From: Candidatus Uhrbacteria bacterium
GTDB taxonomy: Bacteria > Patescibacteriota > Patescibacteriia > GWA2-47-26
DNA: 62,097 nt
Reading direction: 5' to 3'
Assembly: GCA_016187515.1 (NCBI GenBank)
Contig: JACPJN010000001.1
Coordinates: forward strand, 1 to 62,097
Part shown: in pieces, positions 1 to 62,097 of the stretch
Numbering within the stretch: the first letter of the stretch is position 1
How the letters are laid out: each line of letters starts with the position of its first letter
The notes under the pieces: model-generated
What the model saw: the letters and a program-made list of their open reading frames with translations, nothing else
The model's database searches: none
Told to the model about the DNA's origin: nothing
Program-made: the position numbers and the translations under genes

Positions 1-117
1 AAACAAGAACTTATCCGATTCGTGAACTACTACAATACCGTTAAACCGCACAAAGGCATCAACAATCTTACCCCCATGGAACAACTAATTAATTACTTTT
101 ATCCGCAAAAACTGTGA
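1..117 (+). mobile_element. C-terminal fragment of an IS-type DDE transposase (rve integrase-core tail), cut by the window edge
   Basis: Frame 1 is open from base 1 to TGA 115-117. The translation KQELIRFVNYYNTVKPHKGINNLTPMEQLINYFY has the YN-x-x-(R/K)PH...TP tail typical of IS481/IS3-like transposases. Confidence 0.55.
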
Positions 118-147
118 ACAACGCGACTAAATCCTACAAATTATGGT

Positions 148-453
148 ATGAAATCCGCACTAATTACAAGACCAAACGATAAAGGCCAAATTGTCATTCC
201 TAAAGATATGACAGAGCAACTTGGTATTGGAAACAAAATTCCGCTTCATTTAGTAGTGATGGGGAATAGTATTTGTATTTATCCCGCTTGGAGGGCGTTG
301 AGCGCGATAGAAAGGGAAAGAGCGCCATCCTACATGAAGATTCTCGAAAAGACGAGAGGTGCGTGGGGCGACGACTCTGGGGAATCACTGAAAAAAAAGA
401 AAAGGACATTAGAACTGTCTGCCTCCAAAAAGCGACGACTTGCATGGTCATAA
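148..453 (+). CDS. AbrB/SpoVT-fold antitoxin (VapB/MazE-like)
   Basis: 101-aa ORF. The N-terminal GQIVIPKDMTEQLGIG resembles the AbrB looped-hinge motif. Its stop (451-453) overlaps the start of the PIN gene. Confidence 0.6.
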   Translation: MKSALITRPNDKGQIVIPKDMTEQLGIGNKIPLHLVVMGNSICIYPAWRALSAIERERAPSYMKILEKTRGAWGDDSGESLKKKKRTLELSASKKRRLAWS

Positions 454-830
454 TTGATACGAGTATTATTATCGATCATTTGCGTGAGCGGGGTGAACGA
501 GAGACCCCGCTTATGTCTATTGCGCGAACGATGCCGCGAGAGACGCTTTGTATTTCGATTATTACGATCCAAGAACTCTACGAGGGAAGGAGTACAAAAA
601 ATACCGAGAAAGAACAATATCTTCGCGTCACGATCGCTCCGCTTAGAGTTTTGGCGTACACGGATGAAATTGCTCAGTTGGCCGGAGAGGTTGCGCGAGA
701 TCGAACACAACCTATTGAATTTGCGGATGCCGCTATTGCCGCAACTGCAATTATACATAGCGCTTCGTTGTATACGCTCAATATCAAGGATTTTCGGGGG
801 ATTGAAAAATTGGAATTGTGGAAGCAGTAA
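444..830 (+). CDS. vapC: PIN-domain toxin VapC
   Basis: Internal ATG 444 of ORF 273..830. MVIIDTSIIIDHL... carries acidic residues in PIN spacing, and the gene overlaps the antitoxin by 10 nt. Confidence 0.8.
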   Translation: MVIIDTSIIIDHLRERGERETPLMSIARTMPRETLCISIITIQELYEGRSTKNTEKEQYLRVTIAPLRVLAYTDEIAQLAGEVARDRTQPIEFADAAIAATAIIHSASLYTLNIKDFRGIEKLELWKQ

Positions 831-837
831 GTTTTTT

Positions 838-2214
838 ATGGTACACAAAATTCCAAACGCGTACATAATCGCCGTCACCATGGGTTATGGGCATTTGCGT
901 CCGGCGTATGCTTTGCGCGACATGGCCGCACCCTTGCCGGGAATAAAAAAGCCGGAGCATAACGGAGTAATTTCCGCGGACGATTATCCGGGAATTCCAG
1001 AGGAGGACAAGAAGATGTGGGAAACGATTCGCAAGGGGTACGAGTTTGTGTCGCGGTTCAAGCGGATTCCGGTAATCGGGGACGCGACATTCAAACTGAT
1101 GGATCACATGCAAGAGATTGCCGGATTTTATCCTCGCCGCGATTTAACCAGGCCGATCTGGCAACTCAAGGCCACCGTGCGCACGATTGAAAAGAAACAA
1201 TGGGGTAAGCACTTGATCGCGCGGTTAAATAAGCGTCCTTTGCCGCTGGTCACTACTTTTTTTACCATTGCGCATATGGCCGAGTATTGGGGCTATCGCG
1301 GGCCGATTTATTGCGTGGTTACGGATACGGATATTTCGCGCAGCTGGGTCGCGCTGGATCCGCGGGGGAGCAAGATAATTTACTGCGCGCCGTCTTATCG
1401 GGTGGCCGAGCGGCTGAAACTATACGGAGTAAATCCGCGCCGAGTTTATTTAACCGGATTTCCACTGCCCAAAGAAAATATTGGCCATAATACGGAGGTG
1501 GAAATTTTACGGCGCGACCTGGCCGCGCGGATGCTTAATCTTGATCCGGCGCAGCGGTATTTGCGAGTTCACGAAAAGCACGTTGCCGAACGCTTAGGAT
1601 TAAAACGTTTACCGCTTCGCCCGACCCACCCCTTAACGCTGACTTTTGCGGTTGGCGGCGCCGGCGCGCAGCGCGAGATTGGCGCGGCGATTTTAAAGAG
1701 TTTGCGGCGGCACATTCTGGAGGGGCGCATCCGGGTGAATTTAATCGCGGGCACGAATGCGGAAGTGCGGGATTATTTTGCGGAGCGTACCCGCTTAACT
1801 TTACCCTCTGCTGATGGAAAGTTTGGCGGGGTGTGTGTCCAATTTTCAAAAACCAAAGCGCAGTACTTTGTGCAGTTTAATAAACTTCTGCGCACCACCG
1901 ACATCCTTTGGACAAAACCGTCCGAACTCTCGTTTTTTGCCGGGCTGGGTCTGCCAATCATTATTGCTCCGCCCATTGGTTCGCAAGAAGATTATAATAA
2001 GGCCTGGCTGATGACGCTTGACGCGGGGGTGCCGCAAGAAGATCCGAAGTACGCATCCGAGTGGCTCTTTGACTGGCTGCGTTCTGGATTTCTAGCCAAA
2101 GCCGCCATGGCCGGCTACCGCGAGGCCTTCAAATTCGGGACTTTCAACATTGAGCGGCTGGTCTCCGACCATCCGCGCGAGATGAAACTGGTGGAGACGG
2201 TTTCGCCGTATTGA
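838..2214 (+). CDS. GT-B-like glycosyltransferase (MGDG-synthase/MurG-like); function tentative
   Basis: ATG 838 was chosen because the upstream part of ORF 454..2214 overlaps vapC. The N-terminal IAVTMGYGHLRPA resembles the Gly-rich loop of MGDG-synthase-type enzymes. Confidence 0.55.
   Translation: MVHKIPNAYIIAVTMGYGHLRPAYALRDMAAPLPGIKKPEHNGVISADDYPGIPEEDKKMWETIRKGYEFVSRFKRIPVIGDATFKLMDHMQEIAGFYPRRDLTRPIWQLKATVRTIEKKQWGKHLIARLNKRPLPLVTTFFTIAHMAEYWGYRGPIYCVVTDTDISRSWVALDPRGSKIIYCAPSYRVAERLKLYGVNPRRVYLTGFPLPKENIGHNTEVEILRRDLAARMLNLDPAQRYLRVHEKHVAERLGLKRLPLRPTHPLTLTFAVGGAGAQREIGAAILKSLRRHILEGRIRVNLIAGTNAEVRDYFAERTRLTLPSADGKFGGVCVQFSKTKAQYFVQFNKLLRTTDILWTKPSELSFFAGLGLPIIIAPPIGSQEDYNKAWLMTLDAGVPQEDPKYASEWLFDWLRSGFLAKAAMAGYREAFKFGTFNIERLVSDHPREMKLVETVSPY
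1790..1831. repeat. Hairpin repeat element inserted in frame in gene 838..2214
   Basis: CCCGCTTAACTTTACCCTCTGCTGATGGAAAGTTTGGCGGGG is the reverse complement (few mismatches) of the intergenic copy at 49726-49767. Here it is read as LTLPSADGKFGG. Confidence 0.75.
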
Positions 2215-2292
2215 CCCCGCGCCTTAAGAATGGCCATGGAATTACTAAATATCCACTTGACAAATTATACGGGTAAATTGTAAAGTGGAGTT

Positions 2293-3462
2293 ATGCAATA
2301 TATAACCCGCGACGCCGAGCTGATTCTTGCCAAATTTCTTGCTACGAACAAGGTGCTTTTGGTATTAGGCGCGCGTCAGGTGGGGAAGACCACTCTCCTG
2401 GAGCATGAGCTGATAAAAGACCAGAGTGTGTTTTTGAATTTGGATATCGAGATTGATAAAGCACAGCTTACGGCGCGAGCCGCGCTTGCTCCTCCGGATG
2501 CGCTTAAAAGTTTGGGATCGCCCAAGGTGCTGGTAGTTGATGAAGCCCAGCGTTTCCCGGAGATAGGACAACTGGTGAAGGGGTGGTATGATACAAAGCT
2601 TCCGGTGAAAATCATATTACTGGGGTCTTCCAGCGTGAATCTGATGGATAAGATTGCGGAGGCGCTTACCGGCCGGAATGAAAAATTGTATCTTCCGCCG
2701 TTGACTTTCCGCGAAGTGGCGCGCGCGCAATCATGGTACAAGTCCCCCTATACCAAAACCATACTCCTCCAGAATTTCGGCAGACAACTCCAGGCAGTAA
2801 TGCGGGAAGCGCTGGTGTTTGGAAGTTATCCCGAAACCATTGCCGTGGCAGAGGCGCGCGCGCAGTATCTTTTGAATCTCGCGAGCGATTATGTGCTTAA
2901 AGATGTGCTCCAGCTGGGTTTGGTAAAATCTCCGGATACCATTCGCCGACTCCTGCTTTTGCTTGCGCATCAAATTGGAGCAGAGGTTTCCATTACTGAA
3001 CTCGCGCAAAATCTGCACCTTGCGCGGCAAACAGTTACGCATTATTTGGATCTTCTGGAAAGAAGTTTTGTAATATTCCGTTTGCCGGCGTTTAGTACCA
3101 ATCAGCGCAAGGAAATCGCGAAGAATAGCAAGATTTATTTTTGGGATACAGGGGTGCGTAACGCGCTCCTTAAAGAATTTTCCATAAGCGAGTTACGCGC
3201 GGATATCGGAGCGCTTTGGGAGAATTGGGTGGTTGCCGAGTTTGCGAAACAGAATCTTTTGGCCGGCGGAATGGATACCCTTTATTTTTGGAGGACCACC
3301 GCCGGAAGTGAAGTTGATCTGGTGATAAAAAGAAAAGGCGCTCTGCGCGCGTTTGAGATTTCCTGGTCAAAAAAGAAACGCACCCCGCTTACATTTACCC
3401 GTCTTTATAAAATACCGGTGGCTATGATTACCAGGGATTCATTTGGCGAGTATTTTCTTTAA
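2293..3462 (+). CDS. AAA+ ATPase with DUF4143-type C-terminal domain
   Basis: 389 aa with Walker A GARQVGKTT and Walker B LVVDEAQ. The C-terminal half has the layout of AAA_14/DUF4143 proteins. Confidence 0.8.
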   Translation: MQYITRDAELILAKFLATNKVLLVLGARQVGKTTLLEHELIKDQSVFLNLDIEIDKAQLTARAALAPPDALKSLGSPKVLVVDEAQRFPEIGQLVKGWYDTKLPVKIILLGSSSVNLMDKIAEALTGRNEKLYLPPLTFREVARAQSWYKSPYTKTILLQNFGRQLQAVMREALVFGSYPETIAVAEARAQYLLNLASDYVLKDVLQLGLVKSPDTIRRLLLLLAHQIGAEVSITELAQNLHLARQTVTHYLDLLERSFVIFRLPAFSTNQRKEIAKNSKIYFWDTGVRNALLKEFSISELRADIGALWENWVVAEFAKQNLLAGGMDTLYFWRTTAGSEVDLVIKRKGALRAFEISWSKKKRTPLTFTRLYKIPVAMITRDSFGEYFL

Positions 3463-3483
3463 AATATACTCTTGCGGCGCGCT

Positions 3484-3568
3484 TTGGGACTCTTAACATT
3501 GAGCGACTGGCGGCGGGGGAAGCTCATGCAATGAAGCTGGTTGAAACGGTCTCTGTCGCCGTATTGAC
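3484..3568 (+). pseudogene. Relic copy of the 3' end of a gene like 838..2214
   Basis: Translates FGTLNIERLAAGEAHAMKLVETVS, versus FGTFNIERLVSDHPREMKLVETVSPY* at 2134-2214. The frame is broken by a 4-nt indel before the shared TCGCCGTATTGAC. Confidence 0.75.
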
Positions 3569-3645
3569 TTTTTGTCAAGACCGCGTAAGATTAACCATTA
3601 ACTAAGCAGACAGCGATCGGAGCGGGCAAAACAAGCAATTGCAAT

Positions 3646-6129
3646 ATGCCTGAATATGGCGAACGCCATCGCGAGGGTGGCGAATCACACAATCCAGAAG
3701 CAAATTTATCCGCGCGACATCGGGAATTGTACGAATTAGTGCGGCAAGAGGCGGAAGCGCGGTCCGACTTGCCTTCCGGAACTTTTGAGTTTGAGCACTC
3801 GCGGCGAGGGTACGGGAGGGTACGCTGCGCGCCTGTCTATCCCGGAGATCGATACCTACTCGACGGATACTTTAGTGATGGATTAAGGGTACATTATGAA
3901 ATTCAACTGGACCTTGTCAAAGCTGGCGCGTCACAAGAACCACGCGTTCAAACGCGTGAAGGCGCGAAGGTGGGGACGCTGACTGCCACTCGGCTTGATC
4001 GCGGTATGAACATAGTGCTCACAGCCGAGGCCGCGGCGGTGCAGGATTTTCGCGGACGCCGGGTGATGCGTGATAAAGATGGAAATCCGTTTCAACCGGA
4101 CGGTGTGCATGTTAAAGATAAAAAGGGTCGTGAAGAGGTGATGACCCGTGCGCAATTTGAAAGAGGAGTTAAGGATTTGGATGAACTTCTTAAGCGCGCC
4201 GTAGAGTGGTGGAAGGTTGATAGAGGCGAAGTCGAAAAATCCCATGAATCCGTCTCTCGTCTTGCTGATATCAATACCGAGTTCAATCGGTGGCTTGATG
4301 AACAGGGCATTGACGATAAACTCAACCGGGTGGAGTGGCCCAAAGGGACGTTCGCCTTGGTTCAAGAAGGTAAGGTGCTTGGTCAAGGATCGGTAAGTGC
4401 GCCGGTCCATAATTTAGTCCTGGAGGCGCGCGCTGCTGATGGATTTACAGTACGGTACGATTTAACACGTGAATCCATAGATGAACTGAAAACACAAGCG
4501 AAGATTCGCGGTGTTGTGGAAACTACCTCGATTATACACGAAGGGAAGTTTAGCATAGCTACGGCTGATAGTCCGCAATGGGGTATCATTAAAGCAAGGG
4601 TTGTGCATACAAGATCATTTGATGATGCACACAAGCCCTGGAAACATGCGGATTCCAGTCAACCATTGTTGACGACATCAAATCTGCATGGCCGTTCGCC
4701 GGTGAGGTTCAAGGGAGACGGTGTGCATATTGCGCATAAAGATGAACGCCAATGGCGTAATCAATTACATGAGCTTCAAGAAAAAGTGTTCCAAGGACTT
4801 GGATTAGAGCGGGATTTTAGTACAGCGCGTCACTTATTTCAACATCAACCATATTTTTCCCAGTCACTCGCCTCTCTAAGAAGAGAACTTAAGCAAGAAG
4901 ACCCTAAGTTGGCCGTATCGCGATTACGTGAACTATGGGATGCGTTTAAAAATGAGCAAAAGGCGCAGAGGCGCGCGCGAGTACGGCAGACGGGCGACTC
5001 GTCTCGGAGTTCAATTGGTTCGTTCCCAGATCATCTTGACCCAGGACCTCCCCCTGCTGAAAGTAGGATGGACCATCAAGAGTATCGTGCAACGCTGGAG
5101 CGGGCGCAGCAGTTGATGCAGGCAGCGGTTGCGGAAGTTAAAAAGGGGAGATCAAGACCCGAAGATCCGGAAACGCCACCAACACCTGCCCCTGCCAAAC
5201 AAATTGCAAAACCAGAACCTGCGCATGCACCCGAGCGCAAGGAAGGCGAGCATAAGATGCGGTTTTGGCAATGGCGGTATGGGAAAGTAGTGCAGCATGA
5301 AAGGGGGCCAATAGCAGCTGGTAGTGAACATAATATTACAGGCATGAGCACGGGTGTGCCACGCGATCTTTGGCCTGCTCTGCTTCCCTCTCGGATAGGG
5401 ATCGGCGGTTCAGATGTTTATCATTGGGGTGATTATCCCTGGCGTGAAAAAGGCGGCGGGATTGTCAAGAAAACAGTCAGAATGAGCGGGGCTTCATATG
5501 TTGTATGCGCGCGGGTAAACGGCCGGTCAGAAACCGGTGAAGGGGTGCGTGGCCGTTTCTATACTGAAGCGCGCTATTGGGTAATTCCGGAAGATCAATG
5601 GTCGATTGTCGCCGTGGCGCAACTGGCAGATCGACTGCAAGCCGAACCAGCCACGGCTGAAGAGATGGAACGCACTCAAGGCAGTCTTGAGCCGGTTGAG
5701 ATGACTGACGCGGTATTTGATAAGCCGCTTCCGGACGGCTGGTTTGATGACACTATCCGACGTATGATTGAAAATCTGGTGGCCAAGCGTCCGCTTAATC
5801 TTCCTTCAACAACAACGTCAATCCAAACGTATCTGGAAAAATTGTTTTACACGCTCATCTGCCTTCCGGAGAACGCGGCAAAGAAGATTGATTTTGGGAC
5901 TGGGTTAATCGTAGGGCACTATCCTCATAACATTCCCATGGGGCTCAAGGTGGGCGGACTTATCACCGGACGCGAACAACTAGATCCTTTAACTGTAAAC
6001 GCGTATAGTCAGGAAGTAGCGGCACGCATCCAATCCTGCAAAACTCCGCGCGAGGTGATGAAAGCGGTGCAGGCAATTCCAGGCGAGCTTTTGAAAAAAG
6101 TGGAGCAGAATCTTGATTCGTTAAAATGA
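3646..6129 (+). CDS. Orphan 827-aa protein with an internal module duplication
   Basis: Long uninterrupted ORF with no motif I recognise. An N-terminal module is repeated: LPSGTFEFE...APVYPG...DGLRVHYEI...DGVHV versus WPKGTFALV...APVHNL...DGFTVRYDL...DGVHI. Confidence 0.7.
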   Translation: MPEYGERHREGGESHNPEANLSARHRELYELVRQEAEARSDLPSGTFEFEHSRRGYGRVRCAPVYPGDRYLLDGYFSDGLRVHYEIQLDLVKAGASQEPRVQTREGAKVGTLTATRLDRGMNIVLTAEAAAVQDFRGRRVMRDKDGNPFQPDGVHVKDKKGREEVMTRAQFERGVKDLDELLKRAVEWWKVDRGEVEKSHESVSRLADINTEFNRWLDEQGIDDKLNRVEWPKGTFALVQEGKVLGQGSVSAPVHNLVLEARAADGFTVRYDLTRESIDELKTQAKIRGVVETTSIIHEGKFSIATADSPQWGIIKARVVHTRSFDDAHKPWKHADSSQPLLTTSNLHGRSPVRFKGDGVHIAHKDERQWRNQLHELQEKVFQGLGLERDFSTARHLFQHQPYFSQSLASLRRELKQEDPKLAVSRLRELWDAFKNEQKAQRRARVRQTGDSSRSSIGSFPDHLDPGPPPAESRMDHQEYRATLERAQQLMQAAVAEVKKGRSRPEDPETPPTPAPAKQIAKPEPAHAPERKEGEHKMRFWQWRYGKVVQHERGPIAAGSEHNITGMSTGVPRDLWPALLPSRIGIGGSDVYHWGDYPWREKGGGIVKKTVRMSGASYVVCARVNGRSETGEGVRGRFYTEARYWVIPEDQWSIVAVAQLADRLQAEPATAEEMERTQGSLEPVEMTDAVFDKPLPDGWFDDTIRRMIENLVAKRPLNLPSTTTSIQTYLEKLFYTLICLPENAAKKIDFGTGLIVGHYPHNIPMGLKVGGLITGREQLDPLTVNAYSQEVAARIQSCKTPREVMKAVQAIPGELLKKVEQNLDSLK

Positions 6130-6160
6130 AACTCGTGGAAACCGTGTCGCTGTATTGACA
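6126..6160 (+). pseudogene. Second relic of the same gene 3' end (MKLVETVSLY*)
   Basis: ATGAAACTCGTGGAAACCGTGTCGCTGTATTGA matches the last 10 codons of gene 838..2214, with third-position differences. Confidence 0.7.
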
Positions 6161-6183
6161 AGATCTTACATCTGCGATATAAT
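6155..6183 (+). promoter_or_regulatory. Consensus sigma70-type promoter
   Basis: TTGACA (6155-6160), 17-nt spacer, TATAAT (6178-6183). The -35 overlaps the relic stop codon. Confidence 0.7.
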
Positions 6184-6256
6184 GGATTAATTATGAGGCC
6201 AGGGGCAGATTCGCCTTTGGCAGAGAATAAATCTTAAACTTAAATAAGGTCAGCAT

Positions 6257-6598
6257 ATGGGCGAACACGAATCAATAGAGAAACAATTAATCATTGAGGC
6301 CGCAAATAAGACGCTTAAGGCGCTTGATAACGTAATGGCAAGAATGGGCGAGTTGGGTAAGGGGGATACCTTAGGGCTTCGGCACGGCTCAAAGGGAGGC
6401 GGCCAAACTCCTTACGAGTGGATCAACACTCGGCATATTGTGGGGAAAGTGGACAAGGGTGAGCTTGCGCAGGTTCAATCTTCGTTACACAATATGCTTG
6501 GAAGCGAGCTGGCGCGGGCGGATAAAGAAGTTCATTCATCTTTACAAGACGCGCTTAATGCCCTGAAAGAAATGGAACAATTTGCGGTTGAAAAATAA
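6257..6598 (+). CDS. Hypothetical protein (113 aa)
   Basis: ORF downstream of the 6155 promoter. Helical/charged composition, no recognisable motif. Confidence 0.55.
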   Translation: MGEHESIEKQLIIEAANKTLKALDNVMARMGELGKGDTLGLRHGSKGGGQTPYEWINTRHIVGKVDKGELAQVQSSLHNMLGSELARADKEVHSSLQDALNALKEMEQFAVEK

Positions 6599-6620
6599 AA
6601 CCAATAACCAATAATGTTAT

Positions 6621-6902
6621 ATGGTCACCACCAATGATTTATTGGCGAAAGTGAATATACACAGTATTGCAGAAGAAGGAAAAAAAATTTATGCGCGGAT
6701 AAAAAACGAATACGATCCCAAGGAGAAAGGGAAGTTTTTGGCAATTGATATTGAGAGTAAGCATGGGTATTTAGGAACTACGAGTGCGGAAGCTCTGGCG
6801 CAAGCCCGCGAGCATCACCCGGATCGAGTATTCTATGTGGTAAAGATCGGATATGATGTTGCCGAAACAATGGTTCAGTCATTTTTGAAATTACACGCGT
6901 AA
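6621..6902 (+). CDS. Small partner protein of the downstream retropepsin-like protease (93 aa)
   Basis: The ORF ends 4 nt before the protease start, so the two look translationally linked. Confidence 0.55.
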   Translation: MVTTNDLLAKVNIHSIAEEGKKIYARIKNEYDPKEKGKFLAIDIESKHGYLGTTSAEALAQAREHHPDRVFYVVKIGYDVAETMVQSFLKLHA

Positions 6903-6906
6903 GTTT

Positions 6907-7272
6907 ATGGTGGAGGGGTACTTTGCGCAAGACATTCCTTTTGTACGTGTCAATCTTGCATGGGGCGATTCGATACAATCTCCATTTACGGTTTTAGATA
7001 CAGGGTTTACGGGTGACCTTCAAGTAACTCCCACTATTGCGCAAGAGCTTGGCCTGCAAGTTGCAGGAGTTATTCAGACGCAAGTTGCCAATGAGGATGT
7101 TGTTGAAATGCCTGTCGCGCTGGCCGTGGCCGGTATGGAGGGCATTTCGCGATATGTCCAAGTACTCATCTCCAATAGCATGCCACTTGCCGGTATCGGG
7201 TTGTTATCAAAATTTTCTTACAAAGCAATCGTTGATTGCCGAAAGATGACAGTACAGCTTGAGCGAGCGTAA
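6907..7272 (+). CDS. Clan AA (retropepsin-like) aspartic protease, DTGF type
   Basis: 121 aa. FTVLDTGFTGDLQV carries the D-T-G-F catalytic motif at the position and size expected for single-domain retropepsin-like proteases. Confidence 0.7.
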   Translation: MVEGYFAQDIPFVRVNLAWGDSIQSPFTVLDTGFTGDLQVTPTIAQELGLQVAGVIQTQVANEDVVEMPVALAVAGMEGISRYVQVLISNSMPLAGIGLLSKFSYKAIVDCRKMTVQLERA

Positions 7273-7387
7273 TGGTTTATGGCCGGAGCGGCGCTTATCG
7301 TCGCGACCGGTGTGTTTGTTATCAGTCTGCTTATTTTTATACTGTATTTTGTGTCAGGGGATTGATCCCGTTTGCGGTTCCCCGTCC

Positions 7388-7416
7388 TTGACTTTATCAT
7401 TATTTTATGATATAGT
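7388..7416 (+). promoter_or_regulatory. Promoter giving a near-leaderless mRNA
   Basis: TTGACT-N17-TATAGT. The -10 ends 8 nt before ATG 7425. Confidence 0.6.
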
Positions 7417-7424
7417 TTTAAACT

Positions 7425-8645
7425 ATGAGATTTGGTGATTTTTTCAAAGGGCGGGAGGGGCGCGCGGCTGCGGCGCGTCAGCACGAGGCCAAGCAGGCGC
7501 TGGGGGCAATTGATGCGATTGCCGATCCGGCGCGCGCTGATCTGGGCGCATTAGGTATTACCGCAAAGAATTTGCAAGCTGCTCTTGAAGCAGCTTCTTT
7601 GTCTTTAGAACAAGAGCGGAGAATACTCGCCTTGGCCAATCGGCCGGAAATTAAAGAACAATTGCCGCCGGTGGCGTATCCTGACTTAAAGCCCACCGCG
7701 CCGTTGCCGGACCGAGAAACCCTGGACGAAGCGCTGGAGCCGCTCAATGATCAGGAGATGGCGCGCGCGCTTGAAACATTTGGCGAGGATTTTGCAAAGG
7801 GTCGTTTGCCGACGTTTGTAATGGGCCACGTGATCGCGAGAAATAGTGTTCGTTTGTCCCCTGACCACTTGAGGGTGATGCCTGCTTATTTAAGGCCGCA
7901 GGCGGAACGCGACCCGGAGGGCACGCTTAGAAAACTATGGGACAGGACTTCCGGAGAATACCCGGTGTGGATTGATCGCTTGGTACCCGGTTACGATCAG
8001 GCGCGTCAGTATTTCGGACAACCTACTTATGATAGTTTAATGACCAAGCCGGGATGGGCATTTCCCGAAGGAGTTTATATACATGAGCGTTTACGCGCCC
8101 GTCCGGATGCCACTTTAGAGCAAGATCGGCAAGCCGTAGGAGGTCCGCAAAAGCGGGTCTGCCGCACTACTCTAAAAGATGTTTATTTGCCGCGGCAGAA
8201 AACCTATGAAGCCGCTCTGCCCCAGTCCCCAGCCCATCTTGATAAAAAACTGGGGAAAGTCGTGCGCGCGGTGGATCATGAGGTCGAAGCCGTAAAAATA
8301 CTGGAAATTCGGATTGCTGACAATACGCGAACAATTAGGACTGAACCGCGGTCGCAGTATCTGTCCGTTACCATACTGTTAGGTCCGAGCAATCGCGCGC
8401 AGGAAGGGCTTGCGCGGGAATCACCATATCGCACCTACTTGCGCGCGCTGCGCACCAATCCGGGATTTTTCCTGGAGGCGTTGCGGAAGCACGCGCCGGA
8501 GGTATTTGAGGTGGGCAATGGCCGGAAGTTTTATGGGGAAGAAGGGGAGCAGTGGGAGCCGGATATCATGACCATGCATTTGAACGTGCCCGAGCTTAAG
8601 GCCGTGGGCGAGCCGGCCGAGAAGCCGTTTCGGAAAATGAAGTGA
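7425..8645 (+). CDS. Hypothetical protein (406 aa)
   Basis: Long ORF directly behind the promoter. No recognisable motif. Confidence 0.65.
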   Translation: MRFGDFFKGREGRAAAARQHEAKQALGAIDAIADPARADLGALGITAKNLQAALEAASLSLEQERRILALANRPEIKEQLPPVAYPDLKPTAPLPDRETLDEALEPLNDQEMARALETFGEDFAKGRLPTFVMGHVIARNSVRLSPDHLRVMPAYLRPQAERDPEGTLRKLWDRTSGEYPVWIDRLVPGYDQARQYFGQPTYDSLMTKPGWAFPEGVYIHERLRARPDATLEQDRQAVGGPQKRVCRTTLKDVYLPRQKTYEAALPQSPAHLDKKLGKVVRAVDHEVEAVKILEIRIADNTRTIRTEPRSQYLSVTILLGPSNRAQEGLARESPYRTYLRALRTNPGFFLEALRKHAPEVFEVGNGRKFYGEEGEQWEPDIMTMHLNVPELKAVGEPAEKPFRKMK

Positions 8646-8654
8646 AATTCAGAA

Positions 8655-8684
8655 TTGGCAGAAGTTTGGCAGGTGTGGTATAAT
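8655..8684 (+). promoter_or_regulatory. Extended -10 promoter
   Basis: TTGGCA, 18-nt spacer, TGgTATAAT (TATAAT 8679-8684). Confidence 0.6.
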
Positions 8685-8729
8685 AACCCAATAACCCAAT
8701 AACCCAATAACCCAATAACCCAATAACCC
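8682..8729 (+). repeat. Perfect tandem octamer (AATAACCC) x6
   Basis: Six exact head-to-tail copies counted. The array starts inside the -10 box and ends 6 nt before ATG 8736. Confidence 0.95.
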
Positions 8730-8735
8730 AATCTT

Positions 8736-9167
8736 ATGTCTAAATTCATCAAAACCGGTTTAGTCATTTCCGGGATAATTCTTTTCGGCGCCGGGTGCGC
8801 GCGAGGGGCCAAGGATTACGCCGCCCCGACTGCCCAAGCCCCGGATACGGGGGCGAACGCCGTGGCAGAAGGGAGCGTGCCAACGCCGGAGGCCGTAATT
8901 GAATATACTGACGAGGGATTTAATCCTTCCACCCTGCGCGTACTGGCCGGAACTAAAGTTACCTTTGTAAATAAAGGGGCTAAAGCGGTCTGGCCGGCTT
9001 CCGGCGTGCATCCCACTCATGATATTTGTCCGGGATTTGACGCGGGAAAGACCTTGGCAGCCGGGGAGAGTTATTCCTATGTATTTGAACAGGAGGCCGA
9101 ATGTCCCTTCCATAATCATGTCGCGCCGGGTGAAAAAGGCGCCATTGAAGTTAAGGTAGCAAAATAA
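8736..9167 (+). CDS. Cupredoxin-fold lipoprotein (plastocyanin/azurin-like)
   Basis: Signal peptide with lipobox LFGAGC. The C-terminal half has His/Cys ligand-like residues (HPTHDICPG ... CPFHNH) in a cupredoxin-like arrangement. Confidence 0.65.
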   Translation: MSKFIKTGLVISGIILFGAGCARGAKDYAAPTAQAPDTGANAVAEGSVPTPEAVIEYTDEGFNPSTLRVLAGTKVTFVNKGAKAVWPASGVHPTHDICPGFDAGKTLAAGESYSYVFEQEAECPFHNHVAPGEKGAIEVKVAK

Positions 9168-9255
9168 AGGTTCCTCTGGCGATGTATATTTATTGGTGGC
9201 GGATGGTTCGATTGAATGTCCAACGTTCCTTAGACGGAAAAAATCAGGAACAAAC

Positions 9256-9546
9256 ATGAGCAAGCGCTCCGGAGGCAATGACATGGACAGCCAGCCATTT
9301 GATTTGTTGGAATTGACCTGCCAGCGTCTTTACAAATACGCGAGCGACGAAGATGCGGCTTGGCCGCTTAACGGCCGCGAGATTGCGGATATGATCAGGG
9401 CATGTATCAGCACGGGCAACGCGGATTTTGTCCGCGCGGAGACCGTGCGGGTCTTGCGCGAACTGAAGGAAAGAGGAATTCTCGCGGAAACCAGTTTTGA
9501 AACTGACTGGTATCGGCCGGGCCCCAACTTCACAACCCGTAAGTAA
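9256..9546 (+). CDS. Hypothetical small protein (96 aa)
   Basis: First ATG within ORF 9193..9546 (the ORF itself opens with TTG). Start uncertain. Confidence 0.45.
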   Translation: MSKRSGGNDMDSQPFDLLELTCQRLYKYASDEDAAWPLNGREIADMIRACISTGNADFVRAETVRVLRELKERGILAETSFETDWYRPGPNFTTRK

Positions 9547-9562
9547 AAGAGGAGGATAAGCG

Positions 9563-10333
9563 ATGGTCCAACTGCGCCTTGACAACTTGGCTAAACGCGG
9601 CAAGGTTCATCCCTTGCGTGTTTTGGAAGTTGTTGCCGGAAATACTCCGGGCGTTGATTCAGTTGAGCAGCTGCTCAACAGTCCGACCCCCGACAACCCC
9701 GGCATTGTAGATGGCCGTGCTTTGGCAATCTACCTGATGTTCCAAGGTAATTTGTGCGACATTGCGCTGCCGGATCTTGCAGGTGTCTTTGGCATCCAAC
9801 TCATGCAGGCGCGTTTGCTGTACATGAAAATTGCGCGCCGGCAGGATGCTGAACCCAAATTCAGGGCTGATCTTCAGCAGAAGGTTCAGCAACTGCAAGC
9901 AGCCGCAAGCGGGACAGCGGCAATACCGCAGACGACAGCGCCGCCGCCAGCCGCTGACGGCGAAGCCCCGGCAACTGTTCATGATGACAAAGTCGATATG
10001 GGTATTTTCGCGGCGGATGGAGAACCGATTGATAAGGTTGAAAAATGGCGTGTGATTTTTGCGGACGCGAGATTGGCGGGAAAAATAGTTGATTTCGCGA
10101 ATACGGAAATGATTGATGCGATCAATGCGGCGCTCAAACTGCTGCAGACGGGCCGGCTGCGCGACGATGTAAATGCTCGCCGGGCGGTTGAGCGCTTGCA
10201 CGCGGCAGGGGCGCAGATGCTTGAAATAGCAGAGATGTTTGCGGGGGAAACACCGCTGCAAGAGGCAGCCGGGGATCAGCATGGCGAATCACCGGCGGGG
10301 CAGGTGCATTCCGGGGACTCCGGAAGTTCGTAA
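9563..10333 (+). CDS. Hypothetical protein (256 aa)
   Basis: Strong SD (GAGGAGG) 7 nt upstream of ATG 9563. Ala/Pro-rich central linker. Confidence 0.6.
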   Translation: MVQLRLDNLAKRGKVHPLRVLEVVAGNTPGVDSVEQLLNSPTPDNPGIVDGRALAIYLMFQGNLCDIALPDLAGVFGIQLMQARLLYMKIARRQDAEPKFRADLQQKVQQLQAAASGTAAIPQTTAPPPAADGEAPATVHDDKVDMGIFAADGEPIDKVEKWRVIFADARLAGKIVDFANTEMIDAINAALKLLQTGRLRDDVNARRAVERLHAAGAQMLEIAEMFAGETPLQEAAGDQHGESPAGQVHSGDSGSS

Positions 10334-10407
10334 AGACAATCTCGGCCATAAGGCGGTGAAAGAGGGACACCGCCTCTTTATTTTCCCGGTCATTTGATTT
10401 GGCGGGG

Positions 10408-10436
10408 TTGACAAAAATAAGCCCGTATTTTATACT
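10408..10436 (+). promoter_or_regulatory. hrcA operon promoter
   Basis: TTGACA-N17-TATACT immediately upstream of CIRCE. Confidence 0.75.
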
Positions 10437-10440
10437 ATCA

Positions 10441-10467
10441 TTAGCACTCTTGGATTGGGACTGCTAA
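10441..10467 (+). promoter_or_regulatory. CIRCE operator (HrcA binding site)
   Basis: TTAGCACTC-N9-GACTGCTAA against the consensus TTAGCACTC-N9-GAGTGCTAA (one mismatch). Confidence 0.9.
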
Positions 10468-10477
10468 CTTTGTTAAT

Positions 10478-11167
10478 ATGCTTTTAGATGGCAGAAAAGC
10501 CCAGCTTTTAAGCGCGGTGGTAAAGGAATACGCCCGGACTGCCCAGCCGGTCGCTTCCGGACATTTACAAGAAGAATTAGGGGTTTCTTCCGCAACGGTA
10601 CGCAATGAGATGGCTGAGCTTGAGCGCGGAGGATATCTTCGTCAGCCGCATACTTCAGCCGGACGGGTTCCGACGGAGGAGGGCTATCGTTATTATGTCG
10701 CGCATTGTCTGGAGGAGCAGAATGTAAAAAACGAGGTGGATGAAATGCAGGCGACTGTGCGTCCCGCACTTCCGCATGAAGCGCGGATGAAACGACTCGC
10801 GCGCGAGCTTGCGAGTGAGATGCGCGAAGGAGTATTTATTGGATTTACTCCGCAGTCCTCCTATTATACCGGACTTTCGTATTTGTTTGACCAACCGGAA
10901 TTTGAATCAGTTGATTTTGTGCGCCACATCGGCGATATAGTTGATAACCTTGATCAGATTGTTGCGAAATTGTTTGAAGAAGTCGCGCCGGGAGTGCAAG
11001 TATACGTGGGTTCGGAAAATCCGTTTGGCGCGCAATGCGGAACCGTGCTTTTGCGCACCGGTATTGATCGGCCGATGATGGGGGTCTTGGGTCCGATGCG
11101 GATGGATTATGATCGGGCGATTGGGATGATGAAAGGACTCGGACGGATATTAGAGATTGGATATTAG
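10478..11167 (+). CDS. hrcA: Heat-inducible repressor HrcA (short, 229 aa)
   Basis: The N-terminal wHTH (RKAQLLSAVVKEYARTAQPVASGHL...SSATVRNEMAELE) is typical of HrcA. Context is CIRCE-hrcA-grpE-dnaK. Confidence 0.85.
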   Translation: MLLDGRKAQLLSAVVKEYARTAQPVASGHLQEELGVSSATVRNEMAELERGGYLRQPHTSAGRVPTEEGYRYYVAHCLEEQNVKNEVDEMQATVRPALPHEARMKRLARELASEMREGVFIGFTPQSSYYTGLSYLFDQPEFESVDFVRHIGDIVDNLDQIVAKLFEEVAPGVQVYVGSENPFGAQCGTVLLRTGIDRPMMGVLGPMRMDYDRAIGMMKGLGRILEIGY

Positions 11168-11177
11168 ATATTGCACT

Positions 11178-11699
11178 ATGGAACCACAAGAAAAAACAAT
11201 TGAGGAACTTAATAAGCAAGCCGAAGAATATCTGAACGGCTGGAAACGGGCGAAGGCGGATCTGATTAATTATCAAAAACAAGCGGAACGCGAGCGGGCG
11301 CAGTGGGCGATGTTTGCCAATGCCGCGTGCGTGAAAGCAATGCTGCCGGTGTTGGATAGTTTGGAGGCGGCGGTTGCTCCCACCCCTCCGCTCCCACCCC
11401 TCCTTACCTCCCCTCGGGCAGGGGAGGAAACAATTTCTCCCCCTTTTCAAGGGGGAGTTAGAGGGGGTCTTGTGGGAGGGATTGAAAAAATCCGCGATCA
11501 GATGGTGGAGGCATTGCGTGAAATGGGGGTGGAGCAGATAAAATCCGTAGGCGAGCCGGTCAATCCCGAGTTTCACGAGGTGATTGCGACAGAACCGAGT
11601 CAAGAACATGCCACAGGTTTGATTATTAAAGAAGCCCAGCGCGGCTATACCATGCACGGCAAAGTTCTGCGCGCGGCAAAGGTCATTGTAAGTGAGTAA
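11178..11699 (+). CDS. grpE: Nucleotide exchange factor GrpE carrying an in-frame repeat insert
   Basis: ATG 11178. KRAKADLINYQKQAERE, LLPVLDSLE and a C-terminal GY..HGKVLR.A.V are GrpE-like. Confidence 0.85.
   Translation: MEPQEKTIEELNKQAEEYLNGWKRAKADLINYQKQAERERAQWAMFANAACVKAMLPVLDSLEAAVAPTPPLPPLLTSPRAGEETISPPFQGGVRGGLVGGIEKIRDQMVEALREMGVEQIKSVGEPVNPEFHEVIATEPSQEHATGLIIKEAQRGYTMHGKVLRAAKVIVSE
11377..11480. repeat. Double-hairpin C/G-tract element inside grpE
   Basis: Near-identical to 58651-58732. Hairpins are CCTCCCC-N7-GGGGAGG and CTCCCCC-N7-GGGGGAG. Read as PTPPLPPLLTSPRAGEETISPPFQGGVRGG. Confidence 0.85.
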
Positions 11700-11829
11700 T
11701 AGAAGCCAGTTACACGCCATCACTACGCTAGTAAGCGCCAATTGGCGTATCCGTGGCGTAGTCAATGGCGTAAATTGGCCTCTACAAGTAAGCCATATAG
11801 GTAAATCATAAAATTAAGTAAAACAAGAT

Positions 11830-13653
11830 ATGTCAAAGATCATAGGCATCGATCTGGGAACGTCTAATTCCGCCGCCGCGGTAATGCAAGGAGACGCGCC
11901 GGTCATTATCCCTTCGGCTGAAGGGTCAACGCTGGGAGGCAAAGCGTTTCCATCCTACGTGGCGTTTACCAAAGACGGCGAGTTGCTCGTGGGCGAGCCG
12001 GCGCGCCGTCAAGCCGTGTCCAATCCGGAGCGCACGATTTCCGCGGCCAAGCGCAAAATGGGAACGGATCATGTTTGGGAAATGGACGGCAAGAAATATA
12101 CGCCCCAGCAAATCTCCGCGTTTATTTTGCAAAAAATCAAGCGCGATGCCGAGGCCTATCTGGGCGCGCCAGTGGAAAAAGCCGTGATTACTGTGCCGGC
12201 GTATTTTAATGATGCCCAGCGTCAGGCCACCAAAGACGCGGGCGCGATTGCCGGTCTGGAAGTCGTGCGTTTGGTCAACGAACCCACCGCGGCCGCGCTT
12301 TCTTACGGACTTGACAAACTTGGCAAAGAACAGAAGGTGCTGGTGTTTGACTTGGGCGGCGGCACGCTGGATGTGACGATCATGGATATGGGCAGCGGCG
12401 GAACTTTTGAAGTGCTGGCTACCTCCGGCGACACGGCGCTCGGCGGCACGGACATGGATAATGCGTTGATTGATCATGTCGCCGGGGAATTCAAACGCAC
12501 GGACGGCATTGACTTGCGCAAAGATAAAATGGCCATGCAGCGGCTAAAGGAAGGCGTGGAAAAAGCCAAGATTGAACTTTCCACAACTTTAGAGACCGAC
12601 GTGAATTTACCTTTCGTGACCGCCGATGCCAACGGGCCTAAGCACTTGCAAGTTAAACTGACTCGCGCGATTTTGGAAGAGCTCGTGCGGCCGATTGTGG
12701 ATCGCTGTCGTAAACCGCTGGAGCAAGCCATCTCCGATGCCAAACTAAACCCCACGCAAATCCATCGGGTCATTATGGTGGGCGGGCCAACGCGCATGCC
12801 GATCGTGCAAAAATTCGTGGAAGAGTATGTGGGCAAAAAAATTGAGCGCGGGGTTGACCCGATGGAATGCGTGGCCAAAGGCGCCGCGATTCAGGCCGCG
12901 GTCTTGGGCGGAGAAGTCAAAGATGTTTTGCTTTTGGATGTTACGCCTTTAACGCTGGGCATTGAAACCTTGGGTAGCGTGTCCACGCCTTTGATTGAGC
13001 GCAACACCACCATCCCGACTTCCAAGTCGCAAGTATTTTCCACGGCGGCGGATAACCAGACCACCGTGGAAATTCATGTGCTGCAAGGCGAACGCTCCAT
13101 GGCTGCGGACAACCGCACGCTGGGGCGATTTATGCTGGATGGTATTCCGCCCTCCCCGCGCGGTATGCCGCAAGTGGAAGTATCATTTGACATTGACGCG
13201 AATGGAATCCTCACGGTTACGGCTAAAGATAAAGCGTCCGGAAAATCACAAAATATTGTGATTAAGGACTCCAGCGCGCTGAATAAAGAAGAGATAGAGA
13301 AGATGAAAAAAGAAGCCGAGGCATTTGCGGTCCAAGATAAACAAAAGAAAGAACTTATTGATTTGCGCAATCAAGCCGACAGCGTGATCTATACTGCGGA
13401 AAAGTCATTGCGCGATGCCGGCGACAAAGCTCCGGCGGATGTCAAAAAATTGGTGGAAGAAAAAATCACCGCGATTAAAAGTGTGAAAGATGGCAACGAC
13501 GCCGGCGCGCTCAAAAAAGCTCTTGACGAACTCCAAGCCGAACTCTCCAAAATAGGGGAGGCGATGTACAAACAACAGAAAACAGAAGACGGAGGACAGA
13601 AGACGGATAATAAAAAGGACGAAGGGCCGATCGAAGGTGAAGTGCAGAAATAG
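11830..13653 (+). CDS. dnaK: Chaperone DnaK (Hsp70)
   Basis: [19 protein letters not shown] and the full 607-aa Hsp70 layout. Ends with TAG. Confidence 0.97.
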
Positions 13654-13850
13654 ACAGATGGCCACTGATGTTGGGCAGATAGCCACCGATCACGGATCAC
13701 CCCCTCTTAAGTTAAGAGGGGGTAGGGGGAGTTACGACAATTCACAATCAATCCCTCTCCCTCGCATGGGAGAGGGTAGGGTGAGGGTCGCGGGGATCCA
13801 CAACGATTTTCTCCCCCTCTTAAGTTAAGAGGGGGTAGGGGGAGTTATGA
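13654..13850. repeat. Cluster of short palindromic repeat units
   Basis: Contains GATGGCCACTGATGTTG...GATAGCCACCGATCAC (also at 48740-48805), two copies of CCCCCTCTTAAGTTAAGAGGGGGTAGGGGGAGTTA, and CCCTCTCCCTCGCATGGGAGAGGGTAGGGTGAGGGT. Confidence 0.85.
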
Positions 13851-13904
13851 CAATCACTCCGTCTTGTATTTTTCCACCGCCATGATACAATCCGGAATAC
13901 AATT

Positions 13905-14738
13905 ATGAAAGGCAATAAACAGATCGCCTTGTTTGAAGGGCAAAAAATCCGCCGTCATTGGGATGCGCAGAAGGAGGTATGGTATTTTTCGGTTGTGGAT
14001 ATTATTTTTGCGCTTACTGAAAGCGCCAATCCGACGGATTACTTGAAAAAGCTGAGAAAAAGAGATCCCGAACTTGCTGGCTACATAGGGACAAATTGTC
14101 CCCAGGTAGAAATGGCTACAGAAACGGGGAAAAAGAGGAAAATGTTAGCAGGAAATCCCGAACATTTGTTTAGAATTATTCAATCTATTCCGAGCAAAAA
14201 AGCCGAACCTATAAAGATTTGGTTAGCCAAAGTCGGGTACGAAAGAATTCAAGAGGTGTCTGACCCTGAAAAAGCATTAAACAGATCAAGATCATATTGG
14301 CAACGCATGGGACGGAGCGAAAAATGGATCCAACAGCGGATGATGGGGCAGGAGATACGAAATAAGCTTACGGATTATTGGAAACATAACGAAGTGAAGG
14401 AACAAGACGAATACGCAATACTCACGAACATTATTCACCAAGAATGGAGCGACTTGACGGTAAAGGAACACAAGAACTTAAAAAATCTGAACACGCAGAA
14501 TTTACGCGACCACATGTCGGACGCGGAGTTGGTGTTTACGGCGTTGGCGGAATTGTCTACGCGGCAAATTGCCGAAACAATGAGCACGAAAGGTTTTGAA
14601 GAAAATAAAATTCCCGCCAAAAAAGGCGGCCGCATCGCCAAGAACGCACGCAAGGAATTGGAAAACAAAACAGGCAAGAAAGTCGTCAGCGGAGAGAATT
14701 ATTTACCCTCCTCAAAAACGAGGAAGAATCTGAAGTAG
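13905..14738 (+). CDS. Bro-N domain protein (DinD/antirepressor-like)
   Basis: The N-terminus FEGQKIRRHWDAQKEVWYFSVVDIIFALTES fits the Bro-N pattern. The C-terminal half resembles DinD-type proteins. Confidence 0.7.
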   Translation: MKGNKQIALFEGQKIRRHWDAQKEVWYFSVVDIIFALTESANPTDYLKKLRKRDPELAGYIGTNCPQVEMATETGKKRKMLAGNPEHLFRIIQSIPSKKAEPIKIWLAKVGYERIQEVSDPEKALNRSRSYWQRMGRSEKWIQQRMMGQEIRNKLTDYWKHNEVKEQDEYAILTNIIHQEWSDLTVKEHKNLKNLNTQNLRDHMSDAELVFTALAELSTRQIAETMSTKGFEENKIPAKKGGRIAKNARKELENKTGKKVVSGENYLPSSKTRKNLK

Positions 14739-14749
14739 TGTGCAATCAA

Positions 14750-14890
14750 TCTCCCTCCCTTAAAATAAGGGAGGGTTGGGTGGGTTATGAATTTCACCTG
14801 TCATTGCGAGGCCGCCCATTCGGGCGGCCGCGGCAATCTCCTAAATAATCCCTCTCCCTCGCATGGGAGAGGGGAGGGTGAGGGTGAGGG
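14750..14890. repeat. Second cluster of the same palindromic units
   Basis: Contains CTCCCTCCCTTAAAATAAGGGAGGGTTGGGTGGGTTATGA, TGTCATTGCGAG...GCGGCAATCTC, and CCCTCTCCCTCGCATGGGAGAGGGGAGGGTGAGGGTGAGGG (a direct repeat of 13753-13788). Confidence 0.85.
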
Positions 14891-14952
14891 CACACCAAAT
14901 TTTCTCCCCGCTTTTGATTTTTTTCTCCTGATACTGTAAAATATGAGGAAGT

Positions 14953-15723
14953 ATGGAATTAATGTTTGATGAACAGCTTGCGATAAAGTATAAAAGCGCA
15001 TCACAAAGAGCACGCGTTTTAACTGAAAATTGGGTTGATAAATCAGTTTTTTGTCCTAATTGCGGACGTATAGATATAAATAAATATCCCAATAATCAAC
15101 CAGTCGCGGATTTTTTCTGTTCAAATTGCAAAGAAGATTACGAATTAAAAAGTAAGCAACATAGCATTGGCACAAAAATTCTTGACGGTGCCTATCGCAC
15201 AAAAATCGAGCGATTACGGAGCGATAGCAATCCTAATCTATTTGTGCTGAACTACCACCTGCAAAATTTATCAGTCCTTAATTTTTTTGTTATACCGAAG
15301 CACTTTTTCGTGCCAGGAATAATTGAGAAACGAAAGCCACTTGCGGCGAGTGCCAGACGCGCGGGTTGGATAGGTTCCAACATTCTTTTACAAAAAATTC
15401 CAAGAATCGGGAAAATATTTTTAGTGCGGCAACAACAAGTTGAATCAAAAGAGAAAGTACTTGCTGAATGGAAAAAGACGCTGTTCTTGCGAGAAGAAAA
15501 AGAAATATCCGCAAGAGGATGGTTATTAGATATCATGCGTTGTGTTGAAAAAATTGGGAAGCATGAATTTACCCTTAACGATGTTTATGAGTTTGAGAGT
15601 GAATTGGGTATACTTCATCCCGACAATAAACATATCAAAGACAAAATCCGTCAGCAATTGCAGGTGTTGCGCGATAAAGGTTATCTCGATTTCGTATCGC
15701 GCGGATATTATCGCCTGGCATAA
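14953..15723 (+). CDS. DpnI-family methyl-directed restriction endonuclease (Dam-replacing family)
   Basis: 256 aa. From memory it is collinear with R.DpnI: YKS.SQ.AR.LTE.WV...CPNCG, VADF.C..C...ELKSK, GAY, RKPL...ARRAGWIG.NI, and the C-terminal IK.KIRQQLQ.LRDK winged helix. Confidence 0.8.
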   Translation: MELMFDEQLAIKYKSASQRARVLTENWVDKSVFCPNCGRIDINKYPNNQPVADFFCSNCKEDYELKSKQHSIGTKILDGAYRTKIERLRSDSNPNLFVLNYHLQNLSVLNFFVIPKHFFVPGIIEKRKPLAASARRAGWIGSNILLQKIPRIGKIFLVRQQQVESKEKVLAEWKKTLFLREEKEISARGWLLDIMRCVEKIGKHEFTLNDVYEFESELGILHPDNKHIKDKIRQQLQVLRDKGYLDFVSRGYYRLA

Positions 15724-15726
15724 ATT

Positions 15727-15903
15727 ATGGGATATAAAAATCTTCAATCTCAAGACGACAAGATTTATTCGTATTTCAGAACCACTTGCGAGCCTTTTGA
15801 TTACTTGGAATGGGATGGTAAAACTTTACAAGTATGGGATGGAAACACTATTGTCGAAGTATATCGGCGAAAGGAAATTGGGTTTATATTGCGAGGGGAA
15901 TAA
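15727..15903 (+). CDS. Possible small ORF (58 aa), below the track cutoff
   Basis: ATG 15727 lies 4 nt after the DpnI-like stop, open to TAA 15901-15903 by my own translation. No homology evidence. Confidence 0.3.
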   Translation: MGYKNLQSQDDKIYSYFRTTCEPFDYLEWDGKTLQVWDGNTIVEVYRRKEIGFILRGE

Positions 15904-15911
15904 ATAATTGT

Positions 15912-16070
15912 ATGCAACTCAAGGAATTTATAAAGCAATTGCAGAAAATTGGAGAAAAACATGGTGAAGACGCGGAAGTCATTATGGCTGACAACATTCC
16001 GGTAGTTGCCCCTGTTTTTTCAAGTGATTATCCAAACAAGAAAAATGTAGTTATAACAGATGAAAAGTAA
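15912..16070 (+). CDS. Possible small ORF (52 aa)
   Basis: Internal ATG of ORF 15834..16070, following the previous stop by 8 nt. Confidence 0.3.
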   Translation: MQLKEFIKQLQKIGEKHGEDAEVIMADNIPVVAPVFSSDYPNKKNVVITDEK

Positions 16071-16073
16071 CGA

Positions 16074-16103
16074 CATTCTCACATTCTCAAGAATGTGAGA
16101 ATG
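16074..16103. repeat. Palindrome with CATTCT...AGAATG termini
   Basis: CATTCTCACATTC-TCAA-GAATGTGAGAATG has a 13-bp perfect stem. It belongs with 18032, 19214 and 22035. Confidence 0.85.
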
Positions 16104-16231
16104 CTGTGGTGGGGGATGTCATCGCGAGAAAGTCCATCACAGTGTCCGTGGCAACCTTGTTCGTGTGGGCGCTTTACCGTTAGGGTAAGGGCAGAGTGAG
16201 TTACGATTTTTATTAACTCATGTAAAAATAT

Positions 16232-16468
16232 ATGGAAGATAAAAAGGCATTCATAGTGGTCACGGAAACAGCTAAAAATTGCACAATTGAGGATTGTGAC
16301 TTCATTGGGGATAGGCCAACTGTTAGAACTTCTGCTGAAAATACCAAATTAATTCGTGTTCGGCATTTTGCAAAAGAAGTAAAGGAACATCCAGCGAGAG
16401 CTATTTTGTTTACCGGTATTATCATTAGTGTTATATCTCTTATTATAGAATATGTATTTTTTGCGTAA
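16232..16468 (+). CDS. Small tail-anchored membrane protein (78 aa)
   Basis: AT-rich ORF with a C-terminal hydrophobic helix (ILFTGIIISVISLIIEYVFF). Confidence 0.4.
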   Translation: MEDKKAFIVVTETAKNCTIEDCDFIGDRPTVRTSAENTKLIRVRHFAKEVKEHPARAILFTGIIISVISLIIEYVFFA

Positions 16469-16624
16469 GAGAAAACTTGCAAAATTATCGTTTCGAGTGT
16501 ATTATAGTAAGCACAAATTAGTTGCCTAAACCCGTAGATCAAACTGCGAGCATGGTGTCAAAACGACTAAGTAAAGAATCAACTTTTTAAGCATTAAGTT
16601 AGATTCTAGGGATTAAGTAATTTC

Positions 16625-16840
16625 ATGCAGAAAAAAATTAAGAATTGGATACAAGCACAGAGAAAAGATATTAAGAAGTTGTTAATTGGTGGCGCGATTT
16701 TAGCGTTTTACATTTTAATTGCGAAACTTTTTGGTCAAGAAACTGACATTGGAGTAGTAGAGGCTTTTTTTGTAGGGATGCTGTTAGCAGCAATTTTTGT
16801 AAATGCCTATCGTTTTTATAAGCGGACATTTAAAAAATAA
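16625..16840 (+). CDS. Small two-helix membrane protein (71 aa)
   Basis: Two hydrophobic segments: LLIGGAILAFYILIA and FFVGMLLAAIFV. Confidence 0.45.
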   Translation: MQKKIKNWIQAQRKDIKKLLIGGAILAFYILIAKLFGQETDIGVVEAFFVGMLLAAIFVNAYRFYKRTFKK

Positions 16841-16841
16841 T

Positions 16842-17060
16842 ATGGCAAAATTTTCTTTTAATGATGTTTTCATAGATAATCCAGACAATACATTAACCCC
16901 TCGGAGGAGTATTCGTATCGGTGCAGCAACTTTTGGATCGGGAATTACTTTTGGTCCGGGGGTTGCTTTTGGAGGAATAAATATTTTTGATTTTAAAGGG
17001 TGCGATATTGAAGCTGATGATGAAGCCGATATTTTAGTAATAAAGGGATTCTATAAGTAG
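16842..17060 (+). CDS. Small Gly-rich protein (72 aa)
   Basis: ATG 16842 lies 1 nt after the previous stop, so the pair looks tightly coupled. Confidence 0.4.
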   Translation: MAKFSFNDVFIDNPDNTLTPRRSIRIGAATFGSGITFGPGVAFGGINIFDFKGCDIEADDEADILVIKGFYK

Positions 17061-17061
17061 T

Positions 17062-17439
17062 ATGCCACCAGAAGGTAGGAAAATGGTTTCGCTTGATGAA
17101 GCCTTACGCATGAGTCGCGAGAAGGATATTCTAGAGATGAATAATCTTCGCGAACGGCTTATTGAGTTGGAGAAGCGTGCGAGAAATATCGATTTTGTTG
17201 TTGACAATGGAAAGGTTATCGTAATTGGTGTTCTTATCGTTTTCTTTGTTGCATTTCTTGGATTTGTTGTTGATGCATGGCGGTTCCATGCGACTACCTA
17301 TAACGAATATCAGGGCACAGTGCAATCCTTAAAGGATGAAATCCAAAAAGAGAGGGAAGAACAAGTTGCTGGTAGATTGGAAAAAATTCAGCAAGAGATA
17401 GATGGTTTGTGGAAGAATAAATACCCGATCCGTAAATAA
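17062..17439 (+). CDS. Membrane-anchored coiled-coil protein (125 aa)
   Basis: Starts 1 nt after the previous stop. Central TM VIVIGVLIVFFVAFLGFVV is flanked by charged helices. Confidence 0.5.
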   Translation: MPPEGRKMVSLDEALRMSREKDILEMNNLRERLIELEKRARNIDFVVDNGKVIVIGVLIVFFVAFLGFVVDAWRFHATTYNEYQGTVQSLKDEIQKEREEQVAGRLEKIQQEIDGLWKNKYPIRK

Positions 17440-17561
17440 AGGTGGAAAGGTACTTGACAGGATTCAGTGAGTAGTATCACAAAATGTAAAGAGTGTATAA
17501 TACAGCTGGCGGTCCGGAGCCGCGCCGGTTAATTTTAAACTCCGGAGAAAGCGCAAAACCT

Positions 17562-17666
17562 ATGACATGGAAATGCCCCAAATGCGGTGCAGTCTCTGTT
17601 ATCGGCCTAGCCATCGGCACTCCACAGTGTGAGAAGTGCCATATGGCGCTAGTGCCACAGAGCTAA
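17562..17666 (+). CDS. Possible 34-aa zinc-ribbon mini-protein
   Basis: My own translation is MTWKCPKCGAVSVIGLAIGTPQCEKCHMALVPQS*, with two CxxC pairs. TGTATAAT lies about 70 nt upstream. Confidence 0.3.
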   Translation: MTWKCPKCGAVSVIGLAIGTPQCEKCHMALVPQS

Positions 17667-17783
17667 ACATATTTCCTGCCCTAAGTAGCGTTGTGCCAAT
17701 CCGCTCACTATGTCGATATACATGACTTGGGTTATCGGGGTAGTGAGGTCTGTGAAGACGCCTTGCAAAAACGGCAAGAAGCC

Positions 17784-17807
17784 AAAAGACGCTTAAATGC
17801 GTCTTTT
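17784..17807 (+). terminator. Rho-independent terminator
   Basis: AAAAGACGC-TTAAAT-GCGTCTTTT. Confidence 0.6.
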
Positions 17808-18031
17808 GTGATATAGTAATCAAAATATGCCCAGCCCACAGCTAGATAAGAATCAACTTAAATCAGCGCGGCGTTTGTTGGGTGAGGTGAGAGTAATGTT
17901 TAAAAATTGTCAAAAGGTGATGCGAATCTTCTTTTTGCATATCGGCGTAAGATTTTCAAGGAACTTATGCATGATGAGCGCGGCAAGCCAATGCAACGCC
18001 GGAAATTGCAAGTAGTGATTCGGAAGATGGT

Positions 18032-18061
18032 GTATCTGCGAATCTGCAGATTCGCAGATAC
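18032..18061. repeat. Perfect 30-nt palindrome
   Basis: GTATCTGCGAATCTG/CAGATTCGCAGATAC. Confidence 0.9.
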
Positions 18062-18140
18062 GATAGTCTCTTAGTCGCACGACTAGGAGAGTAGATGCAC
18101 GTACTTAAAACAAAAAATCATTCGCGTGCGCGAACGACTC

Positions 18141-18309
18141 TTTAGCCCGGGGAGCAGTGGAATCTTGCCTATCCTTGATTTTTCTACCAGCATGTATTAC
18201 GTAGTTTGCCCTTTGTTTTAATCCCTACATACCCGAGGATGCGCATTGCGTCTCGAGTTGTTTTTTTATTCAAAGTGGGGTAGAGTGAGGATACGACGAC
18301 TGAAGAAGC
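18141..18309 (+). repeat. Direct repeat S1: terminator + promoter + decayed gene start
   Basis: Aligns with 22193-22250 plus 22522-22632. Includes the hairpin CCCGAGGATGCGCATTGCGTCTCGAG plus a T-run, GGTAGAGT, and ACGACGACTGAAGAA where S2 has ATGACGACTGAAGAA. Confidence 0.8.
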
Positions 18310-18365
18310 ACAAGCAGAATCGGGGGATGGTATAATGTAAGCGTGAAAAGTGGAATTTTAATACT

Positions 18366-19163
18366 ATGCGTAATGGAGAAACACCACGACCTAAAGAAAT
18401 TTTAACCGCTTCCGACAATAAAATACCCAAGGGCATTGAAAGAATGATGGCGGACACGTTAGGTGTGCGGTTTGGCCAGTTTTTGGAATGTGCGTTATCG
18501 CTTGAGGATCTTCCGGATCCGAAGAAAGATGAAGATGCGTATGGCGCAGCATATGAAAATCTTGTGGAGCGTTTGGAAAAAGCATCTGCACAAGAGATTG
18601 TTGAATATGTGCGGGGGCGAGTCGCGCATGCGATTGAAACGCAACAATATGATGAAGGTCGCGCAGTCGCACGGTTTGCTGGAATGGGCGATGAATTAAT
18701 GCGTATCAATCAAGCGTGGTTGGCTGATTTGTATAAACGCTGGCAGGATGCAAAAGACCAAAAGACGCGGCGTAAAATTTACAATGAATTTAACGCATCC
18801 TGGCCTTACGCAGTTGAAGAAAATAATCCGCAAGCAAAAGTGCTGCGAGAATGGAAAGCACTGGATGACATTCGCGAATTGTACAGATTTAAGAGAAAAG
18901 TAAAAAGCGGGGAGGCGCTTGAGGGCGCACTCGCTGTGTTGGAACGATCCAAAATTAAACTGCGTAATTTGGACCCTAAGTTATTTGCTCAAGTCCATGC
19001 GGATGCAGTGAAAGATGTTGAGCGGGTTGCGACGATGCGTAGATTTGCACCGGAACAAGACGCACAAAAGGCCAGACGCCTTATTGAACAATACCTTGAG
19101 ATTGGAGTTTTTGATTTTGAACAAGACGAAGACCTGATTGATCGTTTTACACAGACGCAATAA
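18366..19163 (+). CDS. Hypothetical protein (265 aa)
   Basis: Extended -10 TGgTATAAT at 18328-18336. Helical, charged ORF with no motif. Confidence 0.6.
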   Translation: MRNGETPRPKEILTASDNKIPKGIERMMADTLGVRFGQFLECALSLEDLPDPKKDEDAYGAAYENLVERLEKASAQEIVEYVRGRVAHAIETQQYDEGRAVARFAGMGDELMRINQAWLADLYKRWQDAKDQKTRRKIYNEFNASWPYAVEENNPQAKVLREWKALDDIRELYRFKRKVKSGEALEGALAVLERSKIKLRNLDPKLFAQVHADAVKDVERVATMRRFAPEQDAQKARRLIEQYLEIGVFDFEQDEDLIDRFTQTQ

Positions 19164-19213
19164 AAAATTTTTGCCACCGCCGCGCCCAAGCCCGTAAAAA
19201 TTTCCAATAATTA

Positions 19214-19322
19214 CCCATTCTCCGTTTCCCTCCAGAGGCGGGCAGGCCCTCCAGAGGCCATACCCAAGGCCCGCCAGAGGCGGACAAGCAGGCCAGGCGG
19301 GCAGACCGCGAAGCGGAGAATG
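19214..19322. repeat. Composite palindromic element with CCATTCTCCG...CGGAGAATG termini
   Basis: CCCATTCTCCGTTTCCCTCCAGAGGCGGGCAGGC ... GAAGCGGAGAATG, with internal CCAGAGGCGG repeats. Confidence 0.8.
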
Positions 19323-19361
19323 ATTTGTATTGATGAGTGTAGGATGGTAGGATTACCGCAT

Positions 19362-20504
19362 ATGCCTGAGAAACCAAGACCTGAACCCAAAATAGTTGAA
19401 GAAGATGCGCTTACAGAATCACTTCGCAAGGCAAAAGCAGAGGTACCGAAAGGCGAGTTTCATGCATGGGCAAATCCGGATGTACGGATTCCGCGGCAGC
19501 ATGTTCAGGAAGTATGGGAGCAGGAAGTTGATGATTTATTGGATACTGAAGCGGATGAAGAAAAGCGCGAAAAGTGTAAGGAGGCGATTAGGAAAGCGGT
19601 ATTAGAATTGGGTGGCCCGAGGGAATATTTTTCTTTAATGGGGTATGGTAATTTTGAGGCGCGATTATTTAGGAAAGAATACTGGCAGCGTTTTACGAGA
19701 GCATTCCCTGCGGTGGCGCCGCACTTAGAACACTTGCGAACGAAGGTAAGAGCACTTATTCGAATGGAATTTCAACCAGAGGTTATTCAAGGTGCTGAAC
19801 AATATCTCAAAGCCGCTGGATATCCTGATTGGACACCGAATTTTTTCAAGCGCCATGCTGATCCACAAGCGAGGAGTCTCCACACCTGGGTTCGAAACCA
19901 CGTAAGAGGTTTTGATGGGCGATCGAATTGGCCGATGTTTGTTGAGCGTTTATCTGAACAAGCTAGAAGTAAATTTTCAATGCATGAAGTTAGCGAGCCA
20001 ATACCTGGGGAACAGCTCATTCCAACTCTCATTACCACACTCTGCGATGTTCTTAAGAGGAATGACTACTGGACTCCTTACTCGTTGATGCTGGAGCATA
20101 AAGTGCTATATGAACGGTTGCGCAAGCATTATAGGACTCCAGCAAAACGACCAGATCGCGGTGATGTTAGTGAGAGCGCAAGTCGGCCAAATTGGCCTGC
20201 GATTTTAAAGGAACTGCCGGAGGAATTGCGTGGAAAGTTTCGTTGGGGATTTGGGCGGGAATTTAAATATCGCGACGAGGCGGATGCGGTAAGAGAATTT
20301 GAGGAAGTTCTCACACAATGGCAACCACCGAAGTGGGGACCACGGTGGTTGGAAGAAAATGGTTTTCCGGCATTGCGACAATATTGGGAAAGCCACTTTC
20401 GCACCTCGGATGGCGGTATTGATTGGAAACGCCTGCTTAATCAACTCCCGGCGAATTTACGAGAAGGGTTTATAATGGACCCATGGAAGAAGTTTAATAC
20501 TTAA
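19362..20504 (+). CDS. Orphan protein (380 aa) with a threefold W-x-x-L-x-x-L-P-x-x-L-R-x-x-F motif
   Basis: TTGTAT-N17-TAGGAT ends 8 nt before ATG 19362 (leaderless-like). The ORF track start at 19320 is also possible. Confidence 0.6.
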   Translation: MPEKPRPEPKIVEEDALTESLRKAKAEVPKGEFHAWANPDVRIPRQHVQEVWEQEVDDLLDTEADEEKREKCKEAIRKAVLELGGPREYFSLMGYGNFEARLFRKEYWQRFTRAFPAVAPHLEHLRTKVRALIRMEFQPEVIQGAEQYLKAAGYPDWTPNFFKRHADPQARSLHTWVRNHVRGFDGRSNWPMFVERLSEQARSKFSMHEVSEPIPGEQLIPTLITTLCDVLKRNDYWTPYSLMLEHKVLYERLRKHYRTPAKRPDRGDVSESASRPNWPAILKELPEELRGKFRWGFGREFKYRDEADAVREFEEVLTQWQPPKWGPRWLEENGFPALRQYWESHFRTSDGGIDWKRLLNQLPANLREGFIMDPWKKFNT

Positions 20505-20663
20505 CATGTTCATGGCTGTGTGGTGGTGAGATAAGATAATTGTTCTGTTGAGTCATGCAAAAATAATGCGGCCCCGCCTCTTGCGCCGACGCACCTGCCA
20601 TTCGGCACTGAGCGCCAGCATGCTCGGCGGGCAGGCGCGAATAGGAGACTAAGGACAATTTAC

Positions 20664-20692
20664 TTGACAAGAATTTAGTTTCGTGTTAAATA
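20664..20692 (+). promoter_or_regulatory. Promoter of duplicated unit, copy 1
   Basis: TTGACA-N17-TAAATA. Confidence 0.65.
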
Positions 20693-20697
20693 GGATA

Positions 20698-20944
20698 CAC
20701 GAAAGGGGAAAACCATGACGCTCTTTTTGGTGTGCGTGCTGAATAGTACGGTTCCGCTCGATCGCAAGATGTATCTGCGCTTGTTTGCCGCGGCCCAGGC
20801 CATGCGCCAGTCCGGAGGCGCGCGCAAGTACGACCTTGATGGCGAGGGAAAGTTTTCCGGGCGGCTGACCACCACTTGGGTATCGATAAGCATCAATCGT
20901 TTGCTTACCCCGCTGTGGTTCACGCCACCGCGGGCTTGTTTTTT
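20698..20944 (+). ncRNA. Candidate unclassified structured RNA, copy 1 (~247 nt)
   Basis: Bounded by its own promoter and a hairpin + T-run terminator (20908-20944). It is near-identical to 24277-24542 except for one substitution and a 20-nt indel. Confidence 0.45.
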
Positions 20945-20982
20945 GCGTGATTCCGCGGTACAATGGTTATTGTGTCTTGATT

Positions 20983-21588
20983 ATGAAACTGATTTTTGCC
21001 ACGCGTAATCAGGGGAAGGTTAAAGAGATGAGGGCGATGCTGGGGGGCATTAAGATTGAGGTGATAGGCATGGAGGAGGCGGGAGTTAGTGAGGAAGTAA
21101 TTGAAGATCGCAAGACCTTTGAAGGCAATGCGTTGAAGAAAGCGCGGTTTGTCGCGAGCCGGACTGGTGAATGGGTGCTGGCGGAGGATTCCGGTCTTTG
21201 CATTAAAGCGCTGGGTGGTGCGCCGGGAGTGTATTCCGCGCGGTGGGCCGGAGAAGGCGCATCTGACGAGGAGATGGTGCGCTACGCGCTGGAGAAAATG
21301 AGGGATATTCCGGAGCATAAGCGGGCGGCCTGGTTTAAAACCGCGCTGGCCGTGGTTGCTCCTGATGGAAAAGAACGGATATTCCGCGGCAGAGTGGATG
21401 GTCTGGTCAGTACCGCGCCACGGGGAACGATGCGGAGCAAACTTCCGTATGATATGATCTTTATTCCCAAAGGCCACACGCGCACCTTTGCCGAGATGTC
21501 TGATGCGGAGAAAAATTCGCTAAGCCACCGCGGCCGCGCGTTTGCGAGGTTGAAGGAATTTTTTATTGGCGATCCGGAAGTTGATTAA
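20983..21588 (+). CDS. rdgB: Non-canonical purine NTP pyrophosphatase RdgB/HAM1
   Basis: MKLIFATRNQGKVKEM, EDSGL, YDMIFIP and SHRGRAF motifs. ATG 20983 lies within ORF 20947..21588. Confidence 0.9.
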   Translation: MKLIFATRNQGKVKEMRAMLGGIKIEVIGMEEAGVSEEVIEDRKTFEGNALKKARFVASRTGEWVLAEDSGLCIKALGGAPGVYSARWAGEGASDEEMVRYALEKMRDIPEHKRAAWFKTALAVVAPDGKERIFRGRVDGLVSTAPRGTMRSKLPYDMIFIPKGHTRTFAEMSDAEKNSLSHRGRAFARLKEFFIGDPEVD

Positions 21589-21708
21589 ACTAAAAGGCAC
21601 CTGTCTGCGGTTTATGTATTGACCGCGAGAGGGCCAAAGCCCTCACAGATGCAAATAGTAGTATATCATACTCATACACTTTGTCAAGTAGCATTATCCA
21701 CAACCAAT

Positions 21709-21948
21709 ATGGGCGATCACTATTTTTTTCCGGAGCAATTTAAGTGCATGTATTGCCGTGTTGATTTGGATGAGACGGGCGAGTTAGGATTGCCTGCCGG
21801 TGACGCGATAGATTTGAAGTGTCCGCAGTGCGAGGCGGTATGGAGATTTTGGACCAAAGTGCAGTTATTTCATAGAATGGTACAAGGTGGGAAGTATAAT
21901 CGCCGGCCGGATAAAAATACCCAAGCGCATAAAATTATCGCGGGGTAA
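21709..21948 (+). CDS. Zinc-ribbon protein (79 aa)
   Basis: Internal ATG 21709. CMYC...CPQC forms two CxxC pairs. Confidence 0.45.
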   Translation: MGDHYFFPEQFKCMYCRVDLDETGELGLPAGDAIDLKCPQCEAVWRFWTKVQLFHRMVQGGKYNRRPDKNTQAHKIIAG

Positions 21949-21981
21949 AAAACATGCGGCAGCACAAAATCTACACAAATA

Positions 21982-22064
21982 TCCATTCTCCGTTTCCCTC
22001 CATAGGCGGGCAGGCGCCCGAAACGTAGAACAGCCATTCTGCGATTCGCGCGAATCGCAGAATG
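21982..22064. repeat. CCATTCTCCG box plus a perfect 30-nt palindrome
   Basis: TCCATTCTCCGTTTCCCTCCATAGGCGGGCAGGC is followed by CATTCTGCGATTCGCG/CGAATCGCAGAATG (22035-22064). Confidence 0.85.
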
Positions 22065-22192
22065 AAGATTAGATCGCCGCGCCCCGACCGAAGCGTCGGG
22101 GCTCGCGATGACGGATTGCGAGAACATTCTCTCATCCGCGCGAATGTGCAACTTTATGCAAATACTTAGGACAAAAATTCCTCGCAGGCGCT

Positions 22193-22250
22193 AAAGACGT
22201 TTTAGCCCGGAGAGCAATGGAGTCGCGCCTGTCCTTGATTTTTTCTGCCC
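22193..22250 (+). repeat. Direct repeat S2, part a
   Basis: TTTTAGCCCGGAGAGCAATGGAGTCGCGCCTGTCCTTGATTTTTTCT aligns with 18141-18187. Confidence 0.75.
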
Positions 22251-22287
22251 GCATGATATCATGCTTTTTAGAGAATAAGGAGGTAGG

Positions 22288-22500
22288 ATGTCAAGCAAAC
22301 GGCACCTACGCAGACGTTCTTGTACCTCAAAAATTAAACATCAAACCGAGGAGGCAGCTAGAAATCACGCCCGTCAGCTCGGTATCGGTTATTTACCGTA
22401 TCTTTGCGGTTTTTGCGGAGGATGGCATGTCGGACGTCCGGATCGCGCAAAAAGGCAAAGCCGCGCGGCGAAGGCACGCAATGCGCGTGCGCAACGATGA
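22288..22500 (+). CDS. Small basic zinc-ribbon protein (70 aa)
   Basis: Strong SD AAGGAGG. YLCGFCGGWHVG has a CxxCGGWH motif. The gene sits between the two halves of repeat S2. Confidence 0.6.
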   Translation: MSSKRHLRRRSCTSKIKHQTEEAARNHARQLGIGYLPYLCGFCGGWHVGRPDRAKRQSRAAKARNARAQR

Positions 22501-22521
22501 GTTACTGTCGCAGTGCCTTGC

Positions 22522-22632
22522 GTAGTTTGCCCTTTCTTTTAATCCCGACATACCCGAGGATGCACATTGCGTCTCGGGGTTGTTTTTTACTCGAAGTATG
22601 GTAGAGTAGGGGATATGACGACTGAAGAAATG
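22522..22632 (+). repeat. Direct repeat S2, part b (includes terminator 22552-22588 and an extended -10)
   Basis: Aligns with 18201-18309. Hairpin CCCGAGGATGCACATTGCGTCTCGGG plus a T-run, then TGGTAGAGT. Confidence 0.8.
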
Positions 22633-22878
22633 AAAAAAGAACTCGGACATATTAAGGAGCGCAATCGTCGCGTGGAATTAGATAAAGCTTAGGTACCTTC
22701 ATGGATCCGTCGGCTATTTATTGCCGCGGTGACTTATCTTACTACTGGAGTATGGCTTGTAAATATCAGTGATAGTAAACCGTGGCTTAAGGCCTTTGTC
22801 CCGGTTGGCGGCGATATTCTTTCAACCCTGTCGTTACCGCCACTCAAAAGATGGTGGATCCGGCTTCGCCGTAAATAA
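22615..22878 (+). pseudogene. Small membrane protein gene interrupted by an in-frame TAG at codon 26
   Basis: MTTEEMKKELGHIKERNRRVELDKA-TAG(22690-22692)-VPSWIRRLFIAAVTYLTTGVWLV...RRK*. The frame stays open for 87 codons apart from this TAG. TAG is a true stop in dnaK. Confidence 0.55.
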
Positions 22879-23074
22879 TTCACGATCGTGAAGAATATAC
22901 GGGAGGGTAAAAGTGGTGCGGCCGCATCAAATCTGCCACAGTCGGAAAAGTCCCAGTCAGGACAAATTTGACTTACCAATGCCATTCTCCGTTTCGCCCG
23001 AATCGTAGAATAGAAGATTTAAGACAATCATCTCACACCCCCTCATTCGCGCGAGTGTGTGAAGGTTATAAACT

Positions 23075-23650
23075 ATGAGAAATCATCCCGAAGGGATTGC
23101 ACCAAGTGTCCGCAATATTTTGAACTATAAAAAATCCGGTACGGTATTGGATTTAGGAAGCGGGAAGGGGAGACACGCGATATTTTTAGCAAAACAAGGT
23201 TTCGCGGTTACGGCAGTAGATTACGTTGAAGAAAGATTGGCCGAGATGAAGGCCAGGGCAAGGATTGAAGGAGTGCGTATATCTATCAAACGCGCGGATA
23301 TTTCTCATTTTAGTTTTTCCAGGAAATATGATATCATCATGGCAAGCATGTCATTACATTTTTTACAGAAAAATCAGATTGCGCAAGTCGTCAAACGAAT
23401 GAAGGCGCACACAAAACAAGGTGGTCTTAATGTGGTTTCGGTGTTAACAAATAAAGAAGAGATGAAAGCGAATCGTGCATATTTATTCAAAACGAGTGAG
23501 CTGAAAAGATATTATACAGATTGGAATATATTGGAATACGAGGAAAAATTAAGTCAGCCATTTTTTTCAGAAAAGCAAGGCAAACGGATACGCCAACACC
23601 GCGCAGTAATTATAGCCTCCAAACCACCTTATCCAAGTAATGTGCGGTAG
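23075..23650 (+). CDS. Class I SAM-dependent methyltransferase (TehB-like)
   Basis: VLDLGSGKGRHAIFLAKQGFAVTAVD is SAM motif I plus the acidic loop. 191 aa, AT-rich. Confidence 0.8.
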   Translation: MRNHPEGIAPSVRNILNYKKSGTVLDLGSGKGRHAIFLAKQGFAVTAVDYVEERLAEMKARARIEGVRISIKRADISHFSFSRKYDIIMASMSLHFLQKNQIAQVVKRMKAHTKQGGLNVVSVLTNKEEMKANRAYLFKTSELKRYYTDWNILEYEEKLSQPFFSEKQGKRIRQHRAVIIASKPPYPSNVR

Positions 23651-23652
23651 TT

Positions 23653-24171
23653 ATGAATTTAGAAATGCAACAGCAGGACGAGAAATTTATCCGTAGGTGC
23701 ATTGAGTTATCCGAGGAAGCGCTAAAAAACAGGGATAAACCCTTTGGGTCGCTCATCACGGAAAATGGAAACATTATTGTTGAGGCCTCCAACGATTCTG
23801 AAAATAGGGTGTCAAATCATGCCGAAATAATTGCCCTCAACAAAGCGCATCAGATGTTGGGTACCAGTACGCTAGCGGCTTGTACCCTGTATTCTAATTG
23901 CGAGCCATGTCCCATGTGCTCATTTATGATTCGTGAATTTAAGATTAAGCGAGTCGTGTTCGCGCTTTCATCGCTTTATATGGGGGGATATTCAAAGTGG
24001 AATATACTTGAAGATGTTGAACTCTCGCAATTTAAACCCTTTTTTGGAAATCCTCCGGAAGTTGTTCCAAATGTTCTAGAAGATGAAGCCAAGCGAGTAT
24101 TTGATAAGACACCATTATGGATGTTTGGAAGTAAGGCCAAGAATACTGAACACTTGAAATTCAATTTGTGA
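23653..24171 (+). CDS. CDA-fold nucleoside/nucleotide deaminase (TadA/guanine-deaminase-like)
   Basis: Zinc motifs HAE (NHAEIIAL) and PCPMC (CEPCPMCSFMI). Starts 2 nt after the methyltransferase stop. Confidence 0.8.
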   Translation: MNLEMQQQDEKFIRRCIELSEEALKNRDKPFGSLITENGNIIVEASNDSENRVSNHAEIIALNKAHQMLGTSTLAACTLYSNCEPCPMCSFMIREFKIKRVVFALSSLYMGGYSKWNILEDVELSQFKPFFGNPPEVVPNVLEDEAKRVFDKTPLWMFGSKAKNTEHLKFNL

Positions 24172-24242
24172 AATACCCATTCCCCAATTCGCCCCAGTAG
24201 TAGAGCAAAGCTCACTACGGGGCAGGCACGGCTAGGGGACTA

Positions 24243-24271
24243 TTGACAAGAATTTAGTTTCGTGTTAAATA
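24243..24271 (+). promoter_or_regulatory. Promoter of duplicated unit, copy 2
   Basis: TTGACA-N17-TAAATA, identical to copy 1. Confidence 0.65.
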
Positions 24272-24276
24272 GGATA

Positions 24277-24542
24277 CACGAAAGGGGAAAACCATGACGC
24301 TCTTTTTGGTGTGCGTGCTGAACAGTACGGTTCCGCTCGATCGCAAGATGTATCTGCGCTTGTTTGCCGCGGCCCAGGCCATGCGCCAGTCCGGAGGCGC
24401 GCGCAAGTACGACCTTGATGGCGAGGGAAAGTTTTCCGGGCGGCTGACCACCACTTGGGTATCGTGACTTCCCGCAACTGCGCATAAGCATCAATCGTTT
24501 GCTTACCCCGCTGTGGTTCACGCCACCGCGGGTTTGTTTTTT
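24277..24542 (+). ncRNA. Candidate unclassified structured RNA, copy 2 (~266 nt)
   Basis: Same unit as 20698-20944 with a 20-nt replacement insert at 24465-24484. Terminator hairpin 24507-24532 plus a T-run. Confidence 0.45.
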
Positions 24543-24650
24543 CTCCCAATTGCGTAGAATAAAGAAATCGAATTCTGTACCTTATGCGATTGACCGACCC
24601 CCTTGATTTTTTCCGCAAGATAGAGTAGGGTATGGTTCAGGAGGACAATC

Positions 24651-25229
24651 ATGGCGCTCGTTTCATTTCAGGAGTTTTTCCGCACGCACTTTGCAGGTGT
24701 ACAGGTACGGTCGCTGTATCTGACGATTCCGGTGCCGCAGCTGGGCGGGATCCTGGCCGCGCGCGAGCGTGAGACCGGGGAGCTTTTTGCCCAAGCCAGG
24801 GTCGCATCGTTCATCCCGGGGAAAGCGGGGTTCGCCGAATCAACCCGAGCGATTGAGGACGCACTGCGTTCATCGTGCGGGACGCTCTACAAGAATGTGC
24901 TCATCAGTTTGCCATGGGCGCGCGCGACGCAAACCGATCCGGTCGCGTTTTTTCACGAGTATTACGCGAGGTTTGCCGAGGCGTCTAATGTTCGGCAACC
25001 CAATCTTGACCTGGCATGGATGAGAGCAACTCCGCGCGAATACTTCAAAGCCCTGCTCCGTACCCTCGGGCGCGACCCAATGGATGTTTACGGTGCGCCA
25101 AATTCGGAGCGTGTTGACATCCATCCGACCGATCCCGAGCGCGGTTTGGTCAGTGCGCCGCCAAAGGTGCTTGCTCCGCGAGAAGGTGAAGTCCCCGCGC
25201 ATATTACCTATTCGCTTGTGCCGATCTAG
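24651..25229 (+). CDS. Hypothetical protein (192 aa)
   Basis: SD CAGGAGG upstream. No motif. Confidence 0.55.
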   Translation: MALVSFQEFFRTHFAGVQVRSLYLTIPVPQLGGILAARERETGELFAQARVASFIPGKAGFAESTRAIEDALRSSCGTLYKNVLISLPWARATQTDPVAFFHEYYARFAEASNVRQPNLDLAWMRATPREYFKALLRTLGRDPMDVYGAPNSERVDIHPTDPERGLVSAPPKVLAPREGEVPAHITYSLVPI

Positions 25230-25327
25230 GTTTTCTAAGCGTTGTTCTTTAAGGCCCGGCGCTTCGCTCGCCCGGGTTGTTTTTTTAAGCGGGTGTGGTA
25301 GGTTAGGGGTAGGAGGTAAAAGTCCAA

Positions 25328-25954
25328 ATGGGCACCTTGAAAGTAGGGGATAAGCTGATCTACTGCCGCGGAGAAAAAGGTTATTTTGAACTTTTGGAAG
25401 ATCCGCATTGGGCAGTGAAAATCCTTGCTGGCGGATTGTCGTTTTTCATGGGATCTCCGGAGCGGACCCGCGGTGGAATATGGGATTGTCCCGGCCTTAA
25501 GGACGCGCAAGCCATCGCGATCATGCGGATGGCGGGTAACCTTGGCGGTTTGAAAATGGCGGTAGCGTTTGATGATGAAGAACATTCCGGCGGGCCAACC
25601 TGCCTATTTGACGGTAAAGTCCAAGGCGGATCGCGCCGCAGCGGACTTTATCGCTGTAGTGCTCTTTTGAGATGCACTCCCGATTCGCAGCATTCGCGTT
25701 TTGAGCTATCCCGGATTGCAGGATCACCGTGGCGGCATGCTTTGGGGAGCATTTTGTCCTTGGGGCTCTGGAGTCCGGAAGATGAATGCCGAGAGGTGGT
25801 TGCCAGCTGGCATTGCCCGGGGCTGGGGGAGGAGCAGGCCGCCGCTGCCGCGCGGATGATCGCGGATCTGTTCTGTCTAAGAGCGTCGCGCGTCCAGGAT
25901 CCCGACGCGCCAAAAGACGTGCTGTTTGCGTTTGAGGAAATCCAACGGCCGTAG
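25328..25954 (+). CDS. Hypothetical protein (208 aa) with an internal duplication
   Basis: WDCPGLKDAQAIAIMRMAGNL versus WHCPGLGEEQAAAAARMIADL. Confidence 0.55.
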   Translation: MGTLKVGDKLIYCRGEKGYFELLEDPHWAVKILAGGLSFFMGSPERTRGGIWDCPGLKDAQAIAIMRMAGNLGGLKMAVAFDDEEHSGGPTCLFDGKVQGGSRRSGLYRCSALLRCTPDSQHSRFELSRIAGSPWRHALGSILSLGLWSPEDECREVVASWHCPGLGEEQAAAAARMIADLFCLRASRVQDPDAPKDVLFAFEEIQRP

Positions 25955-26003
25955 CGCTCACGGTGGTCTTTAGTTGAGGCGCGATCACGCCTGCACCATC
26001 TCG

Positions 26004-26036
26004 ACGGCCTTGGTCTTGTACCTTGGCCGTTTTTTG
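26004..26036 (+). terminator. Rho-independent terminator
   Basis: ACGGCC...GGCCGT stem with a small internal loop, followed by TTTTTGATTTTTTT. Confidence 0.55.
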
Positions 26037-26077
26037 ATTTTTTTGCGTGGTTTATTAGGAACTGCCCACCGCCGAGA

Positions 26078-26116
26078 ATAAAAAAGGACCTGCGGGCGAC
26101 GCGCGCCGCGCAGGTC
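26078..26116 (-). terminator. Rho-independent terminator of the minus-strand operon
   Basis: Minus-strand hairpin GACCTGCG...CGCAGGTC followed by a T-run (A-run 26077-26086 on the + strand). Confidence 0.65.
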
Positions 26117-26182
26117 GGAAAGGTACGGTTATCGCGATGCTTAGTTGCAGAATGAAGGAACGATGAGTCGGATGCCTACATC

Positions 26183-29100
26183 CTACTCATAACGATACCT
26201 GACCTCAACACAACCCAGGTATACGTGACACAGCGAGCAGTCCGGAGGCAAGCTGTCGGCGCAAATGTCTGGCCCAGGAGTATCGCCGACACAATCCACC
26301 TGCGAGACGACGCCGCTGGCCGGCAGTACATTCAGATCCCACCCGTGGTTGGTGTCGGTGTAGGATTCGCTGTAATCGGGGGTGAGGATCTCCAGGACCG
26401 TGCCGGGCGCGTCTGCGCAGACCGTTCTGGTATTCGTCCCTGTAGTCCAGTTGGCCATTGTTTCTTCCATGAGTGTGGTCACTTCCGCGCAAACGGATCT
26501 TCCGGAGGAGGACAAAGAAACGGTGACCGTTACGACCGGGCCGTGGCTGTCGAATTCGTCATCGCCGCCTCCAGTCCGAGTCAGGAACGCATCTCCATCG
26601 CCGGTAAGATCGCCTAGCCCGACGCAGGTGGTACAGACTCCATTGTCTGGATTCCCATCGCAATCGTCGTCCAGTCCGTTGCAGATCTCCGGAGAAGGAG
26701 TTGGCGCAGTGCACCGCGCCCAGGATCCGCCAATGCAGCTTTCAGTGCCGATGCCGCAGGCATTGGAGCAGTCGCGGAACAGACCCTCATCAATCGCATC
26801 GTTACAGTTATTGTCTGCTCCGTCACAGCTTTCCGGATTGCCGCTGAGCCCATCGTCCGCCACCCCGTCGCAGTCATCATCCAGCCCATTGCAGGTTTCT
26901 GGACGCACATCGCCGCGACAGACCCGTCGACCGGCTTCGCAGGCAAAACGGCCAAGACAGGGAACCGGATAGCGGTCATCAAAGCAGGCGTCCGCCGGAT
27001 CAATGTCAACCATGCCCTGCGGGTCGGTATTGTCCACAAACCCGTCACAGTCGTCGTCAACGCCGTTGCAGATCTCGTAGGCGCCCCATTCATCGCCGGA
27101 GCACTCTTCTGTCCAGCGATTTCCTCCCGCGGCCGGATCCCACATACAGCGCTGGATGCCGCGGATACAAAGCGGGCCAAGATCGCTCGCCGGACCGCAG
27201 GGGCGCGGCAGATTCACCAGAGGATTGCACGGACAGCCCTCGTCCATAATTCCGTCGCAGTCATCGTCAACCGTGTTGCAAAGTCCGTTTGCGCCCTCGT
27301 CAAACGCGCCTGCCCGCGGAAACACGCGGGCATTCCCGTCGTTACAATCCACGATCGCGGATTCGGGAAGCCATCTGCCGGAACACGCGCAGCGCATGGA
27401 TACCGGCCCGGAACCGGGCACTCCGTCGTTGTCCGCGTCAAACACGCAGGGAACGCGAACCGCTTCTTCATTCGCTTCCCCGTTGCAGTTTTCATCCCGC
27501 GCCAGGGGATCGCAAATTTCTTGCGCGGGCGCTACTTCACCGATGCAGCCGGATGACCAGGATGCGGAGTTGATACCTGCCGCCTCACAGGTTCGGAAGC
27601 CGGCGCGGCAGACCCCGATTCCATCGGTTTCAACCGAGCCACTGTAGCACCAGTCGGTCAGGGAGTAGTCCTGACGCCGCTCATTATCCTCATTGCAGGA
27701 AAACGCGGTCAGGTGCCGCCAGCCGCAGCAGTCATCCCAGTTCAGGCAGTTGTCAATGTAGCCGTCGCAGTTGTCGTCGGCGCCGTTGCAGTACTCCTCG
27801 TCGGAGAAGAGCTCGCAGTACGGAGTGACGTTTGCGGCGTCAAACATGATTTGCAGGCCGGAACAGTATTCGCGGCTAAGTCCCCGGAGCACGTCAGCGC
27901 TTGCCGCATGGCAGGTAGCGATCATGAATGCCGCAAATTCTTCAATGTTCATGCCGCTGACGCCGCCCGGGCGGGGAAGCCGATAGGATGTCGCATCCAT
28001 CAGGTACTGCATGCGCCGGACGTTATCCTCGGATACTCCCCAGCGAATCAGCGTGCGCACAATCGGCGCACCGAAAAGGAGTTTGTTGGCCGTTGCCTGG
28101 AAGTTCGTGCTTGTGTCAGTCCAATTTCCGCCCATGCCGGTGGTAATCGGGACTGCCGCGGCATATCCTTGCATTTGGAACGCCTGGGGAGCGGTTTGCG
28201 CACTGCTGTAATTTGTCTGCCAACTGCAGTTTATCGCGCCAGCCGCAAGCTGTCTCAAACATTCCACAAGCAGAGACCCGATGTCAACAAAGCCATGATG
28301 GATTGCTTCTTCATCCGCGACAGTATTGTTATGCTGCATATATGGCCCGTACACCAGATGGTATGCTTCATGCTCCGGAGCAAGATTTGCTGTGCAGTCA
28401 ACCATTTGCCCCATCGCATTCATTCCGAATGCCAGGCGGATCTGCCTGAATGCCTGGTGCCACACTGCAACGCCACAGCCCACTACGGCTGGAGTGACAA
28501 TGTTGACGTTGAACTGATTGACCCAAGTCAAGTTGGGATTATCAACCAAGGTGATCTGATTTTCGCCAGTAAACGCTACAGGCATGCCATCCACAAAATC
28601 ATAGGTGTCAGTGGTTTTATCCCAGGCGCGTCGTTGCGGAGTTCCAGCCGCTGGCTGCATTGCTGACCCGTCAACGCTAAGCACAGGTTGATCGTTGCGT
28701 ACGGACGTATCCCGAAGTATCGCTCCGGTTACCGCGTCCACCACCCGTTCGTACACATCGTCGTCGGTGCGCTGATACACAGCCACATACGCGAGTACGT
28801 GCGTTTGCGTCTCCAGTGGAAGCGTAGGATCATCCGGCACATACTTGAGTGTCGGACCATCCACGACAGTTGACCCTGCCGGAAGTCCGGTGACGACCTC
28901 GGCCTCGGAAATTGTGGCCGTAGTCGGAGCATCAGGAACGACCGGCACATTGTAGACCTCTGCCGACATGACCCGATGGTCGCGGACGAGGATGAGTACG
29001 CCGCCGCTTTGCACAGTATAGTCGCCATGCACTTGCTGGTAGCGCACAAATACGCTTGCTTCCGAGTCCGGCGCAAGAGCGAACTCATCATTGAACACCA

Positions 29101-29626
29101 GTTCTGCGTCAGGATCAGAAAGTCCCAGCGCGGCCGCTTCCGCGTAAATGAACGCGTCCGCGCACTCCCGCGGCGTGGTCGTATCCGCACAGCGGAAGAA
29201 AGGCGACCAGTGCTGACCCGTAAGCAAGGTAGGCCCGCTCCTTCCAGGCCGCGTAAACGCCCAAAGCGGTCCGGTCCGGCTTTCCAGATCATCAATATTG
29301 CGTTCAAGCTCTGCCACGATGTCGGCGTTGCAGATGCCGCCTTCGTCAGTAGCGCCATCGCAGTTGTTGTCTACTGAATCACAAACCTCGGCGGCCGGCG
29401 TGATTTCGTCTTCACACCGTTCCACGATCTTTCCATTGTGCTCAAAGCACAGGCGGACGCCTACCTGGCAAGGTCCGATCCCGGCCGTGCCCTTTGTTCC
29501 GGTGTAGCAAATATCGGAAAGACCGGGCGGGCAAGGGACAGTAGTTTCGCTTTGGCAGGCAATGACCGAAGTCAAACCCGCGATGGCAAGGATTACGATT
29601 GCGCGTTGGTTAGCGGTGGTTTTCAT
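26183..29626 (-). CDS. Secreted M4 (thermolysin)-like zinc metalloprotease with many Cys-rich CNGxDDDCDG repeats
   Basis: Start at MKTTANQRAIVILAIAGLTSVIAC (lipobox-like). HEAYH plus the downstream EEAIHHGF gives HExxH...E. More than 10 C-x-DDDCDG-x-x-DE/DN repeats (MopE-like putative metal-binding motif). Confidence 0.7.
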   Translation of the reverse strand: MKTTANQRAIVILAIAGLTSVIACQSETTVPCPPGLSDICYTGTKGTAGIGPCQVGVRLCFEHNGKIVERCEDEITPAAEVCDSVDNNCDGATDEGGICNADIVAELERNIDDLESRTGPLWAFTRPGRSGPTLLTGQHWSPFFRCADTTTPRECADAFIYAEAAALGLSDPDAELVFNDEFALAPDSEASVFVRYQQVHGDYTVQSGGVLILVRDHRVMSAEVYNVPVVPDAPTTATISEAEVVTGLPAGSTVVDGPTLKYVPDDPTLPLETQTHVLAYVAVYQRTDDDVYERVVDAVTGAILRDTSVRNDQPVLSVDGSAMQPAAGTPQRRAWDKTTDTYDFVDGMPVAFTGENQITLVDNPNLTWVNQFNVNIVTPAVVGCGVAVWHQAFRQIRLAFGMNAMGQMVDCTANLAPEHEAYHLVYGPYMQHNNTVADEEAIHHGFVDIGSLLVECLRQLAAGAINCSWQTNYSSAQTAPQAFQMQGYAAAVPITTGMGGNWTDTSTNFQATANKLLFGAPIVRTLIRWGVSEDNVRRMQYLMDATSYRLPRPGGVSGMNIEEFAAFMIATCHAASADVLRGLSREYCSGLQIMFDAANVTPYCELFSDEEYCNGADDNCDGYIDNCLNWDDCCGWRHLTAFSCNEDNERRQDYSLTDWCYSGSVETDGIGVCRAGFRTCEAAGINSASWSSGCIGEVAPAQEICDPLARDENCNGEANEEAVRVPCVFDADNDGVPGSGPVSMRCACSGRWLPESAIVDCNDGNARVFPRAGAFDEGANGLCNTVDDDCDGIMDEGCPCNPLVNLPRPCGPASDLGPLCIRGIQRCMWDPAAGGNRWTEECSGDEWGAYEICNGVDDDCDGFVDNTDPQGMVDIDPADACFDDRYPVPCLGRFACEAGRRVCRGDVRPETCNGLDDDCDGVADDGLSGNPESCDGADNNCNDAIDEGLFRDCSNACGIGTESCIGGSWARCTAPTPSPEICNGLDDDCDGNPDNGVCTTCVGLGDLTGDGDAFLTRTGGGDDEFDSHGPVVTVTVSLSSSGRSVCAEVTTLMEETMANWTTGTNTRTVCADAPGTVLEILTPDYSESYTDTNHGWDLNVLPASGVVSQVDCVGDTPGPDICADSLPPDCSLCHVYLGCVEVRYRYE

Positions 29627-29673
29627 CTCGAGCCCTCTCTTGCGGTGTGGTGGGTATTTGTTCGTCGCGGCGT

Positions 29674-30831
29674 TCATCGCCATTCACCTCCCAGGCCAAA
29701 CGACACGCCTGCCGCGGCGTCTCGATCGGTTTCAGTTATCTCTCTGGCCCCTTGGATTCTGGTCGCGCTGCGCGAAATGGATATTCCGGCAATGGCCAAA
29801 GAGCAATACGGATTAGCCGGTTTAAGCAAAGGAATCCGTAAACTCAAGCCGACCTTACCCAGGTAGCCGCTTGCGCGATCATCAGCTGTTCCGTCCAGGC
29901 GCAGCCAAAATGCCTCCGCGGCCAGAAATGGGTGAATACGCCAGAACGACCAAGCCGGTACGCCCAGATAGACCTGCGCGGTCGGTCCGGGCCTTTCTTC
30001 AGTGAACGACTGCACGGCCCCCACCTCAATACCCCATTCCAAGCGCTGATCAGCAATCCCGAACCTGGCGCGGATTGCCGCATTTTTGACCAGCGTGCCG
30101 GCCAGTGTGTCAACGGACGCGCCAAGGATTACCCGCGAGCCATCTTTGCCCGGCGGTCCCGCGGTTGCTTTTTCCCTTATGATGGTCTTTACCACCTTGG
30201 TCTTTACCACCTTGGGTTGTTCCTTAATCACAGTAATAACTTCAGGATCAACAGCAACCGTAATGACGGTTTCGCGCCCGGAATTATCGTCTGGGCATCC
30301 GGACCAGCTTTCGCCATCCGACCATTTTCCGCCATAGGATTCAATGGTTACCATGCGGTAGGCAAGCATGCGCCGGAGTTCAGGATTTTCCGTAAGTGGA
30401 CGGGCTTCAAAAGTCCGGAGTAGGGCGCGGCGCAGCTGCGCCGCGCATTCGTTGGCGCGCGCTTGCGCGGCAACGCGATTGATCCACTCATTCTGCGCGC
30501 GCTTATCGCTGATGCCCCGTTGGCTCCTCAACGTATTACTTACTCGTTCGGATGCGTCGCGAGCGTCTGCGCCGGCGCGACAGCGCACACTGATGCGATC
30601 GACCGACACGCCCGCGTCAAGAAGCTCTCCCACGCGATTGCCGATCTTGCCAAACAGGTCTTGGTGGACAGCTGAAGAGTAATCCACCTCATCCATCCGA
30701 AACCCGCTTTCAGTGTCTGCCGGCGGCGGCAGACAAAAGGTCGTCAACTGCACATTCTGCTCATCCGCGTTTGCGCTGCCGGAGCAGAGCGCAATCGCAA
30801 TGCCCGTGATCAGTGTCTTCCTTGCTGACAT
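29674..30831 (-). CDS. Secreted protein of unknown function (385 aa)
   Basis: Signal peptide MSARKTLITGIAIALCSGSANA. Tandem KVVKT duplication. Co-oriented with the protease and 47 nt upstream of it. Confidence 0.6.
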   Translation of the reverse strand: MSARKTLITGIAIALCSGSANADEQNVQLTTFCLPPPADTESGFRMDEVDYSSAVHQDLFGKIGNRVGELLDAGVSVDRISVRCRAGADARDASERVSNTLRSQRGISDKRAQNEWINRVAAQARANECAAQLRRALLRTFEARPLTENPELRRMLAYRMVTIESYGGKWSDGESWSGCPDDNSGRETVITVAVDPEVITVIKEQPKVVKTKVVKTIIREKATAGPPGKDGSRVILGASVDTLAGTLVKNAAIRARFGIADQRLEWGIEVGAVQSFTEERPGPTAQVYLGVPAWSFWRIHPFLAAEAFWLRLDGTADDRASGYLGKVGLSLRIPLLKPANPYCSLAIAGISISRSATRIQGAREITETDRDAAAGVSFGLGGEWR

Positions 30832-30976
30832 GTTTATGGCCTCCGTGGCGGTTTGTTTTTGCTGCTTGCTTAATTGTCAAGGTTCGTGCTCTATTCATAA
30901 TGTAATATAAACCGACGGGAATGTCAATTGCGTGTATAGCGCGCGGACCGGACACCTGTTCAACCCCATAACATAA

Positions 30977-31005
30977 TTGACAGGGCGACGGTAAACTGGT
31001 ACCAT
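30977..31005 (+). promoter_or_regulatory. Promoter
   Basis: TTGACA-N17-TACCAT, 17 nt before ATG 31023. Confidence 0.6.
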
Positions 31006-31022
31006 GGCAATGCCAATGATAT

Positions 31023-31733
31023 ATGCCTACTTTAATATTCGACATCGAAACCGTGGGAGAGGAGTTTGATACGCTGGATGAGACGACTAAAGAGGGGCTG
31101 ACCCGCTGGATTAAGAAAGAGGCGGACAATGAGCAGGATTATCAAGCCGCGCTTAAGGATTTGAAAGAGGGGCTGGGCTTTTCGCCTTTGACCGGCCAGA
31201 TTGTGGCCATTGGCGTGCTTGATTTTGAAAAAGACAAAGCCGCGGTGTATTTCCAAGCGCCGGGTCAGCAGTTTGGGGATTTTGAAGAGGATGGCGTGAC
31301 TTTCCGCCAAATGACCGAAAAAGAAATGCTCCAGAATTTTTGGAAAGGCGCGAGCAATTATGATGAGTTTGCGACCTTTAACGGCCGCGGATTTGACGCG
31401 CCGTTTTTGATGATCCGCAGCGCAATTCATGGCTTGCGCCCGACTTTTGATCTGATGTCCAATCGGTACTTAAGCCGGCAGTGGCATGGGCCGCGGCATG
31501 TGGATCTCATGGATCAGTTAAGTTTTTACGGAGCCACGCGCCGGAAAGGAAGCTTGCATTTATATTGCCGCGCGTTTGGCATTAAAAGTCCCAAGGGCGA
31601 GGGGATCACCGGGGATGATGTTGGTCCGCTTTTCAAAGCGCGCAAGTTCAAAGAAATCGCGCGCTACAACGTTGGTGATTTGCGGGCTACGAAAGAGTTG
31701 TACGAGTATTGGAAAAAATATCTGGCACAGTAA
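31023..31733 (+). CDS. RNase H-fold 3'-5' exonuclease (PolB-exonuclease-like)
   Basis: LIFDIETVG (Exo I), TFNGRGFDAPFL (Exo II) and YNVGDLRAT (Exo III-like). Confidence 0.7.
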   Translation: MPTLIFDIETVGEEFDTLDETTKEGLTRWIKKEADNEQDYQAALKDLKEGLGFSPLTGQIVAIGVLDFEKDKAAVYFQAPGQQFGDFEEDGVTFRQMTEKEMLQNFWKGASNYDEFATFNGRGFDAPFLMIRSAIHGLRPTFDLMSNRYLSRQWHGPRHVDLMDQLSFYGATRRKGSLHLYCRAFGIKSPKGEGITGDDVGPLFKARKFKEIARYNVGDLRATKELYEYWKKYLAQ

Positions 31734-31853
31734 GCAATATGCGGATTATTTCCGGCCGCACTTCACGGAATAAGGTGGTTGAGATTATATGAGGCAGGAG
31801 CAAACTGGAATCGCGGCCTTCAGGGATTTTGAAGAAGAAAGGCAGGTAATACT

Positions 31854-32582
31854 ATGGAGCAGGAAGTGAAAATTAAAACCAAGGATGGGAAGACGATTTA
31901 TGGATTTCTGCGCGGGAGTGTGCGGAAGCCCGTGGTTGTGTTTGTGCATGGGTTGCTTGGATCAATGCACCAGCATATCTTTTACAACGGTGCGCGGTTT
32001 TTTGAGCGTCACGGATTTTCCTCTTTCCGATTTAATTTGTACGACTGGCGGCGTGGTGCGCGGAAACTCCATGAATGTACGTTAGAGGTGCACGCTGCGG
32101 ATCTTGATCTGGTGATTGAATATCTACGTAGCAAAGGTGCGCGAAAGGTATTTGCAGTGGGTCACAGTTATGGCGGCCCTACCATTTTGATGTCCAAGAA
32201 AAAGCAGTACGATGCGGTGGTGCTTTGGGATTCCTCGTATGGACAGTCAGTCACATTCAAGAAGGCACGGTATCTGAAAGAACTGGATGCATATATGGAA
32301 ACTTGGTCCCACCGGATTATTTTTGGTAAGAAGATGGCGAAAGAGGCGAATCAGATAACACCGGCAAAATCACGCGCACTTATTCAGGAGCTTCGCATAC
32401 CAGTAAAAATTGTCGTGGCGGAGAAGGGAATCTTAGTGAAAGGTGGTAAGCAATATTTCTCCGCTGCGAATTCGCCAAAGAGTTTTGCGATAGTGAAGGG
32501 CGCTGACCACAGTTTTAATCGTGCGGGTAACGAGGAGGCATTATTTCGGGAGACGCTTGTGTGGTTGAGGAAATGGAGGTAG
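31854..32582 (+). CDS. Alpha/beta hydrolase
   Basis: VVFVHGLLGS and the nucleophile elbow GHSYGG. Confidence 0.75.
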   Translation: MEQEVKIKTKDGKTIYGFLRGSVRKPVVVFVHGLLGSMHQHIFYNGARFFERHGFSSFRFNLYDWRRGARKLHECTLEVHAADLDLVIEYLRSKGARKVFAVGHSYGGPTILMSKKKQYDAVVLWDSSYGQSVTFKKARYLKELDAYMETWSHRIIFGKKMAKEANQITPAKSRALIQELRIPVKIVVAEKGILVKGGKQYFSAANSPKSFAIVKGADHSFNRAGNEEALFRETLVWLRKWR

Positions 32583-32644
32583 AATAGCGGTTCATAACCC
32601 CTCCCAACCTCCCCTTATCTTAAGGGGAGGAGATTAAGTTGTAT

Positions 32645-33769
32645 ATGGCAAACAAAGATTACTATCAAATTCTAGGAGTTGCCAAGTCCGCGTCGGCTGC
32701 CGAGATCAAGGATGCGTTCCGCAAGAAAGCCATGGAGCATCATCCGGATCGGGGGGGAAACGCGGAAAAGTTTAAGGAGTTGAATGAGGCGTATCAGGCG
32801 CTGGGGAGTTCGGAGACGCGCAAACAATACGACCAGTACGGCTCCAGCTTTGAGCAAATGCGGCGGCAGGGATTTTATGGTGGATTTTCCGCCAAAGGCG
32901 GATCCGCCTCTGGCGGAGATCCGCGCGAAATGGGTTTTGATATTGGCGATCTTTCGGATTTGTTTGGCGGGCTGGGGGATATTTTCGGGTTTTCCGCCAG
33001 AGGCGGATCCGCCTCTGGCGGAGGTGGTAGAACGCGCGGACGCGATATTGAAGTGGCCATTGAAATTCCGTTTGAAGAGGCGGTCCATGGCGGCACGCGC
33101 GAGTTGGAGCTTGAAAAAGTAAATCAATGCGCGCGCTGCAGCGGCTCGGGCGCGGAGCCGGGCAGCGGATTTAAAAATTGTCCAACCTGCGGCGGTAAAG
33201 GAAAAGTATCCAAAGTGGTGAATTCGTTTTTTGGCGCCATGCAAACCGTAACCACTTGCGGTTCCTGCCATGGGATTGGAAAATACCCGGAAAAAGAGTG
33301 CGGCGCTTGTCACGGCAAAGGAGTCGCGCGCGGAAAACGCGTGCTCAAAGTAAAAATTCCGGCCGGGATTGAAGACGGCGGAACGATCAGATTTTCTGGT
33401 GAGGGTGAGGCAGTGCGCGCCGGAGGCAGCGGAGATTTATATTTGCACGTGCGGATTAAAGAGTCGAAAGAATTTGAACGCCGCGAAAATGATATTTGGA
33501 GCAAAGCGGTAGTTTCATTTAAAACCGCGGCGCTGGGAGGAGTGGTGGATATTCCGACCGTAGACGGTCTGCGCGAGCTTAAAATTCCGGCTGGCACGCA
33601 GTCCGGCAGTGTGATGAGGATTAAGGGTCTGGGCGTGCCGCATTTAGGACGTGGCCGCCCCGGGGATGAACCCCGGGCAAGGGGCGATCACTATGTGGAG
33701 ATCCACATCAGAGTCCCAGAACATCTTTCGCGGCACCAGAAAAGGATGCTGGAGGAATGGGAAGGATAG
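32645..33769 (+). CDS. dnaJ: Co-chaperone DnaJ
   Basis: J domain DYYQILGV...HPD and four CxxCxGxG zinc-finger repeats. Confidence 0.95.
   Translation: MANKDYYQILGVAKSASAAEIKDAFRKKAMEHHPDRGGNAEKFKELNEAYQALGSSETRKQYDQYGSSFEQMRRQGFYGGFSAKGGSASGGDPREMGFDIGDLSDLFGGLGDIFGFSARGGSASGGGGRTRGRDIEVAIEIPFEEAVHGGTRELELEKVNQCARCSGSGAEPGSGFKNCPTCGGKGKVSKVVNSFFGAMQTVTTCGSCHGIGKYPEKECGACHGKGVARGKRVLKVKIPAGIEDGGTIRFSGEGEAVRAGGSGDLYLHVRIKESKEFERRENDIWSKAVVSFKTAALGGVVDIPTVDGLRELKIPAGTQSGSVMRIKGLGVPHLGRGRPGDEPRARGDHYVEIHIRVPEHLSRHQKRMLEEWEG
32887..33024. repeat. Two copies of a TCCGCC/GGCGGA cruciform element inside the DnaJ G/F linker
   Basis: TTCCGCCAAAGGCGGATCCGCCTCTGGCGGAG (32887-) and TTCCGCCAGAGGCGGATCCGCCTCTGGCGGAG (32992-), both read as S-A-(K/R)-G-G-S-A-S-G-G. 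Confidence 0.8.
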
Positions 33770-33774
33770 GGAGG

Positions 33775-34018
33775 CGTCGGTTGCCGCGCAGCGGCAGCCC
33801 GCGCAAAAGACGCACACGGCAAGAGTCGCTCAAGGCACCCGCCGTCAGTGTGGCTGGCAATACAAGGGTTCTCTTCCGTCCCTTTGCAATTTAGGAGCAT
33901 TAGGTAAAATTGCAAAGAGGACTGCAGACGCTCCCAAAATTGCCTTGCCACCCTGCCGGCAGGCGCCTCTCGCTCGGGCGGGTGGTTAGGTCTGCGGGCT
34001 ATCCGCCGCGCGGCAACC
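33775..34018. mobile_element. MITE-like GC-rich element with terminal inverted repeats
   Basis: GTCGGTTGCCGCGCAGCGG at the left end and CCGCCGCGCGGCAACC at the right end are reverse complements. The left ~45 nt and right ~17 nt recur at 36505-36665. Confidence 0.65.
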
Positions 34019-34041
34019 TCCTTTTGGAGGGAAAAAATTAT

Positions 34042-34260
34042 ATGAGAATTTTTGTGAAAGCAAAGCCGGGCGCGAAAGTTGAGGAGGTGATAAAAGTGGA
34101 TGCGGAGCATTTTGTGGTCGCGGTGAAAGAGCCGCCGGTGCAAGGGCGGGCAAACGCGGCAATTATAAAAGCCCTGGCCGCGTATTTCAAGGCGGCTCCT
34201 TCGCGAGTCCGGATTGTCTCCGGGCATTTTTCACGGGAGAAAATTGTGGAGATAACCTAG
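34042..34260 (+). CDS. DUF167 (YggU-like) protein
   Basis: Internal ATG 34042. KAKPGAK...V.VKEPP..G.AN...I..LA, 72 aa. Confidence 0.65.
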   Translation: MRIFVKAKPGAKVEEVIKVDAEHFVVAVKEPPVQGRANAAIIKALAAYFKAAPSRVRIVSGHFSREKIVEIT

Positions 34261-34282
34261 AGATGTGGTATAATATAAAAGT

Positions 34283-34633
34283 ATGGACAATGATAAGCTT
34301 GCTCAAGATTTAGAACGACTGGCCCGCGCGATGGAGAAATCCAACTCGTTTTGGCATTCGGTTTTGGTGGGGATTGGCCGCGGGTTGGGAATTTTGATCG
34401 GGGCCACGCTCGTGGGCGCCGTGGTGGTAACTTTGGCATGGCGGGCAATGCGCACGGTGCATCTGGATCGATTTTTAGGCGGCGCGGATGGTCCTTCAGC
34501 TGGGATCTTTCAGTTATTGAAGCAGCTTCCGCTTGGGGAAGGATTAGATCCTTCGACACTCGATCCATCGATACTGGAAAAATTTCAATCCGAAGCGACG
34601 CAAGGCCAATCCCCGATCAAGAAAAAACCATAG
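34283..34633 (+). CDS. Small membrane protein (DUF5665-like)
   Basis: SFWHSVLVGIGRGLGILIGATLVGAVVV forms one TM helix after a short N-terminal helix. Confidence 0.5.
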   Translation: MDNDKLAQDLERLARAMEKSNSFWHSVLVGIGRGLGILIGATLVGAVVVTLAWRAMRTVHLDRFLGGADGPSAGIFQLLKQLPLGEGLDPSTLDPSILEKFQSEATQGQSPIKKKP

Positions 34634-34702
34634 GGGCCTTGACGTTTTATTTATCTTATGGTAGGATAGGGAATCCCTTGGCGGGATTCTATTTATTATA
34701 GT

Positions 34703-36502
34703 ATGTTCGACATTCGAAATATCGCAATTATAGCTCATGTGGATCACGGCAAAACCACGCTGGTGGATGCTTTGCTTAAGCAATCCGACACTTTTCGGGA
34801 AAAGGAGCTGCAAGGGTCTACGATCATGGATTCCAATGAGCTGGAGCGCGAGCGGGGGATTACTATTTTTTCAAAAAACGCGGCGGTGATGTACCGGGGC
34901 GTCAAGATTAATATTGTGGACACGCCGGGGCACGCGGACTTTGGCGGCGAAGTGGAGCGCATTATGAATTTGGTAGATGGCGTGCTCTTGCTTGTGGACG
35001 CCAAAGAGGGCCCGATGCCGCAGACCAAATTCGTGCTGAAAAAAGCCATTGCGGCTGGGCATCGCGTTATTGTGGTAATCAATAAAATTGATAAAAAAGA
35101 CGCGCGGCCGGACTTTGTGCTGAATAAGACCTTTGATCTGTTTGTGGAACTCGGCGCGTCGGATCGCCAAACCGATTTTCCCGTGCTCTATGCTTGCGCC
35201 AAACAAGGCAAAGCCGGTTTTGAAAATAATCTTGGCGCGATGAAAAACGTGGAAGCAATTTTTGAAACAGTGGTTAAGGAAATTCCCGCGCCGCAGGCGG
35301 ATGCGGGCGGACCTTTACAGGTTTCGGTGGCCAATGTCAGTTACGACAATTATAAGGGACGCATCGCGATTGGACGGGTGGTGCGCGGGGTGTTTAAACC
35401 CGGAGTAGTGGCCTGGATCAATCGCGCAGGAAAAGTTACTCCCGCGAAAATTACCAATATCATGACTTTTGACGGATTGAGCCGCATTGAGGCCGCGGAG
35501 GCGCTCGCGGGCGACATTGTCGCGTTTGCCGGAATTGACGAGATTAATATCGGGGAGACCATCGCGGATCCCAAAAATCCCGAGGCGCTTCCGGTTACCG
35601 CGATTGAGGAGCCGACGGTGAAAATCACTCTAGGCATCAATACCTCGCCGCTTGCCGGCCGCGAGGGGCAATACTGCACCACCCGCCAGATTAAAGAACG
35701 ACTGGATCTTGAATTACAAAATGATGTGGCGCTCAAGGTGGAGCCCGGGGTGAGCGCGGAGCATTACGTGGTGTCCGGCCGCGGCGAGTTGCATTTGGCG
35801 ATTTTGATTGAAAAAATGCGGCGCGAGGGATATGAGATGCAGGTCTCGCGTCCGCAAGTCATTTTTCGGGATATTGCGGGCGTGAAGTCCGAGCCGTTTG
35901 AAGCGGTCTCGATTGAAGCGCCGGAGGAATTTGCCGGGGTGGTGATTGAACAAATGGGCGTACGCCGCGCCGAGATGAAAGATATGAAAGTTGAAAATAA
36001 AATCGTGTATCTTGAATTTGAAGCCCCGACCCGCGGGCTGATCGGCTATCGGACGGATTTTCTTACTGATACCAAAGGCCAGGGCATTATGAATTCGCTG
36101 TTTCTGGACTATCGTCCGCTCACGGGTGAGATCAATTCCGGCGCGCACGGGTCGCTTATTGCCTCCGAGGCGGGGGTGACCAATACTTATGGATTATATT
36201 ATACCCAAGAGCGCGGTCAACTTTTTTTAGGACCGGGCGTAGAGGTCTATGTGGGAATGATTGTGGGACAAAATGCCAAGGATGAGGATATTGAAGTGAA
36301 CGTTTGTCGGGAAAAAGAACTTTCCAACATGCGCTCCAAAGGCGAAGGCGAGGGCAAGCGGCTGGATACCGCGCAGGAGATGTCGCTGGAAAAAGCCCTG
36401 GAATATATCGGGGAGGACGAACTCGTGGAGGTTACTCCCAAATCCATCCGCTTGCGCAAACTGTATCTTACCGCGGTTGAGCGGAAAAGGATGAAAAAGT
36501 AG
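34703..36502 (+). CDS. typA: Translational GTPase TypA/BipA
   Basis: IRNIAIIAHVDHGKTTLVD, DTPGHADF, NKID. 599 aa. Confidence 0.95.
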   Translation: MFDIRNIAIIAHVDHGKTTLVDALLKQSDTFREKELQGSTIMDSNELERERGITIFSKNAAVMYRGVKINIVDTPGHADFGGEVERIMNLVDGVLLLVDAKEGPMPQTKFVLKKAIAAGHRVIVVINKIDKKDARPDFVLNKTFDLFVELGASDRQTDFPVLYACAKQGKAGFENNLGAMKNVEAIFETVVKEIPAPQADAGGPLQVSVANVSYDNYKGRIAIGRVVRGVFKPGVVAWINRAGKVTPAKITNIMTFDGLSRIEAAEALAGDIVAFAGIDEINIGETIADPKNPEALPVTAIEEPTVKITLGINTSPLAGREGQYCTTRQIKERLDLELQNDVALKVEPGVSAEHYVVSGRGELHLAILIEKMRREGYEMQVSRPQVIFRDIAGVKSEPFEAVSIEAPEEFAGVVIEQMGVRRAEMKDMKVENKIVYLEFEAPTRGLIGYRTDFLTDTKGQGIMNSLFLDYRPLTGEINSGAHGSLIASEAGVTNTYGLYYTQERGQLFLGPGVEVYVGMIVGQNAKDEDIEVNVCREKELSNMRSKGEGEGKRLDTAQEMSLEKALEYIGEDELVEVTPKSIRLRKLYLTAVERKRMKK

Positions 36503-36504
36503 AG

Positions 36505-36665
36505 GTGCGTCGGTTGCCGCGCAGCGGTAGTCCGCGCAAAAGACGCACTCGTCCGCCCCAGCGTGGCGTCCGGTGCTTGCGCTCGGGCTCGCTCGTCCCG
36601 ACTGCGGTCGGGACGCCATGCCCGCTCGCCCTGCGCAACACTTTTGCCGCGGGCTATCCGCCGCG
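36505..36665. mobile_element. Second copy of the GC-rich MITE-like element
   Basis: Shares GCGTCGGTTGCCGCGCAGCGG.AG.CCGCGCAAAAGACGCAC and GCGGGCTATCCGCCGCG with 33775-34018. Starts 3 nt after the typA stop. Confidence 0.6.
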
Positions 36666-36787
36666 TGAAGCACATCCTTGGGGGTGAAAAACATTTTTAT
36701 AGCGTGATTCCATTTTGGGGTATTGATAAAGATACGAGTACGCGCATTTTACATAGTGGAAATCCGGAACATGATTAATGAACAACG

Positions 36788-36872
36788 AAAAAACACCGCT
36801 TGTGCGGTGTTCTCTCGCGGTGCTTGGTTACAGCTTGGATAGCCGTGACAGGGCCAAGGCCCTCCAAGCACC
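36788..36872 (-). ncRNA. Candidate ~85-nt small RNA
   Basis: Minus-strand promoter (36879-36908). RNA: GGUGCUUGG-AGGGC(CUUG)GCCCU-...-CCAAGCACC, then the terminator CACCGC-ACAA-GCGGUG-UUUUUU. Confidence 0.4.
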
Positions 36873-36878
36873 GTTTGT

Positions 36879-36908
36879 ACTATAACATGCTCAATACTCG
36901 TTTGTCAA
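36879..36908 (-). promoter_or_regulatory. Minus-strand promoter
   Basis: On the reverse complement: TTGACA (36908-36903), 18-nt spacer, TATAGT (36884-36879). Confidence 0.5.
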
Positions 36909-36977
36909 CCCCGTTTATCCCCATGCCACCACCCCTAACCCCTCCTTGGAAAGGATGAAAGTGGTATAATGATGAAT

Positions 36978-37718
36978 ATGAACCTCAAAACATTTTTAAG
37001 GAGAGAAAACCTGGTCCGGATTTATCTTTTACTGTTCCTGGCCGGCATTCTGACGTGGGTGATAACTTCCAGCGCTGGCTTTTACGCCGGGACGCATCAG
37101 GATATGCCGCGCTGGATGGCTAACTGGCCGCCGCTTAATCGGGTTTTGTTTCTAAACGCGCTCAACAATATCTATTATCTCGCTATCGCGCTGGGGCTGT
37201 TTGTTGAATTTCTGCGTCCCAAAATTGAATTCCGCTGGTCCGGCCATAAAGGGCTCACGGTTTTAGGTACGGCGCTGATTATCAACGCGGCGGTGGTCGG
37301 TTATAATAATGATTTTTTCTTTGGCAGAATTGACCGGCTAATTGATACCATTATCTACGGATTTGGTTTTGGCACGCTGTTTCTTTTGGAGGTGCCGCAG
37401 CGCACCCGAGGTCTTACGATTGCCCTGTGGGCGCGGCTTATTGAAGCCGGCGGCCCAGCTACCGGCTATTTTCTGCTTCCGGCGCTTTTATCCCAATGGC
37501 AGCCCGGGCAAACCTTGTATCATCTGACGCAAGGACCGGCCTTTATGTTTTCCAGCTATTTTTGGTTGACTGACAATATCACGGCAATCGGAAGTTTACT
37601 GGGCGTTGCTTATCTGCTTTACAAATTTAGATTTAAGCCGTTTTGGATAGTTTCATTTTTCATCGGCGCGATTATTATCGGCTACGGCATCGCCCGTTAT
37701 GTTATGGGAAATTTTTAA
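36978..37718 (+). CDS. Polytopic membrane protein (246 aa)
   Basis: TGgTATAAT at 36962-36970 overlaps the first ATGs of the ORF, so ATG 36978 is the likely leaderless start. About 6 hydrophobic helices. Confidence 0.6.
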   Translation: MNLKTFLRRENLVRIYLLLFLAGILTWVITSSAGFYAGTHQDMPRWMANWPPLNRVLFLNALNNIYYLAIALGLFVEFLRPKIEFRWSGHKGLTVLGTALIINAAVVGYNNDFFFGRIDRLIDTIIYGFGFGTLFLLEVPQRTRGLTIALWARLIEAGGPATGYFLLPALLSQWQPGQTLYHLTQGPAFMFSSYFWLTDNITAIGSLLGVAYLLYKFRFKPFWIVSFFIGAIIIGYGIARYVMGNF

Positions 37719-37948
37719 TTTTCCGGAGCGGGTGATCATTATTTATTATCTTTTTACTCCCGCAAGTGAGGCGCGAAATGGACTCCGATTCCGATCGGAG
37801 GACATTTCCGACGAACGCCGCGGGATCAAAGGTTGAATGCCGCCCCGCCTTGGCGGGGCATCAGTGCGAGCGAAGCGAGGGCATTCAATGCCCCGTGGCT
37901 TGCCACGGGGTCCTTTACTCGGGGCGGAAGGGGTCGCTCGGGCCGGTC

Positions 37949-37977
37949 TTGACAAAAAAGGGCGGTTATGGTATACT
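37949..37977 (+). promoter_or_regulatory. Cold-shock gene promoter followed by a ~105-nt structured leader
   Basis: TTGACA-N17-TATACT. The leader 37984-38088 contains the hairpins GTAGAAAC...GTTTCTGC and CTGCCGATCGGCAG. Confidence 0.7.
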
Positions 37978-38088
37978 GGAGGTTAAGCAAATACATTTTC
38001 AGCGTAGAAACCTAGTCGAGTTTCTGCAGCCTGACTGCCGATCGGCAGGCATGTATCTTTGCAGTAACTTAACTAATTTCTACGTACT

Positions 38089-38289
38089 ATGCAAGGCACA
38101 GTTAAACGCCTAATGGCGGATAAGAATTTTGGCTTCATCGGTCCAAACGACGGGTCCAAAGATGTGTTCTTCCATGCTTCCGGCCTTCAGGGGGTCCAAT
38201 TCTCCGAGCTGAATGTCGGGGACGCGGTATCCTTTGAGGTCGAGCAGTCCGAAAAAGGTCCGCGCGCGGTCAACGTGACTCGCGGCTAA
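38089..38289 (+). CDS. cspA: Cold-shock protein (CspA family)
   Basis: KNFGFI (RNP1-like) and VFFH (RNP2-like). 66 aa. Confidence 0.95.
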   Translation: MQGTVKRLMADKNFGFIGPNDGSKDVFFHASGLQGVQFSELNVGDAVSFEVEQSEKGPRAVNVTRG

Positions 38290-38301
38290 GGAAACATCGC
38301 A

Positions 38302-38326
38302 AAAATCCCCTGTTACGGGGATTTTT
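38302..38326 (+). terminator. Rho-independent terminator
   Basis: AAAATCCCC-TGTTA-CGGGGATTTT. Confidence 0.8.
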
Positions 38327-38349
38327 GATTGGGAGGTATTTAGGGGTAT

Positions 38350-38811
38350 ATGCCAGCTAAAAGTCCGGCGAAAACCTTGCAAAAATTGTTGACGCGCAAA
38401 CCGCTGATCTTTACCGCGCACGCGCAGTTTAAAATGCGTCAGTACGGACTTTCGCCGGCGCGGGTTAAACGCGTATTGCTTTACCCCGCTCGTATTGAGG
38501 AGGGCATTGCGCCAAAGACGGTCGCGGTAATGCAATCGGCTAGTAACTATCATCCTGTGTTAGACAAGAAGCCCGCCTCTGCCGCCGACGCTAATGCCTC
38601 CGTCCCGCGTCCGCGGGACTGCGGTTCTGTGGCACCAGCAAACGCGGCGGGCGGATTTCGCGCCAGGAAAAAGAATAGATCCGCGAAATCCGAACTCTGG
38701 GTGATGTATCAGGATACTAAAGCAGTCCGCAAGATTATCGCGGCTTGGCGCTATCCCGGGGTTAGTCCGGTGCGCGGCCCGCCGCCATTTCCCAAAGACC
38801 TGTTCGAATGA
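38350..38811 (+). CDS. DUF4258-like small protein carrying an in-frame repeat insert
   Basis: FTAHAQFKMRQYGLSPARVKRVL resembles DUF4258 N-termini. The central ~40 aa come from a palindromic element. Confidence 0.5.
   Translation: MPAKSPAKTLQKLLTRKPLIFTAHAQFKMRQYGLSPARVKRVLLYPARIEEGIAPKTVAVMQSASNYHPVLDKKPASAADANASVPRPRDCGSVAPANAAGGFRARKKNRSAKSELWVMYQDTKAVRKIIAAWRYPGVSPVRGPPPFPKDLFE
38571..38692. repeat. Compound palindromic element inside gene 38350..38811
   Basis: GCCCGCC/GGCGGGC, GTCCCGCG-TC-CGCGGGAC and CGGATTTCGCG/CGCGAAATCCG (11-bp perfect arms). Confidence 0.75.
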
Positions 38812-38826
38812 TATAATCGAAACACT

Positions 38827-40089
38827 ATGACGACGAACAAAGGATTTTACGGCTTAAACATCGCGCCGGCGCTTTTGCAAATTTTAGAGCGTCTTAATTT
38901 TAAAAATCCGACACCGATTCAGGCGCAAGCCATTCCGGTAGCCATTGAGGGCAAAGACATTGTGGGGATTGCGCAGACCGGCACTGGCAAAACGCTCGCT
39001 TTTGGCCTGCCCATGATTCAGCGGCTGGCGCAGTTAAAAAAACAAGGACTAGTACTGCTGCCGACCCGGGAGCTGGCACTTCAGGTGGAGGAGGTTTTTC
39101 GCAAGGTCGGCCAGGGTCTGGGATTGCGCACGGCGGTTTTAATCGGCGGAGCGCCCATGGGTCCGCAAGTTCAGCAGCTTTTTCGCAAACCGCATGTACT
39201 GGTCGCCACTCCCGGACGCTTGATTGATCATTTGGAGCACCGCAATATTCGTCTGGACGGAGTGGGCATTGTGGTTTTTGATGAGGCGGATCGCATGTTA
39301 GACATGGGCTTTGCTCCCCAGCTCAAGCGGATCTTGCAAGTCCTGCCGCCGCCGGCGCATCGGCAAACCATGCTGTTTTCCGCCACCATGCCGCCGGAGA
39401 TCATGAAAATTGCCTCCGCGCATATGAAACTGCCGGTGCGGGTGGAGATCGCGCCGACCGGAACGACGGCCGAGCGGGTTACGCAAGAACTTTTTGTGGT
39501 GCAGCGCGATCAGAAAATCGGTCTGCTTAAAAAATTATTGGAGACCTACCACGGTTCCACTTTGGTATTTACGCGCACCAAACATATTGCCAAAAAAGTG
39601 GTGCGCCAAATCAAGGCGCTGGGGTTTAACGCGGCCGAGATTCATTCCAACCGTTCGCTTAATCAGCGGCGCGAGGCCCTTCAAGGATTTAAATCCGGCA
39701 AGTACCGCGTGCTGGTCGCCACCGACATTGCCTCCCGCGGCATTGACGTGGTGGGGATTGAACTGGTGCTCAATTTTGATCTGCCTTCCACCTCGGATGA
39801 CTATGTGCACCGGATCGGACGCACCGCGCGGGCCGGGGCCGTGGGCCACGCGATTACTTTCGCGGTTCCGGGAGAAGAACGGGAGATTCGCGCGATTGAA
39901 CGGCTGATTCGCAAGCCCCTGCCGGTCTCCAAACTTCCCGAGATTCCCAAAATCTATATTCCCGAGGTTCAAGCGCGCCGTCCTTATGAAGGGCCGCGGC
40001 GCCCTTTTCAGGGACATCCAGGGCAGTCACGCCACCGTCCGCGAAATTTCCGGCGCCCGGGCCGTCCGTCTGGCCGGTGGCCGCGTTGA
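38827..40089 (+). CDS. DEAD-box ATP-dependent RNA helicase
   Basis: Q motif, AQTGTGKT, DEAD (VFDEADRM), SAT, HRIGRTAR. Basic C-terminal tail. Confidence 0.95.
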   Translation: MTTNKGFYGLNIAPALLQILERLNFKNPTPIQAQAIPVAIEGKDIVGIAQTGTGKTLAFGLPMIQRLAQLKKQGLVLLPTRELALQVEEVFRKVGQGLGLRTAVLIGGAPMGPQVQQLFRKPHVLVATPGRLIDHLEHRNIRLDGVGIVVFDEADRMLDMGFAPQLKRILQVLPPPAHRQTMLFSATMPPEIMKIASAHMKLPVRVEIAPTGTTAERVTQELFVVQRDQKIGLLKKLLETYHGSTLVFTRTKHIAKKVVRQIKALGFNAAEIHSNRSLNQRREALQGFKSGKYRVLVATDIASRGIDVVGIELVLNFDLPSTSDDYVHRIGRTARAGAVGHAITFAVPGEEREIRAIERLIRKPLPVSKLPEIPKIYIPEVQARRPYEGPRRPFQGHPGQSRHRPRNFRRPGRPSGRWPR

Positions 40090-40147
40090 GTATTTTTATG
40101 ACTGGTCAGAATTAAATTCAGAATCCTGGTTTGGCAATCAGGATAGC

Positions 40148-40176
40148 TTGACTTTTATCTTTAGTTTTGGTTAGAT
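40148..40176 (+). promoter_or_regulatory. hom promoter
   Basis: TTGACT-N17-TTAGAT. Confidence 0.55.
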
Positions 40177-40193
40177 GTCAGTGGAGGCGAACC

Positions 40194-41483
40194 ATGAGAA
40201 CTGCGATTGCCGGACTGGGAACGGTTGGCGCCGAAGTTGTGCGCCAGCTTTTGGACAAAGACGAGCTGTACGCGCAACGGGCCGAACGGCCGATCACGGT
40301 TACGGATGTGAGCGCGCGAGATCGAAAGCGCGACCGCGGCTTTCCGATGCGGGATATCCGCTTCTGGAAGGATCCGGTCAAGATGGCGCGCGAGGCCAAA
40401 GTGGACCTGGTGGTTGAGCTCATCGGCGGGGCGGACGGTGTGGCCAAGCGTGTAGTGGAGGCCGCCATTGCGGCCGGCAAGCATGTTGTTACGGCCAACA
40501 AGGCGCTGCTGGCGCGTCACGGCATGCAGCTTGCGCGTGCGGCCGAGGAGCGCGGGGTTACGCTCGCGTTTGAGGCCGCAGTGGCTGGTAGCATTCCGGC
40601 TGTTGAAATTCTGCGGCAGGCGCTGGTTGCCAACATTTTTAGCCGGGTCGGCGGCATCCTGAACGGGACTTGCAACTACATCTTGTGGCGCATGAGCGCC
40701 ATGGGCTGTACGTTTGATCAGTCCCTGGCCGAGGCACAGGAAGCCGGTTACGCAGAAGCTGATCCGTCGCGCGACATCAGCGGGAAGGACACTGCGGACA
40801 AGCTCGCGATTCTCGCGGCGCTGGCTTTTGGCGTGCCGGTAGATCTCTCGAGCATACACGTGGAAGGGATCGAGCAGATCACTGCGCTCGACATCCAGCG
40901 AGCCCGGGAGCTTGGCATGGGCGTGAAGCTTCTGGGGATTGCGCGTCTTACCGAGCAGGGTCTGGAGCGGTGGGTACATCCGTGTTTGGTTCCGGCCGAT
41001 GCGGTACTGGCCATGGTGCCCGGAGCCACGAACGCCGTGTCGGTTACCGGGGATTTGGTGGAGACGCAGGTGTATCTTGGTCAGGGCGCGGGCGCTAAAT
41101 CCACGACTTCAGCGGTGATCGCGGACATCCTGGATTTGGCCACAGGTCGTCGTTTGCCAGCTTTTGGCAAACTGGCGGCGCAGCTGCGCGCAGTCCCGGT
41201 GCTAGTGCCGCGCGACCGCACGGGCGAGTACTACTTGCGGTTGCAGGTTGCGGATCAGCCGCGCGTGCTCGGAGATGTACTGAGCTTGCTCGGGATGCAG
41301 GGTGTGTCGGTGGCTTCGAACGAGCAGCCGGAACAGCAGGTCGATCCTGATGGAACTGTTGCGGTGTTTTTGACCACCCACAGAACGCAGGAAGCCGCGG
41401 TGCAGCGGGCGCTCACCATGATCCGCGCGCTTCCCACGGTCAAGGGCGAGCCGTGCCTCATCCGCATCGAGCGGGAGGTGTAA
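40194..41483 (+). CDS. hom: Homoserine dehydrogenase
   Basis: ATG 40194. IAGLGTVG NAD-binding loop, VVTANKAL, and a C-terminal ACT-like domain. Confidence 0.9.
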   Translation: MRTAIAGLGTVGAEVVRQLLDKDELYAQRAERPITVTDVSARDRKRDRGFPMRDIRFWKDPVKMAREAKVDLVVELIGGADGVAKRVVEAAIAAGKHVVTANKALLARHGMQLARAAEERGVTLAFEAAVAGSIPAVEILRQALVANIFSRVGGILNGTCNYILWRMSAMGCTFDQSLAEAQEAGYAEADPSRDISGKDTADKLAILAALAFGVPVDLSSIHVEGIEQITALDIQRARELGMGVKLLGIARLTEQGLERWVHPCLVPADAVLAMVPGATNAVSVTGDLVETQVYLGQGAGAKSTTSAVIADILDLATGRRLPAFGKLAAQLRAVPVLVPRDRTGEYYLRLQVADQPRVLGDVLSLLGMQGVSVASNEQPEQQVDPDGTVAVFLTTHRTQEAAVQRALTMIRALPTVKGEPCLIRIEREV

Positions 41484-41512
41484 GCAGAAAGAGGGAGGAA
41501 TTACTACGAACT

Positions 41513-41565
41513 CCCCGGGGTCGCGCGCGCAGCTTGCGCGCGTGGCCTCGGGGATATTTTGTTTT
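41513..41565 (+). terminator. Rho-independent terminator
   Basis: Long GC stem CCCCGGGGTCGCGCGCGC...GCGCGCGTGGCCTCGGGG, then ATATTTTGTTTT. Confidence 0.7.
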
Positions 41566-41567
41566 AC

Positions 41568-41596
41568 TTGACATTTGTTTTTAAACATGGTGAAAT
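41568..41596 (+). promoter_or_regulatory. Aspartokinase promoter
   Basis: TTGACA-N17-TGAAAT. SD GGAGGA before ATG 41618. Confidence 0.6.
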
Positions 41597-41617
41597 TGGG
41601 GTTGGAGGAAAATACAA

Positions 41618-42844
41618 ATGAAGCTTCGACCGACGGTTTTGAAGTACGGCGGGTCGGCTGTTGGAGATCCGCAGCGTTTGGGTGTTGTAGCCCAGGACGT
41701 GATCACACAGGCGAGTGGCGGACAAGGTGTAGTCGTGGTCGTCTCGGCAATGGGAGACGAGACCGATGAGCTGTTCCAGTTCATGGCCAACATCAATCCA
41801 ACCGCCTCCCGCGCGGTGGTGGACATGGTGGTGCAGACCGGCGAGGTCAAGGCAGTAGGAGCGCTGGCCGCGGCGATTGAGCGTCGCGGCGGTCAGGTCG
41901 TGGCTTTCACCAGTCAGCAGGTCGGTTTTTCCGGAACCGAAGACCATGGCAGCGCGCGTTTGCTTCAGGTGCGTGGCGTCCGGCTCATTCGGCAGGCACT
42001 GGCCGAAGGCAAGATCGTGGTGGTTCCGGGCTTTCAGGCCGTGACGCGCACTGGCAGTCTCGTGACGCTGGGGCGCGGTGGTTCGAATCTGACCGCGGTG
42101 GCGCTCGCGGTGGTCCTCAAGGCGGCTTTTTGTGTGTTCAAGACGGATGTGGATGGGCTCTCGCCGGTTGATCCGGATTTGGTAACGGACCCGATCATTT
42201 TCCCGGAGCTTGACTACGATGCAGCTTGCGATGTTTCCCAAGATCGCGTGATCGTGGATCGCGCGATCAAACTGGCGCAGGCCTATGGCATTCCGCTTCG
42301 GGTTATGCGGTCGCCTTCGATCGGTTCGTCTACGGGTGGCACGATCATCCGCAACGCCTCAACCCATGACGCGCTTGAGCCGGAACCACGCTATATCACC
42401 GTAGTCAGCGCGGATTTAAACCTCGCGCTTGTCAAGATACTTGGAGTGCCGGATCGCCCCGGACAGGCCGCGAAACTCTTCAAGGCAGGAAGAGGCATTT
42501 GTCTGAGCGACGCAATTCAGGCAGAGGGGACGGGGCAGAGAGCGGTTATCTCGTTTCTCGTGTCTATGGCACGTCTTTCCGAGGCGCTCGCGAAGGTTCG
42601 TCGGGTGCATCGAAACGTCCAAGGCAGGGAGGGCTATGTGGGCTTGACCGTGTTTGATCGGCGCATGCGCCGTGAGCCCGACTACGTGGCACGAGTTACC
42701 GGCGCACTGGCAAACGCCAGAGTGAACATCTCGCTCATCTCGACCTCGGGTCCTGCCATCACGGTGGGCATCAAAGCGACTCACTTGAGCCGCGCCGCCC
42801 GCGCGGTTGCCGACGAGTTCGGACTGCGTCGCAAGGCGGTGTAG
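41618..42844 (+). CDS. lysC: Aspartate kinase
   Basis: VLKYGGSAVG, the amino-acid kinase fold, and two C-terminal ACT-like segments. Confidence 0.9.
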   Translation: MKLRPTVLKYGGSAVGDPQRLGVVAQDVITQASGGQGVVVVVSAMGDETDELFQFMANINPTASRAVVDMVVQTGEVKAVGALAAAIERRGGQVVAFTSQQVGFSGTEDHGSARLLQVRGVRLIRQALAEGKIVVVPGFQAVTRTGSLVTLGRGGSNLTAVALAVVLKAAFCVFKTDVDGLSPVDPDLVTDPIIFPELDYDAACDVSQDRVIVDRAIKLAQAYGIPLRVMRSPSIGSSTGGTIIRNASTHDALEPEPRYITVVSADLNLALVKILGVPDRPGQAAKLFKAGRGICLSDAIQAEGTGQRAVISFLVSMARLSEALAKVRRVHRNVQGREGYVGLTVFDRRMRREPDYVARVTGALANARVNISLISTSGPAITVGIKATHLSRAARAVADEFGLRRKAV

Positions 42845-42933
42845 GAGGCGCCGTAGTACATCATCTCGGGGTGGGTCCCGTAAGACCCATCCCGCCTTTT
42901 TTTATCGCTGGATTTGTGGTAGGATTGAAAAAT

Positions 42934-43446
42934 ATGGATCACAAAATCGGAATCACGCTTATTGGCATGCCGGGATCTGGAAAATCTACCGTTGGCAAAT
43001 TGCTCGCGGCGCGCTTGGATTGGAAGTTTGTTGATCTTGATGCGCTGATATTGGAAAAAGAAGGGATAGGGCATGAGCAAATTCTTGCCGAGCACGGCGC
43101 GCAAAAGTTATTGGAACTGGAAAATCGCTATACGCTGAAGCTTGATATGAAGCACGTGATATTTTCTCCGGGTGGAAGCATAGTTTATTGCGCGCCGGCA
43201 ATGGAGAAACTCAAAATGGAAACGCTCGTCGTTTATCTTGATGTGCCGCTCGCGGAGGTGCGGGCGCGGATTGGAGAAAATCCAAAAAATATTCGCGGGA
43301 TTGTTGGCTTTGAAGAAAAAGGACTGGCTGGGCTTTTTGCCGAGCGGGTGCCGCTTTTCCGAGAGTATGCGCATTACACGATTCAAAGTTTGGGACGTGA
43401 TCCGCAGGATGTGGCGGGGGAGATTAAAAAGCATTTGAGTAATTAA
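42934..43446 (+). CDS. Shikimate-kinase-family P-loop kinase (substrate uncertain)
   Basis: ATG 42934. ITLIGMPGSGKSTVGKLLA...FVDLD matches AroK Walker A plus the DxD. It is embedded between aspartokinase and thrC. Confidence 0.7.
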   Translation: MDHKIGITLIGMPGSGKSTVGKLLAARLDWKFVDLDALILEKEGIGHEQILAEHGAQKLLELENRYTLKLDMKHVIFSPGGSIVYCAPAMEKLKMETLVVYLDVPLAEVRARIGENPKNIRGIVGFEEKGLAGLFAERVPLFREYAHYTIQSLGRDPQDVAGEIKKHLSN

Positions 43447-43543
43447 TGTCATTCCGAGCGGAGCCGCAGCGCAGTCGAGGAATCTCTTCACCATGCAAGA
43501 TAAGAGATCTCTCCACTCGGCTCGAGCCTCGGTCGAGATGACA
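43447..43543. repeat. TGTCAT-ended palindromic element
   Basis: TGTCATTCCGAGCG...GTCGAGGAATCTC ... GGTCGAGATGACA. Relatives occur at 14797-14850 and 16125-16180. Confidence 0.7.
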
Positions 43544-43554
43544 AAATTGATGGC

Positions 43555-44853
43555 ATGAAACTTTATAGTACAAACAATCGCGCGCTTATTGCGTCGTTTC
43601 GGGAAGCAGTGCTCCATGGGCTTGCTCCGGATGGCGGACTGTTTATGCCGAAGGACTTGCCGCGCTTGCCAGGGGATTTTTTCCGTACGCTTGAAGGCCG
43701 CAATTTACAAGATATTTCCTTCGCGGTGGCGCGCGCTTTGCTTAAAGACGACGTTCCCGAGGATATACTGCGGCGTATCGTAGAGGAGGCGATAAATTTT
43801 GACGCGCCACTGGTGCGCCTTGACGATGAGACATATGTGCTGGAACTTTTTCATGGACCAACCTTGGCTTTCAAAGATTTTGGCGCGCGGTTTATGGCGC
43901 GGCTGATGGGTTATTTTGTGCAAGGTGCGGATCGTGAATTAACGATTTTAGTGGCGACTTCAGGAGATACCGGCAGCGCCGTGGCGCATGGATTTTTGAA
44001 TGTTTCGGGAATTCGGGTTTTTATTTTATATCCTTCCGGCGGCGTGAGTCCGACGCAAGAAAAAATGCTGACGACTTTGGGCGGAAACATTACGGCGTTG
44101 GAGATTCAAGGCACGTTTGATGACTGCCAAAAACTTGTGAAACAAGCGTTTGTGGATCAGGAACTGCGCGAAAAATTATTTATGTCTTCAGCAAATTCCA
44201 TAAACATCGCGCGCTTAATTCCACAGTCGTTTTATTATTTTTATGCGTATGGCCAGCTTGCGGACATTTCAAAGCCGGTAGTTATTTCCGTGCCGAGCGG
44301 AAATTTTGGGCATTTGACTGCGGGGCTCATGGCCAAGCGTATGGGGTTGCCGGTGACGAAATTTATTGCCGCGTGTAATGCGAATGATGTGGTAGCCGAT
44401 TATTTGCGCACCGGACAGTACAAGCCGCGCCAATCGCAAAAAACACTTTCTAATGCCATGGATGTTGGCGCGCCAAGTAATTTCGCGCGCATGCTTGAGC
44501 TTTACGGCCATGATGTGGAGAAAATGCGAGCGGATGTCTGGAGTATTGGATGTACAGACGCGCAGACACGCGAAATGATTAAGGAAGTATATGAAAAGTG
44601 CAACTATATTCTTGATCCGCACGGCGCGGTTGGATATTGGGGACTTAAACAATATCGCGCTGCTAACGCGGAGCAGTGCGCCGGAATTTTTTTTGAAACC
44701 GCGCATCCGGCAAAATTTCCCGAAACCGTGGAAGAAGTGCTGGGGGTTAAGGTTGACGTACCGGAGCGGATGCGGGATTATATAAGCAAGGAAAAACAGG
44801 CGGTTTTGTTACCTAACGATTTTGTTAATTTCAAAGCGTTTTTGCTGGGTTAA
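43555..44853 (+). CDS. thrC: Threonine synthase
   Basis: FHGPTLAFKDFGARF (PLP lysine), SGDTGSA. 432 aa. Confidence 0.93.
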   Translation: MKLYSTNNRALIASFREAVLHGLAPDGGLFMPKDLPRLPGDFFRTLEGRNLQDISFAVARALLKDDVPEDILRRIVEEAINFDAPLVRLDDETYVLELFHGPTLAFKDFGARFMARLMGYFVQGADRELTILVATSGDTGSAVAHGFLNVSGIRVFILYPSGGVSPTQEKMLTTLGGNITALEIQGTFDDCQKLVKQAFVDQELREKLFMSSANSINIARLIPQSFYYFYAYGQLADISKPVVISVPSGNFGHLTAGLMAKRMGLPVTKFIAACNANDVVADYLRTGQYKPRQSQKTLSNAMDVGAPSNFARMLELYGHDVEKMRADVWSIGCTDAQTREMIKEVYEKCNYILDPHGAVGYWGLKQYRAANAEQCAGIFFETAHPAKFPETVEEVLGVKVDVPERMRDYISKEKQAVLLPNDFVNFKAFLLG

Positions 44854-44865
44854 ATTCTTGGGTGC

Positions 44866-46584
44866 ATGAAAAAATTACTTTGGGCAGTGGTGGTCATTTT
44901 CGTAGCTTTTTGGGCAGTTTGGATTGGCGTATTTTATTACAAAAATTTACGCGGGATTGGACCAGCGGTCCGAGCGCCGAAAGAGGATATTGCGGAGTTG
45001 ATTGATAACCCTCCCACGCCCTCCCTTACTTTAAGGGAGGGGGAGAACCGAACGGGCATGCCGCTTAAACTCCCGCCCGGATTTTCCATTGAAATTTTTG
45101 CCAAAGATTTGCCAGGGGCGCGGGTGATGGTTCCCGATTCATTTGGTGGATTTCTAGTGAGCCAAACATCTGAAGGAAATGTATCAGAGATCATGGGTGA
45201 TCAAGAAAGTGGAAGAGCAGTAGACTTCGGTACGTACTTGAGTGGTTTAAGAAAACCACATGGTATGGTTGTTGATCCAAAAGATCAAGAACATTTTTTC
45301 ATTGCAGAGGAGGATAAAATATCTGAATTCTATGTGGCTACAATGGAAGGACCCGGATTTAGTAAAATTGTTGACTTGCCATCCGGCGGGAATCATACGA
45401 CTCGCACGCTGGGATTTGGGCCAGATGGACGGCTGTATGTATCTATTGGTTCGTCCTGCAATGTGTGTAATGAAAATGATCCGCGACGGGCAGCAATTTA
45501 TGTAGTGGACATTGAAAATAAAAAACTTATTCCGTACGCTACTGGTTTGCGCAATTCGGTATTCTTTACTTGGAGCTATGTTGACGGACGCATGTGGGCA
45601 ACCGAGATGGGGCGGGATTTACTGGGTGATGACCTGCCGCCGGATGAGATTAATATTGTGGAAGGCCCTTCGGCAGACTCAGGGCAAAATCCTCCGGATT
45701 TTGGGTGGCCAATTTGCTATGGAAAAAATATTCATGATAGTGTGTTCGACAAGAATGTATATGTACGCGATCCATGCGCAGATAAAGTGCCGTCTTACAT
45801 TGACTTGCCAGCCCATTCGGCGCCGCTGGGGTTGGCATTTATTCCAAAAGATGCGGGATGGCCAAAAGAATATGAGGGCGATTTATTGGTGGCCTACCAT
45901 GGCTCATGGAATCGCACTAAACCAACCGGTTATAAAGTCGTGCGTATAAAACTAGACGCGCAAGGAAACTATGAAGGTATGGAAGATTTTATTTCCGGCT
46001 GGCTTCAGGATGATGGCACTGCGCTTGGCCGGCCAGTGGACATCCTTGTACAATCCGGCGGAGTGATGTATATTTCAGATGATAAAGCTGGCGTGATTTA
46101 TCGGGTTACCTATTCACCATTAACTCATAACATTTCTCAATCTATGCGTATTGAAAGTCCGGCGTTTGGACAAAACGAACGCATTCCTAAAAAATATACT
46201 TGCGATGGGGAGGATGTAAATCCGCCGCTGACTATCGCTGATGTTCCGGAAGGGACTAAGAGTTTAGCGCTGATTCATGATGATCCGGACGCGACTGACG
46301 GAACATGGGTACATTGGACGGTTTGGAATATTACGCCGGACACTCGTGCGCTGGAGGAAGGAAAAGTTCCGCAAGGGGCAATGGAAGGCACTCAGAGCTG
46401 GGGACGCACCGGTTACGGCGGCCCTTGCCCGCCCTCCGGCGCGCATCGTTACTTTTTCAAACTTTACGCGCTGGATGCGACGCTGGATTTGCCGGCCTCT
46501 ACAGATGCGCAAGGACTTACAAGCGCGATGGAAGGACATATTTTAGCACAGGCAGAACTGATAGGATTATATGAAAGGCAATAA
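44866..46584 (+). CDS. Membrane-anchored fusion: PQQ/sorbosone-dehydrogenase-like beta-propeller plus a YbhB/YbcL (PEBP) domain
   Basis: N-terminal TM. Propeller-like core (GFGPDGRLYVSIGS, DFGWP.CYG). The C-terminus IPKKYTCDGEDVNPPL...DDPDA...HW..WNI...GYGGPCPP.G.HRY.F.LYALD is typical of YbhB/YbcL. Confidence 0.7.
   Translation: MKKLLWAVVVIFVAFWAVWIGVFYYKNLRGIGPAVRAPKEDIAELIDNPPTPSLTLREGENRTGMPLKLPPGFSIEIFAKDLPGARVMVPDSFGGFLVSQTSEGNVSEIMGDQESGRAVDFGTYLSGLRKPHGMVVDPKDQEHFFIAEEDKISEFYVATMEGPGFSKIVDLPSGGNHTTRTLGFGPDGRLYVSIGSSCNVCNENDPRRAAIYVVDIENKKLIPYATGLRNSVFFTWSYVDGRMWATEMGRDLLGDDLPPDEINIVEGPSADSGQNPPDFGWPICYGKNIHDSVFDKNVYVRDPCADKVPSYIDLPAHSAPLGLAFIPKDAGWPKEYEGDLLVAYHGSWNRTKPTGYKVVRIKLDAQGNYEGMEDFISGWLQDDGTALGRPVDILVQSGGVMYISDDKAGVIYRVTYSPLTHNISQSMRIESPAFGQNERIPKKYTCDGEDVNPPLTIADVPEGTKSLALIHDDPDATDGTWVHWTVWNITPDTRALEEGKVPQGAMEGTQSWGRTGYGGPCPPSGAHRYFFKLYALDATLDLPASTDAQGLTSAMEGHILAQAELIGLYERQ
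45005..45045. repeat. CCCTCCC-TTACTTTAA-GGGAGGG hairpin element in frame in gene 44866..46584
   Basis: ATAACCCTCCCACGCCCTCCCTTACTTTAAGGGAGGGGGAG is read as NPPTPSLTLREGEN. It belongs with 13699, 13813, 14751, 32592 and 47533. Confidence 0.85.
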
Positions 46585-46616
46585 GCAGAATTACTGTTAC
46601 TAATTTGTCGCGGCAG

Positions 46617-46729
46617 AAATTCCAATTTCCAATTTCCAAATCCCAAATAAATTCCAAATTCAAAATTACAAACTGGCGATTTGGTTTTTGGCGTTTCCTT
46701 GTAATTTGAGATTTGTGATTTGGAATTTG
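46617..46729. repeat. AT-rich imperfect palindrome (AATTCCAAAT/ATTTGGAATT type)
   Basis: AAATTCCAAATTCAAAATTACAA ... TTGTAATTTGAGATTTGTGATTTGGAATTT. Confidence 0.7.
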
Positions 46730-46734
46730 TTCTT

Positions 46735-47325
46735 ATGAAAAGAAGAATGCCAAGAACATTCTACACTCACCCCACGCTTACCGTGGCAAAAGATTTGCTC
46801 GGCAAATTTTTGGTGCGGCGGATGCCGGGCGGTAAAGTGCTGGCGGGGAAAATTGTGGAGACCGAGGCGTATATTGGCCCGCAAGACCGCGCCTCGCACG
46901 CGTTTGGCGGTAAGCGCACGCCGCGCAATGAGGCCGAATATTTGATTGGCGGGCATGTGTACATTTATTTGGTGTATGGCATGTATTGGCAATTTAATAT
47001 TTCAACCGGGCGGCAGGGCTCGCCGGAATGTGTGTTGATTCGGGCGCTGGAGCCAGATTTGAATGTAAAATGGAAAATGCAAAATGTAAAATTTAGTAAT
47101 GGCCCGGGAAAACTCTGCCGGTGGATGAAATTGGATAAATCTTTTTACGGCGAGGATCTTACCAAATCGCGGCGGCTGTGGCTGGAGAATAGGGGAGTGC
47201 GGGTGTCGCGCGCGCAAATCGTCTCCGGGCCGCGGGTCGGCATTGATTATGCCGGCGCCTACTTTGCCGCGAGGCCGTGGCGGTTTTATCTCCAAGGCAA
47301 TCCGGCGGTTTCCAAGCCGCATTAA
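46735..47325 (+). CDS. mpg: DNA-3-methyladenine glycosylase (Mpg/AAG family)
   Basis: TL.VAKDLLGK.LV, GKIVETEAY.G..D.ASHA, GG.VYIYLVYGMY. Start at 46735 or 46747. Confidence 0.88.
   Translation: MKRRMPRTFYTHPTLTVAKDLLGKFLVRRMPGGKVLAGKIVETEAYIGPQDRASHAFGGKRTPRNEAEYLIGGHVYIYLVYGMYWQFNISTGRQGSPECVLIRALEPDLNVKWKMQNVKFSNGPGKLCRWMKLDKSFYGEDLTKSRRLWLENRGVRVSRAQIVSGPRVGIDYAGAYFAARPWRFYLQGNPAVSKPH
47061..47094. repeat. AT-rich repeat segment in frame in mpg
   Basis: GAATGTAAAATGGAAAATGCAAAATGTAAAATTT is read as NVKWKMQNVKF. It interrupts an otherwise GC-rich conserved region (LIRALEP...GPGKL). Confidence 0.6.
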
Positions 47326-47400
47326 TCCACATTGCCCATTGCTGGACTTTCGGGTATACTGGGGGACTTATCATTAAAGCAGGGGGAACGGAGAAAATAT

Positions 47401-47940
47401 ATGAATAAAAAACGCCTTATTTTACTAATTTTGATAATACTCGGAGTTTGGTATTTTTGGGGACGAGGACAAAAGGCAGATGGGCCGGCGCAGCCCGGTG
47501 TTGAGGAGGCCGCGGTTGAGGAAGAGATCGCAAATAACCCTCCCCAACCCTCCCTTACTTTAAGGGAGGGAGATAATGTGGTGCGGGTGCATTATTTCAC
47601 CAAGGAGGCATTGGCGTCGTGTGCAGTTGAAACCACTTCGATTGAGCAAGCCATTGATCCCAAATACGGACATTTCGCGGCCGGGGCGCTGGTGACTATG
47701 ACATTGCCTTTGTCCGCAGAGCACGCGGCGCAATATGCATCCGCGCTTCCGACTGGGACGCGGCTCTTAACCATGCAGATTGATAAAGAGGGGACCGCGC
47801 GCGCCGATTACAATAGCGCGCTGGACGGGCAGGGCGCGCCGTGTCTTAAAGCCGAGCGCCGCGCGCAGATAGAACGCACGCTTAAAGAATTTTCCGAGAT
47901 TAAAAAGGTGGTGATTACGGTGGAGGGGGAAGTGTGGTAG
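47401..47940 (+). CDS. Membrane-anchored GerMN-like protein
   Basis: ATG 47401, signal anchor LILLILIILGVWYFW. The C-terminal domain resembles GerMN (tentative). Confidence 0.45.
   Translation: MNKKRLILLILIILGVWYFWGRGQKADGPAQPGVEEAAVEEEIANNPPQPSLTLREGDNVVRVHYFTKEALASCAVETTSIEQAIDPKYGHFAAGALVTMTLPLSAEHAAQYASALPTGTRLLTMQIDKEGTARADYNSALDGQGAPCLKAERRAQIERTLKEFSEIKKVVITVEGEVW
47533..47573. repeat. Same hairpin element in frame in gene 47401..47940
   Basis: AATAACCCTCCCCAACCCTCCCTTACTTTAAGGGAGGGAGA is read as NNPPQPSLTLREGDN, in the same frame and orientation as at 45005. Confidence 0.85.
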
Positions 47941-47970
47941 TTTGAGAGGGTTGCCGATTTATAGCACATT

Positions 47971-48735
47971 ATGATAGCCGCAATTTGGCACGATTATCTG
48001 TTTGCCCCGCTGTTGAATTTGCTTATTTATTTTTATAACACGATCGCGTTTGGGAATCTGGGTTTCGCGGTGATCTACATGACGATCGGGTTGCGCATCT
48101 TTCTGATCCCTTTTTCGATCATCGCCGAGCGCAACGGATTCAAATACGAAAAGATCCAAGCCGACGTTTCCGAGATTCAAAAAGAATTCAAAGACGATCC
48201 GGTCGCCCGCAAAGAACATATTCGCGAGCTCATGCGGGCTAATCGGATTCAACCGCTGGCTTCCGTCGTCCTGACCGGCATTCAGCTGCTGACCCTGGTT
48301 TTGCTTTACCAGGTCTTTGTGGGCGGCATGACCGGGAAACTGGCCGCGCTGTATCCTGCCGTGGCTCGTCCGGATGTGATTAACACCAATCTTTTTGGAT
48401 TGGATATTGCGCAGCGCAATATGTACGCGGCCGGATTGGTGGGAGCGCTCCTGTACTGGCAGATTTGGCGGTCGCAGCGGAAGCGCCGCGAGACCCTGGA
48501 GAAGAATGATATTATTTTCAGGTACGCGTTTCCTTTGATCACCTTCGCGGTGCTCGCCAGCTTGCCTTCGGTCAAAGTGATTTTTATTTTGACCGCCATG
48601 GGCTTTGGGTATATAATACACCTATGCCGTCCGTTTTTCACTCGCCGGCTGCAAACCGTTAAACTTACCGCGCTGAAAATACATGACAAAATCGTAGGAG
48701 GCGAAAAGGTTAATTCACTAGATAGCCACGGATAG
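47971..48735 (+). CDS. yidC: Membrane insertase YidC/Oxa1 (short form)
   Basis: GFAVIYMTIGLRIFLIPFS, amphipathic KEH..ELMRANRI.P, five hydrophobic helices. Confidence 0.85.
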   Translation: MIAAIWHDYLFAPLLNLLIYFYNTIAFGNLGFAVIYMTIGLRIFLIPFSIIAERNGFKYEKIQADVSEIQKEFKDDPVARKEHIRELMRANRIQPLASVVLTGIQLLTLVLLYQVFVGGMTGKLAALYPAVARPDVINTNLFGLDIAQRNMYAAGLVGALLYWQIWRSQRKRRETLEKNDIIFRYAFPLITFAVLASLPSVKVIFILTAMGFGYIIHLCRPFFTRRLQTVKLTALKIHDKIVGGEKVNSLDSHG

Positions 48736-48811
48736 AGTACAGGATAGCCACCGATCACAGGATCCGTGATCGCGTGGCCATCTGTCAACATCAGTGGCCA
48801 TCCGTATAATT

Positions 48812-49393
48812 ATGCAAGAATCATTAGATCGTCTGATGTACACGTTTGTGGTGGAGGATGTGCTGAAAGGATTTTTTGTGTATGTGCCGCCGGGATACGT
48901 GGCGTGCGTTTATGACTTGGGCCGCGGGGTGCTTAAAAAATGCCTGCTTCCGGGTCTGCATTTGAAAGTGCCGTTCTGGCAGCGCGCGAAATTATTTAAT
49001 ACCCAGACGCTGGAATATCGCTTGGTCAAGGATTTTAATCCGAAAAATGTCCGGGCGCTTGGGGATGTTCCGGTTTCCGCGATTTCCGCGGACGGCAAGC
49101 CGGTCAACATTGAGGGAACGATTTTACTTAAACTTGATGTTACGCAGATTCCCAATATCTGGCAAAATATCGGCGAGGATTTTGTGGATAAAATCGTGCG
49201 GCCAACGGTGCGCTCGCGTCTGCGGATGATCGCCTCCAGGTTCACCTATGCCGATATGGTTGGCAATCAGCGGGACGCGATTGAGGAAAATGTAAAACAG
49301 GAATTTGAGCGCATCTTTTACCCGAGGGGAATTTTAGTGGAGAACGTTTTGCTCTCCGAGGTCGGAAAGGCGAGAGGAGGACATGAGGAATGA
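48812..49393 (+). CDS. SPFH/band-7 (prohibitin-like) protein
   Basis: YVPPGYVACVYDLGRGV...PGLHLKVPFWQR...TQT is SPFH-like. Start uncertain (48794 GTG, 48812 or 48836). Confidence 0.7.
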   Translation: MQESLDRLMYTFVVEDVLKGFFVYVPPGYVACVYDLGRGVLKKCLLPGLHLKVPFWQRAKLFNTQTLEYRLVKDFNPKNVRALGDVPVSAISADGKPVNIEGTILLKLDVTQIPNIWQNIGEDFVDKIVRPTVRSRLRMIASRFTYADMVGNQRDAIEENVKQEFERIFYPRGILVENVLLSEVGKARGGHEE

Positions 49394-49616
49394 AGAATTT
49401 AGAATGAAGAATTAATACCGCGTAAAAAGGCGGTATTCTGGACAAAAGGTGTGGATAAAGAAGATTGGCAGGAAAGGACGGAGGTGGTAGGTTGATAATG
49501 GTGTCAGTGAGTAAACCACGTTTACTTAGGCGGATCATTCCGAAAGCAAGGCCTCGCGCCTTGTTTTTTGTTTCCTTGACATCCGGCAGGGGTGTGATAG
49601 GGTAAGGGTAGGTCCG

Positions 49617-49694
49617 CCCCCACACCATTGGGCGACATTGGCGTCCAAAGGACGCCAATGTTGTGCGTAGCACAGTCGCCCATTGGTGTGGGGG
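49617..49694 (+). promoter_or_regulatory. Y-shaped (three-way junction) structure in the putative long leader of gene 49842
   Basis: An outer 20-bp stem (CCCCCACACCATTGGGCGAC / GTCGCCCATTGGTGTGGGGG, one mismatch) encloses the hairpins ATTGGCGTCC-AAA-GGACGCCAAT and TGTGC-GTA-GCACA. TTGACA at 49576. Confidence 0.5.
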
Positions 49695-49725
49695 TCCGGT
49701 GGGTCTGGGGTGGTGGTCCGGCAGA

Positions 49726-49767
49726 CCCGCCAAACTTTCCTTCAGCAGAAGGTAAAGTTAGGCGGGG
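49726..49767. repeat. Intergenic copy of the hairpin found in frame at 1790-1831
   Basis: CCCGCCAAACTTTCCTTCAGCAGAAGGTAAAGTTAGGCGGGG. Confidence 0.8.
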
Positions 49768-49841
49768 AAGGTGCCCGGCCATTGACATCTTGGGCTGTCA
49801 CTCGGCCAACCACTCCGACGATTGTCGGAGAGGAGGCAGTC

Positions 49842-50963
49842 ATGTCCGAAGCAACGCAGAAACAAGAACCGGAAGATCTTTCCAAGCTCAAGGGGCCGAG
49901 TTCGTGGTACACGGCGGCGCTGCTGTTTTCGCTCGTCGTGTTTGTTACGAGCATACTGTTTCGGATCCATCATGAGTCAATCAATGTCGACGCCATGAAT
50001 GGCTTGTTGTTGGCTGTGAATTTGCTCGTAATCTGGGGGTCGCTCGCATCTACGGCGCTTGTTTCCGTAGGGTGGTTTGTTTGTAACCGGCTGGGCCACA
50101 AGATCTGGTGGTGGAAAGACGGCGACACCTGGCGCGTGACCGCGCGGAAATACCCGGATGAGGCCAAGGGACTCGTGATTGAGGCGCAAGTCAAGGCGCG
50201 GCCGAGTTTCAAGCTCCGTTGGGGAAGCAAGGGTTGGCACAACGCGATCAGCGACGACGGCTGGGTGGTCAACCTGAAAGGCGAGCGCTTGCATCTCCGG
50301 GATACTTCCCAAGCGACACTCGACAACGAAGGTCTGACCGGCGCGGTGCTTAAGTTCCTTTTCGACGCCGGCTTTGCCTGGCGTATTGTCCCGCTTCAGG
50401 CCGGACGGATGCCTCGATTCGTGGATCGTGGCGGACGCGGGATCGAGGTGTACTACAAGGATGACGGGGTTGACATCGAGGAAATCCTCAAGTCCCGCGA
50501 TTGCGCTGACTACCACAAGCGCATGCAGAAGAAGGCGGGGGAACATGACGCGTCATACCGTCTGATGTATGAAGTCCTCAAAGCCCTTGGTTTGCCCAGC
50601 CCGGTATTCGACGAAACGCTTGTGGAGCGGCTGGAACAGGTACAAGAGGCGAGTCAGCGGTTGCGCGAGGAGCACGATCGGGCGCTTGACATTCTCTGCG
50701 CCGCGTTGCCTGCCTTGCGCGACGCGGTAAAGCGTGCCGGCAGACCGCCCACGAAAATCAAGGCCATGAAGGAACTGTGTCGAGTGCTTGTACACTTGGA
50801 CGCACACCTTCCCAAGGACAGTGTGCTCCGAGCGCAACTCGACGTTTCCGAAGCGTCGCGGCGCATGGTCCTGCGTGCGCTGGATGAGGAGGAGGCCAAG
50901 CTTGCGGCGGCGCGTGGGCCGGGTGTGCAGGGTGATGGCTCCATCGTAGGAGAAGGAGGGTAG
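49842..50963 (+). CDS. Hypothetical membrane protein (373 aa)
   Basis: SD GGAGAGGAGG before ATG 49842. Two N-terminal TM helices and a helical C-terminus. Confidence 0.6.
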   Translation: MSEATQKQEPEDLSKLKGPSSWYTAALLFSLVVFVTSILFRIHHESINVDAMNGLLLAVNLLVIWGSLASTALVSVGWFVCNRLGHKIWWWKDGDTWRVTARKYPDEAKGLVIEAQVKARPSFKLRWGSKGWHNAISDDGWVVNLKGERLHLRDTSQATLDNEGLTGAVLKFLFDAGFAWRIVPLQAGRMPRFVDRGGRGIEVYYKDDGVDIEEILKSRDCADYHKRMQKKAGEHDASYRLMYEVLKALGLPSPVFDETLVERLEQVQEASQRLREEHDRALDILCAALPALRDAVKRAGRPPTKIKAMKELCRVLVHLDAHLPKDSVLRAQLDVSEASRRMVLRALDEEEAKLAAARGPGVQGDGSIVGEGG

Positions 50964-50974
50964 GGGTTCTCCCG

Positions 50975-51032
50975 TTCACCCCCTCTAACTCCCCCTCGCC
51001 TGTCCGCCTAGGGCGGGGAAAGGGGGAGAAAT
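50975..51032. repeat. Reverse-orientation relative of the grpE/NMNAT element
   Basis: CACCCCCTCTAACTCCCCC...GGGGGAGAAA matches the reverse complement of TTTCTCCCCC...GGGGGAGTTAGAGGGGG. Confidence 0.7.
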
Positions 51033-51114
51033 CGGCGGAATCGTTCCAAGTGATTTTCCCGACCAAGATCGGGGGCTGGCGCCACACGGTGTCCAGCTTT
51101 TTTGATTTTTTCAA

Positions 51115-51143
51115 TTGACACAGTACGCGCGATGTGCTATAAT
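51115..51143 (+). promoter_or_regulatory. Consensus promoter, near-leaderless
   Basis: TTGACA-N17-TATAAT. The -10 ends 9 nt before ATG 51153. Confidence 0.7.
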
Positions 51144-51152
51144 ATAGGCGTT

Positions 51153-53573
51153 ATGATAAAGATAAGTAAGCGTTTTGGGATTTTAAGCACGGGATTTTTT
51201 TTGGCTATTCCGCTTTTAGTTTACGCGGTAGAGACCGGGAAAGTGTTAGAGAATTTTAGCGCGCCGGGACGCCTGGACGAACGCGCTACCTCCGCGTTTT
51301 TAGACACAGCCGTGAAGCAGGTGAGTTTGCCGCTACGCGCTACCGTGCGCGATTTAGGCGTGGGACTGCAAGGATTGGGACGCAGTGAAATCGGCGCGGT
51401 CGCGGTGAGCGCGGATTATATCATGGTGGGCGGGTCTAATGGCGCGCTCAATATCATTAGCCGCGGAACCGGTACGGCGCAAAATATTAGCGCTTTGATT
51501 GCCAATGCCCGGCGAGTCCGCGGCATTGGTTTTTTGGAAAGCCAGGGCCTCTGGGTAGTTGCCGGGGAAGCCAAGACCGGGACGGGCGCGATGTTTTACA
51601 CGCTCGATCGCGCCGGAACTGTCGCGCGCGATTTGCAATCCTCGGCCAAAGCAGCCGACCTGGATCGCATTGATCAGGTGGCCTGCGGCGCGGATACCTG
51701 CGTACTTATCGGCGTAAAGGGCTCCAGTAGCAAACAAGCGGTGCGTTTTGATGGATCAGCTTTGGTAAATATCACCGGCACTTTCGCGCTAAATACCGCC
51801 GGCCCCTGGGCGGTTTCCAGCGGGCCAGGCGACATCGCGCTGGCCGGAGTGTTTAAAGATCCGACTGTCGGGGCGCGCGAGCCGTTTATCATTCGCGTGT
51901 ATCGGCTGCGCGCAGGCAGTTGGCAGAAAATTACCAGCGATGAATTGCTTAGGAGCGCCCAGGAACCCAGAATTAATTTGAATTTTACCGGTTCCCAGTG
52001 GGTTTTGGCGCGGCGCGGGTCCGGGGCCGGATTTCCGTTTCGAATGTGGACCATTGATGAAACGCGTTTTTCCGAGATCACTCCGAGATTTGGGAATATT
52101 GGAGCGCGTCTGACTTTTGATCCGCTTTTCGCAGGCGGCGCCGGGAATTTTTACTATATTGGCGGCCAGGGTTTGTTTACCGATCTGGGCGGAGCTCTGG
52201 AGCTTTCCAATGGCCGTTTGCCCGCCCTTGCCGGAGTAAAAGTAAATGCCTTGCTTGCGCTCGAAGGGAGAATTCTGATTGCCGGGCTGGTTAGGGGAGC
52301 ACCGCAGCTGCTGGAACTTGATTTACAGGGTTTTGTGCCCTCGGCCACGCTGACGACAAAAAAGATTGCTTCGGCCGGATCCGGAAAGTATTTTAAAAAA
52401 GCCACGGTGCGTTCCGAAGGAGTATTTCCGAGCGGAACCGGGGTGCTTTACGCGCTTTCGCCGGACGGCGGAGCGCATTTTGAGCAATTTGAGCCGGATC
52501 GCGCGCGCGAATTTACGAGTCAAGGGGAAGAGCTGCGCTTACAGTTAACTTTGAGCACCGCGGACAGCCAGCTGACTCCGAGCGTAAAATCCGTCACTAT
52601 TGAATTTGAAAAAGATGAAGTGGAAACCGCGGCGACTTTGCGAAAACATGACGATCGCCGGATTGCCGATCTTAAAAATATCGCGCGCGCGCTTGACCAA
52701 TTTAAAAAAGATCGGCGCGTCTATCCAATCGTGGACGGCAATCGCCCCGCGGTTCGTTATGATCAGCTTTCCGCGCTGCTGAAAGAAGGTAAATATCTGG
52801 CGGCCATGCCCACTGACCCGGAAGAGAATCGCGAGGCCGATCAGGTTTATGATTACATTTCCGCAACCGGCGGCAGCGCTTATGTGCTGCGCGCTCGTCT
52901 GGAAGAGAGTGGGAGCAAACGTTTTGAAAAAGACGCGGATGGCCAGCCGGTGGAGCCGAACTTGTTTGACTACAGTTGCGATGACCCTTGGTACTGCGAA
53001 GGCAAAGGGTTTACGGTTTCGACTGCGCCCGTGGAGGCGCCGCCGATCCCGCGGGGAATTGAAGAGCTTTGGAGAACGGAGGATGGCCGGGTTTATCGGG
53101 TGGCCACCATTGGCGGAGGCGCCACTCCAGTTGAACGCCGCCGTCTGTACATCCCGCGGCCGTCAGTGCTGCGGAAGCTAATCCGATTTTATGGGAATAT
53201 GCGGCAAGTTGGGAAAGCGCAGATTGAACAAGTTCCGCGGGCAAAATTGGTCAAACTTGCGGATAAAGACGATCTCTATTATATTACCGAGACCTTTCTA
53301 AAGCGCCGTTTGCCCAGCCGCGCGGTGTTTGATTCCTACGGCAACAGTCCGCGCGAGATTGTGACGGTAAAACAAGAAGAGCTGGAGGCCTACGGCGATT
53401 CGCGACTGATTCGCTTGACCGGCGACCAGAAGATTTGGTATCTTGAAAATGGAGTGCGGCGCTGGATTCCGAATCCCACCGTGTTTCGTGAGCGGGGCTT
53501 TAATTGGAAGGAAGTGGCGCCGGTCAATTTTGCGGAGTATAATAGTTATCCCGAAGGTCCGCCGCTTCCGTAG
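51153..53573 (+). CDS. Secreted 806-aa protein with an embedded pilin-like (pseudopilin globular) module
   Basis: Signal anchor FGILSTGFFLAIPLLVYA. The segment RRIADLKNIARALDQFKKDRRVYP...YLAAMPTDP...YDYISATGGSAYVLRARLE follows the type IV pilin/GspG-like pattern without the N-terminal methylation motif. Confidence 0.65.
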   Translation: MIKISKRFGILSTGFFLAIPLLVYAVETGKVLENFSAPGRLDERATSAFLDTAVKQVSLPLRATVRDLGVGLQGLGRSEIGAVAVSADYIMVGGSNGALNIISRGTGTAQNISALIANARRVRGIGFLESQGLWVVAGEAKTGTGAMFYTLDRAGTVARDLQSSAKAADLDRIDQVACGADTCVLIGVKGSSSKQAVRFDGSALVNITGTFALNTAGPWAVSSGPGDIALAGVFKDPTVGAREPFIIRVYRLRAGSWQKITSDELLRSAQEPRINLNFTGSQWVLARRGSGAGFPFRMWTIDETRFSEITPRFGNIGARLTFDPLFAGGAGNFYYIGGQGLFTDLGGALELSNGRLPALAGVKVNALLALEGRILIAGLVRGAPQLLELDLQGFVPSATLTTKKIASAGSGKYFKKATVRSEGVFPSGTGVLYALSPDGGAHFEQFEPDRAREFTSQGEELRLQLTLSTADSQLTPSVKSVTIEFEKDEVETAATLRKHDDRRIADLKNIARALDQFKKDRRVYPIVDGNRPAVRYDQLSALLKEGKYLAAMPTDPEENREADQVYDYISATGGSAYVLRARLEESGSKRFEKDADGQPVEPNLFDYSCDDPWYCEGKGFTVSTAPVEAPPIPRGIEELWRTEDGRVYRVATIGGGATPVERRRLYIPRPSVLRKLIRFYGNMRQVGKAQIEQVPRAKLVKLADKDDLYYITETFLKRRLPSRAVFDSYGNSPREIVTVKQEELEAYGDSRLIRLTGDQKIWYLENGVRRWIPNPTVFRERGFNWKEVAPVNFAEYNSYPEGPPLP

Positions 53574-53652
53574 GATTGCGCGCAACCGGCCGGATGTGGT
53601 ATATTAGAGCTGTTGCCTTATTAGAAACTTAAACTCTTAACTCATTTGATTT

Positions 53653-54660
53653 ATGTACCGCCTTTTCATCAGTCGGACAACGTTTTTAAGAAGTATTGCG
53701 GTTGTGCTTGGCGCTTTTGTGGTGGTGGCGCTCGCCGTCCGCGCCTCGCACACCTCCACCACGATAGGCACCAATGTCGTAACCGGAAACGTTACGGCCC
53801 ATGATGTGACCGGCTCCGGAGCGTTAAGTATTACCGGAGCGTCAACGCTGACCGGCAATGTGACGGCCGCCGGTGACTTGGCAGTCAACGGCGGAGACAT
53901 CACTACCACCGCCACCACCTGGAATCTGGATGTGGGTTCAACCGGCACTATCCGTTTTCGAGACGGCACGAATAATCTCATGACCATCGCGGATGCCGGG
54001 ACCACCGGAAATGTTACTGTAACCGGCACTCTCACGGTTGACGGCGCCTCCACGCTTACCGGCAATGTGACAGCCAGCGGTACGCTCGCCGTTACCGGCG
54101 CGCTGACCAATAGCGCGGACAAGACCGACGGACGGATTTTTATCGGTCCGGAAGATTGCAATGGGTTCACTTCCGCCGGAGCGCTTAACAGCACGCAGGC
54201 AACCATGAATCGCGATCAAATCGGCGGCAATGCCGCGGATATTGGCAGTTATTTAATCATAAACCCTCAAGGAGCCAATCAGTCCAATACCATTGTCTGC
54301 GATATCACGAGCGCGCTTTTGCGCACCACCGCCAGCAAAGGATTTCAGATTAATTCTTTGGATGAGATTTATTTTATAACCGCCGGTTTGACGTTAGATT
54401 CTCATAGTGTTACGTTGAAACGCATTGCCTTCGCAAGCAGCGCCGTGCCGACATTTACTACGCTGACCACCACCGGGACAGCCGGTACTACTGGCGCGGC
54501 AGTTACCGGAACTTGGTATGTGACTAACTACCCGGTAAGTTCCCCGGCTTTTCACAATACTGACGATGCCAAATATATTGTGGATATCGCGGTACAGGCC
54601 GACAGCGGAGCCTTTGTCTTCCACGGTCTGTTGCTGAATGTGGATTACAATTATTTGTAG
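53653..54660 (+). CDS. Membrane-anchored repetitive surface protein (335 aa)
   Basis: N-terminal TM. Repeats of the type GASTLTGNVTA.G.LAV.G. Confidence 0.65.
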   Translation: MYRLFISRTTFLRSIAVVLGAFVVVALAVRASHTSTTIGTNVVTGNVTAHDVTGSGALSITGASTLTGNVTAAGDLAVNGGDITTTATTWNLDVGSTGTIRFRDGTNNLMTIADAGTTGNVTVTGTLTVDGASTLTGNVTASGTLAVTGALTNSADKTDGRIFIGPEDCNGFTSAGALNSTQATMNRDQIGGNAADIGSYLIINPQGANQSNTIVCDITSALLRTTASKGFQINSLDEIYFITAGLTLDSHSVTLKRIAFASSAVPTFTTLTTTGTAGTTGAAVTGTWYVTNYPVSSPAFHNTDDAKYIVDIAVQADSGAFVFHGLLLNVDYNYL

Positions 54661-54692
54661 TGAATGAGTAAGTTGGTAAGTGAGTAAGTTGT

Positions 54693-57600
54693 ATGCGCCG
54701 CATCTTTTTGATTACCAGCGCGTTGATTCTTTTCCTGGGTGTATTTTTGACGCGCGCGCCGGCGGCGTACGCCGCGGATGTTACTTTTAACGCAGATACC
54801 ATACTTTCAGGCAACTGGGATAGTTTTGCAACGGTAACGGCAAAAAGCGGCTGTAACGCGACAACGCTTGATGTGCAAAGCGGCAAGATCGTCATTACCG
54901 TGGCTTCCGGCGATTCTTGCGCGCTGGAGACGTCCGCCGGCACGTTTACCACCACCGGCTCGGATACGACCGCCTGCGGACCGCCGATTCGGCTGACCGT
55001 AAACGGCGCGGCAACTAACGTGGAGATTACTCCGGCCAATAGCACATGCGTCCCTACATCAGGGGGCGTCAGCGTGGTAACTTCCCCCGCGCCTCAAACC
55101 CCCGTAAACATTCAAGCCGCCTATTCCTCCAGTCCAGCTCCATCCGGAGCGATCACCCTGACTTGGAAAGATCCCCCGGCGCACGCTTCCAAGATCGAGG
55201 TCTGGCGCAATGAAGGAGGGGTGAGTCCGATTACGGGCCCGCGCGGGATTGTGGCCATCGGGGCGCAGAAATATCTGGACACCGAGCAGATTACCCCCGG
55301 GGTTACTTATATTTATCAATTAATCGCGGTGGGCAGCGGAGGAAAAGGGATTTCACAAGAGGTTCCGGGAGTGGCGATTGCCGGAACCGTTAGCGTGGCG
55401 CCGTCTACGGTGGCGCCCCCGGCGGCGGAACTTAAGCCGGAACTGAAAGTGACCCTTTCCGCGCAAGCGGTGGGCAGTGCCGGCGTTGCCGCCGTTTCTG
55501 CTGTCCCGCTTAGCGGCGCGGTTTCCACCGTGCTGTTTGCGCTGGCCTTTTCCGCCTTGCTTACCGGCGCTTTTTTATTACATTCCCATGTGGATCCGCA
55601 TCGCAGTCCGCTGCAATTTGCGAGCATTTTCCCAATGCTGTTTGCCTCGCCCGCCTATTCTTTTGAACGGCTGGCGCGCCGTACGCCAGCGGGAAAATAT
55701 GAACGTTCTTACAGCAAACACAAGCGCCTGCTGAAAGCGAGCCGAATTTCGCTCCTGTCCACCTTTGTCGCCGCGGCAGTGAAATTATTACTCGTCTTAG
55801 TGGTATTCACGGCCTTTGTTCCGGACTCCCGCTTGCTTTTGGCTCAAGAGGTGAAGGTTAAACCCGGCGAGCAGGTTACGGTTTTAGCCAAGGTGGAAAA
55901 TACGGGCGCCGCCAAGGCCACCAATGTGGTGCTGACCATACCCACCCCGGCCCAAACCAGCTATGTGGAGAATTCCGCCGTGGTCAATGGAAAATCCTCG
56001 GCCCGCGTTCCTGAACAGGGGACGCTCACGATACCGTGGGCAGAGTTGCCGGTAAATTCTTCCCATGAAGTTAGAATGAAGTATAAAGTGGAGTCCGGAG
56101 CGCTGAAAGCCGGAGTAGTTACGATTTCCGCCCAAGCCACGGCCGCGGAGGTTAGCGGCCGGGTGTTTACCTCCAATACCCTGACGTTCCCGGTGGTGGC
56201 GGCTTCCCCAGTCCTGCCGACCCCGAAAGTACCCTTGGCTGCAGTTAAAGAAGCCGCGCCTAAAGCCGCGGAAATCCCGGCGCCAGCGTTGGAGCGCGCG
56301 CCGGAACCGGTACCGCCGTCTTTACCACCCGTAACCCCAGCGACCCCAAAGGAGGCGGTGATCCCTCTGCCGGCTGGCGATCAGACGATCGCGCCGGTGA
56401 TTCCACCCGGCGCGGAAGTAGAACTAGTTATTCCGCCAGCGGTAGAGATCAGTCCGGTTACGCCAATCGCGGCGCGGGGCAGTAGTGTGCAGGCCTTTCC
56501 TAACCCTGCCTTATTAGCGCTGCCTCCCCCGCAACCGGCGTCGGCTTTTGTTCCCAGCGCCGTAACTGTCACCGTGGACTTTAATGCCTCAATATTGGAT
56601 TTGATAAATTCCGCCGGCGCGCTGGCCGGAGTAGTGCCGGTTAGGATGCGGATCAGCGCTCCGGTGCCGGAGGGTACGACCGCGGCTGAACTCGTGATTC
56701 AAAGCGCCCCGCAAATTATTCCTTGCGCGGTTCAAGGCGGGGTGGCTGACTGTAACGCGCAGACCAATTTAGAGCCGGGTCCGCATACCATTTTCGCGCA
56801 GGCGTATACTCCGGAAGGCCTGGTGCGCATCAGCAGCGTGACCCAGTTTATGGCGGCCCTCCCGGCCTGCTTTGACGGCGCGGATAATGACCATGACGGG
56901 TTGACTGATTATCCGGATGATCCGGGCTGTGCTTCCAAGGTGGACACCAATGAGTCCGAATCCGCCATCGCGGCGCTGGCCCCGCTATTGCCGGAGCCGG
57001 CCGCGAAAGCGGTAGTACAAGCCGTTGCCGCTGTTTCGCGATCCGCGACTTATCAAGTCCTGGATAAGCAGATCATTAATAATCCGACGGTTGAAAAAAT
57101 AACGGTTACCGTGGCCGCTCCGGTTGTCGTAGCCGCCGCCGCGGCCAATACCGGCGCGGCGGTCGCCTCCACCGCGGTTTCCTTTACCAGTTTGCTGACC
57201 TATCTGCAGGGATTTATTACTCAACCGCTCTTGCTCTTTACCCGCCGGCGCCGCAAATCCTGGGGCTTGGTCTATTCCTCCTTAACTAAGCTTCCGGTGG
57301 ATCTCGCGCTCGTGCGGTTGTTTGAGCATACTCCCGCCGGAGTAAAAGGCCGCTTACTGCAAACCCGCGTGACGGACAAAGCCGGCCGGTATGTCTTGAT
57401 CGCGTCGCCGGGCAGCTATACGGTGGAAGTCACCAAGCCCGGCTTTAACTTCCCTTCCAAGTTCCTCCTTGGAAAAACCGCGGATCTGGATTATATGGAT
57501 TTGTATTTGGGCGGGCCGCTTGAGCTTGCGGGCGGACAGACCACGCTGACCCGTCCGATTCCGGTTGATCCGCTGGAAAAAACCGAAACCCCCAAGGACG

Positions 57601-58355
57601 TGATTGCCCGCCAGCGCAAGCGCAATCTGCAGAAGACCGTGGCTTATTCCGGGCCGTTTCTGGCCATGGCCGCAGTCGTGATTACCCCGAGTTTGACCAC
57701 CGGACTCCTGCTTTTGGCCCAGCTGGGCATGCTGGGGCTGTTTAAGCGGCTGGCCATTGCCAAACCCCCGCCTTCTTGGGGAGTGGTAAAAGACGCGCGC
57801 TCGGGTCAGCCCATACCCTACGCGGTTACGCGTATCTTTGATACCCAATTTAATAAACTCCTGGAAACCCAGATCACGGATTCAAATGGACGCTATGCTT
57901 TTCTGGTCGGCCGCGGATCTTTTTACATTACCATCGAGCGGCCCGGTTACCGGCCATATCGGAGCGCCACGCTGGACTTAACTTCCGCGCGGGCCAAGGA
58001 AATTATTCGTCAAGAAGTGCGCCTGGAGCCCGGCGCTCCGGAAGCGCAAAGAACGCCGGAAGCGGTCGGGATTACGCCTTCTTCAGCAATGATTTCCGCG
58101 CCGGAGAGCGCGCCGCCACCCGCGCTGGAACCCGCACCCGAACCCGCGCTGCCACCCGCGTCGGAACCCGCCCCATCTCCCTTGGCCATTGGTACTCCTA
58201 CAGTACAGAATCCTTCACAAGCTGATCAGCCAGCCGCGCTGACTACGCCGCCGGGCAAAGGCAATGGCAAAGGCAACGGCAACGGGAATGGACAAGGCAA
58301 CGCCAGGAACGGGAACGGCAAGAACAAGAAGATGAATGGCATTGCGCGGGCCTAG
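54693..58355 (+). CDS. Giant multi-domain envelope protein (1220 aa)
   Basis: Signal peptide, several TM segments, a DUF11-like repeat (VKVKPGEQVTVLAKVENTGAAKATNVVL), a C-x-DG-x-DND-x-DG motif, two carboxypeptidase-regulatory-like units (TD..GRY......GSY.....PG) and a GNG/GKG tail. Confidence 0.7.
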   Translation: MRRIFLITSALILFLGVFLTRAPAAYAADVTFNADTILSGNWDSFATVTAKSGCNATTLDVQSGKIVITVASGDSCALETSAGTFTTTGSDTTACGPPIRLTVNGAATNVEITPANSTCVPTSGGVSVVTSPAPQTPVNIQAAYSSSPAPSGAITLTWKDPPAHASKIEVWRNEGGVSPITGPRGIVAIGAQKYLDTEQITPGVTYIYQLIAVGSGGKGISQEVPGVAIAGTVSVAPSTVAPPAAELKPELKVTLSAQAVGSAGVAAVSAVPLSGAVSTVLFALAFSALLTGAFLLHSHVDPHRSPLQFASIFPMLFASPAYSFERLARRTPAGKYERSYSKHKRLLKASRISLLSTFVAAAVKLLLVLVVFTAFVPDSRLLLAQEVKVKPGEQVTVLAKVENTGAAKATNVVLTIPTPAQTSYVENSAVVNGKSSARVPEQGTLTIPWAELPVNSSHEVRMKYKVESGALKAGVVTISAQATAAEVSGRVFTSNTLTFPVVAASPVLPTPKVPLAAVKEAAPKAAEIPAPALERAPEPVPPSLPPVTPATPKEAVIPLPAGDQTIAPVIPPGAEVELVIPPAVEISPVTPIAARGSSVQAFPNPALLALPPPQPASAFVPSAVTVTVDFNASILDLINSAGALAGVVPVRMRISAPVPEGTTAAELVIQSAPQIIPCAVQGGVADCNAQTNLEPGPHTIFAQAYTPEGLVRISSVTQFMAALPACFDGADNDHDGLTDYPDDPGCASKVDTNESESAIAALAPLLPEPAAKAVVQAVAAVSRSATYQVLDKQIINNPTVEKITVTVAAPVVVAAAAANTGAAVASTAVSFTSLLTYLQGFITQPLLLFTRRRRKSWGLVYSSLTKLPVDLALVRLFEHTPAGVKGRLLQTRVTDKAGRYVLIASPGSYTVEVTKPGFNFPSKFLLGKTADLDYMDLYLGGPLELAGGQTTLTRPIPVDPLEKTETPKDVIARQRKRNLQKTVAYSGPFLAMAAVVITPSLTTGLLLLAQLGMLGLFKRLAIAKPPPSWGVVKDARSGQPIPYAVTRIFDTQFNKLLETQITDSNGRYAFLVGRGSFYITIERPGYRPYRSATLDLTSARAKEIIRQEVRLEPGAPEAQRTPEAVGITPSSAMISAPESAPPPALEPAPEPALPPASEPAPSPLAIGTPTVQNPSQADQPAALTTPPGKGNGKGNGNGNGQGNARNGNGKNKKMNGIARA

Positions 58356-58369
58356 ACCTCGTCCTTAGT

Positions 58370-58963
58370 ATGCGGATTGGTTTGTTTATCGGCAGATTTC
58401 AGCCCCTGCACAAGGGGCATGTTTTAATAATAAAAAAATGCGGGCGACAGGTTGATCGGCTAGTTATTGGGCTGGGCTCTTCCAACGCGGAACTAGCTTG
58501 CAAAAATCCCTTTACAGCAGGGGAGCGGCGTGAGATGATCAGGAGAGGAATGAAGGAGGCCGGGGTGCGTAACTATGCGGTGGCGGAGCTTCCGGACTTT
58601 AAGAGTGATGCGGAGTGGGTAAAGGAGGTGTTGGAGCGTGTACGTGGAGTTGCTCCCACCCCTCCTAACCTCCCCTCGGGCAGGGGAGGAAAAATTGTTT
58701 CTCCCCCTTTTCAAGGGGGAGTTAGAGGGGGTCCAGCATCATTTGATCTCGCCTGGTCCGGAAGTGAGTGGGTGCAGCGCGTGTTTAAGGAAGAGGGTCT
58801 GCCGATCGAACCGATTAAAGAATTTCCCGGACTTTCCGCCACAAAAATTCGCCGCAAGATGTCCAAAGGGCTGCCCTGGCTAAAGTATGTGCCGCTTTCG
58901 GTACGCAAGTATCTGCGCGAGATCGGGGCGGTAAAACGCGTAAGAACACTATGCTCGCGCTAA
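58370..58963 (+). CDS. Nicotinamide-nucleotide adenylyltransferase (archaeal NadM-type) carrying an in-frame repeat insert
   Basis: GLFIGRFQPLHKGHV (the HxGH-type motif of cytidylyltransferase-fold enzymes) and a C-terminal SATKIR-like motif. Confidence 0.8.
   Translation: MRIGLFIGRFQPLHKGHVLIIKKCGRQVDRLVIGLGSSNAELACKNPFTAGERREMIRRGMKEAGVRNYAVAELPDFKSDAEWVKEVLERVRGVAPTPPNLPSGRGGKIVSPPFQGGVRGGPASFDLAWSGSEWVQRVFKEEGLPIEPIKEFPGLSATKIRRKMSKGLPWLKYVPLSVRKYLREIGAVKRVRTLCSR
58651..58732. repeat. Double-hairpin C/G-tract element inside the NMNAT gene
   Basis: TGCTCCCACCCCTCCTAACCTCCCCTCGGGCAGGGGAGGAAAAATTGTTTCTCCCCCTTTTCAAGGGGGAGTTAGAGGGGGT is read as APTPPNLPSGRGGKIVSPPFQGGVRGG. Confidence 0.85.
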
Positions 58964-59079
58964 GTTTTTCCGCATCAATGCAGGAATTGCCTATGCAAGA
59001 AGTAGAGCATGAAAGTAAGCCCAATATGATTAACAGTTCGTTTACTGCCTTCGGCAGAAGCGGAAAAATTTAGGCGGGT

Positions 59080-59439
59080 ATGCAAACCACAATAATTCTC
59101 ATTATCACCATCCTGGCCAACGCGCTGGCGAATGTGTTCATTAAGTTGGGGACTAAAACACTACCGGCGCTGGAGCCGGCAAATTTGATCCAGAATTTAG
59201 GCAAGATCGTAACCAATGGCTGGATTATGCTCGGCGCGCTTCTTTTTGTCACAAATTTCCCGCTTTACAATTTGATTTTGCAGCGGATGAAACTTTCCAT
59301 TGCCTTTCCTTTGATTACTTCCAGCGCTTTCGCGGTGGCGGTGGTCGTTTCAGTATTTGTGTTTCATGAGGGTTTAAAAGTCCCGCATTATGCGGGATTG
59401 GGATTGCTAGTGATAGCCGTGTGGCTACTCGCCCGGTAG
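59080..59439 (+). CDS. SMR/EamA-like small membrane transporter (ArnE-like)
   Basis: 119 aa with four hydrophobic helices. The N-terminus IILIITILANALANVFIKLG is typical of the family. Confidence 0.6.
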   Translation: MQTTIILIITILANALANVFIKLGTKTLPALEPANLIQNLGKIVTNGWIMLGALLFVTNFPLYNLILQRMKLSIAFPLITSSAFAVAVVVSVFVFHEGLKVPHYAGLGLLVIAVWLLAR

Positions 59440-59539
59440 TTAAAGCTCGAATTTTATCAAGATTGGGGTTGGACAGTTCAATTCGTGTACTTGTCGTGTA
59501 TTTGACATTGATATGGCCGCATGATAAAGTGAAGTTGTT

Positions 59540-59734
59540 ATGACCCATACTTCTGCCAAGGCAACAATGCTGACTCCGACAACTGCGCAGGCAATTTTAG
59601 AGGAATTGCGTCTTTTGCGCAATGAGATTACTCTATTATTACCTCATGAGGATCTGGAGGAATATGCGCACCCCGAACGACTCAAGCGATCGCTGGAGAA
59701 TGCCCGCAAGCATTATCCGCTTCGTTCCGTATGA
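59540..59734 (+). CDS. Putative antitoxin (64 aa)
   Basis: Its stop overlaps the toxin start (ATGA, 59731-59734). Confidence 0.5.
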   Translation: MTHTSAKATMLTPTTAQAILEELRLLRNEITLLLPHEDLEEYAHPERLKRSLENARKHYPLRSV

Positions 59735-59988
59735 AGGTTATTCACACGAATGATTTTGAGCGATCGTTTTCAAAATTGCCGCTTGAGATCCAGCGCCTGT
59801 TCACGACGCAAGAGCAGCGGTTCAAAGATAATTGGCACGATTCACGCCTCCATGTAAAGAAAGTGCGCGGTCTGGACGGCGCTTTTTCGCTTCGCATCAC
59901 CCGGCGCTACCGCGCTTTTTTCTATTTTCAAGCCGCAGAGGTTATAATTATATTTGATATTGATCATCGGAAAGACGCGTACGATTAA
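59731..59988 (+). CDS. RelE/ParE-superfamily toxin
   Basis: 85 aa. F...F.KLP...Q......RF..N......LHVKK..G....FSLRIT..YRA.F matches the RelE/ParE/YafQ layout. Confidence 0.7.
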   Translation: MKVIHTNDFERSFSKLPLEIQRLFTTQEQRFKDNWHDSRLHVKKVRGLDGAFSLRITRRYRAFFYFQAAEVIIIFDIDHRKDAYD

Positions 59989-60164
59989 CAATTAGGCAAT
60001 GGCCTTGAATTTGTGATTTGTGACAGGTTAGCGCGCCAGCTAGGCGCTTTTTGAGGTTGTATTCTCGTGAATTTTGTGGGATACTCTAGTAGGTGAAACA
60101 TGCCGATCACCGGATGATCAAAAGGGTTCCGACCGGCCTTATTTTTTGTAATTTCCTGGCAATC

Positions 60165-62097
60165 ATGAGGAAATACTATGCTTTACTCCTCGCTATGCTT
60201 ATGGCGGGGGGGTTGTGGATAACCGGCAACCCCGCCAGTGTTTTTGCTGCTCCGGGCGTGCCCGAGATACTCAATCATCAAGGCCGGCTGCTTGACGGGA
60301 GCGGCAATCTTCTGGGCGGATCATCCGGTACAAATTATTGTCTCCGGTTTTCTTTTTATGAGGACGCGACCGTCGGGACTCCGGATACCCGTTTATGGCC
60401 GGCTAGCACGCCGGCCACGATGACGGTTGCTGTGCGCAGCGGAGTGTTTAATGTTGGCATTGGCAATACGGCGTCCGGAGGGGATACGCTTACTTATAAT
60501 TTTCAAGATAATGATGAGGTTTATTTAAATGTTGAGGTGGCCAATTCATCAAGCGGGTCCTGCAGCGGCGTGACGGCTTTTGAAACGCTTAGCCCGCGCC
60601 AGCGTATTGCCGCCTCCGGATTTGCGATTAACACCTCAACCGCGGGCGGATTTACGCCGGCACAATCCGCGAGTGGCAGTCAAATTCCAGTGCTCACCTC
60701 GGGCAATTTGGTGCTCGGAGCAACCAATCCGCAATTGAACGCAACCGGCGCTAACACATTAACTTTGCAAGGCGGCAGCGGCACCGGCGACCTGCAATTT
60801 TTTTCCTCCTCAAACCGGATTACTTCCGCCGGCGCGCTGACGGTTGCGGGCGCGTTGAATTCCGCGGGTCTTACGGCTTCCGGAGTCATCAGATTTTCCG
60901 GCTTGGCCAATTGCGATACGCTTGATACGGATGCCTCGGGCAATTTGGCTTGCGGAACCGACGCGTCCGGCAGCGGCGGAGCTTCTGCGTGGTCGGCGCT
61001 TACCGCGCCAACCGGAAATCTCGCGCTTAGTCAGGGAGAATTTACCACCGCTTTAACTTGGAATACCGCCGATACTGCCGCGGCATTTAATGGCCTGACT
61101 TTAGCCATTACCAATGATGCGGCAACTGACGCCACAAATCAGCGGCTGCTTGTTCTTTCCAATGGCAGCGCGTCCGGCGGCACTACTGAAGCGCTTCTTT
61201 ATGCTGATAATGCCGATGACAGCGCGGTTACCGCGGCTCTGCAGATCGGAAACACCGGCGGCGGGGGATACACCACGCTTTTGGACACCCCTTCCTTGGA
61301 CATCTCTGGTGCCGGCGCCATTACTGGCGCCACGGGCATCACTTCCTCCGGAACCGTCACGCTTTCCGGACTCACCACCGCTGGCCCGGTCATCACCACG
61401 GCCTTAGGCGTGCTGTCTTCCGAAGCCAACCTGGTCGTTTCCCGGGGCGGCACTGGCGCCGGCACGTTCACCACCAACGGCCTGCTTTACGGCCAAGGCA
61501 CTGCGGCCATAGCCGCTGCCGCCGCCGGCACCTCTGGACAGTTGCTCGTGGCGAACTCTTCCGGCGTGCCCACCTTTGTCACCTTAGGCACGGATGCCAC
61601 TCTTTCTGCCGCCGGCGCTTTGACCATCGCGGCGGACGCCGTGACCCTGGGCACGGACACGGCTGGCAACTACGTGGCGGCGGTCACCACCTCGGTCTTG
61701 ACCGGTTTGACCGGCGGCAACACTGCGGCGGAAGGCACCAGTTCAGCCCTGGCTTTTGACTATTCCCAAGCCCTTTCCGGCGCGACCCCACGGCGGACCG
61801 CACCATCACCATTCCGGATCGCAGCGGCACCGTGTCCCTTTCCGGCGACACCTTCACCGGTGACGTGACCGGCACCTTAGACGCTTCCGGAGCCACCGCG
61901 CTCACCATTGGGGCCAACACCGTGGCCTTGACCACGGATACCACCGGCAACTACACGGCCTCCATCGCGGACGCCGGCAACTCCACCATTACCGTGGTCA
62001 ACGGCACAGCCGAAGGCGGCGCCGTCACCTTAGATGCGGTGGATCTGAACTGCACCAACTGCATTGGCCCCACCGAAATTACTGATCTGACCCTGGG
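60165..62097 (+). CDS. Large repetitive surface/fibre-like protein; reading frame breaks near 61781 and continues to the window end
   Basis: Signal peptide [28 protein letters not shown]. The frame of 60165 ends at TGA 61866-61868 after low-quality sequence ([16 protein letters not shown]). The -1 frame reads fibre-like [27 protein letters not shown]... with no stop up to 62097. Confidence 0.6.

Follow-up and report, generated by a model that had tools for sequence, protein, structure and literature searches.

The window, by which we mean the whole analysed stretch of 62,097 nucleotides, carries near its left end an intact DUF6938 gene. Homologues of its product are plentiful (7187 at E <= 1e-20, of 8000 candidates scored), the closest being 70–83% identical, with one close orthologue from Candidatus Uhrbacteria, and the orthologue consensus agrees with the C-terminus encoded in the window, indicating that the end of the reading frame is intact or has been restored. 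MazE/PIN lies upstream of the gene. Downstream, the 3' tip of the gene recurs twice in the same orientation. The three tip copies (A, B, and C) were found on the + strand where the preliminary description had placed them, to within one base, and a single plausible gene lies in each of the two intervals between them (2293..3462 and 3646..6129), as it had also proposed. The features of the locus are as follows.

838..2214, + strand: DUF6938 gene (Pfam PF22053), 458 aa, conserved in Patescibacteria, intact; left anchor of the putative hotspot
2134..2216, + strand: copy A, the functional DUF6938 3' tip (last 26 codons, stop, plus C), ending in FGTFNIERLVSDHPREMKLVETVSPY and the stop
2211..2229, + strand: truncated left terminal inverted repeat of a hairpin (MITE-like) element of ~135 nt, plus TTGAC; exact 19-nt match in L005, L010, L011, and L012
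2257..2286, + strand: promoter-like site before the DUF4143 gene, TTGACA-18-TAAAGT (consensus match only)
2293..3462, + strand: cargo of module 1, AAA_14/DUF4143 ATPase (Pfam; PADLOC PDC-S01, E 1.9e-112, full length)
3483..3568, + strand: copy B, an 85-nt remnant derived from the tip of a DUF6938 orthologue (FGTLNIERLAAGEAHAMKLVETVS, 4 extra nt, then TCGCCGTATTGAC)
3564..3591, + strand: promoter-like site, TTGACT-16-TAAGAT, its first hexamer provided by copy B's TTGAC
3646..6129, + strand: cargo of module 2, ORF for an 827-aa near-orphan protein
6126..6160, + strand: copy C, a 34-nt relic, MKLVETVSLY and stop plus C
6155..6183, + strand: perfect sigma-70 consensus, TTGACA-17-TATAAT (12/12 matches; best site in 11 kb)
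6257..8645, + strand: four more genes (113, 93, 121, and 406 aa), none matching a family or bracketed by a tip copy
8736..9167, + strand: cupredoxin-like gene, right anchor (from comparison with relatives)
9168..10400, + strand: second, separate insertion relative to L010, with ORFs 9238..9546 and 9563..10333, before the hrcA promoter and CIRCE element

The repeats were recovered when the 62-kb window was compared with itself (A/C, E 0.006; A/B, E 0.022), and the matches exceed chance expectation. Copy B was also matched by the last 30 residues of DUF6938 (tblastn, E 3.7e-7) and aligned to eight orthologues (tblastx, E 1e-5 to 3e-8). It contains a 4-nt insertion that shifts the reading frame just 5' of the final 13 nt, where copies A and B agree at every base; the B-type tip peptide reads …LAAGEAHAMKLVETVSPY and stop, and the copy with its insertion folds into a short hairpin with a T-run behind it. 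The ATG of copy C shares bases with the TGA that ends the 827-aa ORF (ATGA, 6126–6129), and its own stop codon is overlapped by the -35 hexamer of the sigma-70 consensus. GTATTGAC is common to all three copies and the 13 nt at the right edge are common to A and B, blocks that have the size of an att core.

The DUF4143 ATPase has a native C-terminus and a nearest homologue at 66% identity, and it corresponds to PDC-S01, a PADLOC single-gene defence candidate, which makes a defence role a candidate function. The only match to the 827-aa protein in a search of 5.8 billion proteins was the protein itself, and it has neither a Pfam nor a PADLOC name. HMMER returned 125 matches, all on residues ~480–823, suggesting that the C-terminal ~300 residues belong to an uncharacterised family, while the N-terminal ~500 residues had no relative in the protein and HMMER searches. 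The predicted model of the C-terminal domain (pLDDT 82.6) matched no fold in the PDB and, in a structure comparison of this domain only, did not appear to resemble solved recombinase folds.

The hairpin element at the end of copy A is present as a whole copy upstream of hrcA in relatives; in L010 its ends are 20-bp inverted repeats, TTGAC flanks it on either side, and its DNA fold z-score is -4.6. The window copy ends at 2229, and its inverted-repeat end (2214–2229) has no partner within 6 errors except a weak remnant at 10389–10408. Elsewhere in the window, at 31739–31792, there is a gene-tip relic of a DUF167 gene with a topology opposite to that of the DUF6938 relics. Rfam reported no structured element at gathering thresholds.

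Occupancy of the site and divergence of the tip copies

Relative to empty-site relatives, the window contains 6.5 kb of extra DNA (2215–8734). The preliminary description of two cassettes bracketed by gene tips holds for the two single-gene intervals, but the insert continues unbracketed past copy C to its right limit at 8734 with the four further genes, which are missing from L010 and other relatives and come with no additional tip copy. The comparison of orthologous loci that it had called for revealed a polymorphic site: in at least seven related lineages the site is empty, with DUF6938 followed directly by the cupredoxin-like gene and hrcA-grpE-dnaK. The cupredoxin-like gene starts about 45–170 nt past the DUF6938 stop (about 45–55 nt in most), and the intergenic space is occupied by an extended -10 promoter. 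Where the site is filled, different lineages carry different accessory genes. Because the accessory genes of the window are missing in close relatives and are separated by tip relics, they are probably foreign modules that were added successively at this site, each time with the tip of DUF6938 being copied or replaced in the process. Judged from these sequence comparisons, an insertion hotspot 3' of DUF6938 in a group of Uhrbacteria-like Patescibacteria would be the best explanation.

A second, independent occupied site with a tip relic was found in L035, whose DUF6938 orthologue is 71% identical. The insert comprises MazE, a truncated PIN, and a 614-aa orphan, all unrelated to the cargo of the window, and then a relic encoding MKSVETVSPY and stop (ATGAAATCAGTTGAGACAGTGTCGCCTTACTAG). 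This relic differs from the gene tip of its own locus by six bases in five codons with the peptide unchanged (p < 5e-5), and the homology of the relic begins no more than 2 nt from the Met codon of copy C. Its position at the same codon strengthens the case for the gene tip as a preferred joining point. The identity blocks in L035, AAATGAAATCAGTTGA and GTGTCGCC, are at the left of the repeat and not at TATTGA as in the window. The relic lies about 10 nt upstream of a -35-like hexamer, TTTACA (read by eye). In L014, a single inserted gene was found without a bracketing tip copy.

The tip copies in the window are diverged at 12–25% of bases, and the relics fit the tip consensus of the orthologue clade at 70–83% identity. 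The differences are almost exclusively synonymous: four of five between A and C (p 0.011), five of five between A and B over MKLVETVS (p 1.5e-4), and all six between B and C (p < 5e-5), with p values from simulations of random substitution. The non-synonymous changes between A and B are clustered in seven codons (VSDHPRE vs AAGEAHA), which vary among orthologues too. The concentration of differences at third codon positions, first noticed by eye, is thus statistically borne out (all p <= 0.011), and together with the orthologue matches it upholds the earlier proposal that the relics are 3' ends of orthologous genes diverged under protein-level selection rather than products of slippage. The substitution pattern shows that the tip copies evolved under coding constraint, as working gene ends in different genomes.

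A purely local origin, through slippage duplication, transposon target-site duplication or an assembly artefact, is hardly credible. Direct repeats do flank the inserts and copy A borders on a transposon-like inverted-repeat end; however, copies from a recent duplication should be identical and those from an old neutral one should differ at random, neither of which describes copies with 12–25% near-exclusively synonymous divergence. The layout is not an assembly accident, because an independent Logan contig (L003, listed in 10 samples) is 100% identical to positions 112–8711 of the window, nor is an assembler likely to have been misled, because the copies share too few identical bases, with a longest identical run of 13. 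A transposon with target-site duplication was rejected on the grounds that the repeats are diverged, that their 34–85 nt are far above typical target duplications, and that only one, cut-off, inverted-repeat end is present.

The preserved peptide could also mean that the repeated 33 nt is a functional unit, either a 10-codon mini-ORF (MK[LS]VETVS[PL]Y and stop) or a regulatory DNA or RNA element for the next gene. Copy C and the L035 relic are indeed intact ATG-to-stop ORFs with peptide-preserving changes, and the start of copy C runs into the upstream stop (ATGA). We consider this very improbable, since copy B is frameshifted and reaches 51 nt further upstream, no convincing ribosome-binding site was seen by eye upstream of either mini-ORF, Rfam gave no match, and empty-site relatives have the gene tip alone.

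Coding constraint would equally be expected if larger fragments with full DUF6938 xenologues had been inserted along with their neighbours and the redundant gene bodies then deleted, the last 34–85 nt surviving because further deletion would harm the promoter of the next gene. Such erosion accounts for the unequal relic lengths and for relics abutting promoter-like sites, and the DUF167 relic resembles a remnant of this type. Yet it needs several tidy deletions, one ending 20 nt past the DUF4143 stop and another precisely where the 827-aa ORF stops, and recombination between full-length copies would more readily remove the intervening cargo. The shared boundary is not explained by the promoter either, as the L035 relic is about 10 nt from TTTACA, while copy C and its -35 overlap. 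We regard erosion as improbable.

Proposed routes: tandem accretion at the gene tip or homology-anchored joining

Our leading, still tentative reading, to which we give somewhat less than an even chance, is that modules accreted in tandem at an att-like site within the DUF6938 tip. The two modules (the PDC-S01-type ATPase and the 827-aa near-orphan) would have joined successively, each by recombination within the last ~35–85 nt of DUF6938. Because the incoming DNA would bring its own copy of the tip, DUF6938 would be kept intact, and the earlier tip would be displaced downstream to become a relic ahead of the module that formerly lay behind DUF6938. In this presumed order of events, the junction at copy C, with the consensus promoter, would be the oldest and that at copy A the newest. 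The joining would most likely be site-specific, with a recombinase supplied in trans or since lost, and the modules may now be immobile remnants, like cis-mobilizable elements derived from tandem accretion of integrative elements.

Accretion accounts for the direct orientation of three tip copies around two single-gene intervals, the empty sites in at least seven lineages, and the relic boundary shared within 2 nt by L035 and copy C despite unrelated cargo. For efficient RecA exchange, 34-nt repeats at ~85% identity fall short in both length and similarity, which favours a dedicated site, as may the att-core size of GTATTGAC and the 13-nt A/B block. Moreover, there is a documented precedent (PMC5704250) for tandem accretion at a target gene's end with remnants that lack a recombinase. 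Several observations weigh against it. The left boundary of copy B differs (85 nt rather than 34 nt, plus an indel) and the identity blocks are placed differently in L035 and in the window. The four genes at 6257–8645 and the L014 gene are without a bracketing copy, DUF4143 genes in three other contexts showed no tip relics, viral contigs showed no gene-tip pattern, the truncated PIN in L035 suggests that the hotspot also undergoes non-specific events, and the DUF167 relic has the opposite topology in the same window.

The recombinase search also counts against accretion. As the preliminary description had noted, neither cassette encodes a recombinase: Pfam matched no tyrosine recombinase, serine recombinase or transposase in the 43 ORFs scanned in the window, that is, in the two cassette genes and the other 41, and the gene tables of L035 and other related loci have no recombinase next to DUF6938. 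Its wider interpretation, the footprint of an integrating element, is partly supported. The direct repeats, the empty sites, and the L035 relic agree with it, whereas movement of the modules by site-specific recombination is conjectural; neither an integrase nor an attP-bearing element was found.

Homology-anchored illegitimate recombination with DNA of relatives, for example in transformation, explains the layout almost as well and is nearly as likely. DUF6938 would pair on one side and the other side would be joined without homology, so that each module is a contiguous donor chunk from within the DUF6938 tip with the donor's downstream neighbour and promoter. The joints would fall in the gene tip because selection would eliminate any event that damages DUF6938 or the downstream promoter, and the empty-site gap, short (45–55 nt in most) and filled by a promoter, offers few viable insertion points. 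No recombinase is needed, in line with the search above. The order of each copy, its promoter-like site, and its gene is what native contiguity in a donor would give, the coding-constraint signature is simplest if the tips were resident gene ends, and the differing hotspot contents among lineages imply that suitable donors exist. Four features at or near the locus fit as signs of non-specific events: the 4-nt scar in copy B, the truncated PIN in L035, the DUF167 tip relic, and the inverted-repeat end of the hairpin element, which is severed precisely at the junction with copy A. The DUF6938 gene is available as an anchor, and the ATGA overlap at 6126–6129 would be compatible with a microhomology joint. 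Against such joining, three separate events would all have to fall within the last 85 nt, the same boundary recurs within 2 nt in two lineages (estimated chance about 0.03 for random placement in the last 150 nt), and the recipient DNA is duplicated whereas the usual outcome is deletion.

A bolder reading, which we think unlikely, is that this Patescibacteria clade possesses a platform for capturing cassettes. Its attachment site would be the final ~11 codons of a conserved housekeeping-type gene, and single accessory or defence genes would be inserted there by a recombinase encoded elsewhere or by a recombinase-independent route, the tip being renewed each time. If true, it would be functionally integron-like and mechanistically unrelated to integrons.

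Comparison with known systems

In E. coli, the prophages phage 21 and e14 integrate in the coding gene icd and supply a replacement 3' end. The icd end carried by the element and that of the host differ chiefly at synonymous positions, and the host end is left as a relic at the far junction. The synonymous-biased tip copies and the displaced ends kept as relics in the window are alike in both respects. However, these prophages have their own integrase and span tens of kilobases, whereas the modules here are single-gene units of 1.3 and 2.6 kb with no integrase.

Integrative elements and cis-mobilizable elements (CIMEs) accreted in tandem at the 3' end of a gene offer another parallel. The ICESt1-related elements of Streptococcus thermophilus integrate at fda. 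The DUF6938 site shares with such CIME accretion the tandem-stacked units, their lack of integration genes, the intact target gene, the empty sites in relatives, and the direct repeats from the target, which flank both intervals in the window (A, B, and C) and one interval in L035. It differs in that no related autonomous element or integrase of this specificity was found, each unit consists of one gene behind a promoter-like site of its own, the repeats (85 vs 34 nt) are 12–25% diverged, and the host is a Patescibacterium. The ICESt1-related elements are included in the reference list of PMC5704250.

Integron arrays and Xer-dependent modules (IMEX, pdif) resemble the locus in their recombinase-less, mostly single-gene units between short sites, with a cargo ORF that ends at or inside the site and units stacked at one location. 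Here, in contrast, the repeated site is the tip of a coding gene and the cassettes have their own promoter-like sites. An IntI gene was not found in the window, nor were attC-like or dif-like sites seen by eye, and an integron was rejected because no integrase was found beside the array, where MazE/PIN lie upstream of DUF6938, the repeat is a coding gene tip, and Rfam detected no structured element at gathering thresholds.

Homology-facilitated illegitimate recombination in natural transformation has been described in Acinetobacter and Streptococcus, and the described cases usually delete recipient DNA beside the anchor. The likeness lies in a conserved gene as one-sided anchor, short irregular joints, and no recombinase; the difference is that the recipient tip here is kept as a duplicate, repeatedly, and at the same codon in two lineages. 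Finally, the locus resembles defence and accessory hotspots in having a variable interval between core genes (DUF6938 and cupredoxin/hrcA) and in its contents, the PDC-S01 candidate, toxin-antitoxin pairs (L035), and orphans. Such hotspots are not usually reported with diverged tips of the flanking gene, whereas here the diverged DUF6938 tip copies would record successive additions.

Diverged copies of the DUF6938 gene tip

Gene 838..2214 encodes a DUF6938 protein of 458 aa (Pfam) with thousands of homologues, and the host of the window is a Patescibacterium; the sole close orthologue bearing a source name comes from Candidatus Uhrbacteria. The preliminary description had claimed that the 3' tip of this gene recurs twice downstream in the same orientation, which our searches confirmed.

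2134-2216, plus strand: copy A, the last 26 codons and stop of the DUF6938 gene
3483-3568, same strand as A: copy B, a downstream recurrence of the DUF6938 tip
6126-6160, same strand as A: copy C, a downstream recurrence of the DUF6938 tip

Self-comparison of the whole window matched A with C at E 0.006 and A with B at E 0.022. Copy B was matched at E 3.7e-7 by the last 30 residues of DUF6938 in tblastn, and its tblastx matches to eight orthologues had E-values of 1e-5 to 3e-8. The C-terminus of orthologues that are 70-83% identical follows the pattern FGTFNIERLV[AS]G..P..MKLV[EQ]TVSPY*, to which the relics (leftover gene ends away from the intact gene) conform. L003, an independent contig listed in ten samples, is 100% identical to window 112-8711, which excludes an assembly artefact as the source of the three-copy layout. 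A longer copy B, extending back to 3435 in a 40-codon tblastx match, was dropped: its 16 upstream codons have little identity and, judged by DUF4143 homologues, are the native DUF4143 C-terminus. A search for a fourth relic ahead of the cupredoxin-like gene (8600-8735) returned short, insignificant matches only.

The differences between copies were tested against random substitutions. Four of the five differences between A and C are synonymous (p 0.011), as are all five between A and B across MKLVETVS (p 1.5e-4) and all six between B and C (p < 5e-5), the last using up nearly all synonymous sites available. Between A and B, non-synonymous changes occur only in seven codons, and orthologues vary at these codons too. 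This pattern argues that the copies diverged while each served as a working gene end, and the synonymous excess (p <= 0.011) bears out the earlier claim of orthologue ends shaped by protein-level selection. Random changes would be expected of the neutral relic of a local duplication, a less likely origin. In a distance matrix of gene tips, the relics fall inside the close orthologue clade, but the segment is too short for naming donors. That the relics are full extra gene copies, later eroded, is also less likely. A donor of the second module described below would pair a resident DUF6938 tip ...LAAGEAHAMKLVETVSPY* with a homologue of the 827-aa gene next to it.

Cargo and occupancy of the site

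The intervals between copies had been described as holding one gene each. This holds for module 1 (A to B, DUF4143 ATPase gene 2293..3462) and module 2 (B to C, 827-aa gene 3646..6129), but the inserted DNA continues past copy C with four more genes.

6257..8645, past copy C: four more inserted genes, with no further copy at the right end

The DUF4143 AAA ATPase of module 1 matches PDC-S01, a PADLOC single-gene defence candidate, at E 1.9e-112. Relics are absent around DUF4143 genes in three other genomic contexts (L022, L023, L025-L032), indicating that the ATPase gene on its own does not form a site-specific cassette. For the 827-aa protein, a word-indexed search of 5.8 billion proteins found no relative, and an exhaustive HMMER search found 125, all matching the C-terminal ~300 residues only. 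Relatives of this domain (residues ~500-827, window 5143-6126) occur as stand-alone proteins of 350 aa or form the N-terminus of ~950-aa proteins; none of the 125 carries a family name, and the domain defines an unnamed family. Its model is confident (pLDDT 82.6) and has no fold match to any solved structure in the PDB, while the N-terminal model is unusable (pLDDT 37). The protein has no Pfam, PHROG, PADLOC or PDB sequence match. None of the 43 ORFs scanned across the 62-kb window matched a recombinase family, in agreement with the earlier observation that neither cassette encodes one. Neither two degenerate gene-tip patterns nor the DUF6938, 406-aa and DUF4143 proteins had a match in a viral collection, and an Rfam search of the window yielded no hit at gathering thresholds.

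The preliminary description had proposed checking relatives for empty or differently occupied sites, and both were found. In at least seven related lineages (P0004, P0007, P0008, P0002, P0010, P0020 and one further contig), the cupredoxin-like gene lies ~45-170 nt after DUF6938, followed by hrcA-grpE-dnaK, with the extended -10 promoter of the downstream gene directly after the DUF6938 stop codon. In the window, 6.5 kb separates DUF6938 from the cupredoxin-like gene (8736..9167), and an additional 1.2 kb lies ahead of hrcA. Occupancy of the site thus varies between lineages, with the empty state being ancestral. Relatives in which the site is empty or otherwise occupied were checked (L001, L002, L010, L014, L015, L021, L033, L034, L037), and no relic was found in them; one of them, L014, carries a single extra gene there. 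A perfect tandem repeat, (AATAACCC)n, occupies 8682-8729 between a promoter-like site and the cupredoxin-like start codon, and contig L003 ends within it.

A second lineage, L035, is an independent case and is filled differently. Its DUF6938 orthologue is 71% identical and ends in ...MKSVETVSPY*.

L035, in order: DUF6938, MazE, truncated PIN, 614-aa orphan, relic ATGAAATCAGTTGAGACAGTGTCGCCTTACTAG, nucleotidyltransferase/HepT toxin-antitoxin pair

The L035 relic encodes MKSVETVSPY*, sharing the lineage-specific serine of the L035 gene tip, from which it differs by six bases in five codons with peptide and stop unchanged. Its homology begins at most 2 nt from the Met codon where copy C begins. 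A functional mini-ORF is a less likely explanation of such relics. The L035 cargo is unrelated to that of the window, and its 614-aa protein has no similarity to the 827-aa protein. The MazE/PIN pair (L035 3332-3858, PIN cut to 78 aa) is ~50% identical to the pair at 148-830 in the window, which lies upstream of DUF6938, a position taken in several relatives by a 23S-rRNA-IVP gene; both DUF6938 flanks are thus variable. The gene tip is a recurrent joining point, yet the site is also filled in other ways.

A cut hairpin element and other relics and repeats

At the copy A junction, 2211-2229 (19 nt starting at the copy A TTGAC) is identical to sequence upstream of hrcA in L005, L010, L011 and L012, where it forms the left end of a ~135-nt hairpin (MITE-like) element; L021 is without it.

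L010 11927-12064: hairpin element in the hrcA -35, with 20-bp inverted ends, ACCCCGCGCCTTAAGAGGAC

The element has a DNA fold z-score of -4.6, gave chance-level matches only to Rfam, and is flanked on both sides by TTGAC in what looks like a 5-bp target duplication. The window retains only the first 16 nt of the hairpin end, directly after the DUF6938 stop and followed by unrelated DNA; these are 100% identical to L010, whereas DNA identity of the flanking genes is just ~73%. A search of 2.2-10.4 kb for the other inverted-repeat end returned noise-level matches only. The cut end indicates that a small TTGAC-targeting mobile element once lay exactly there and was then cut, and non-specific breakage and joining clearly took place at this junction.

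Another gene in the window has also left a tip behind.

31739-31792: DUF167 tip relic, MRIISGRTSRNKVVEII*, immediately past the stop codon of exonuclease gene 31023..31733

The relic corresponds, in diverged form, to the final 17 codons of a DUF167/PF1765-like gene, whose intact copy (~34043-34258) lies 2.3 kb downstream of the relic, beyond an abhydrolase gene and dnaJ; the order in L010 is DUF167-PrmA-dnaJ.

Several repeats were also noted. An 80-nt GC-rich palindromic repeat, reminiscent of palindromic elements inserting into coding genes, occurs in two 94% identical copies, at 11390-11469 in frame within grpE and at 58652-58733 within the cytidylyltransferase-like ORF 58370..58963, with a further copy in L010 between dnaK and a Bro-N gene. 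Short hairpin repeat families (e.g. CCCCCTCTTAAGTTAAGAGGGGG, CCCTCTCCCTCGCATGGGAGAGGG) lie mostly just past stop codons, among them the dnaJ and bipA stops.

13697-13854, 14749-14909, 33774-33818, 36507-36551, 45005-45047, 47534-47576: short hairpin repeats

Absent from L010 is a large variable region from dnaK/Bro-N to dnaJ (15000-31000). It encodes a DpnI-like restriction enzyme (14953..15723), has many ORFs without a family match, and contains internal repeats (20664-20944 with 24243-24542, 93%; 18095-18307 with 22156-22629). Within it, REYFKALLRTLGRDPMDVYG (25035-25094, in ORF 24651..25229) resembles the near-C-terminal region of shikimate kinase 42871..43446 (tblastn E 4e-4) and may be another displaced gene fragment.

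Two readings of the joining and their implications

The preliminary description had seen here the footprint of an integrating element. The recurrence of the tip as a joining point stands, but the mechanism leaves two close readings. Tentatively, we put first that accessory modules would accrete site-specifically at an att-like site in the DUF6938 tip, which we regard as possible. Favouring it are the use of a single codon as joining point in two lineages, the block GTATTGAC common to the three window copies, the tandem layout of the modules and the precise empty sites; repeats so short and diverged are also unsuited to RecA. Placed second, and likewise short of probable, is that chunks of relatives' chromosomes were imported illegitimately, anchored by homology. 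For import speak the failure to find a recombinase or attP-bearing element in the 43 scanned ORFs and the viral collection, the promoter-like site and gene that accompany every copy, the unequal relic lengths with a 4-nt scar within copy B, the inserted genes lacking a bracketing copy, the truncated PIN of L035, the hairpin element cut at the copy A junction, and the DUF167 relic, which belongs to another gene and has its intact copy downstream.

If joining is site-specific, tiny single-gene modules would be served in trans by a recombinase and attachment site; if not, the locus would be a clear natural case of homology-anchored gene gain using relatives' DNA. To our knowledge, little is known of how small Patescibacteria genomes gain accessory and defence genes, and few recognisable mobile elements have been described in them. 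The locus offers a readable record of successive gene gains beside a conserved gene. On either reading, diverged gene tips, recognisable where the final codons of a core gene recur downstream of it, provide a simple marker for hotspots and for donor tracing in metagenomes. Tandem accretion is already known, as is the duplication of gene tips at integration sites; new here are the recombinase-less single-gene modules, the one-codon recurrence in two lineages and the Patescibacterial host.

Follow-up and report, generated by a model that had tools for sequence, protein, structure and literature searches.

In-frame copies of a triplex-type palindromic repeat in grpE and an NMN adenylyltransferase gene of a Candidatus Uhrbacteria bacterium

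A repeated double hairpin in two conserved genes

The 62,097-nucleotide stretch of Candidatus Uhrbacteria DNA analysed here, called the window below, contains a grpE gene and a gene for an NMN adenylyltransferase (NMNAT) of the archaeal NadM type, and the same element lies in frame in both (Table 1). A sequence-only reading of this DNA had claimed as much, and both copies were recovered at about 94% identity, with three substitutions and one 2-nt gap over 81 shared columns. The 33-mer TCTCCCCCTTTTCAAGGGGGAGTTAGAGGGGGT occurred exactly twice in the window and not at all in 100 shuffles.

The element is a doublet of 81 to 105 nt, made of an inverted pair of modules of about 32 nt each. All modules follow one plan, in which a pyrimidine arm and a purine arm enclose a loop and are followed, after a linker of 2 to 3 nt, by a mirror image of the purine arm. 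As a fit to this third block, the mirror prevailed over a direct repeat by 67 to 13 among 117 independent hairpins (p=6e-10). Module 1 of the grpE copy contains a perfect 8-bp hairpin at 11407-11427, the third block mirroring the adjacent arm, and on the minus strand it reads CCTCCCCT-gcccg-AGGGGAGG-taa-GGAGGGGT. When the doublet was folded with ViennaRNA, a program whose model does not extend to triplets, it gave either one long hairpin or a pair of hairpins enclosed by an outer stem. Full-length copies carry terminal inverted repeats of the kind that characterizes MITEs, the full 3' terminus GGTGGGAGC being complementary to the 5' GCTCCCACC; the copies in the relatives L231 and L246 end in GGTGGGAG(C), and several others are truncated at the 3' end.

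A census of the window yielded 11 loci with a total of 13 modules. Four of these loci, representing six modules, are in frame inside ORFs, and seven are intergenic in a window that is 88% coding. The intergenic relative in reverse orientation that had been proposed from the letters alone is present on the minus strand, but as a single module and not as a doublet, with a CCGCC..GGCGG palindrome nested in its loop. Modules were also seen to cluster at heat-shock genes, within grpE, 3' of dnaK and 5' of dnaJ.

Table 1. Positions of the element copies, their modules and their host genes in the window
Feature	Positions	Strand	Remarks
grpE ORF, host of copy 1	11157..11699	+	Pfam GrpE, E=2.4e-37
Element copy 1	11376..11480	+	105 nt, 35 codons; in-frame doublet in grpE; translation APTPPLPPLLTSPRAGEETISPPFQGGVRGGLVGG
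14-nt 5' terminal block GCTCCCACCCCTCC, tandem duplicate	11376..11403 (11376-11389, 11390-11403)	+	frame shift +2; read from sequence
Copy 1, module 1	11396..11427	+	ACCCCTCC-TTA-CCTCCCCT-cgggc-AGGGGAGG; purine-motif triplex former on minus strand
Copy 1, spacer AAACAATT	11428..11435	+	2 nt shorter than copy 2 spacer AAAAATTGTT
Copy 1, module 2	11437..11468	+	CTCCCCCT-tttca-AGGGGGAG-TTA-GAGGGGGT; 8-nt stems, loops of 5 and 3 nt
GTGGGAGGG, remnant of 3' terminal inverted repeat in copy 1	11472..11480	+	full terminus is GGTGGGAGC
Three intergenic modules directly 3' of dnaK stop	13697..13854 (13700-13735, 13753-13788, 13813-13848)	+	middle one matches TMECO consensus
Two intergenic modules 3' of Bro-N gene	14750..14890 (14753-14790, 14850-14890)	+	second one matches TMECO consensus
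Intergenic module immediately 5' of dnaJ	32594..32636	+	purine arm GGGGAGGAG Shine-Dalgarno-like, ends 12 nt before ATG 32645
In-frame single module NPPTPSLTLREGE	45005..45047	+	linker past N-terminal membrane helix of GSDH+PEBP protein (ORF 44866..46584)
In-frame single module NNPPQPSLTLREGD	47534..47576	+	linker past membrane helix of GerMN-domain protein (ORF 47401..47940)
Intergenic single module sharing GAGGGGGAGTTAGAGGGGGT	50978..51031	-	15 nt past stop of ORF 49683..50963
NMN adenylyltransferase (archaeal NadM-type) ORF, host of copy 2	58370..58963	+	Pfam PF01467 (CTP_transf_like); PDB 1f9a, E=2.6e-26
Element copy 2	58652..58732	+	81 nt, 27 codons; in-frame doublet in NMNAT gene; translation APTPPNLPSGRGGKIVSPPFQGGVRGG
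Copy 2, modules 1 and 2	58658-58689 (module 1); 58701-58732 (module 2)	+	

Insertion into loops and preservation of the reading frame

Both copies are insertions, and both are placed in loops. Alignments with GrpE proteins of the PDB were interrupted between query residues 75 and 105, and the NMNAT alignment with 1f9a between query residues 87 and 124, in each case exactly at the insert. Among 23 aligned NMNAT sequences, the insert of about 30 residues was found only in the window protein and in P0122 (76% identity); the 21 other orthologues, at 37-72% identity, showed a clean gap where it sits. The corresponding GrpE loop has 50 residues in the window protein and 19 to 30 in most of 120 relatives, those with the shortest loop having LDSLEAAGSGSGVEKIRDQ at the insert position. 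The expectation that some 30 extra residues would be absent from orthologues was thus borne out for both proteins, as was their location in loops: in the AF2 models of NMNAT (mean pLDDT 88.8) and GrpE (mean pLDDT 87.9), the inserts were coils of low confidence, spanning residues 94-126 with pLDDT 42-53 in the former and residues 67-93 with pLDDT 63-71, between two helices, in the latter.

Orthologues at 71-76% identity have kept the insert. When the orthologous NMNAT inserts of L120 and the window are compared, module 1 is identical at 39 of 40 positions, with far lower similarity in the flanks. In module 2 there are two compensatory stem changes, with the third block altered in step; the L120-type module 2 forms a separate subfamily that is also present in L214 and L231.

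The first half of the element is read in different frames in the two hosts, giving PLLTSPRAGEE in GrpE and NLPSGRGGK in NMNAT, and the common frame resumes at SPPFQGGVRGG, in agreement with what had been noted earlier. A small indel between the hairpins had been credited with restoring the frame. The shorter spacer of the grpE copy does compensate, but the shift itself stems from a 14-nt tandem duplication of GCTCCCACCCCTCC, which the 2-nt difference in spacer length offsets to give a net gain of 12 nt. A duplication akin to it is present in L177. The spacers of the genic copies measure 10, 13, 13 and 10 nt, differing by multiples of three, which together with the compensated shift in grpE argues for selection to keep the ORFs open. 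An intron or otherwise excised element was considered and rejected, because 81 to 105 nt of simple hairpins fit no intron class and because the frame is maintained.

Three of the six frames of the element are open. All six independent genic copies in forward orientation (GrpE, NMNAT, Pyk, TrxB, RuvB and RluA) share a single frame, PTPPNLPSGRGG..SPPFQGGVRGG, and a second open frame, LFLPLFKGELEG, is unused among them. This suggests some selection on peptide properties, in a small sample, although the preference is more simply explained by a filter against the hydrophobic frame. With its insert, the predicted GrpE contains ...AAVAPTPPLPP... and ...GGVRGGLVGGIEK..., and the predicted NMNAT contains ...VRGVAPTPPNLPSGR...; the insert is probably translated within its host proteins.

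Relatives of the element and known repeat families

The element occurs in many unrelated host genes as well as in intergenic DNA. The peptide found in the window was also present in TrxB, RuvB, RluA, pyruvate kinase and another GrpE of related bacteria, and in the CysS of L214 the element has the reverse orientation and encodes a different peptide. The use of two reading frames, the intergenic copies and this reversed copy argue against a motif defined at the protein level. Sibling modules were found within UvrC, Fpg, RadA, PGM and CobQ, and also within genes of other phyla; about 22 of 127 metagenomic matches lay inside ORFs that stay open for 50 codons or more to either side. A HMMER search with the 31-aa insert gave four matches at E<=0.001, namely pyruvate kinase, the P0045 GrpE fragment, one biased match and one repeat-like protein, and a protein word-index search with a 59-aa concatenate of the insert peptide gave no match. 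Rfam, run on the whole window, assigned no family at gathering thresholds, and permissive E-values yielded only meaningless miRNA-like matches; the element is therefore not a known RNA family.

The literature on BoxC/PIT/TMECO motifs reportedly includes work by Bachellier et al. in the 1990s and by Hoyne/Maher in 2000. Judged by its sequence, the building block of our element is this intrastrand triplex motif, known from E. coli, further proteobacteria and cyanobacteria (Holder et al. 2015, PMC4666352). That paper defines a class II intrastrand triplex by three consecutive blocks on one strand, the first a pyrimidine stem, the second its purine complement and the third a purine stem that mirrors the second, with stems of 6-15 nt and loops of 1-6 nt, and modules 1 and 2 of the grpE/NMNAT element conform to this sequence definition. 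The TMECO consensus given in the same paper, CCCTCNCCC N3-6 GGGNGAGGG N3 GGGNGAGGG, is not matched by the grpE/NMNAT element itself, whose 8-nt stems, CCTCCCCT and CTCCCCCT, differ from CCCTCNCCC. The sibling modules at 13753-13787 and 14850-14884 match it exactly if a second loop of 2 nt is allowed, and a query spanning the first of them (13745-13795) matched intergenic E. coli BoxC copies at 85% over 40 nt in 1445 genomes.

The element and the BoxC/PIT/TMECO motifs share the succession of a C-rich arm, a 3-6 nt loop, a G-rich arm, a 2-3 nt loop and a mirrored G-rich arm. They also share the arrangement in inverted ('palindromic') pairs, seen in E. coli too, and a dispersed, multi-copy distribution with neither target-site duplications nor a linked transposase. 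In contrast, the element bears a terminal inverted repeat of its own, GCTCCCACC/GGTGGGAGC, and four of the 11 window loci are in frame within genes, essential ones included, whereas PMC4666352 places all 23 copies of E. coli MG1655 in intergenic DNA, a location that is typical of the E. coli copies and not strictly defining. The host also differs, as it belongs to the CPR, a group missing from the 2015 survey in the part of PMC4666352 that was available. In some modules the purine blocks could also be read as G-quadruplexes; published NMR on the E. coli motif favoured a triplex.

The sequence-only reading had likened the element to the palindromic elements of Rickettsia (RPEs). The likeness fits how the element operates and is no proof that it belongs to that family. 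Like RPEs, the element is palindromic DNA found in frame in unrelated housekeeping genes of a reduced-genome bacterium, at surface positions compatible with the protein fold, and it has intergenic copies as well. RPEs measure about 100-150 bp, belong to the Rickettsia lineage and form their own sequence families (Ogata et al. 2000, summarised in PMC10969869), whereas our element measures 81-105 nt, is based on G/C blocks and triplex-type modules, and has a building block common across phyla; the comparison covered description, size, composition and host phylum.

In-frame small palindromes have already been documented beyond Rickettsia (PMC3733652; PMC10969869). Intragenic REPs tagged with GTAG/CGTC (Di Nocera et al. 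2013, PMC3733652) and REPINs (Bertels & Rainey 2011, PMC3116915) are, like our element, 20-40 nt palindromes that often occur as inverted dimers. Genic REP dimers likewise encode 20-30 residues and likewise have DNA repair genes among their hosts, uvrA/B/C/D in their case (PMC3733652) and UvrC, RuvB, RadA and Fpg in ours. The element differs from REPs in having the additional mirror-repeat third block and in lacking the GTAG/CGTC tag at the foot of the hairpin, where its linkers are TTA or TAA; the GGTAGG of some sibling modules belongs to their second loop and third block and is not a REP tag. No RAYT gene was found in the 62-kb window.

The sequence-only reading also knew of no characterisation of the element for this kind of organism. 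Our literature search turned up no report describing in-frame palindromes from CPR bacteria or BoxC/PIT motifs located within genes, and the literal element sequence had no match in full-text literature. However, the building block is a known motif, and the mirror-repeat/triplex architecture is already published for the E. coli motifs (PMC4666352).

Spread and persistence of the element

No insertion sequence was found in the window, and Pfam scans of 44 window ORFs revealed no transposase, Y1_Tnp included. Nine aligned copies showed no duplicated flanks that would denote a target-site duplication, and no presence/absence polymorphism was found between near-identical genomes, L121 and L122 being identical. 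A 19-mer of the element was nearly absent from viral contigs (two matches), making carriage by phages unlikely. PMC4666352 describes BoxC as unlinked to mobile elements, so transposition may not be how the elements spread, or their spread may be very rare. A route dependent on hairpins or triplexes in single-stranded DNA is plausible, with a Y1-transposase-like activity or template switching during replication as candidates.

We favour, at a probability of roughly two in three, a selfish or neutral structured repeat that is tolerated as disordered Pro/Gly loops in genes of a CPR lineage. The repeat would belong to a family of small, non-coding, structure-forming elements dispersed among many bacterial phyla, copies of which would have landed in, or spread into, protein-coding genes of this CPR lineage (Patescibacteria, Parcubacteria-like). 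Copies would persist there only if the added length is a multiple of three, if a stop-free reading frame runs through the element, and if a solvent-exposed loop or linker takes up the Pro/Gly-rich peptide and tolerates it as a disordered stretch. The host genes would remain functional and the insert would be translated, with no benefit to GrpE or NMNAT. Recent spread or gene conversion would keep the copies of one genome alike. We infer translation of the insert, the neutrality or selfishness of the element and homogenisation by gene conversion.

That module 1 is so well conserved between orthologues, and that modules cluster at heat-shock genes, could instead point to a function of the nucleic acid itself. 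In that case, the structure of the mRNA or of single-stranded DNA would affect translation, mRNA stability, fork passage or local recombination, possibly as a heat-shock (thermo)regulator. Stem complementarity and the mirrored third block are indeed kept across diverged copies, with compensatory changes between orthologous inserts and a module 1 far better conserved than its flanks; the positions in grpE, right after dnaK and right before dnaJ are consistent with such a role, and the purine arm on the dnaJ side resembles a Shine-Dalgarno sequence (GGAGGAG) that the hairpin would sequester. PIT/BoxC motifs, moreover, block DNA polymerase in vitro and are tied to local genome instability in E. 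coli, according to PMC4666352. The same paper, however, reports tests in which PIT elements acted neither as promoter nor as terminator, did not block polymerase in vivo and gave no sign of a triplex in vivo, and it states that purine-motif triplexes do not form in RNA. The host functions are also unrelated, from NMNAT, pyruvate kinase, TrxB, RluA and CysS to membrane-anchored proteins, and gene conversion from other copies accounts equally well for the conservation, since the L120 module 2 belongs to a subfamily shared with L214 and L231. We regard a nucleic-acid signal as unlikely.

Selection could also act on the peptide, a flexible Pro/Gly-rich linker or interaction motif of 27-35 residues that CPR proteins would have recruited repeatedly, the hairpins being incidental. 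The single frame of the six forward genic copies, which leaves LFLPLFKGELEG unused, and the retention of the insert in orthologues at 71-76% identity speak for it, but filtering against the hydrophobic frame is the simpler account of the former. The window grpE reads the first half in another frame, the reversed CysS copy encodes a different peptide, most window copies are intergenic, the hairpin arms covary at the DNA level and the peptides are predicted to be disordered, all of which makes this explanation improbable. Finally, short repeats can mislead assemblers, and the contig, which was assembled from a metagenome and belongs to an uncultured organism, might hold repeat-induced chimeras from assembly or binning. 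Yet the insert occupies the same codon position in independent assemblies from other samples, namely in the L120 NMNAT (Logan SRR13554777), the P0045 GrpE fragment and the L246 GrpE, which argues that it is not an assembly artefact. Besides, the two flanks share one reading frame as the halves of a single conserved gene, and the element is shorter than a sequencing read. We consider an artefact extremely improbable.

A selfish or neutral repeat tolerated in loops would bring together two unconnected literatures, that on in-frame selfish palindromes (Rickettsia RPEs and intragenic REPs) and that on triplex motifs, which are strictly intergenic in E. coli. The Rickettsia-style phenomenon would reach another reduced-genome lineage, probably dependent on other organisms. 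The motif pairs within grpE, NMNAT, pyruvate kinase, ruvB, trxB and cysS suggest that strong formers of non-B DNA can reside in essential genes. Such inserts may explain part of the odd length variation and of the 'low-complexity' P/G stretches in CPR proteins, features by which annotation and homology searches can be confused. The same loop with and without the insert also provides natural constructs for in vivo triplex effects on replication, transcription and translation.

On a wider and rather doubtful reading, BoxC/PIT-type motifs would be pan-bacterial, actively spreading DNA that inserts by means of its own hairpin/triplex structure and without a dedicated transposase. In reduced-genome CPR bacteria, permissive loops of essential proteins would be routinely colonised, certain sites acting as recurrent landing pads. 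If true, protein-length variation and polymerase-blocking structures in essential genes would have a general source that has been overlooked. The turn between the two helices of GrpE would be an example of such a landing pad; several relatives have triplex-motif inserts at this turn, and another has an unrelated palindrome of the GTCAT type.

Two host genes and the architecture of the element

Both host genes were identified by Pfam or PDB matches, and each carries in frame a copy of the same element, as the sequence-only reading had proposed. The two copies differ by 3 substitutions and one 2-nt gap across 81 shared columns, and their 3' 33 nt are identical, a string found exactly twice in the window and in none of 100 shuffles. 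In the grpE copy the 5' block GCTCCCACCCCTCC is tandemly duplicated (14 nt), and because of this duplication the two genes read the first half of the element in different frames. The spacer is 2 nt shorter in grpE than in the NMNAT gene (AAACAATT versus AAAAATTGTT), which compensates the duplication and leaves a net change of +12 nt. The translations given earlier hold, as does the claim of a frame-restoring indel between the hairpins, and the intergenic reverse-orientation relative was also recovered.

Features of the window and their positions
Feature	Positions	Strand	Description
grpE ORF	11157..11699	+	Pfam GrpE, E=2e-37
NMNAT ORF	58370..58963	+	cytidylyltransferase fold; nearest, archaeal-type NMN adenylyltransferases (PDB 1f9a, E=3e-26)
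Element copy in grpE	11376-11480		105 nt, 35 codons
Element copy in NMNAT gene	58652-58732		81 nt, 27 codons
Intergenic relative	50978-51031	-	single module, further small palindrome nested in loop
In-frame locus, GSDH+PEBP protein			NPPTPSLTLREGE
In-frame locus, GerMN-domain protein			NNPPQPSLTLREGD
TMECO-type sibling modules	13753-13787; 14850-14884		
Antisense ORF	10845-11765	-	306 codons, opposite hrcA and grpE
dnaJ	32645..33769		Pfam DnaJ, DnaJ_CXXCXGXG, DnaJ_C
Double palindrome	32875-32918; 32980-33023; 6189-6225		TTTTCCGCCAAAGGCGGATCCGCCTCTGGCGGAG; first two in dnaJ, 95% identical
Triplex-type module 5' of dnaJ	32594-32636		purine arm GGGGAGGAG
Bro-N-domain and DpnI-like genes	13905-15723		after dnaK
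~280-nt duplicated segment	20664-20944; 24243-24542		3.6 kb apart; 222 nt at 100%, then 59 nt at 98%
Further repeated intergenic pieces	18113-18286; 22173-22607		
Octamer AATAACCC	8682-8737		intergenic, perfect tandem array, ~6 copies
41-nt CCCGCTTAACTTTACCCTCTGCTGATGGAAAGTTTGGCGGG	1790-1830; 49726-49766		inverted, 48 kb apart, 93% complementary

The antisense ORF runs through the stop-free element and is longer than either real gene, an annotation trap into which a naive longest-ORF caller falls.

The element consists of two inverted modules of ~32 nt, separated by 8-13 nt. Each module comprises a pyrimidine arm, a loop of 3-7 nt followed by the complementary purine arm, and, after 2-3 nt, a second purine block, which mirrors the first rather than repeating it directly (CTCCCCCT-tttca-AGGGGGAG-tta-GAGGGGGT). 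The mirror rule was tested on hairpins of the fetched loci lying outside the search patterns. Of these, 117 were asymmetric and had a G-rich third block; mirror beat direct repeat 67 to 13 (binomial p=6e-10), and 89 were perfect mirrors when T was allowed to replace A. Full-length copies have terminal inverted repeats (GCTCCCACC...GGTGGGAGC). As single strands, doublets fold into two hairpins under an outer stem or into one long imperfect hairpin, with Z-scores of about -2 to -4.

The host proteins were aligned with their relatives. PDB alignments break at the element in both, query residues 75 to 105 of GrpE corresponding to E. coli residues 108 to 119 and residues 87 to 124 of the NMNAT to MJ0541 residues 85 to 91. 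Among 23 aligned NMNATs, the ~30 extra residues are present only in the window protein and in P0122 (76% identity, from the independent Logan assembly L120), with a clean gap in the other 21 (37-72% identity). The GrpE segment from LDSLE to KIRDQ spans 50 residues in the window and 19-30 in most of 120 relatives, those with names being Parcubacteria, Uhrbacteria or Patescibacteria. The AlphaFold2 models were confident overall (mean pLDDT 88.8 for NMNAT, 87.9 for GrpE), and both inserts were modeled as low-confidence coils: residues 94-126 of the NMNAT (pLDDT 42-53), lying between a helix and a strand, and residues 67-93 of GrpE in P0001 numbering (pLDDT 63-71), which link the long N-terminal helix to the helix that follows.

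The loop is expanded in about one fifth of the 120 GrpE relatives; the underlying DNA was inspected for three cases. The window contains the doublet and the L246 GrpE a decayed copy of it. L121, a relative with syntenic hrcA-grpE-dnaK-BroN, contains an unrelated palindromic repeat at 10247-10340 (GTCATTTCGACCGAAGCG...GGGATGAC, also written GTCATTTCGACCGAAGCGAAGCGGAGTGGAGAAATC...GGGATGAC) encoding VISTEAKRSGEIS...SLDSARDD; a second copy lies 350 nt upstream in the hrcA-grpE spacer (9896-9931, intergenic). Judged by peptide, further GrpE loops look repeat derived, and those of P0010 and P0015 (PSP.PLP.GEG..RRSGEG) resemble a TMECO-like module. The GrpE loop may be a permissive site or a hotspot.

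Relation to BoxC/PIT/TMECO and distribution

Rfam has no family for the element. The three-block rule is, at the sequence level, exactly what an antiparallel purine-motif intrastrand triplex would require. This triplex motif was named BoxC in E. coli and later PIT by Maher's group (PMC4666352). Holder et al. (2015) defined the TMECO consensus CCCTCNCCC N3-6 GGGNGAGGG N3 GGGNGAGGG, with 3610 copies in 262 proteobacterial genomes, and reported many G/C-rich triplex motifs in cyanobacteria (PMC4666352). Single-stranded TMECO DNA forms a triplex in vitro by CD and NMR, with no triplex signal in vivo and neither promoter nor terminator activity (PMC4666352). It is unlinked to transposons, phages, or plasmids, is associated with local genome instability, also occurs in inverted "palindromic" pairs, and is strictly intergenic in all 23 copies of MG1655 (PMC4666352).

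The two sibling modules at 13753 and 14850 match TMECO exactly once a second loop of 2 nt is allowed, with none expected by chance. A 51-nt query covering the former (13745-13795) matched 1445 of 5426 E. coli genomes at 85% over 40 nt, for example in the yhjG/yhjE spacer. The grpE/NMNAT element has 8-nt stems of a different sequence, and therefore belongs to the triplex-motif class but not to the TMECO subfamily.

The exact 19-mer AGGGGGAGTTAGAGGGGGT occurs at 119 or more loci in representative genomes of many phyla, including, among the matches listed, Bacteroidota, Cyanobacteria, Patescibacteria, Omnitrophota, Planctomycetota, Proteobacteria, and Chloroflexota. In most matches listed it is preceded by the complementary C-arm, and often accompanied by an inverted partner module. 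The module 1 pattern was found at more than 120 metagenome loci, as singletons and doublets, and is near-absent from viral contigs (2 matches). At ten cyanobacterial loci (L015, L019, L021, L032, L045, L048, L049, L056, L060, and L098), triplex doublets lie 6-30 nt from a conserved CTTGTGTGTACACCGTAG, also found nearby in inverted orientation, which suggests modules within or beside a larger MITE-like element.

Copies inside genes and their origin

The window contains 13 modules at 11 loci, and 4 of these loci are in frame within ORFs. With 88% of the window coding, random insertion would have placed more copies in genes than are seen; genic copies are nonetheless far commoner than in E. coli. 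The GSDH+PEBP and GerMN modules lie in linkers following an N-terminal membrane helix. The peptide PTPPNLPSGRGG...SPPFQGGVRGG is also found in TrxB and RluA of Candidatus Uhrbacteria, a RuvB, and a pyruvate kinase, and CysS carries the element in reverse orientation. On other metagenomic contigs, sibling modules lie within Pfam-confirmed UvrC, Fpg, RadA, CobQ, and a phosphoglucomutase-family enzyme, and within a probable TonB-dependent receptor, the sole host lacking such confirmation. About 22 of 127 metagenomic matches are in ORFs that extend without a stop for 50 or more codons to either side. The element lacks stop codons in three of its six frames; the Pro/Gly-rich frame is the one used by each of the six independent genic copies in forward orientation. 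One gene can harbor several distinct repeat-derived stretches in frame (metagenome contigs L214 and L229): three in CysS (APPLTPPPQGGETNQFPPLPEGRLGGVGA, PSPQPSPARGEGVKRIPSPFMGEGQGEG, PSPVLRTPSPEGVEDG) and at least three in UvrC (NSPNPSLEKEGKLRG, TPPNLPFERGGMGPTPLLTKEGLGEV, SPPNIGGVSRQTGRGG).

In-frame palindromes are a known phenomenon, described for the RPEs of Rickettsia and for ERIC, BOX, and QMITE1 (PMC10969869), and for intragenic GTAG/CGTC REPs of Opitutus, Thauera, and others, whose dimers encode 20-30 residues (PMC3733652). The building block, BoxC/PIT/TMECO, is likewise known. The sequence-only reading was not aware of a characterization for this kind of organism, and this stands in part: the literature searched yielded no report of in-frame repeats of such kind in CPR bacteria, nor of triplex-motif repeats in protein-coding genes, but the building block is published.

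When the NMNAT insert of the window was compared with its L120 ortholog, module 1 was identical at 39 of 40 positions, the flanking coding DNA being clearly more diverged. Two stem pairs of module 2 carry compensatory changes (CTCCCCCT/AGGGGGAG to CCCCTCCT/AGGAGGGG), and the third block shifts in step (GAGGGGGT to GGGGTGGT). As this variant is a subfamily also present in L214 and L231, we consider replacement, or homogenization through gene conversion with other copies, more likely than point mutations that arose independently; whichever the route, the three-block rule is kept.

We regard the element as probably (about two chances in three) a selfish or neutral structured repeat, whose genic copies would be filtered by reading frame, by the need for a stop-free sequence, and by how far the host loop tolerates them; the insert would be translated as a disordered Pro/Gly stretch. 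Given a structure so conserved, a function at the nucleic acid level is conceivable but unlikely, and selection on the encoded peptide is still less plausible. That the inserts are artefacts is scarcely credible, since the element is found at the same place in other assemblies: in the GrpE fragment P0045 (..SPTPPNLPSGRGGNDSISPPFEGGVRWG..), in the decayed L246 copy, which retains the end GGGGGGGTGGGAGC, and in the L120 NMNAT. For the selfish or neutral repeat, mobilization might follow a Y1-transposase-like or replication-associated route, which would fit the lack of a visible target-site duplication across nine aligned copies and a dependence on single-strand structures.

Other repeats of the window

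The two dnaJ palindromes are in frame in the Gly/Phe-rich linker (FSAKGGSASGG and FSARGGSASGG). Their CCGCC..GGCGG motif is also nested in the loop of the intergenic relative and in gammaproteobacterial copies (L043). The purine arm of the module directly 5' of dnaJ is Shine-Dalgarno-like and ends 12 nt before the ATG; the hairpin would sequester it, and one may speculate that it could form a structure-controlled ribosome-binding site in this heat-shock gene.

The Bro-N gene, flanked by five triplex modules and syntenic in L121, precedes a gene for a DpnI-like restriction endonuclease of the Dam-replacing family. The ~280-nt duplicated segment, which ends in a terminator-like hairpin and T-run, has no Rfam match and no convincing ORF; it could represent a cassette boundary or a small RNA not yet classified. 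The 41-nt sequence is another small dispersed palindrome-like repeat.
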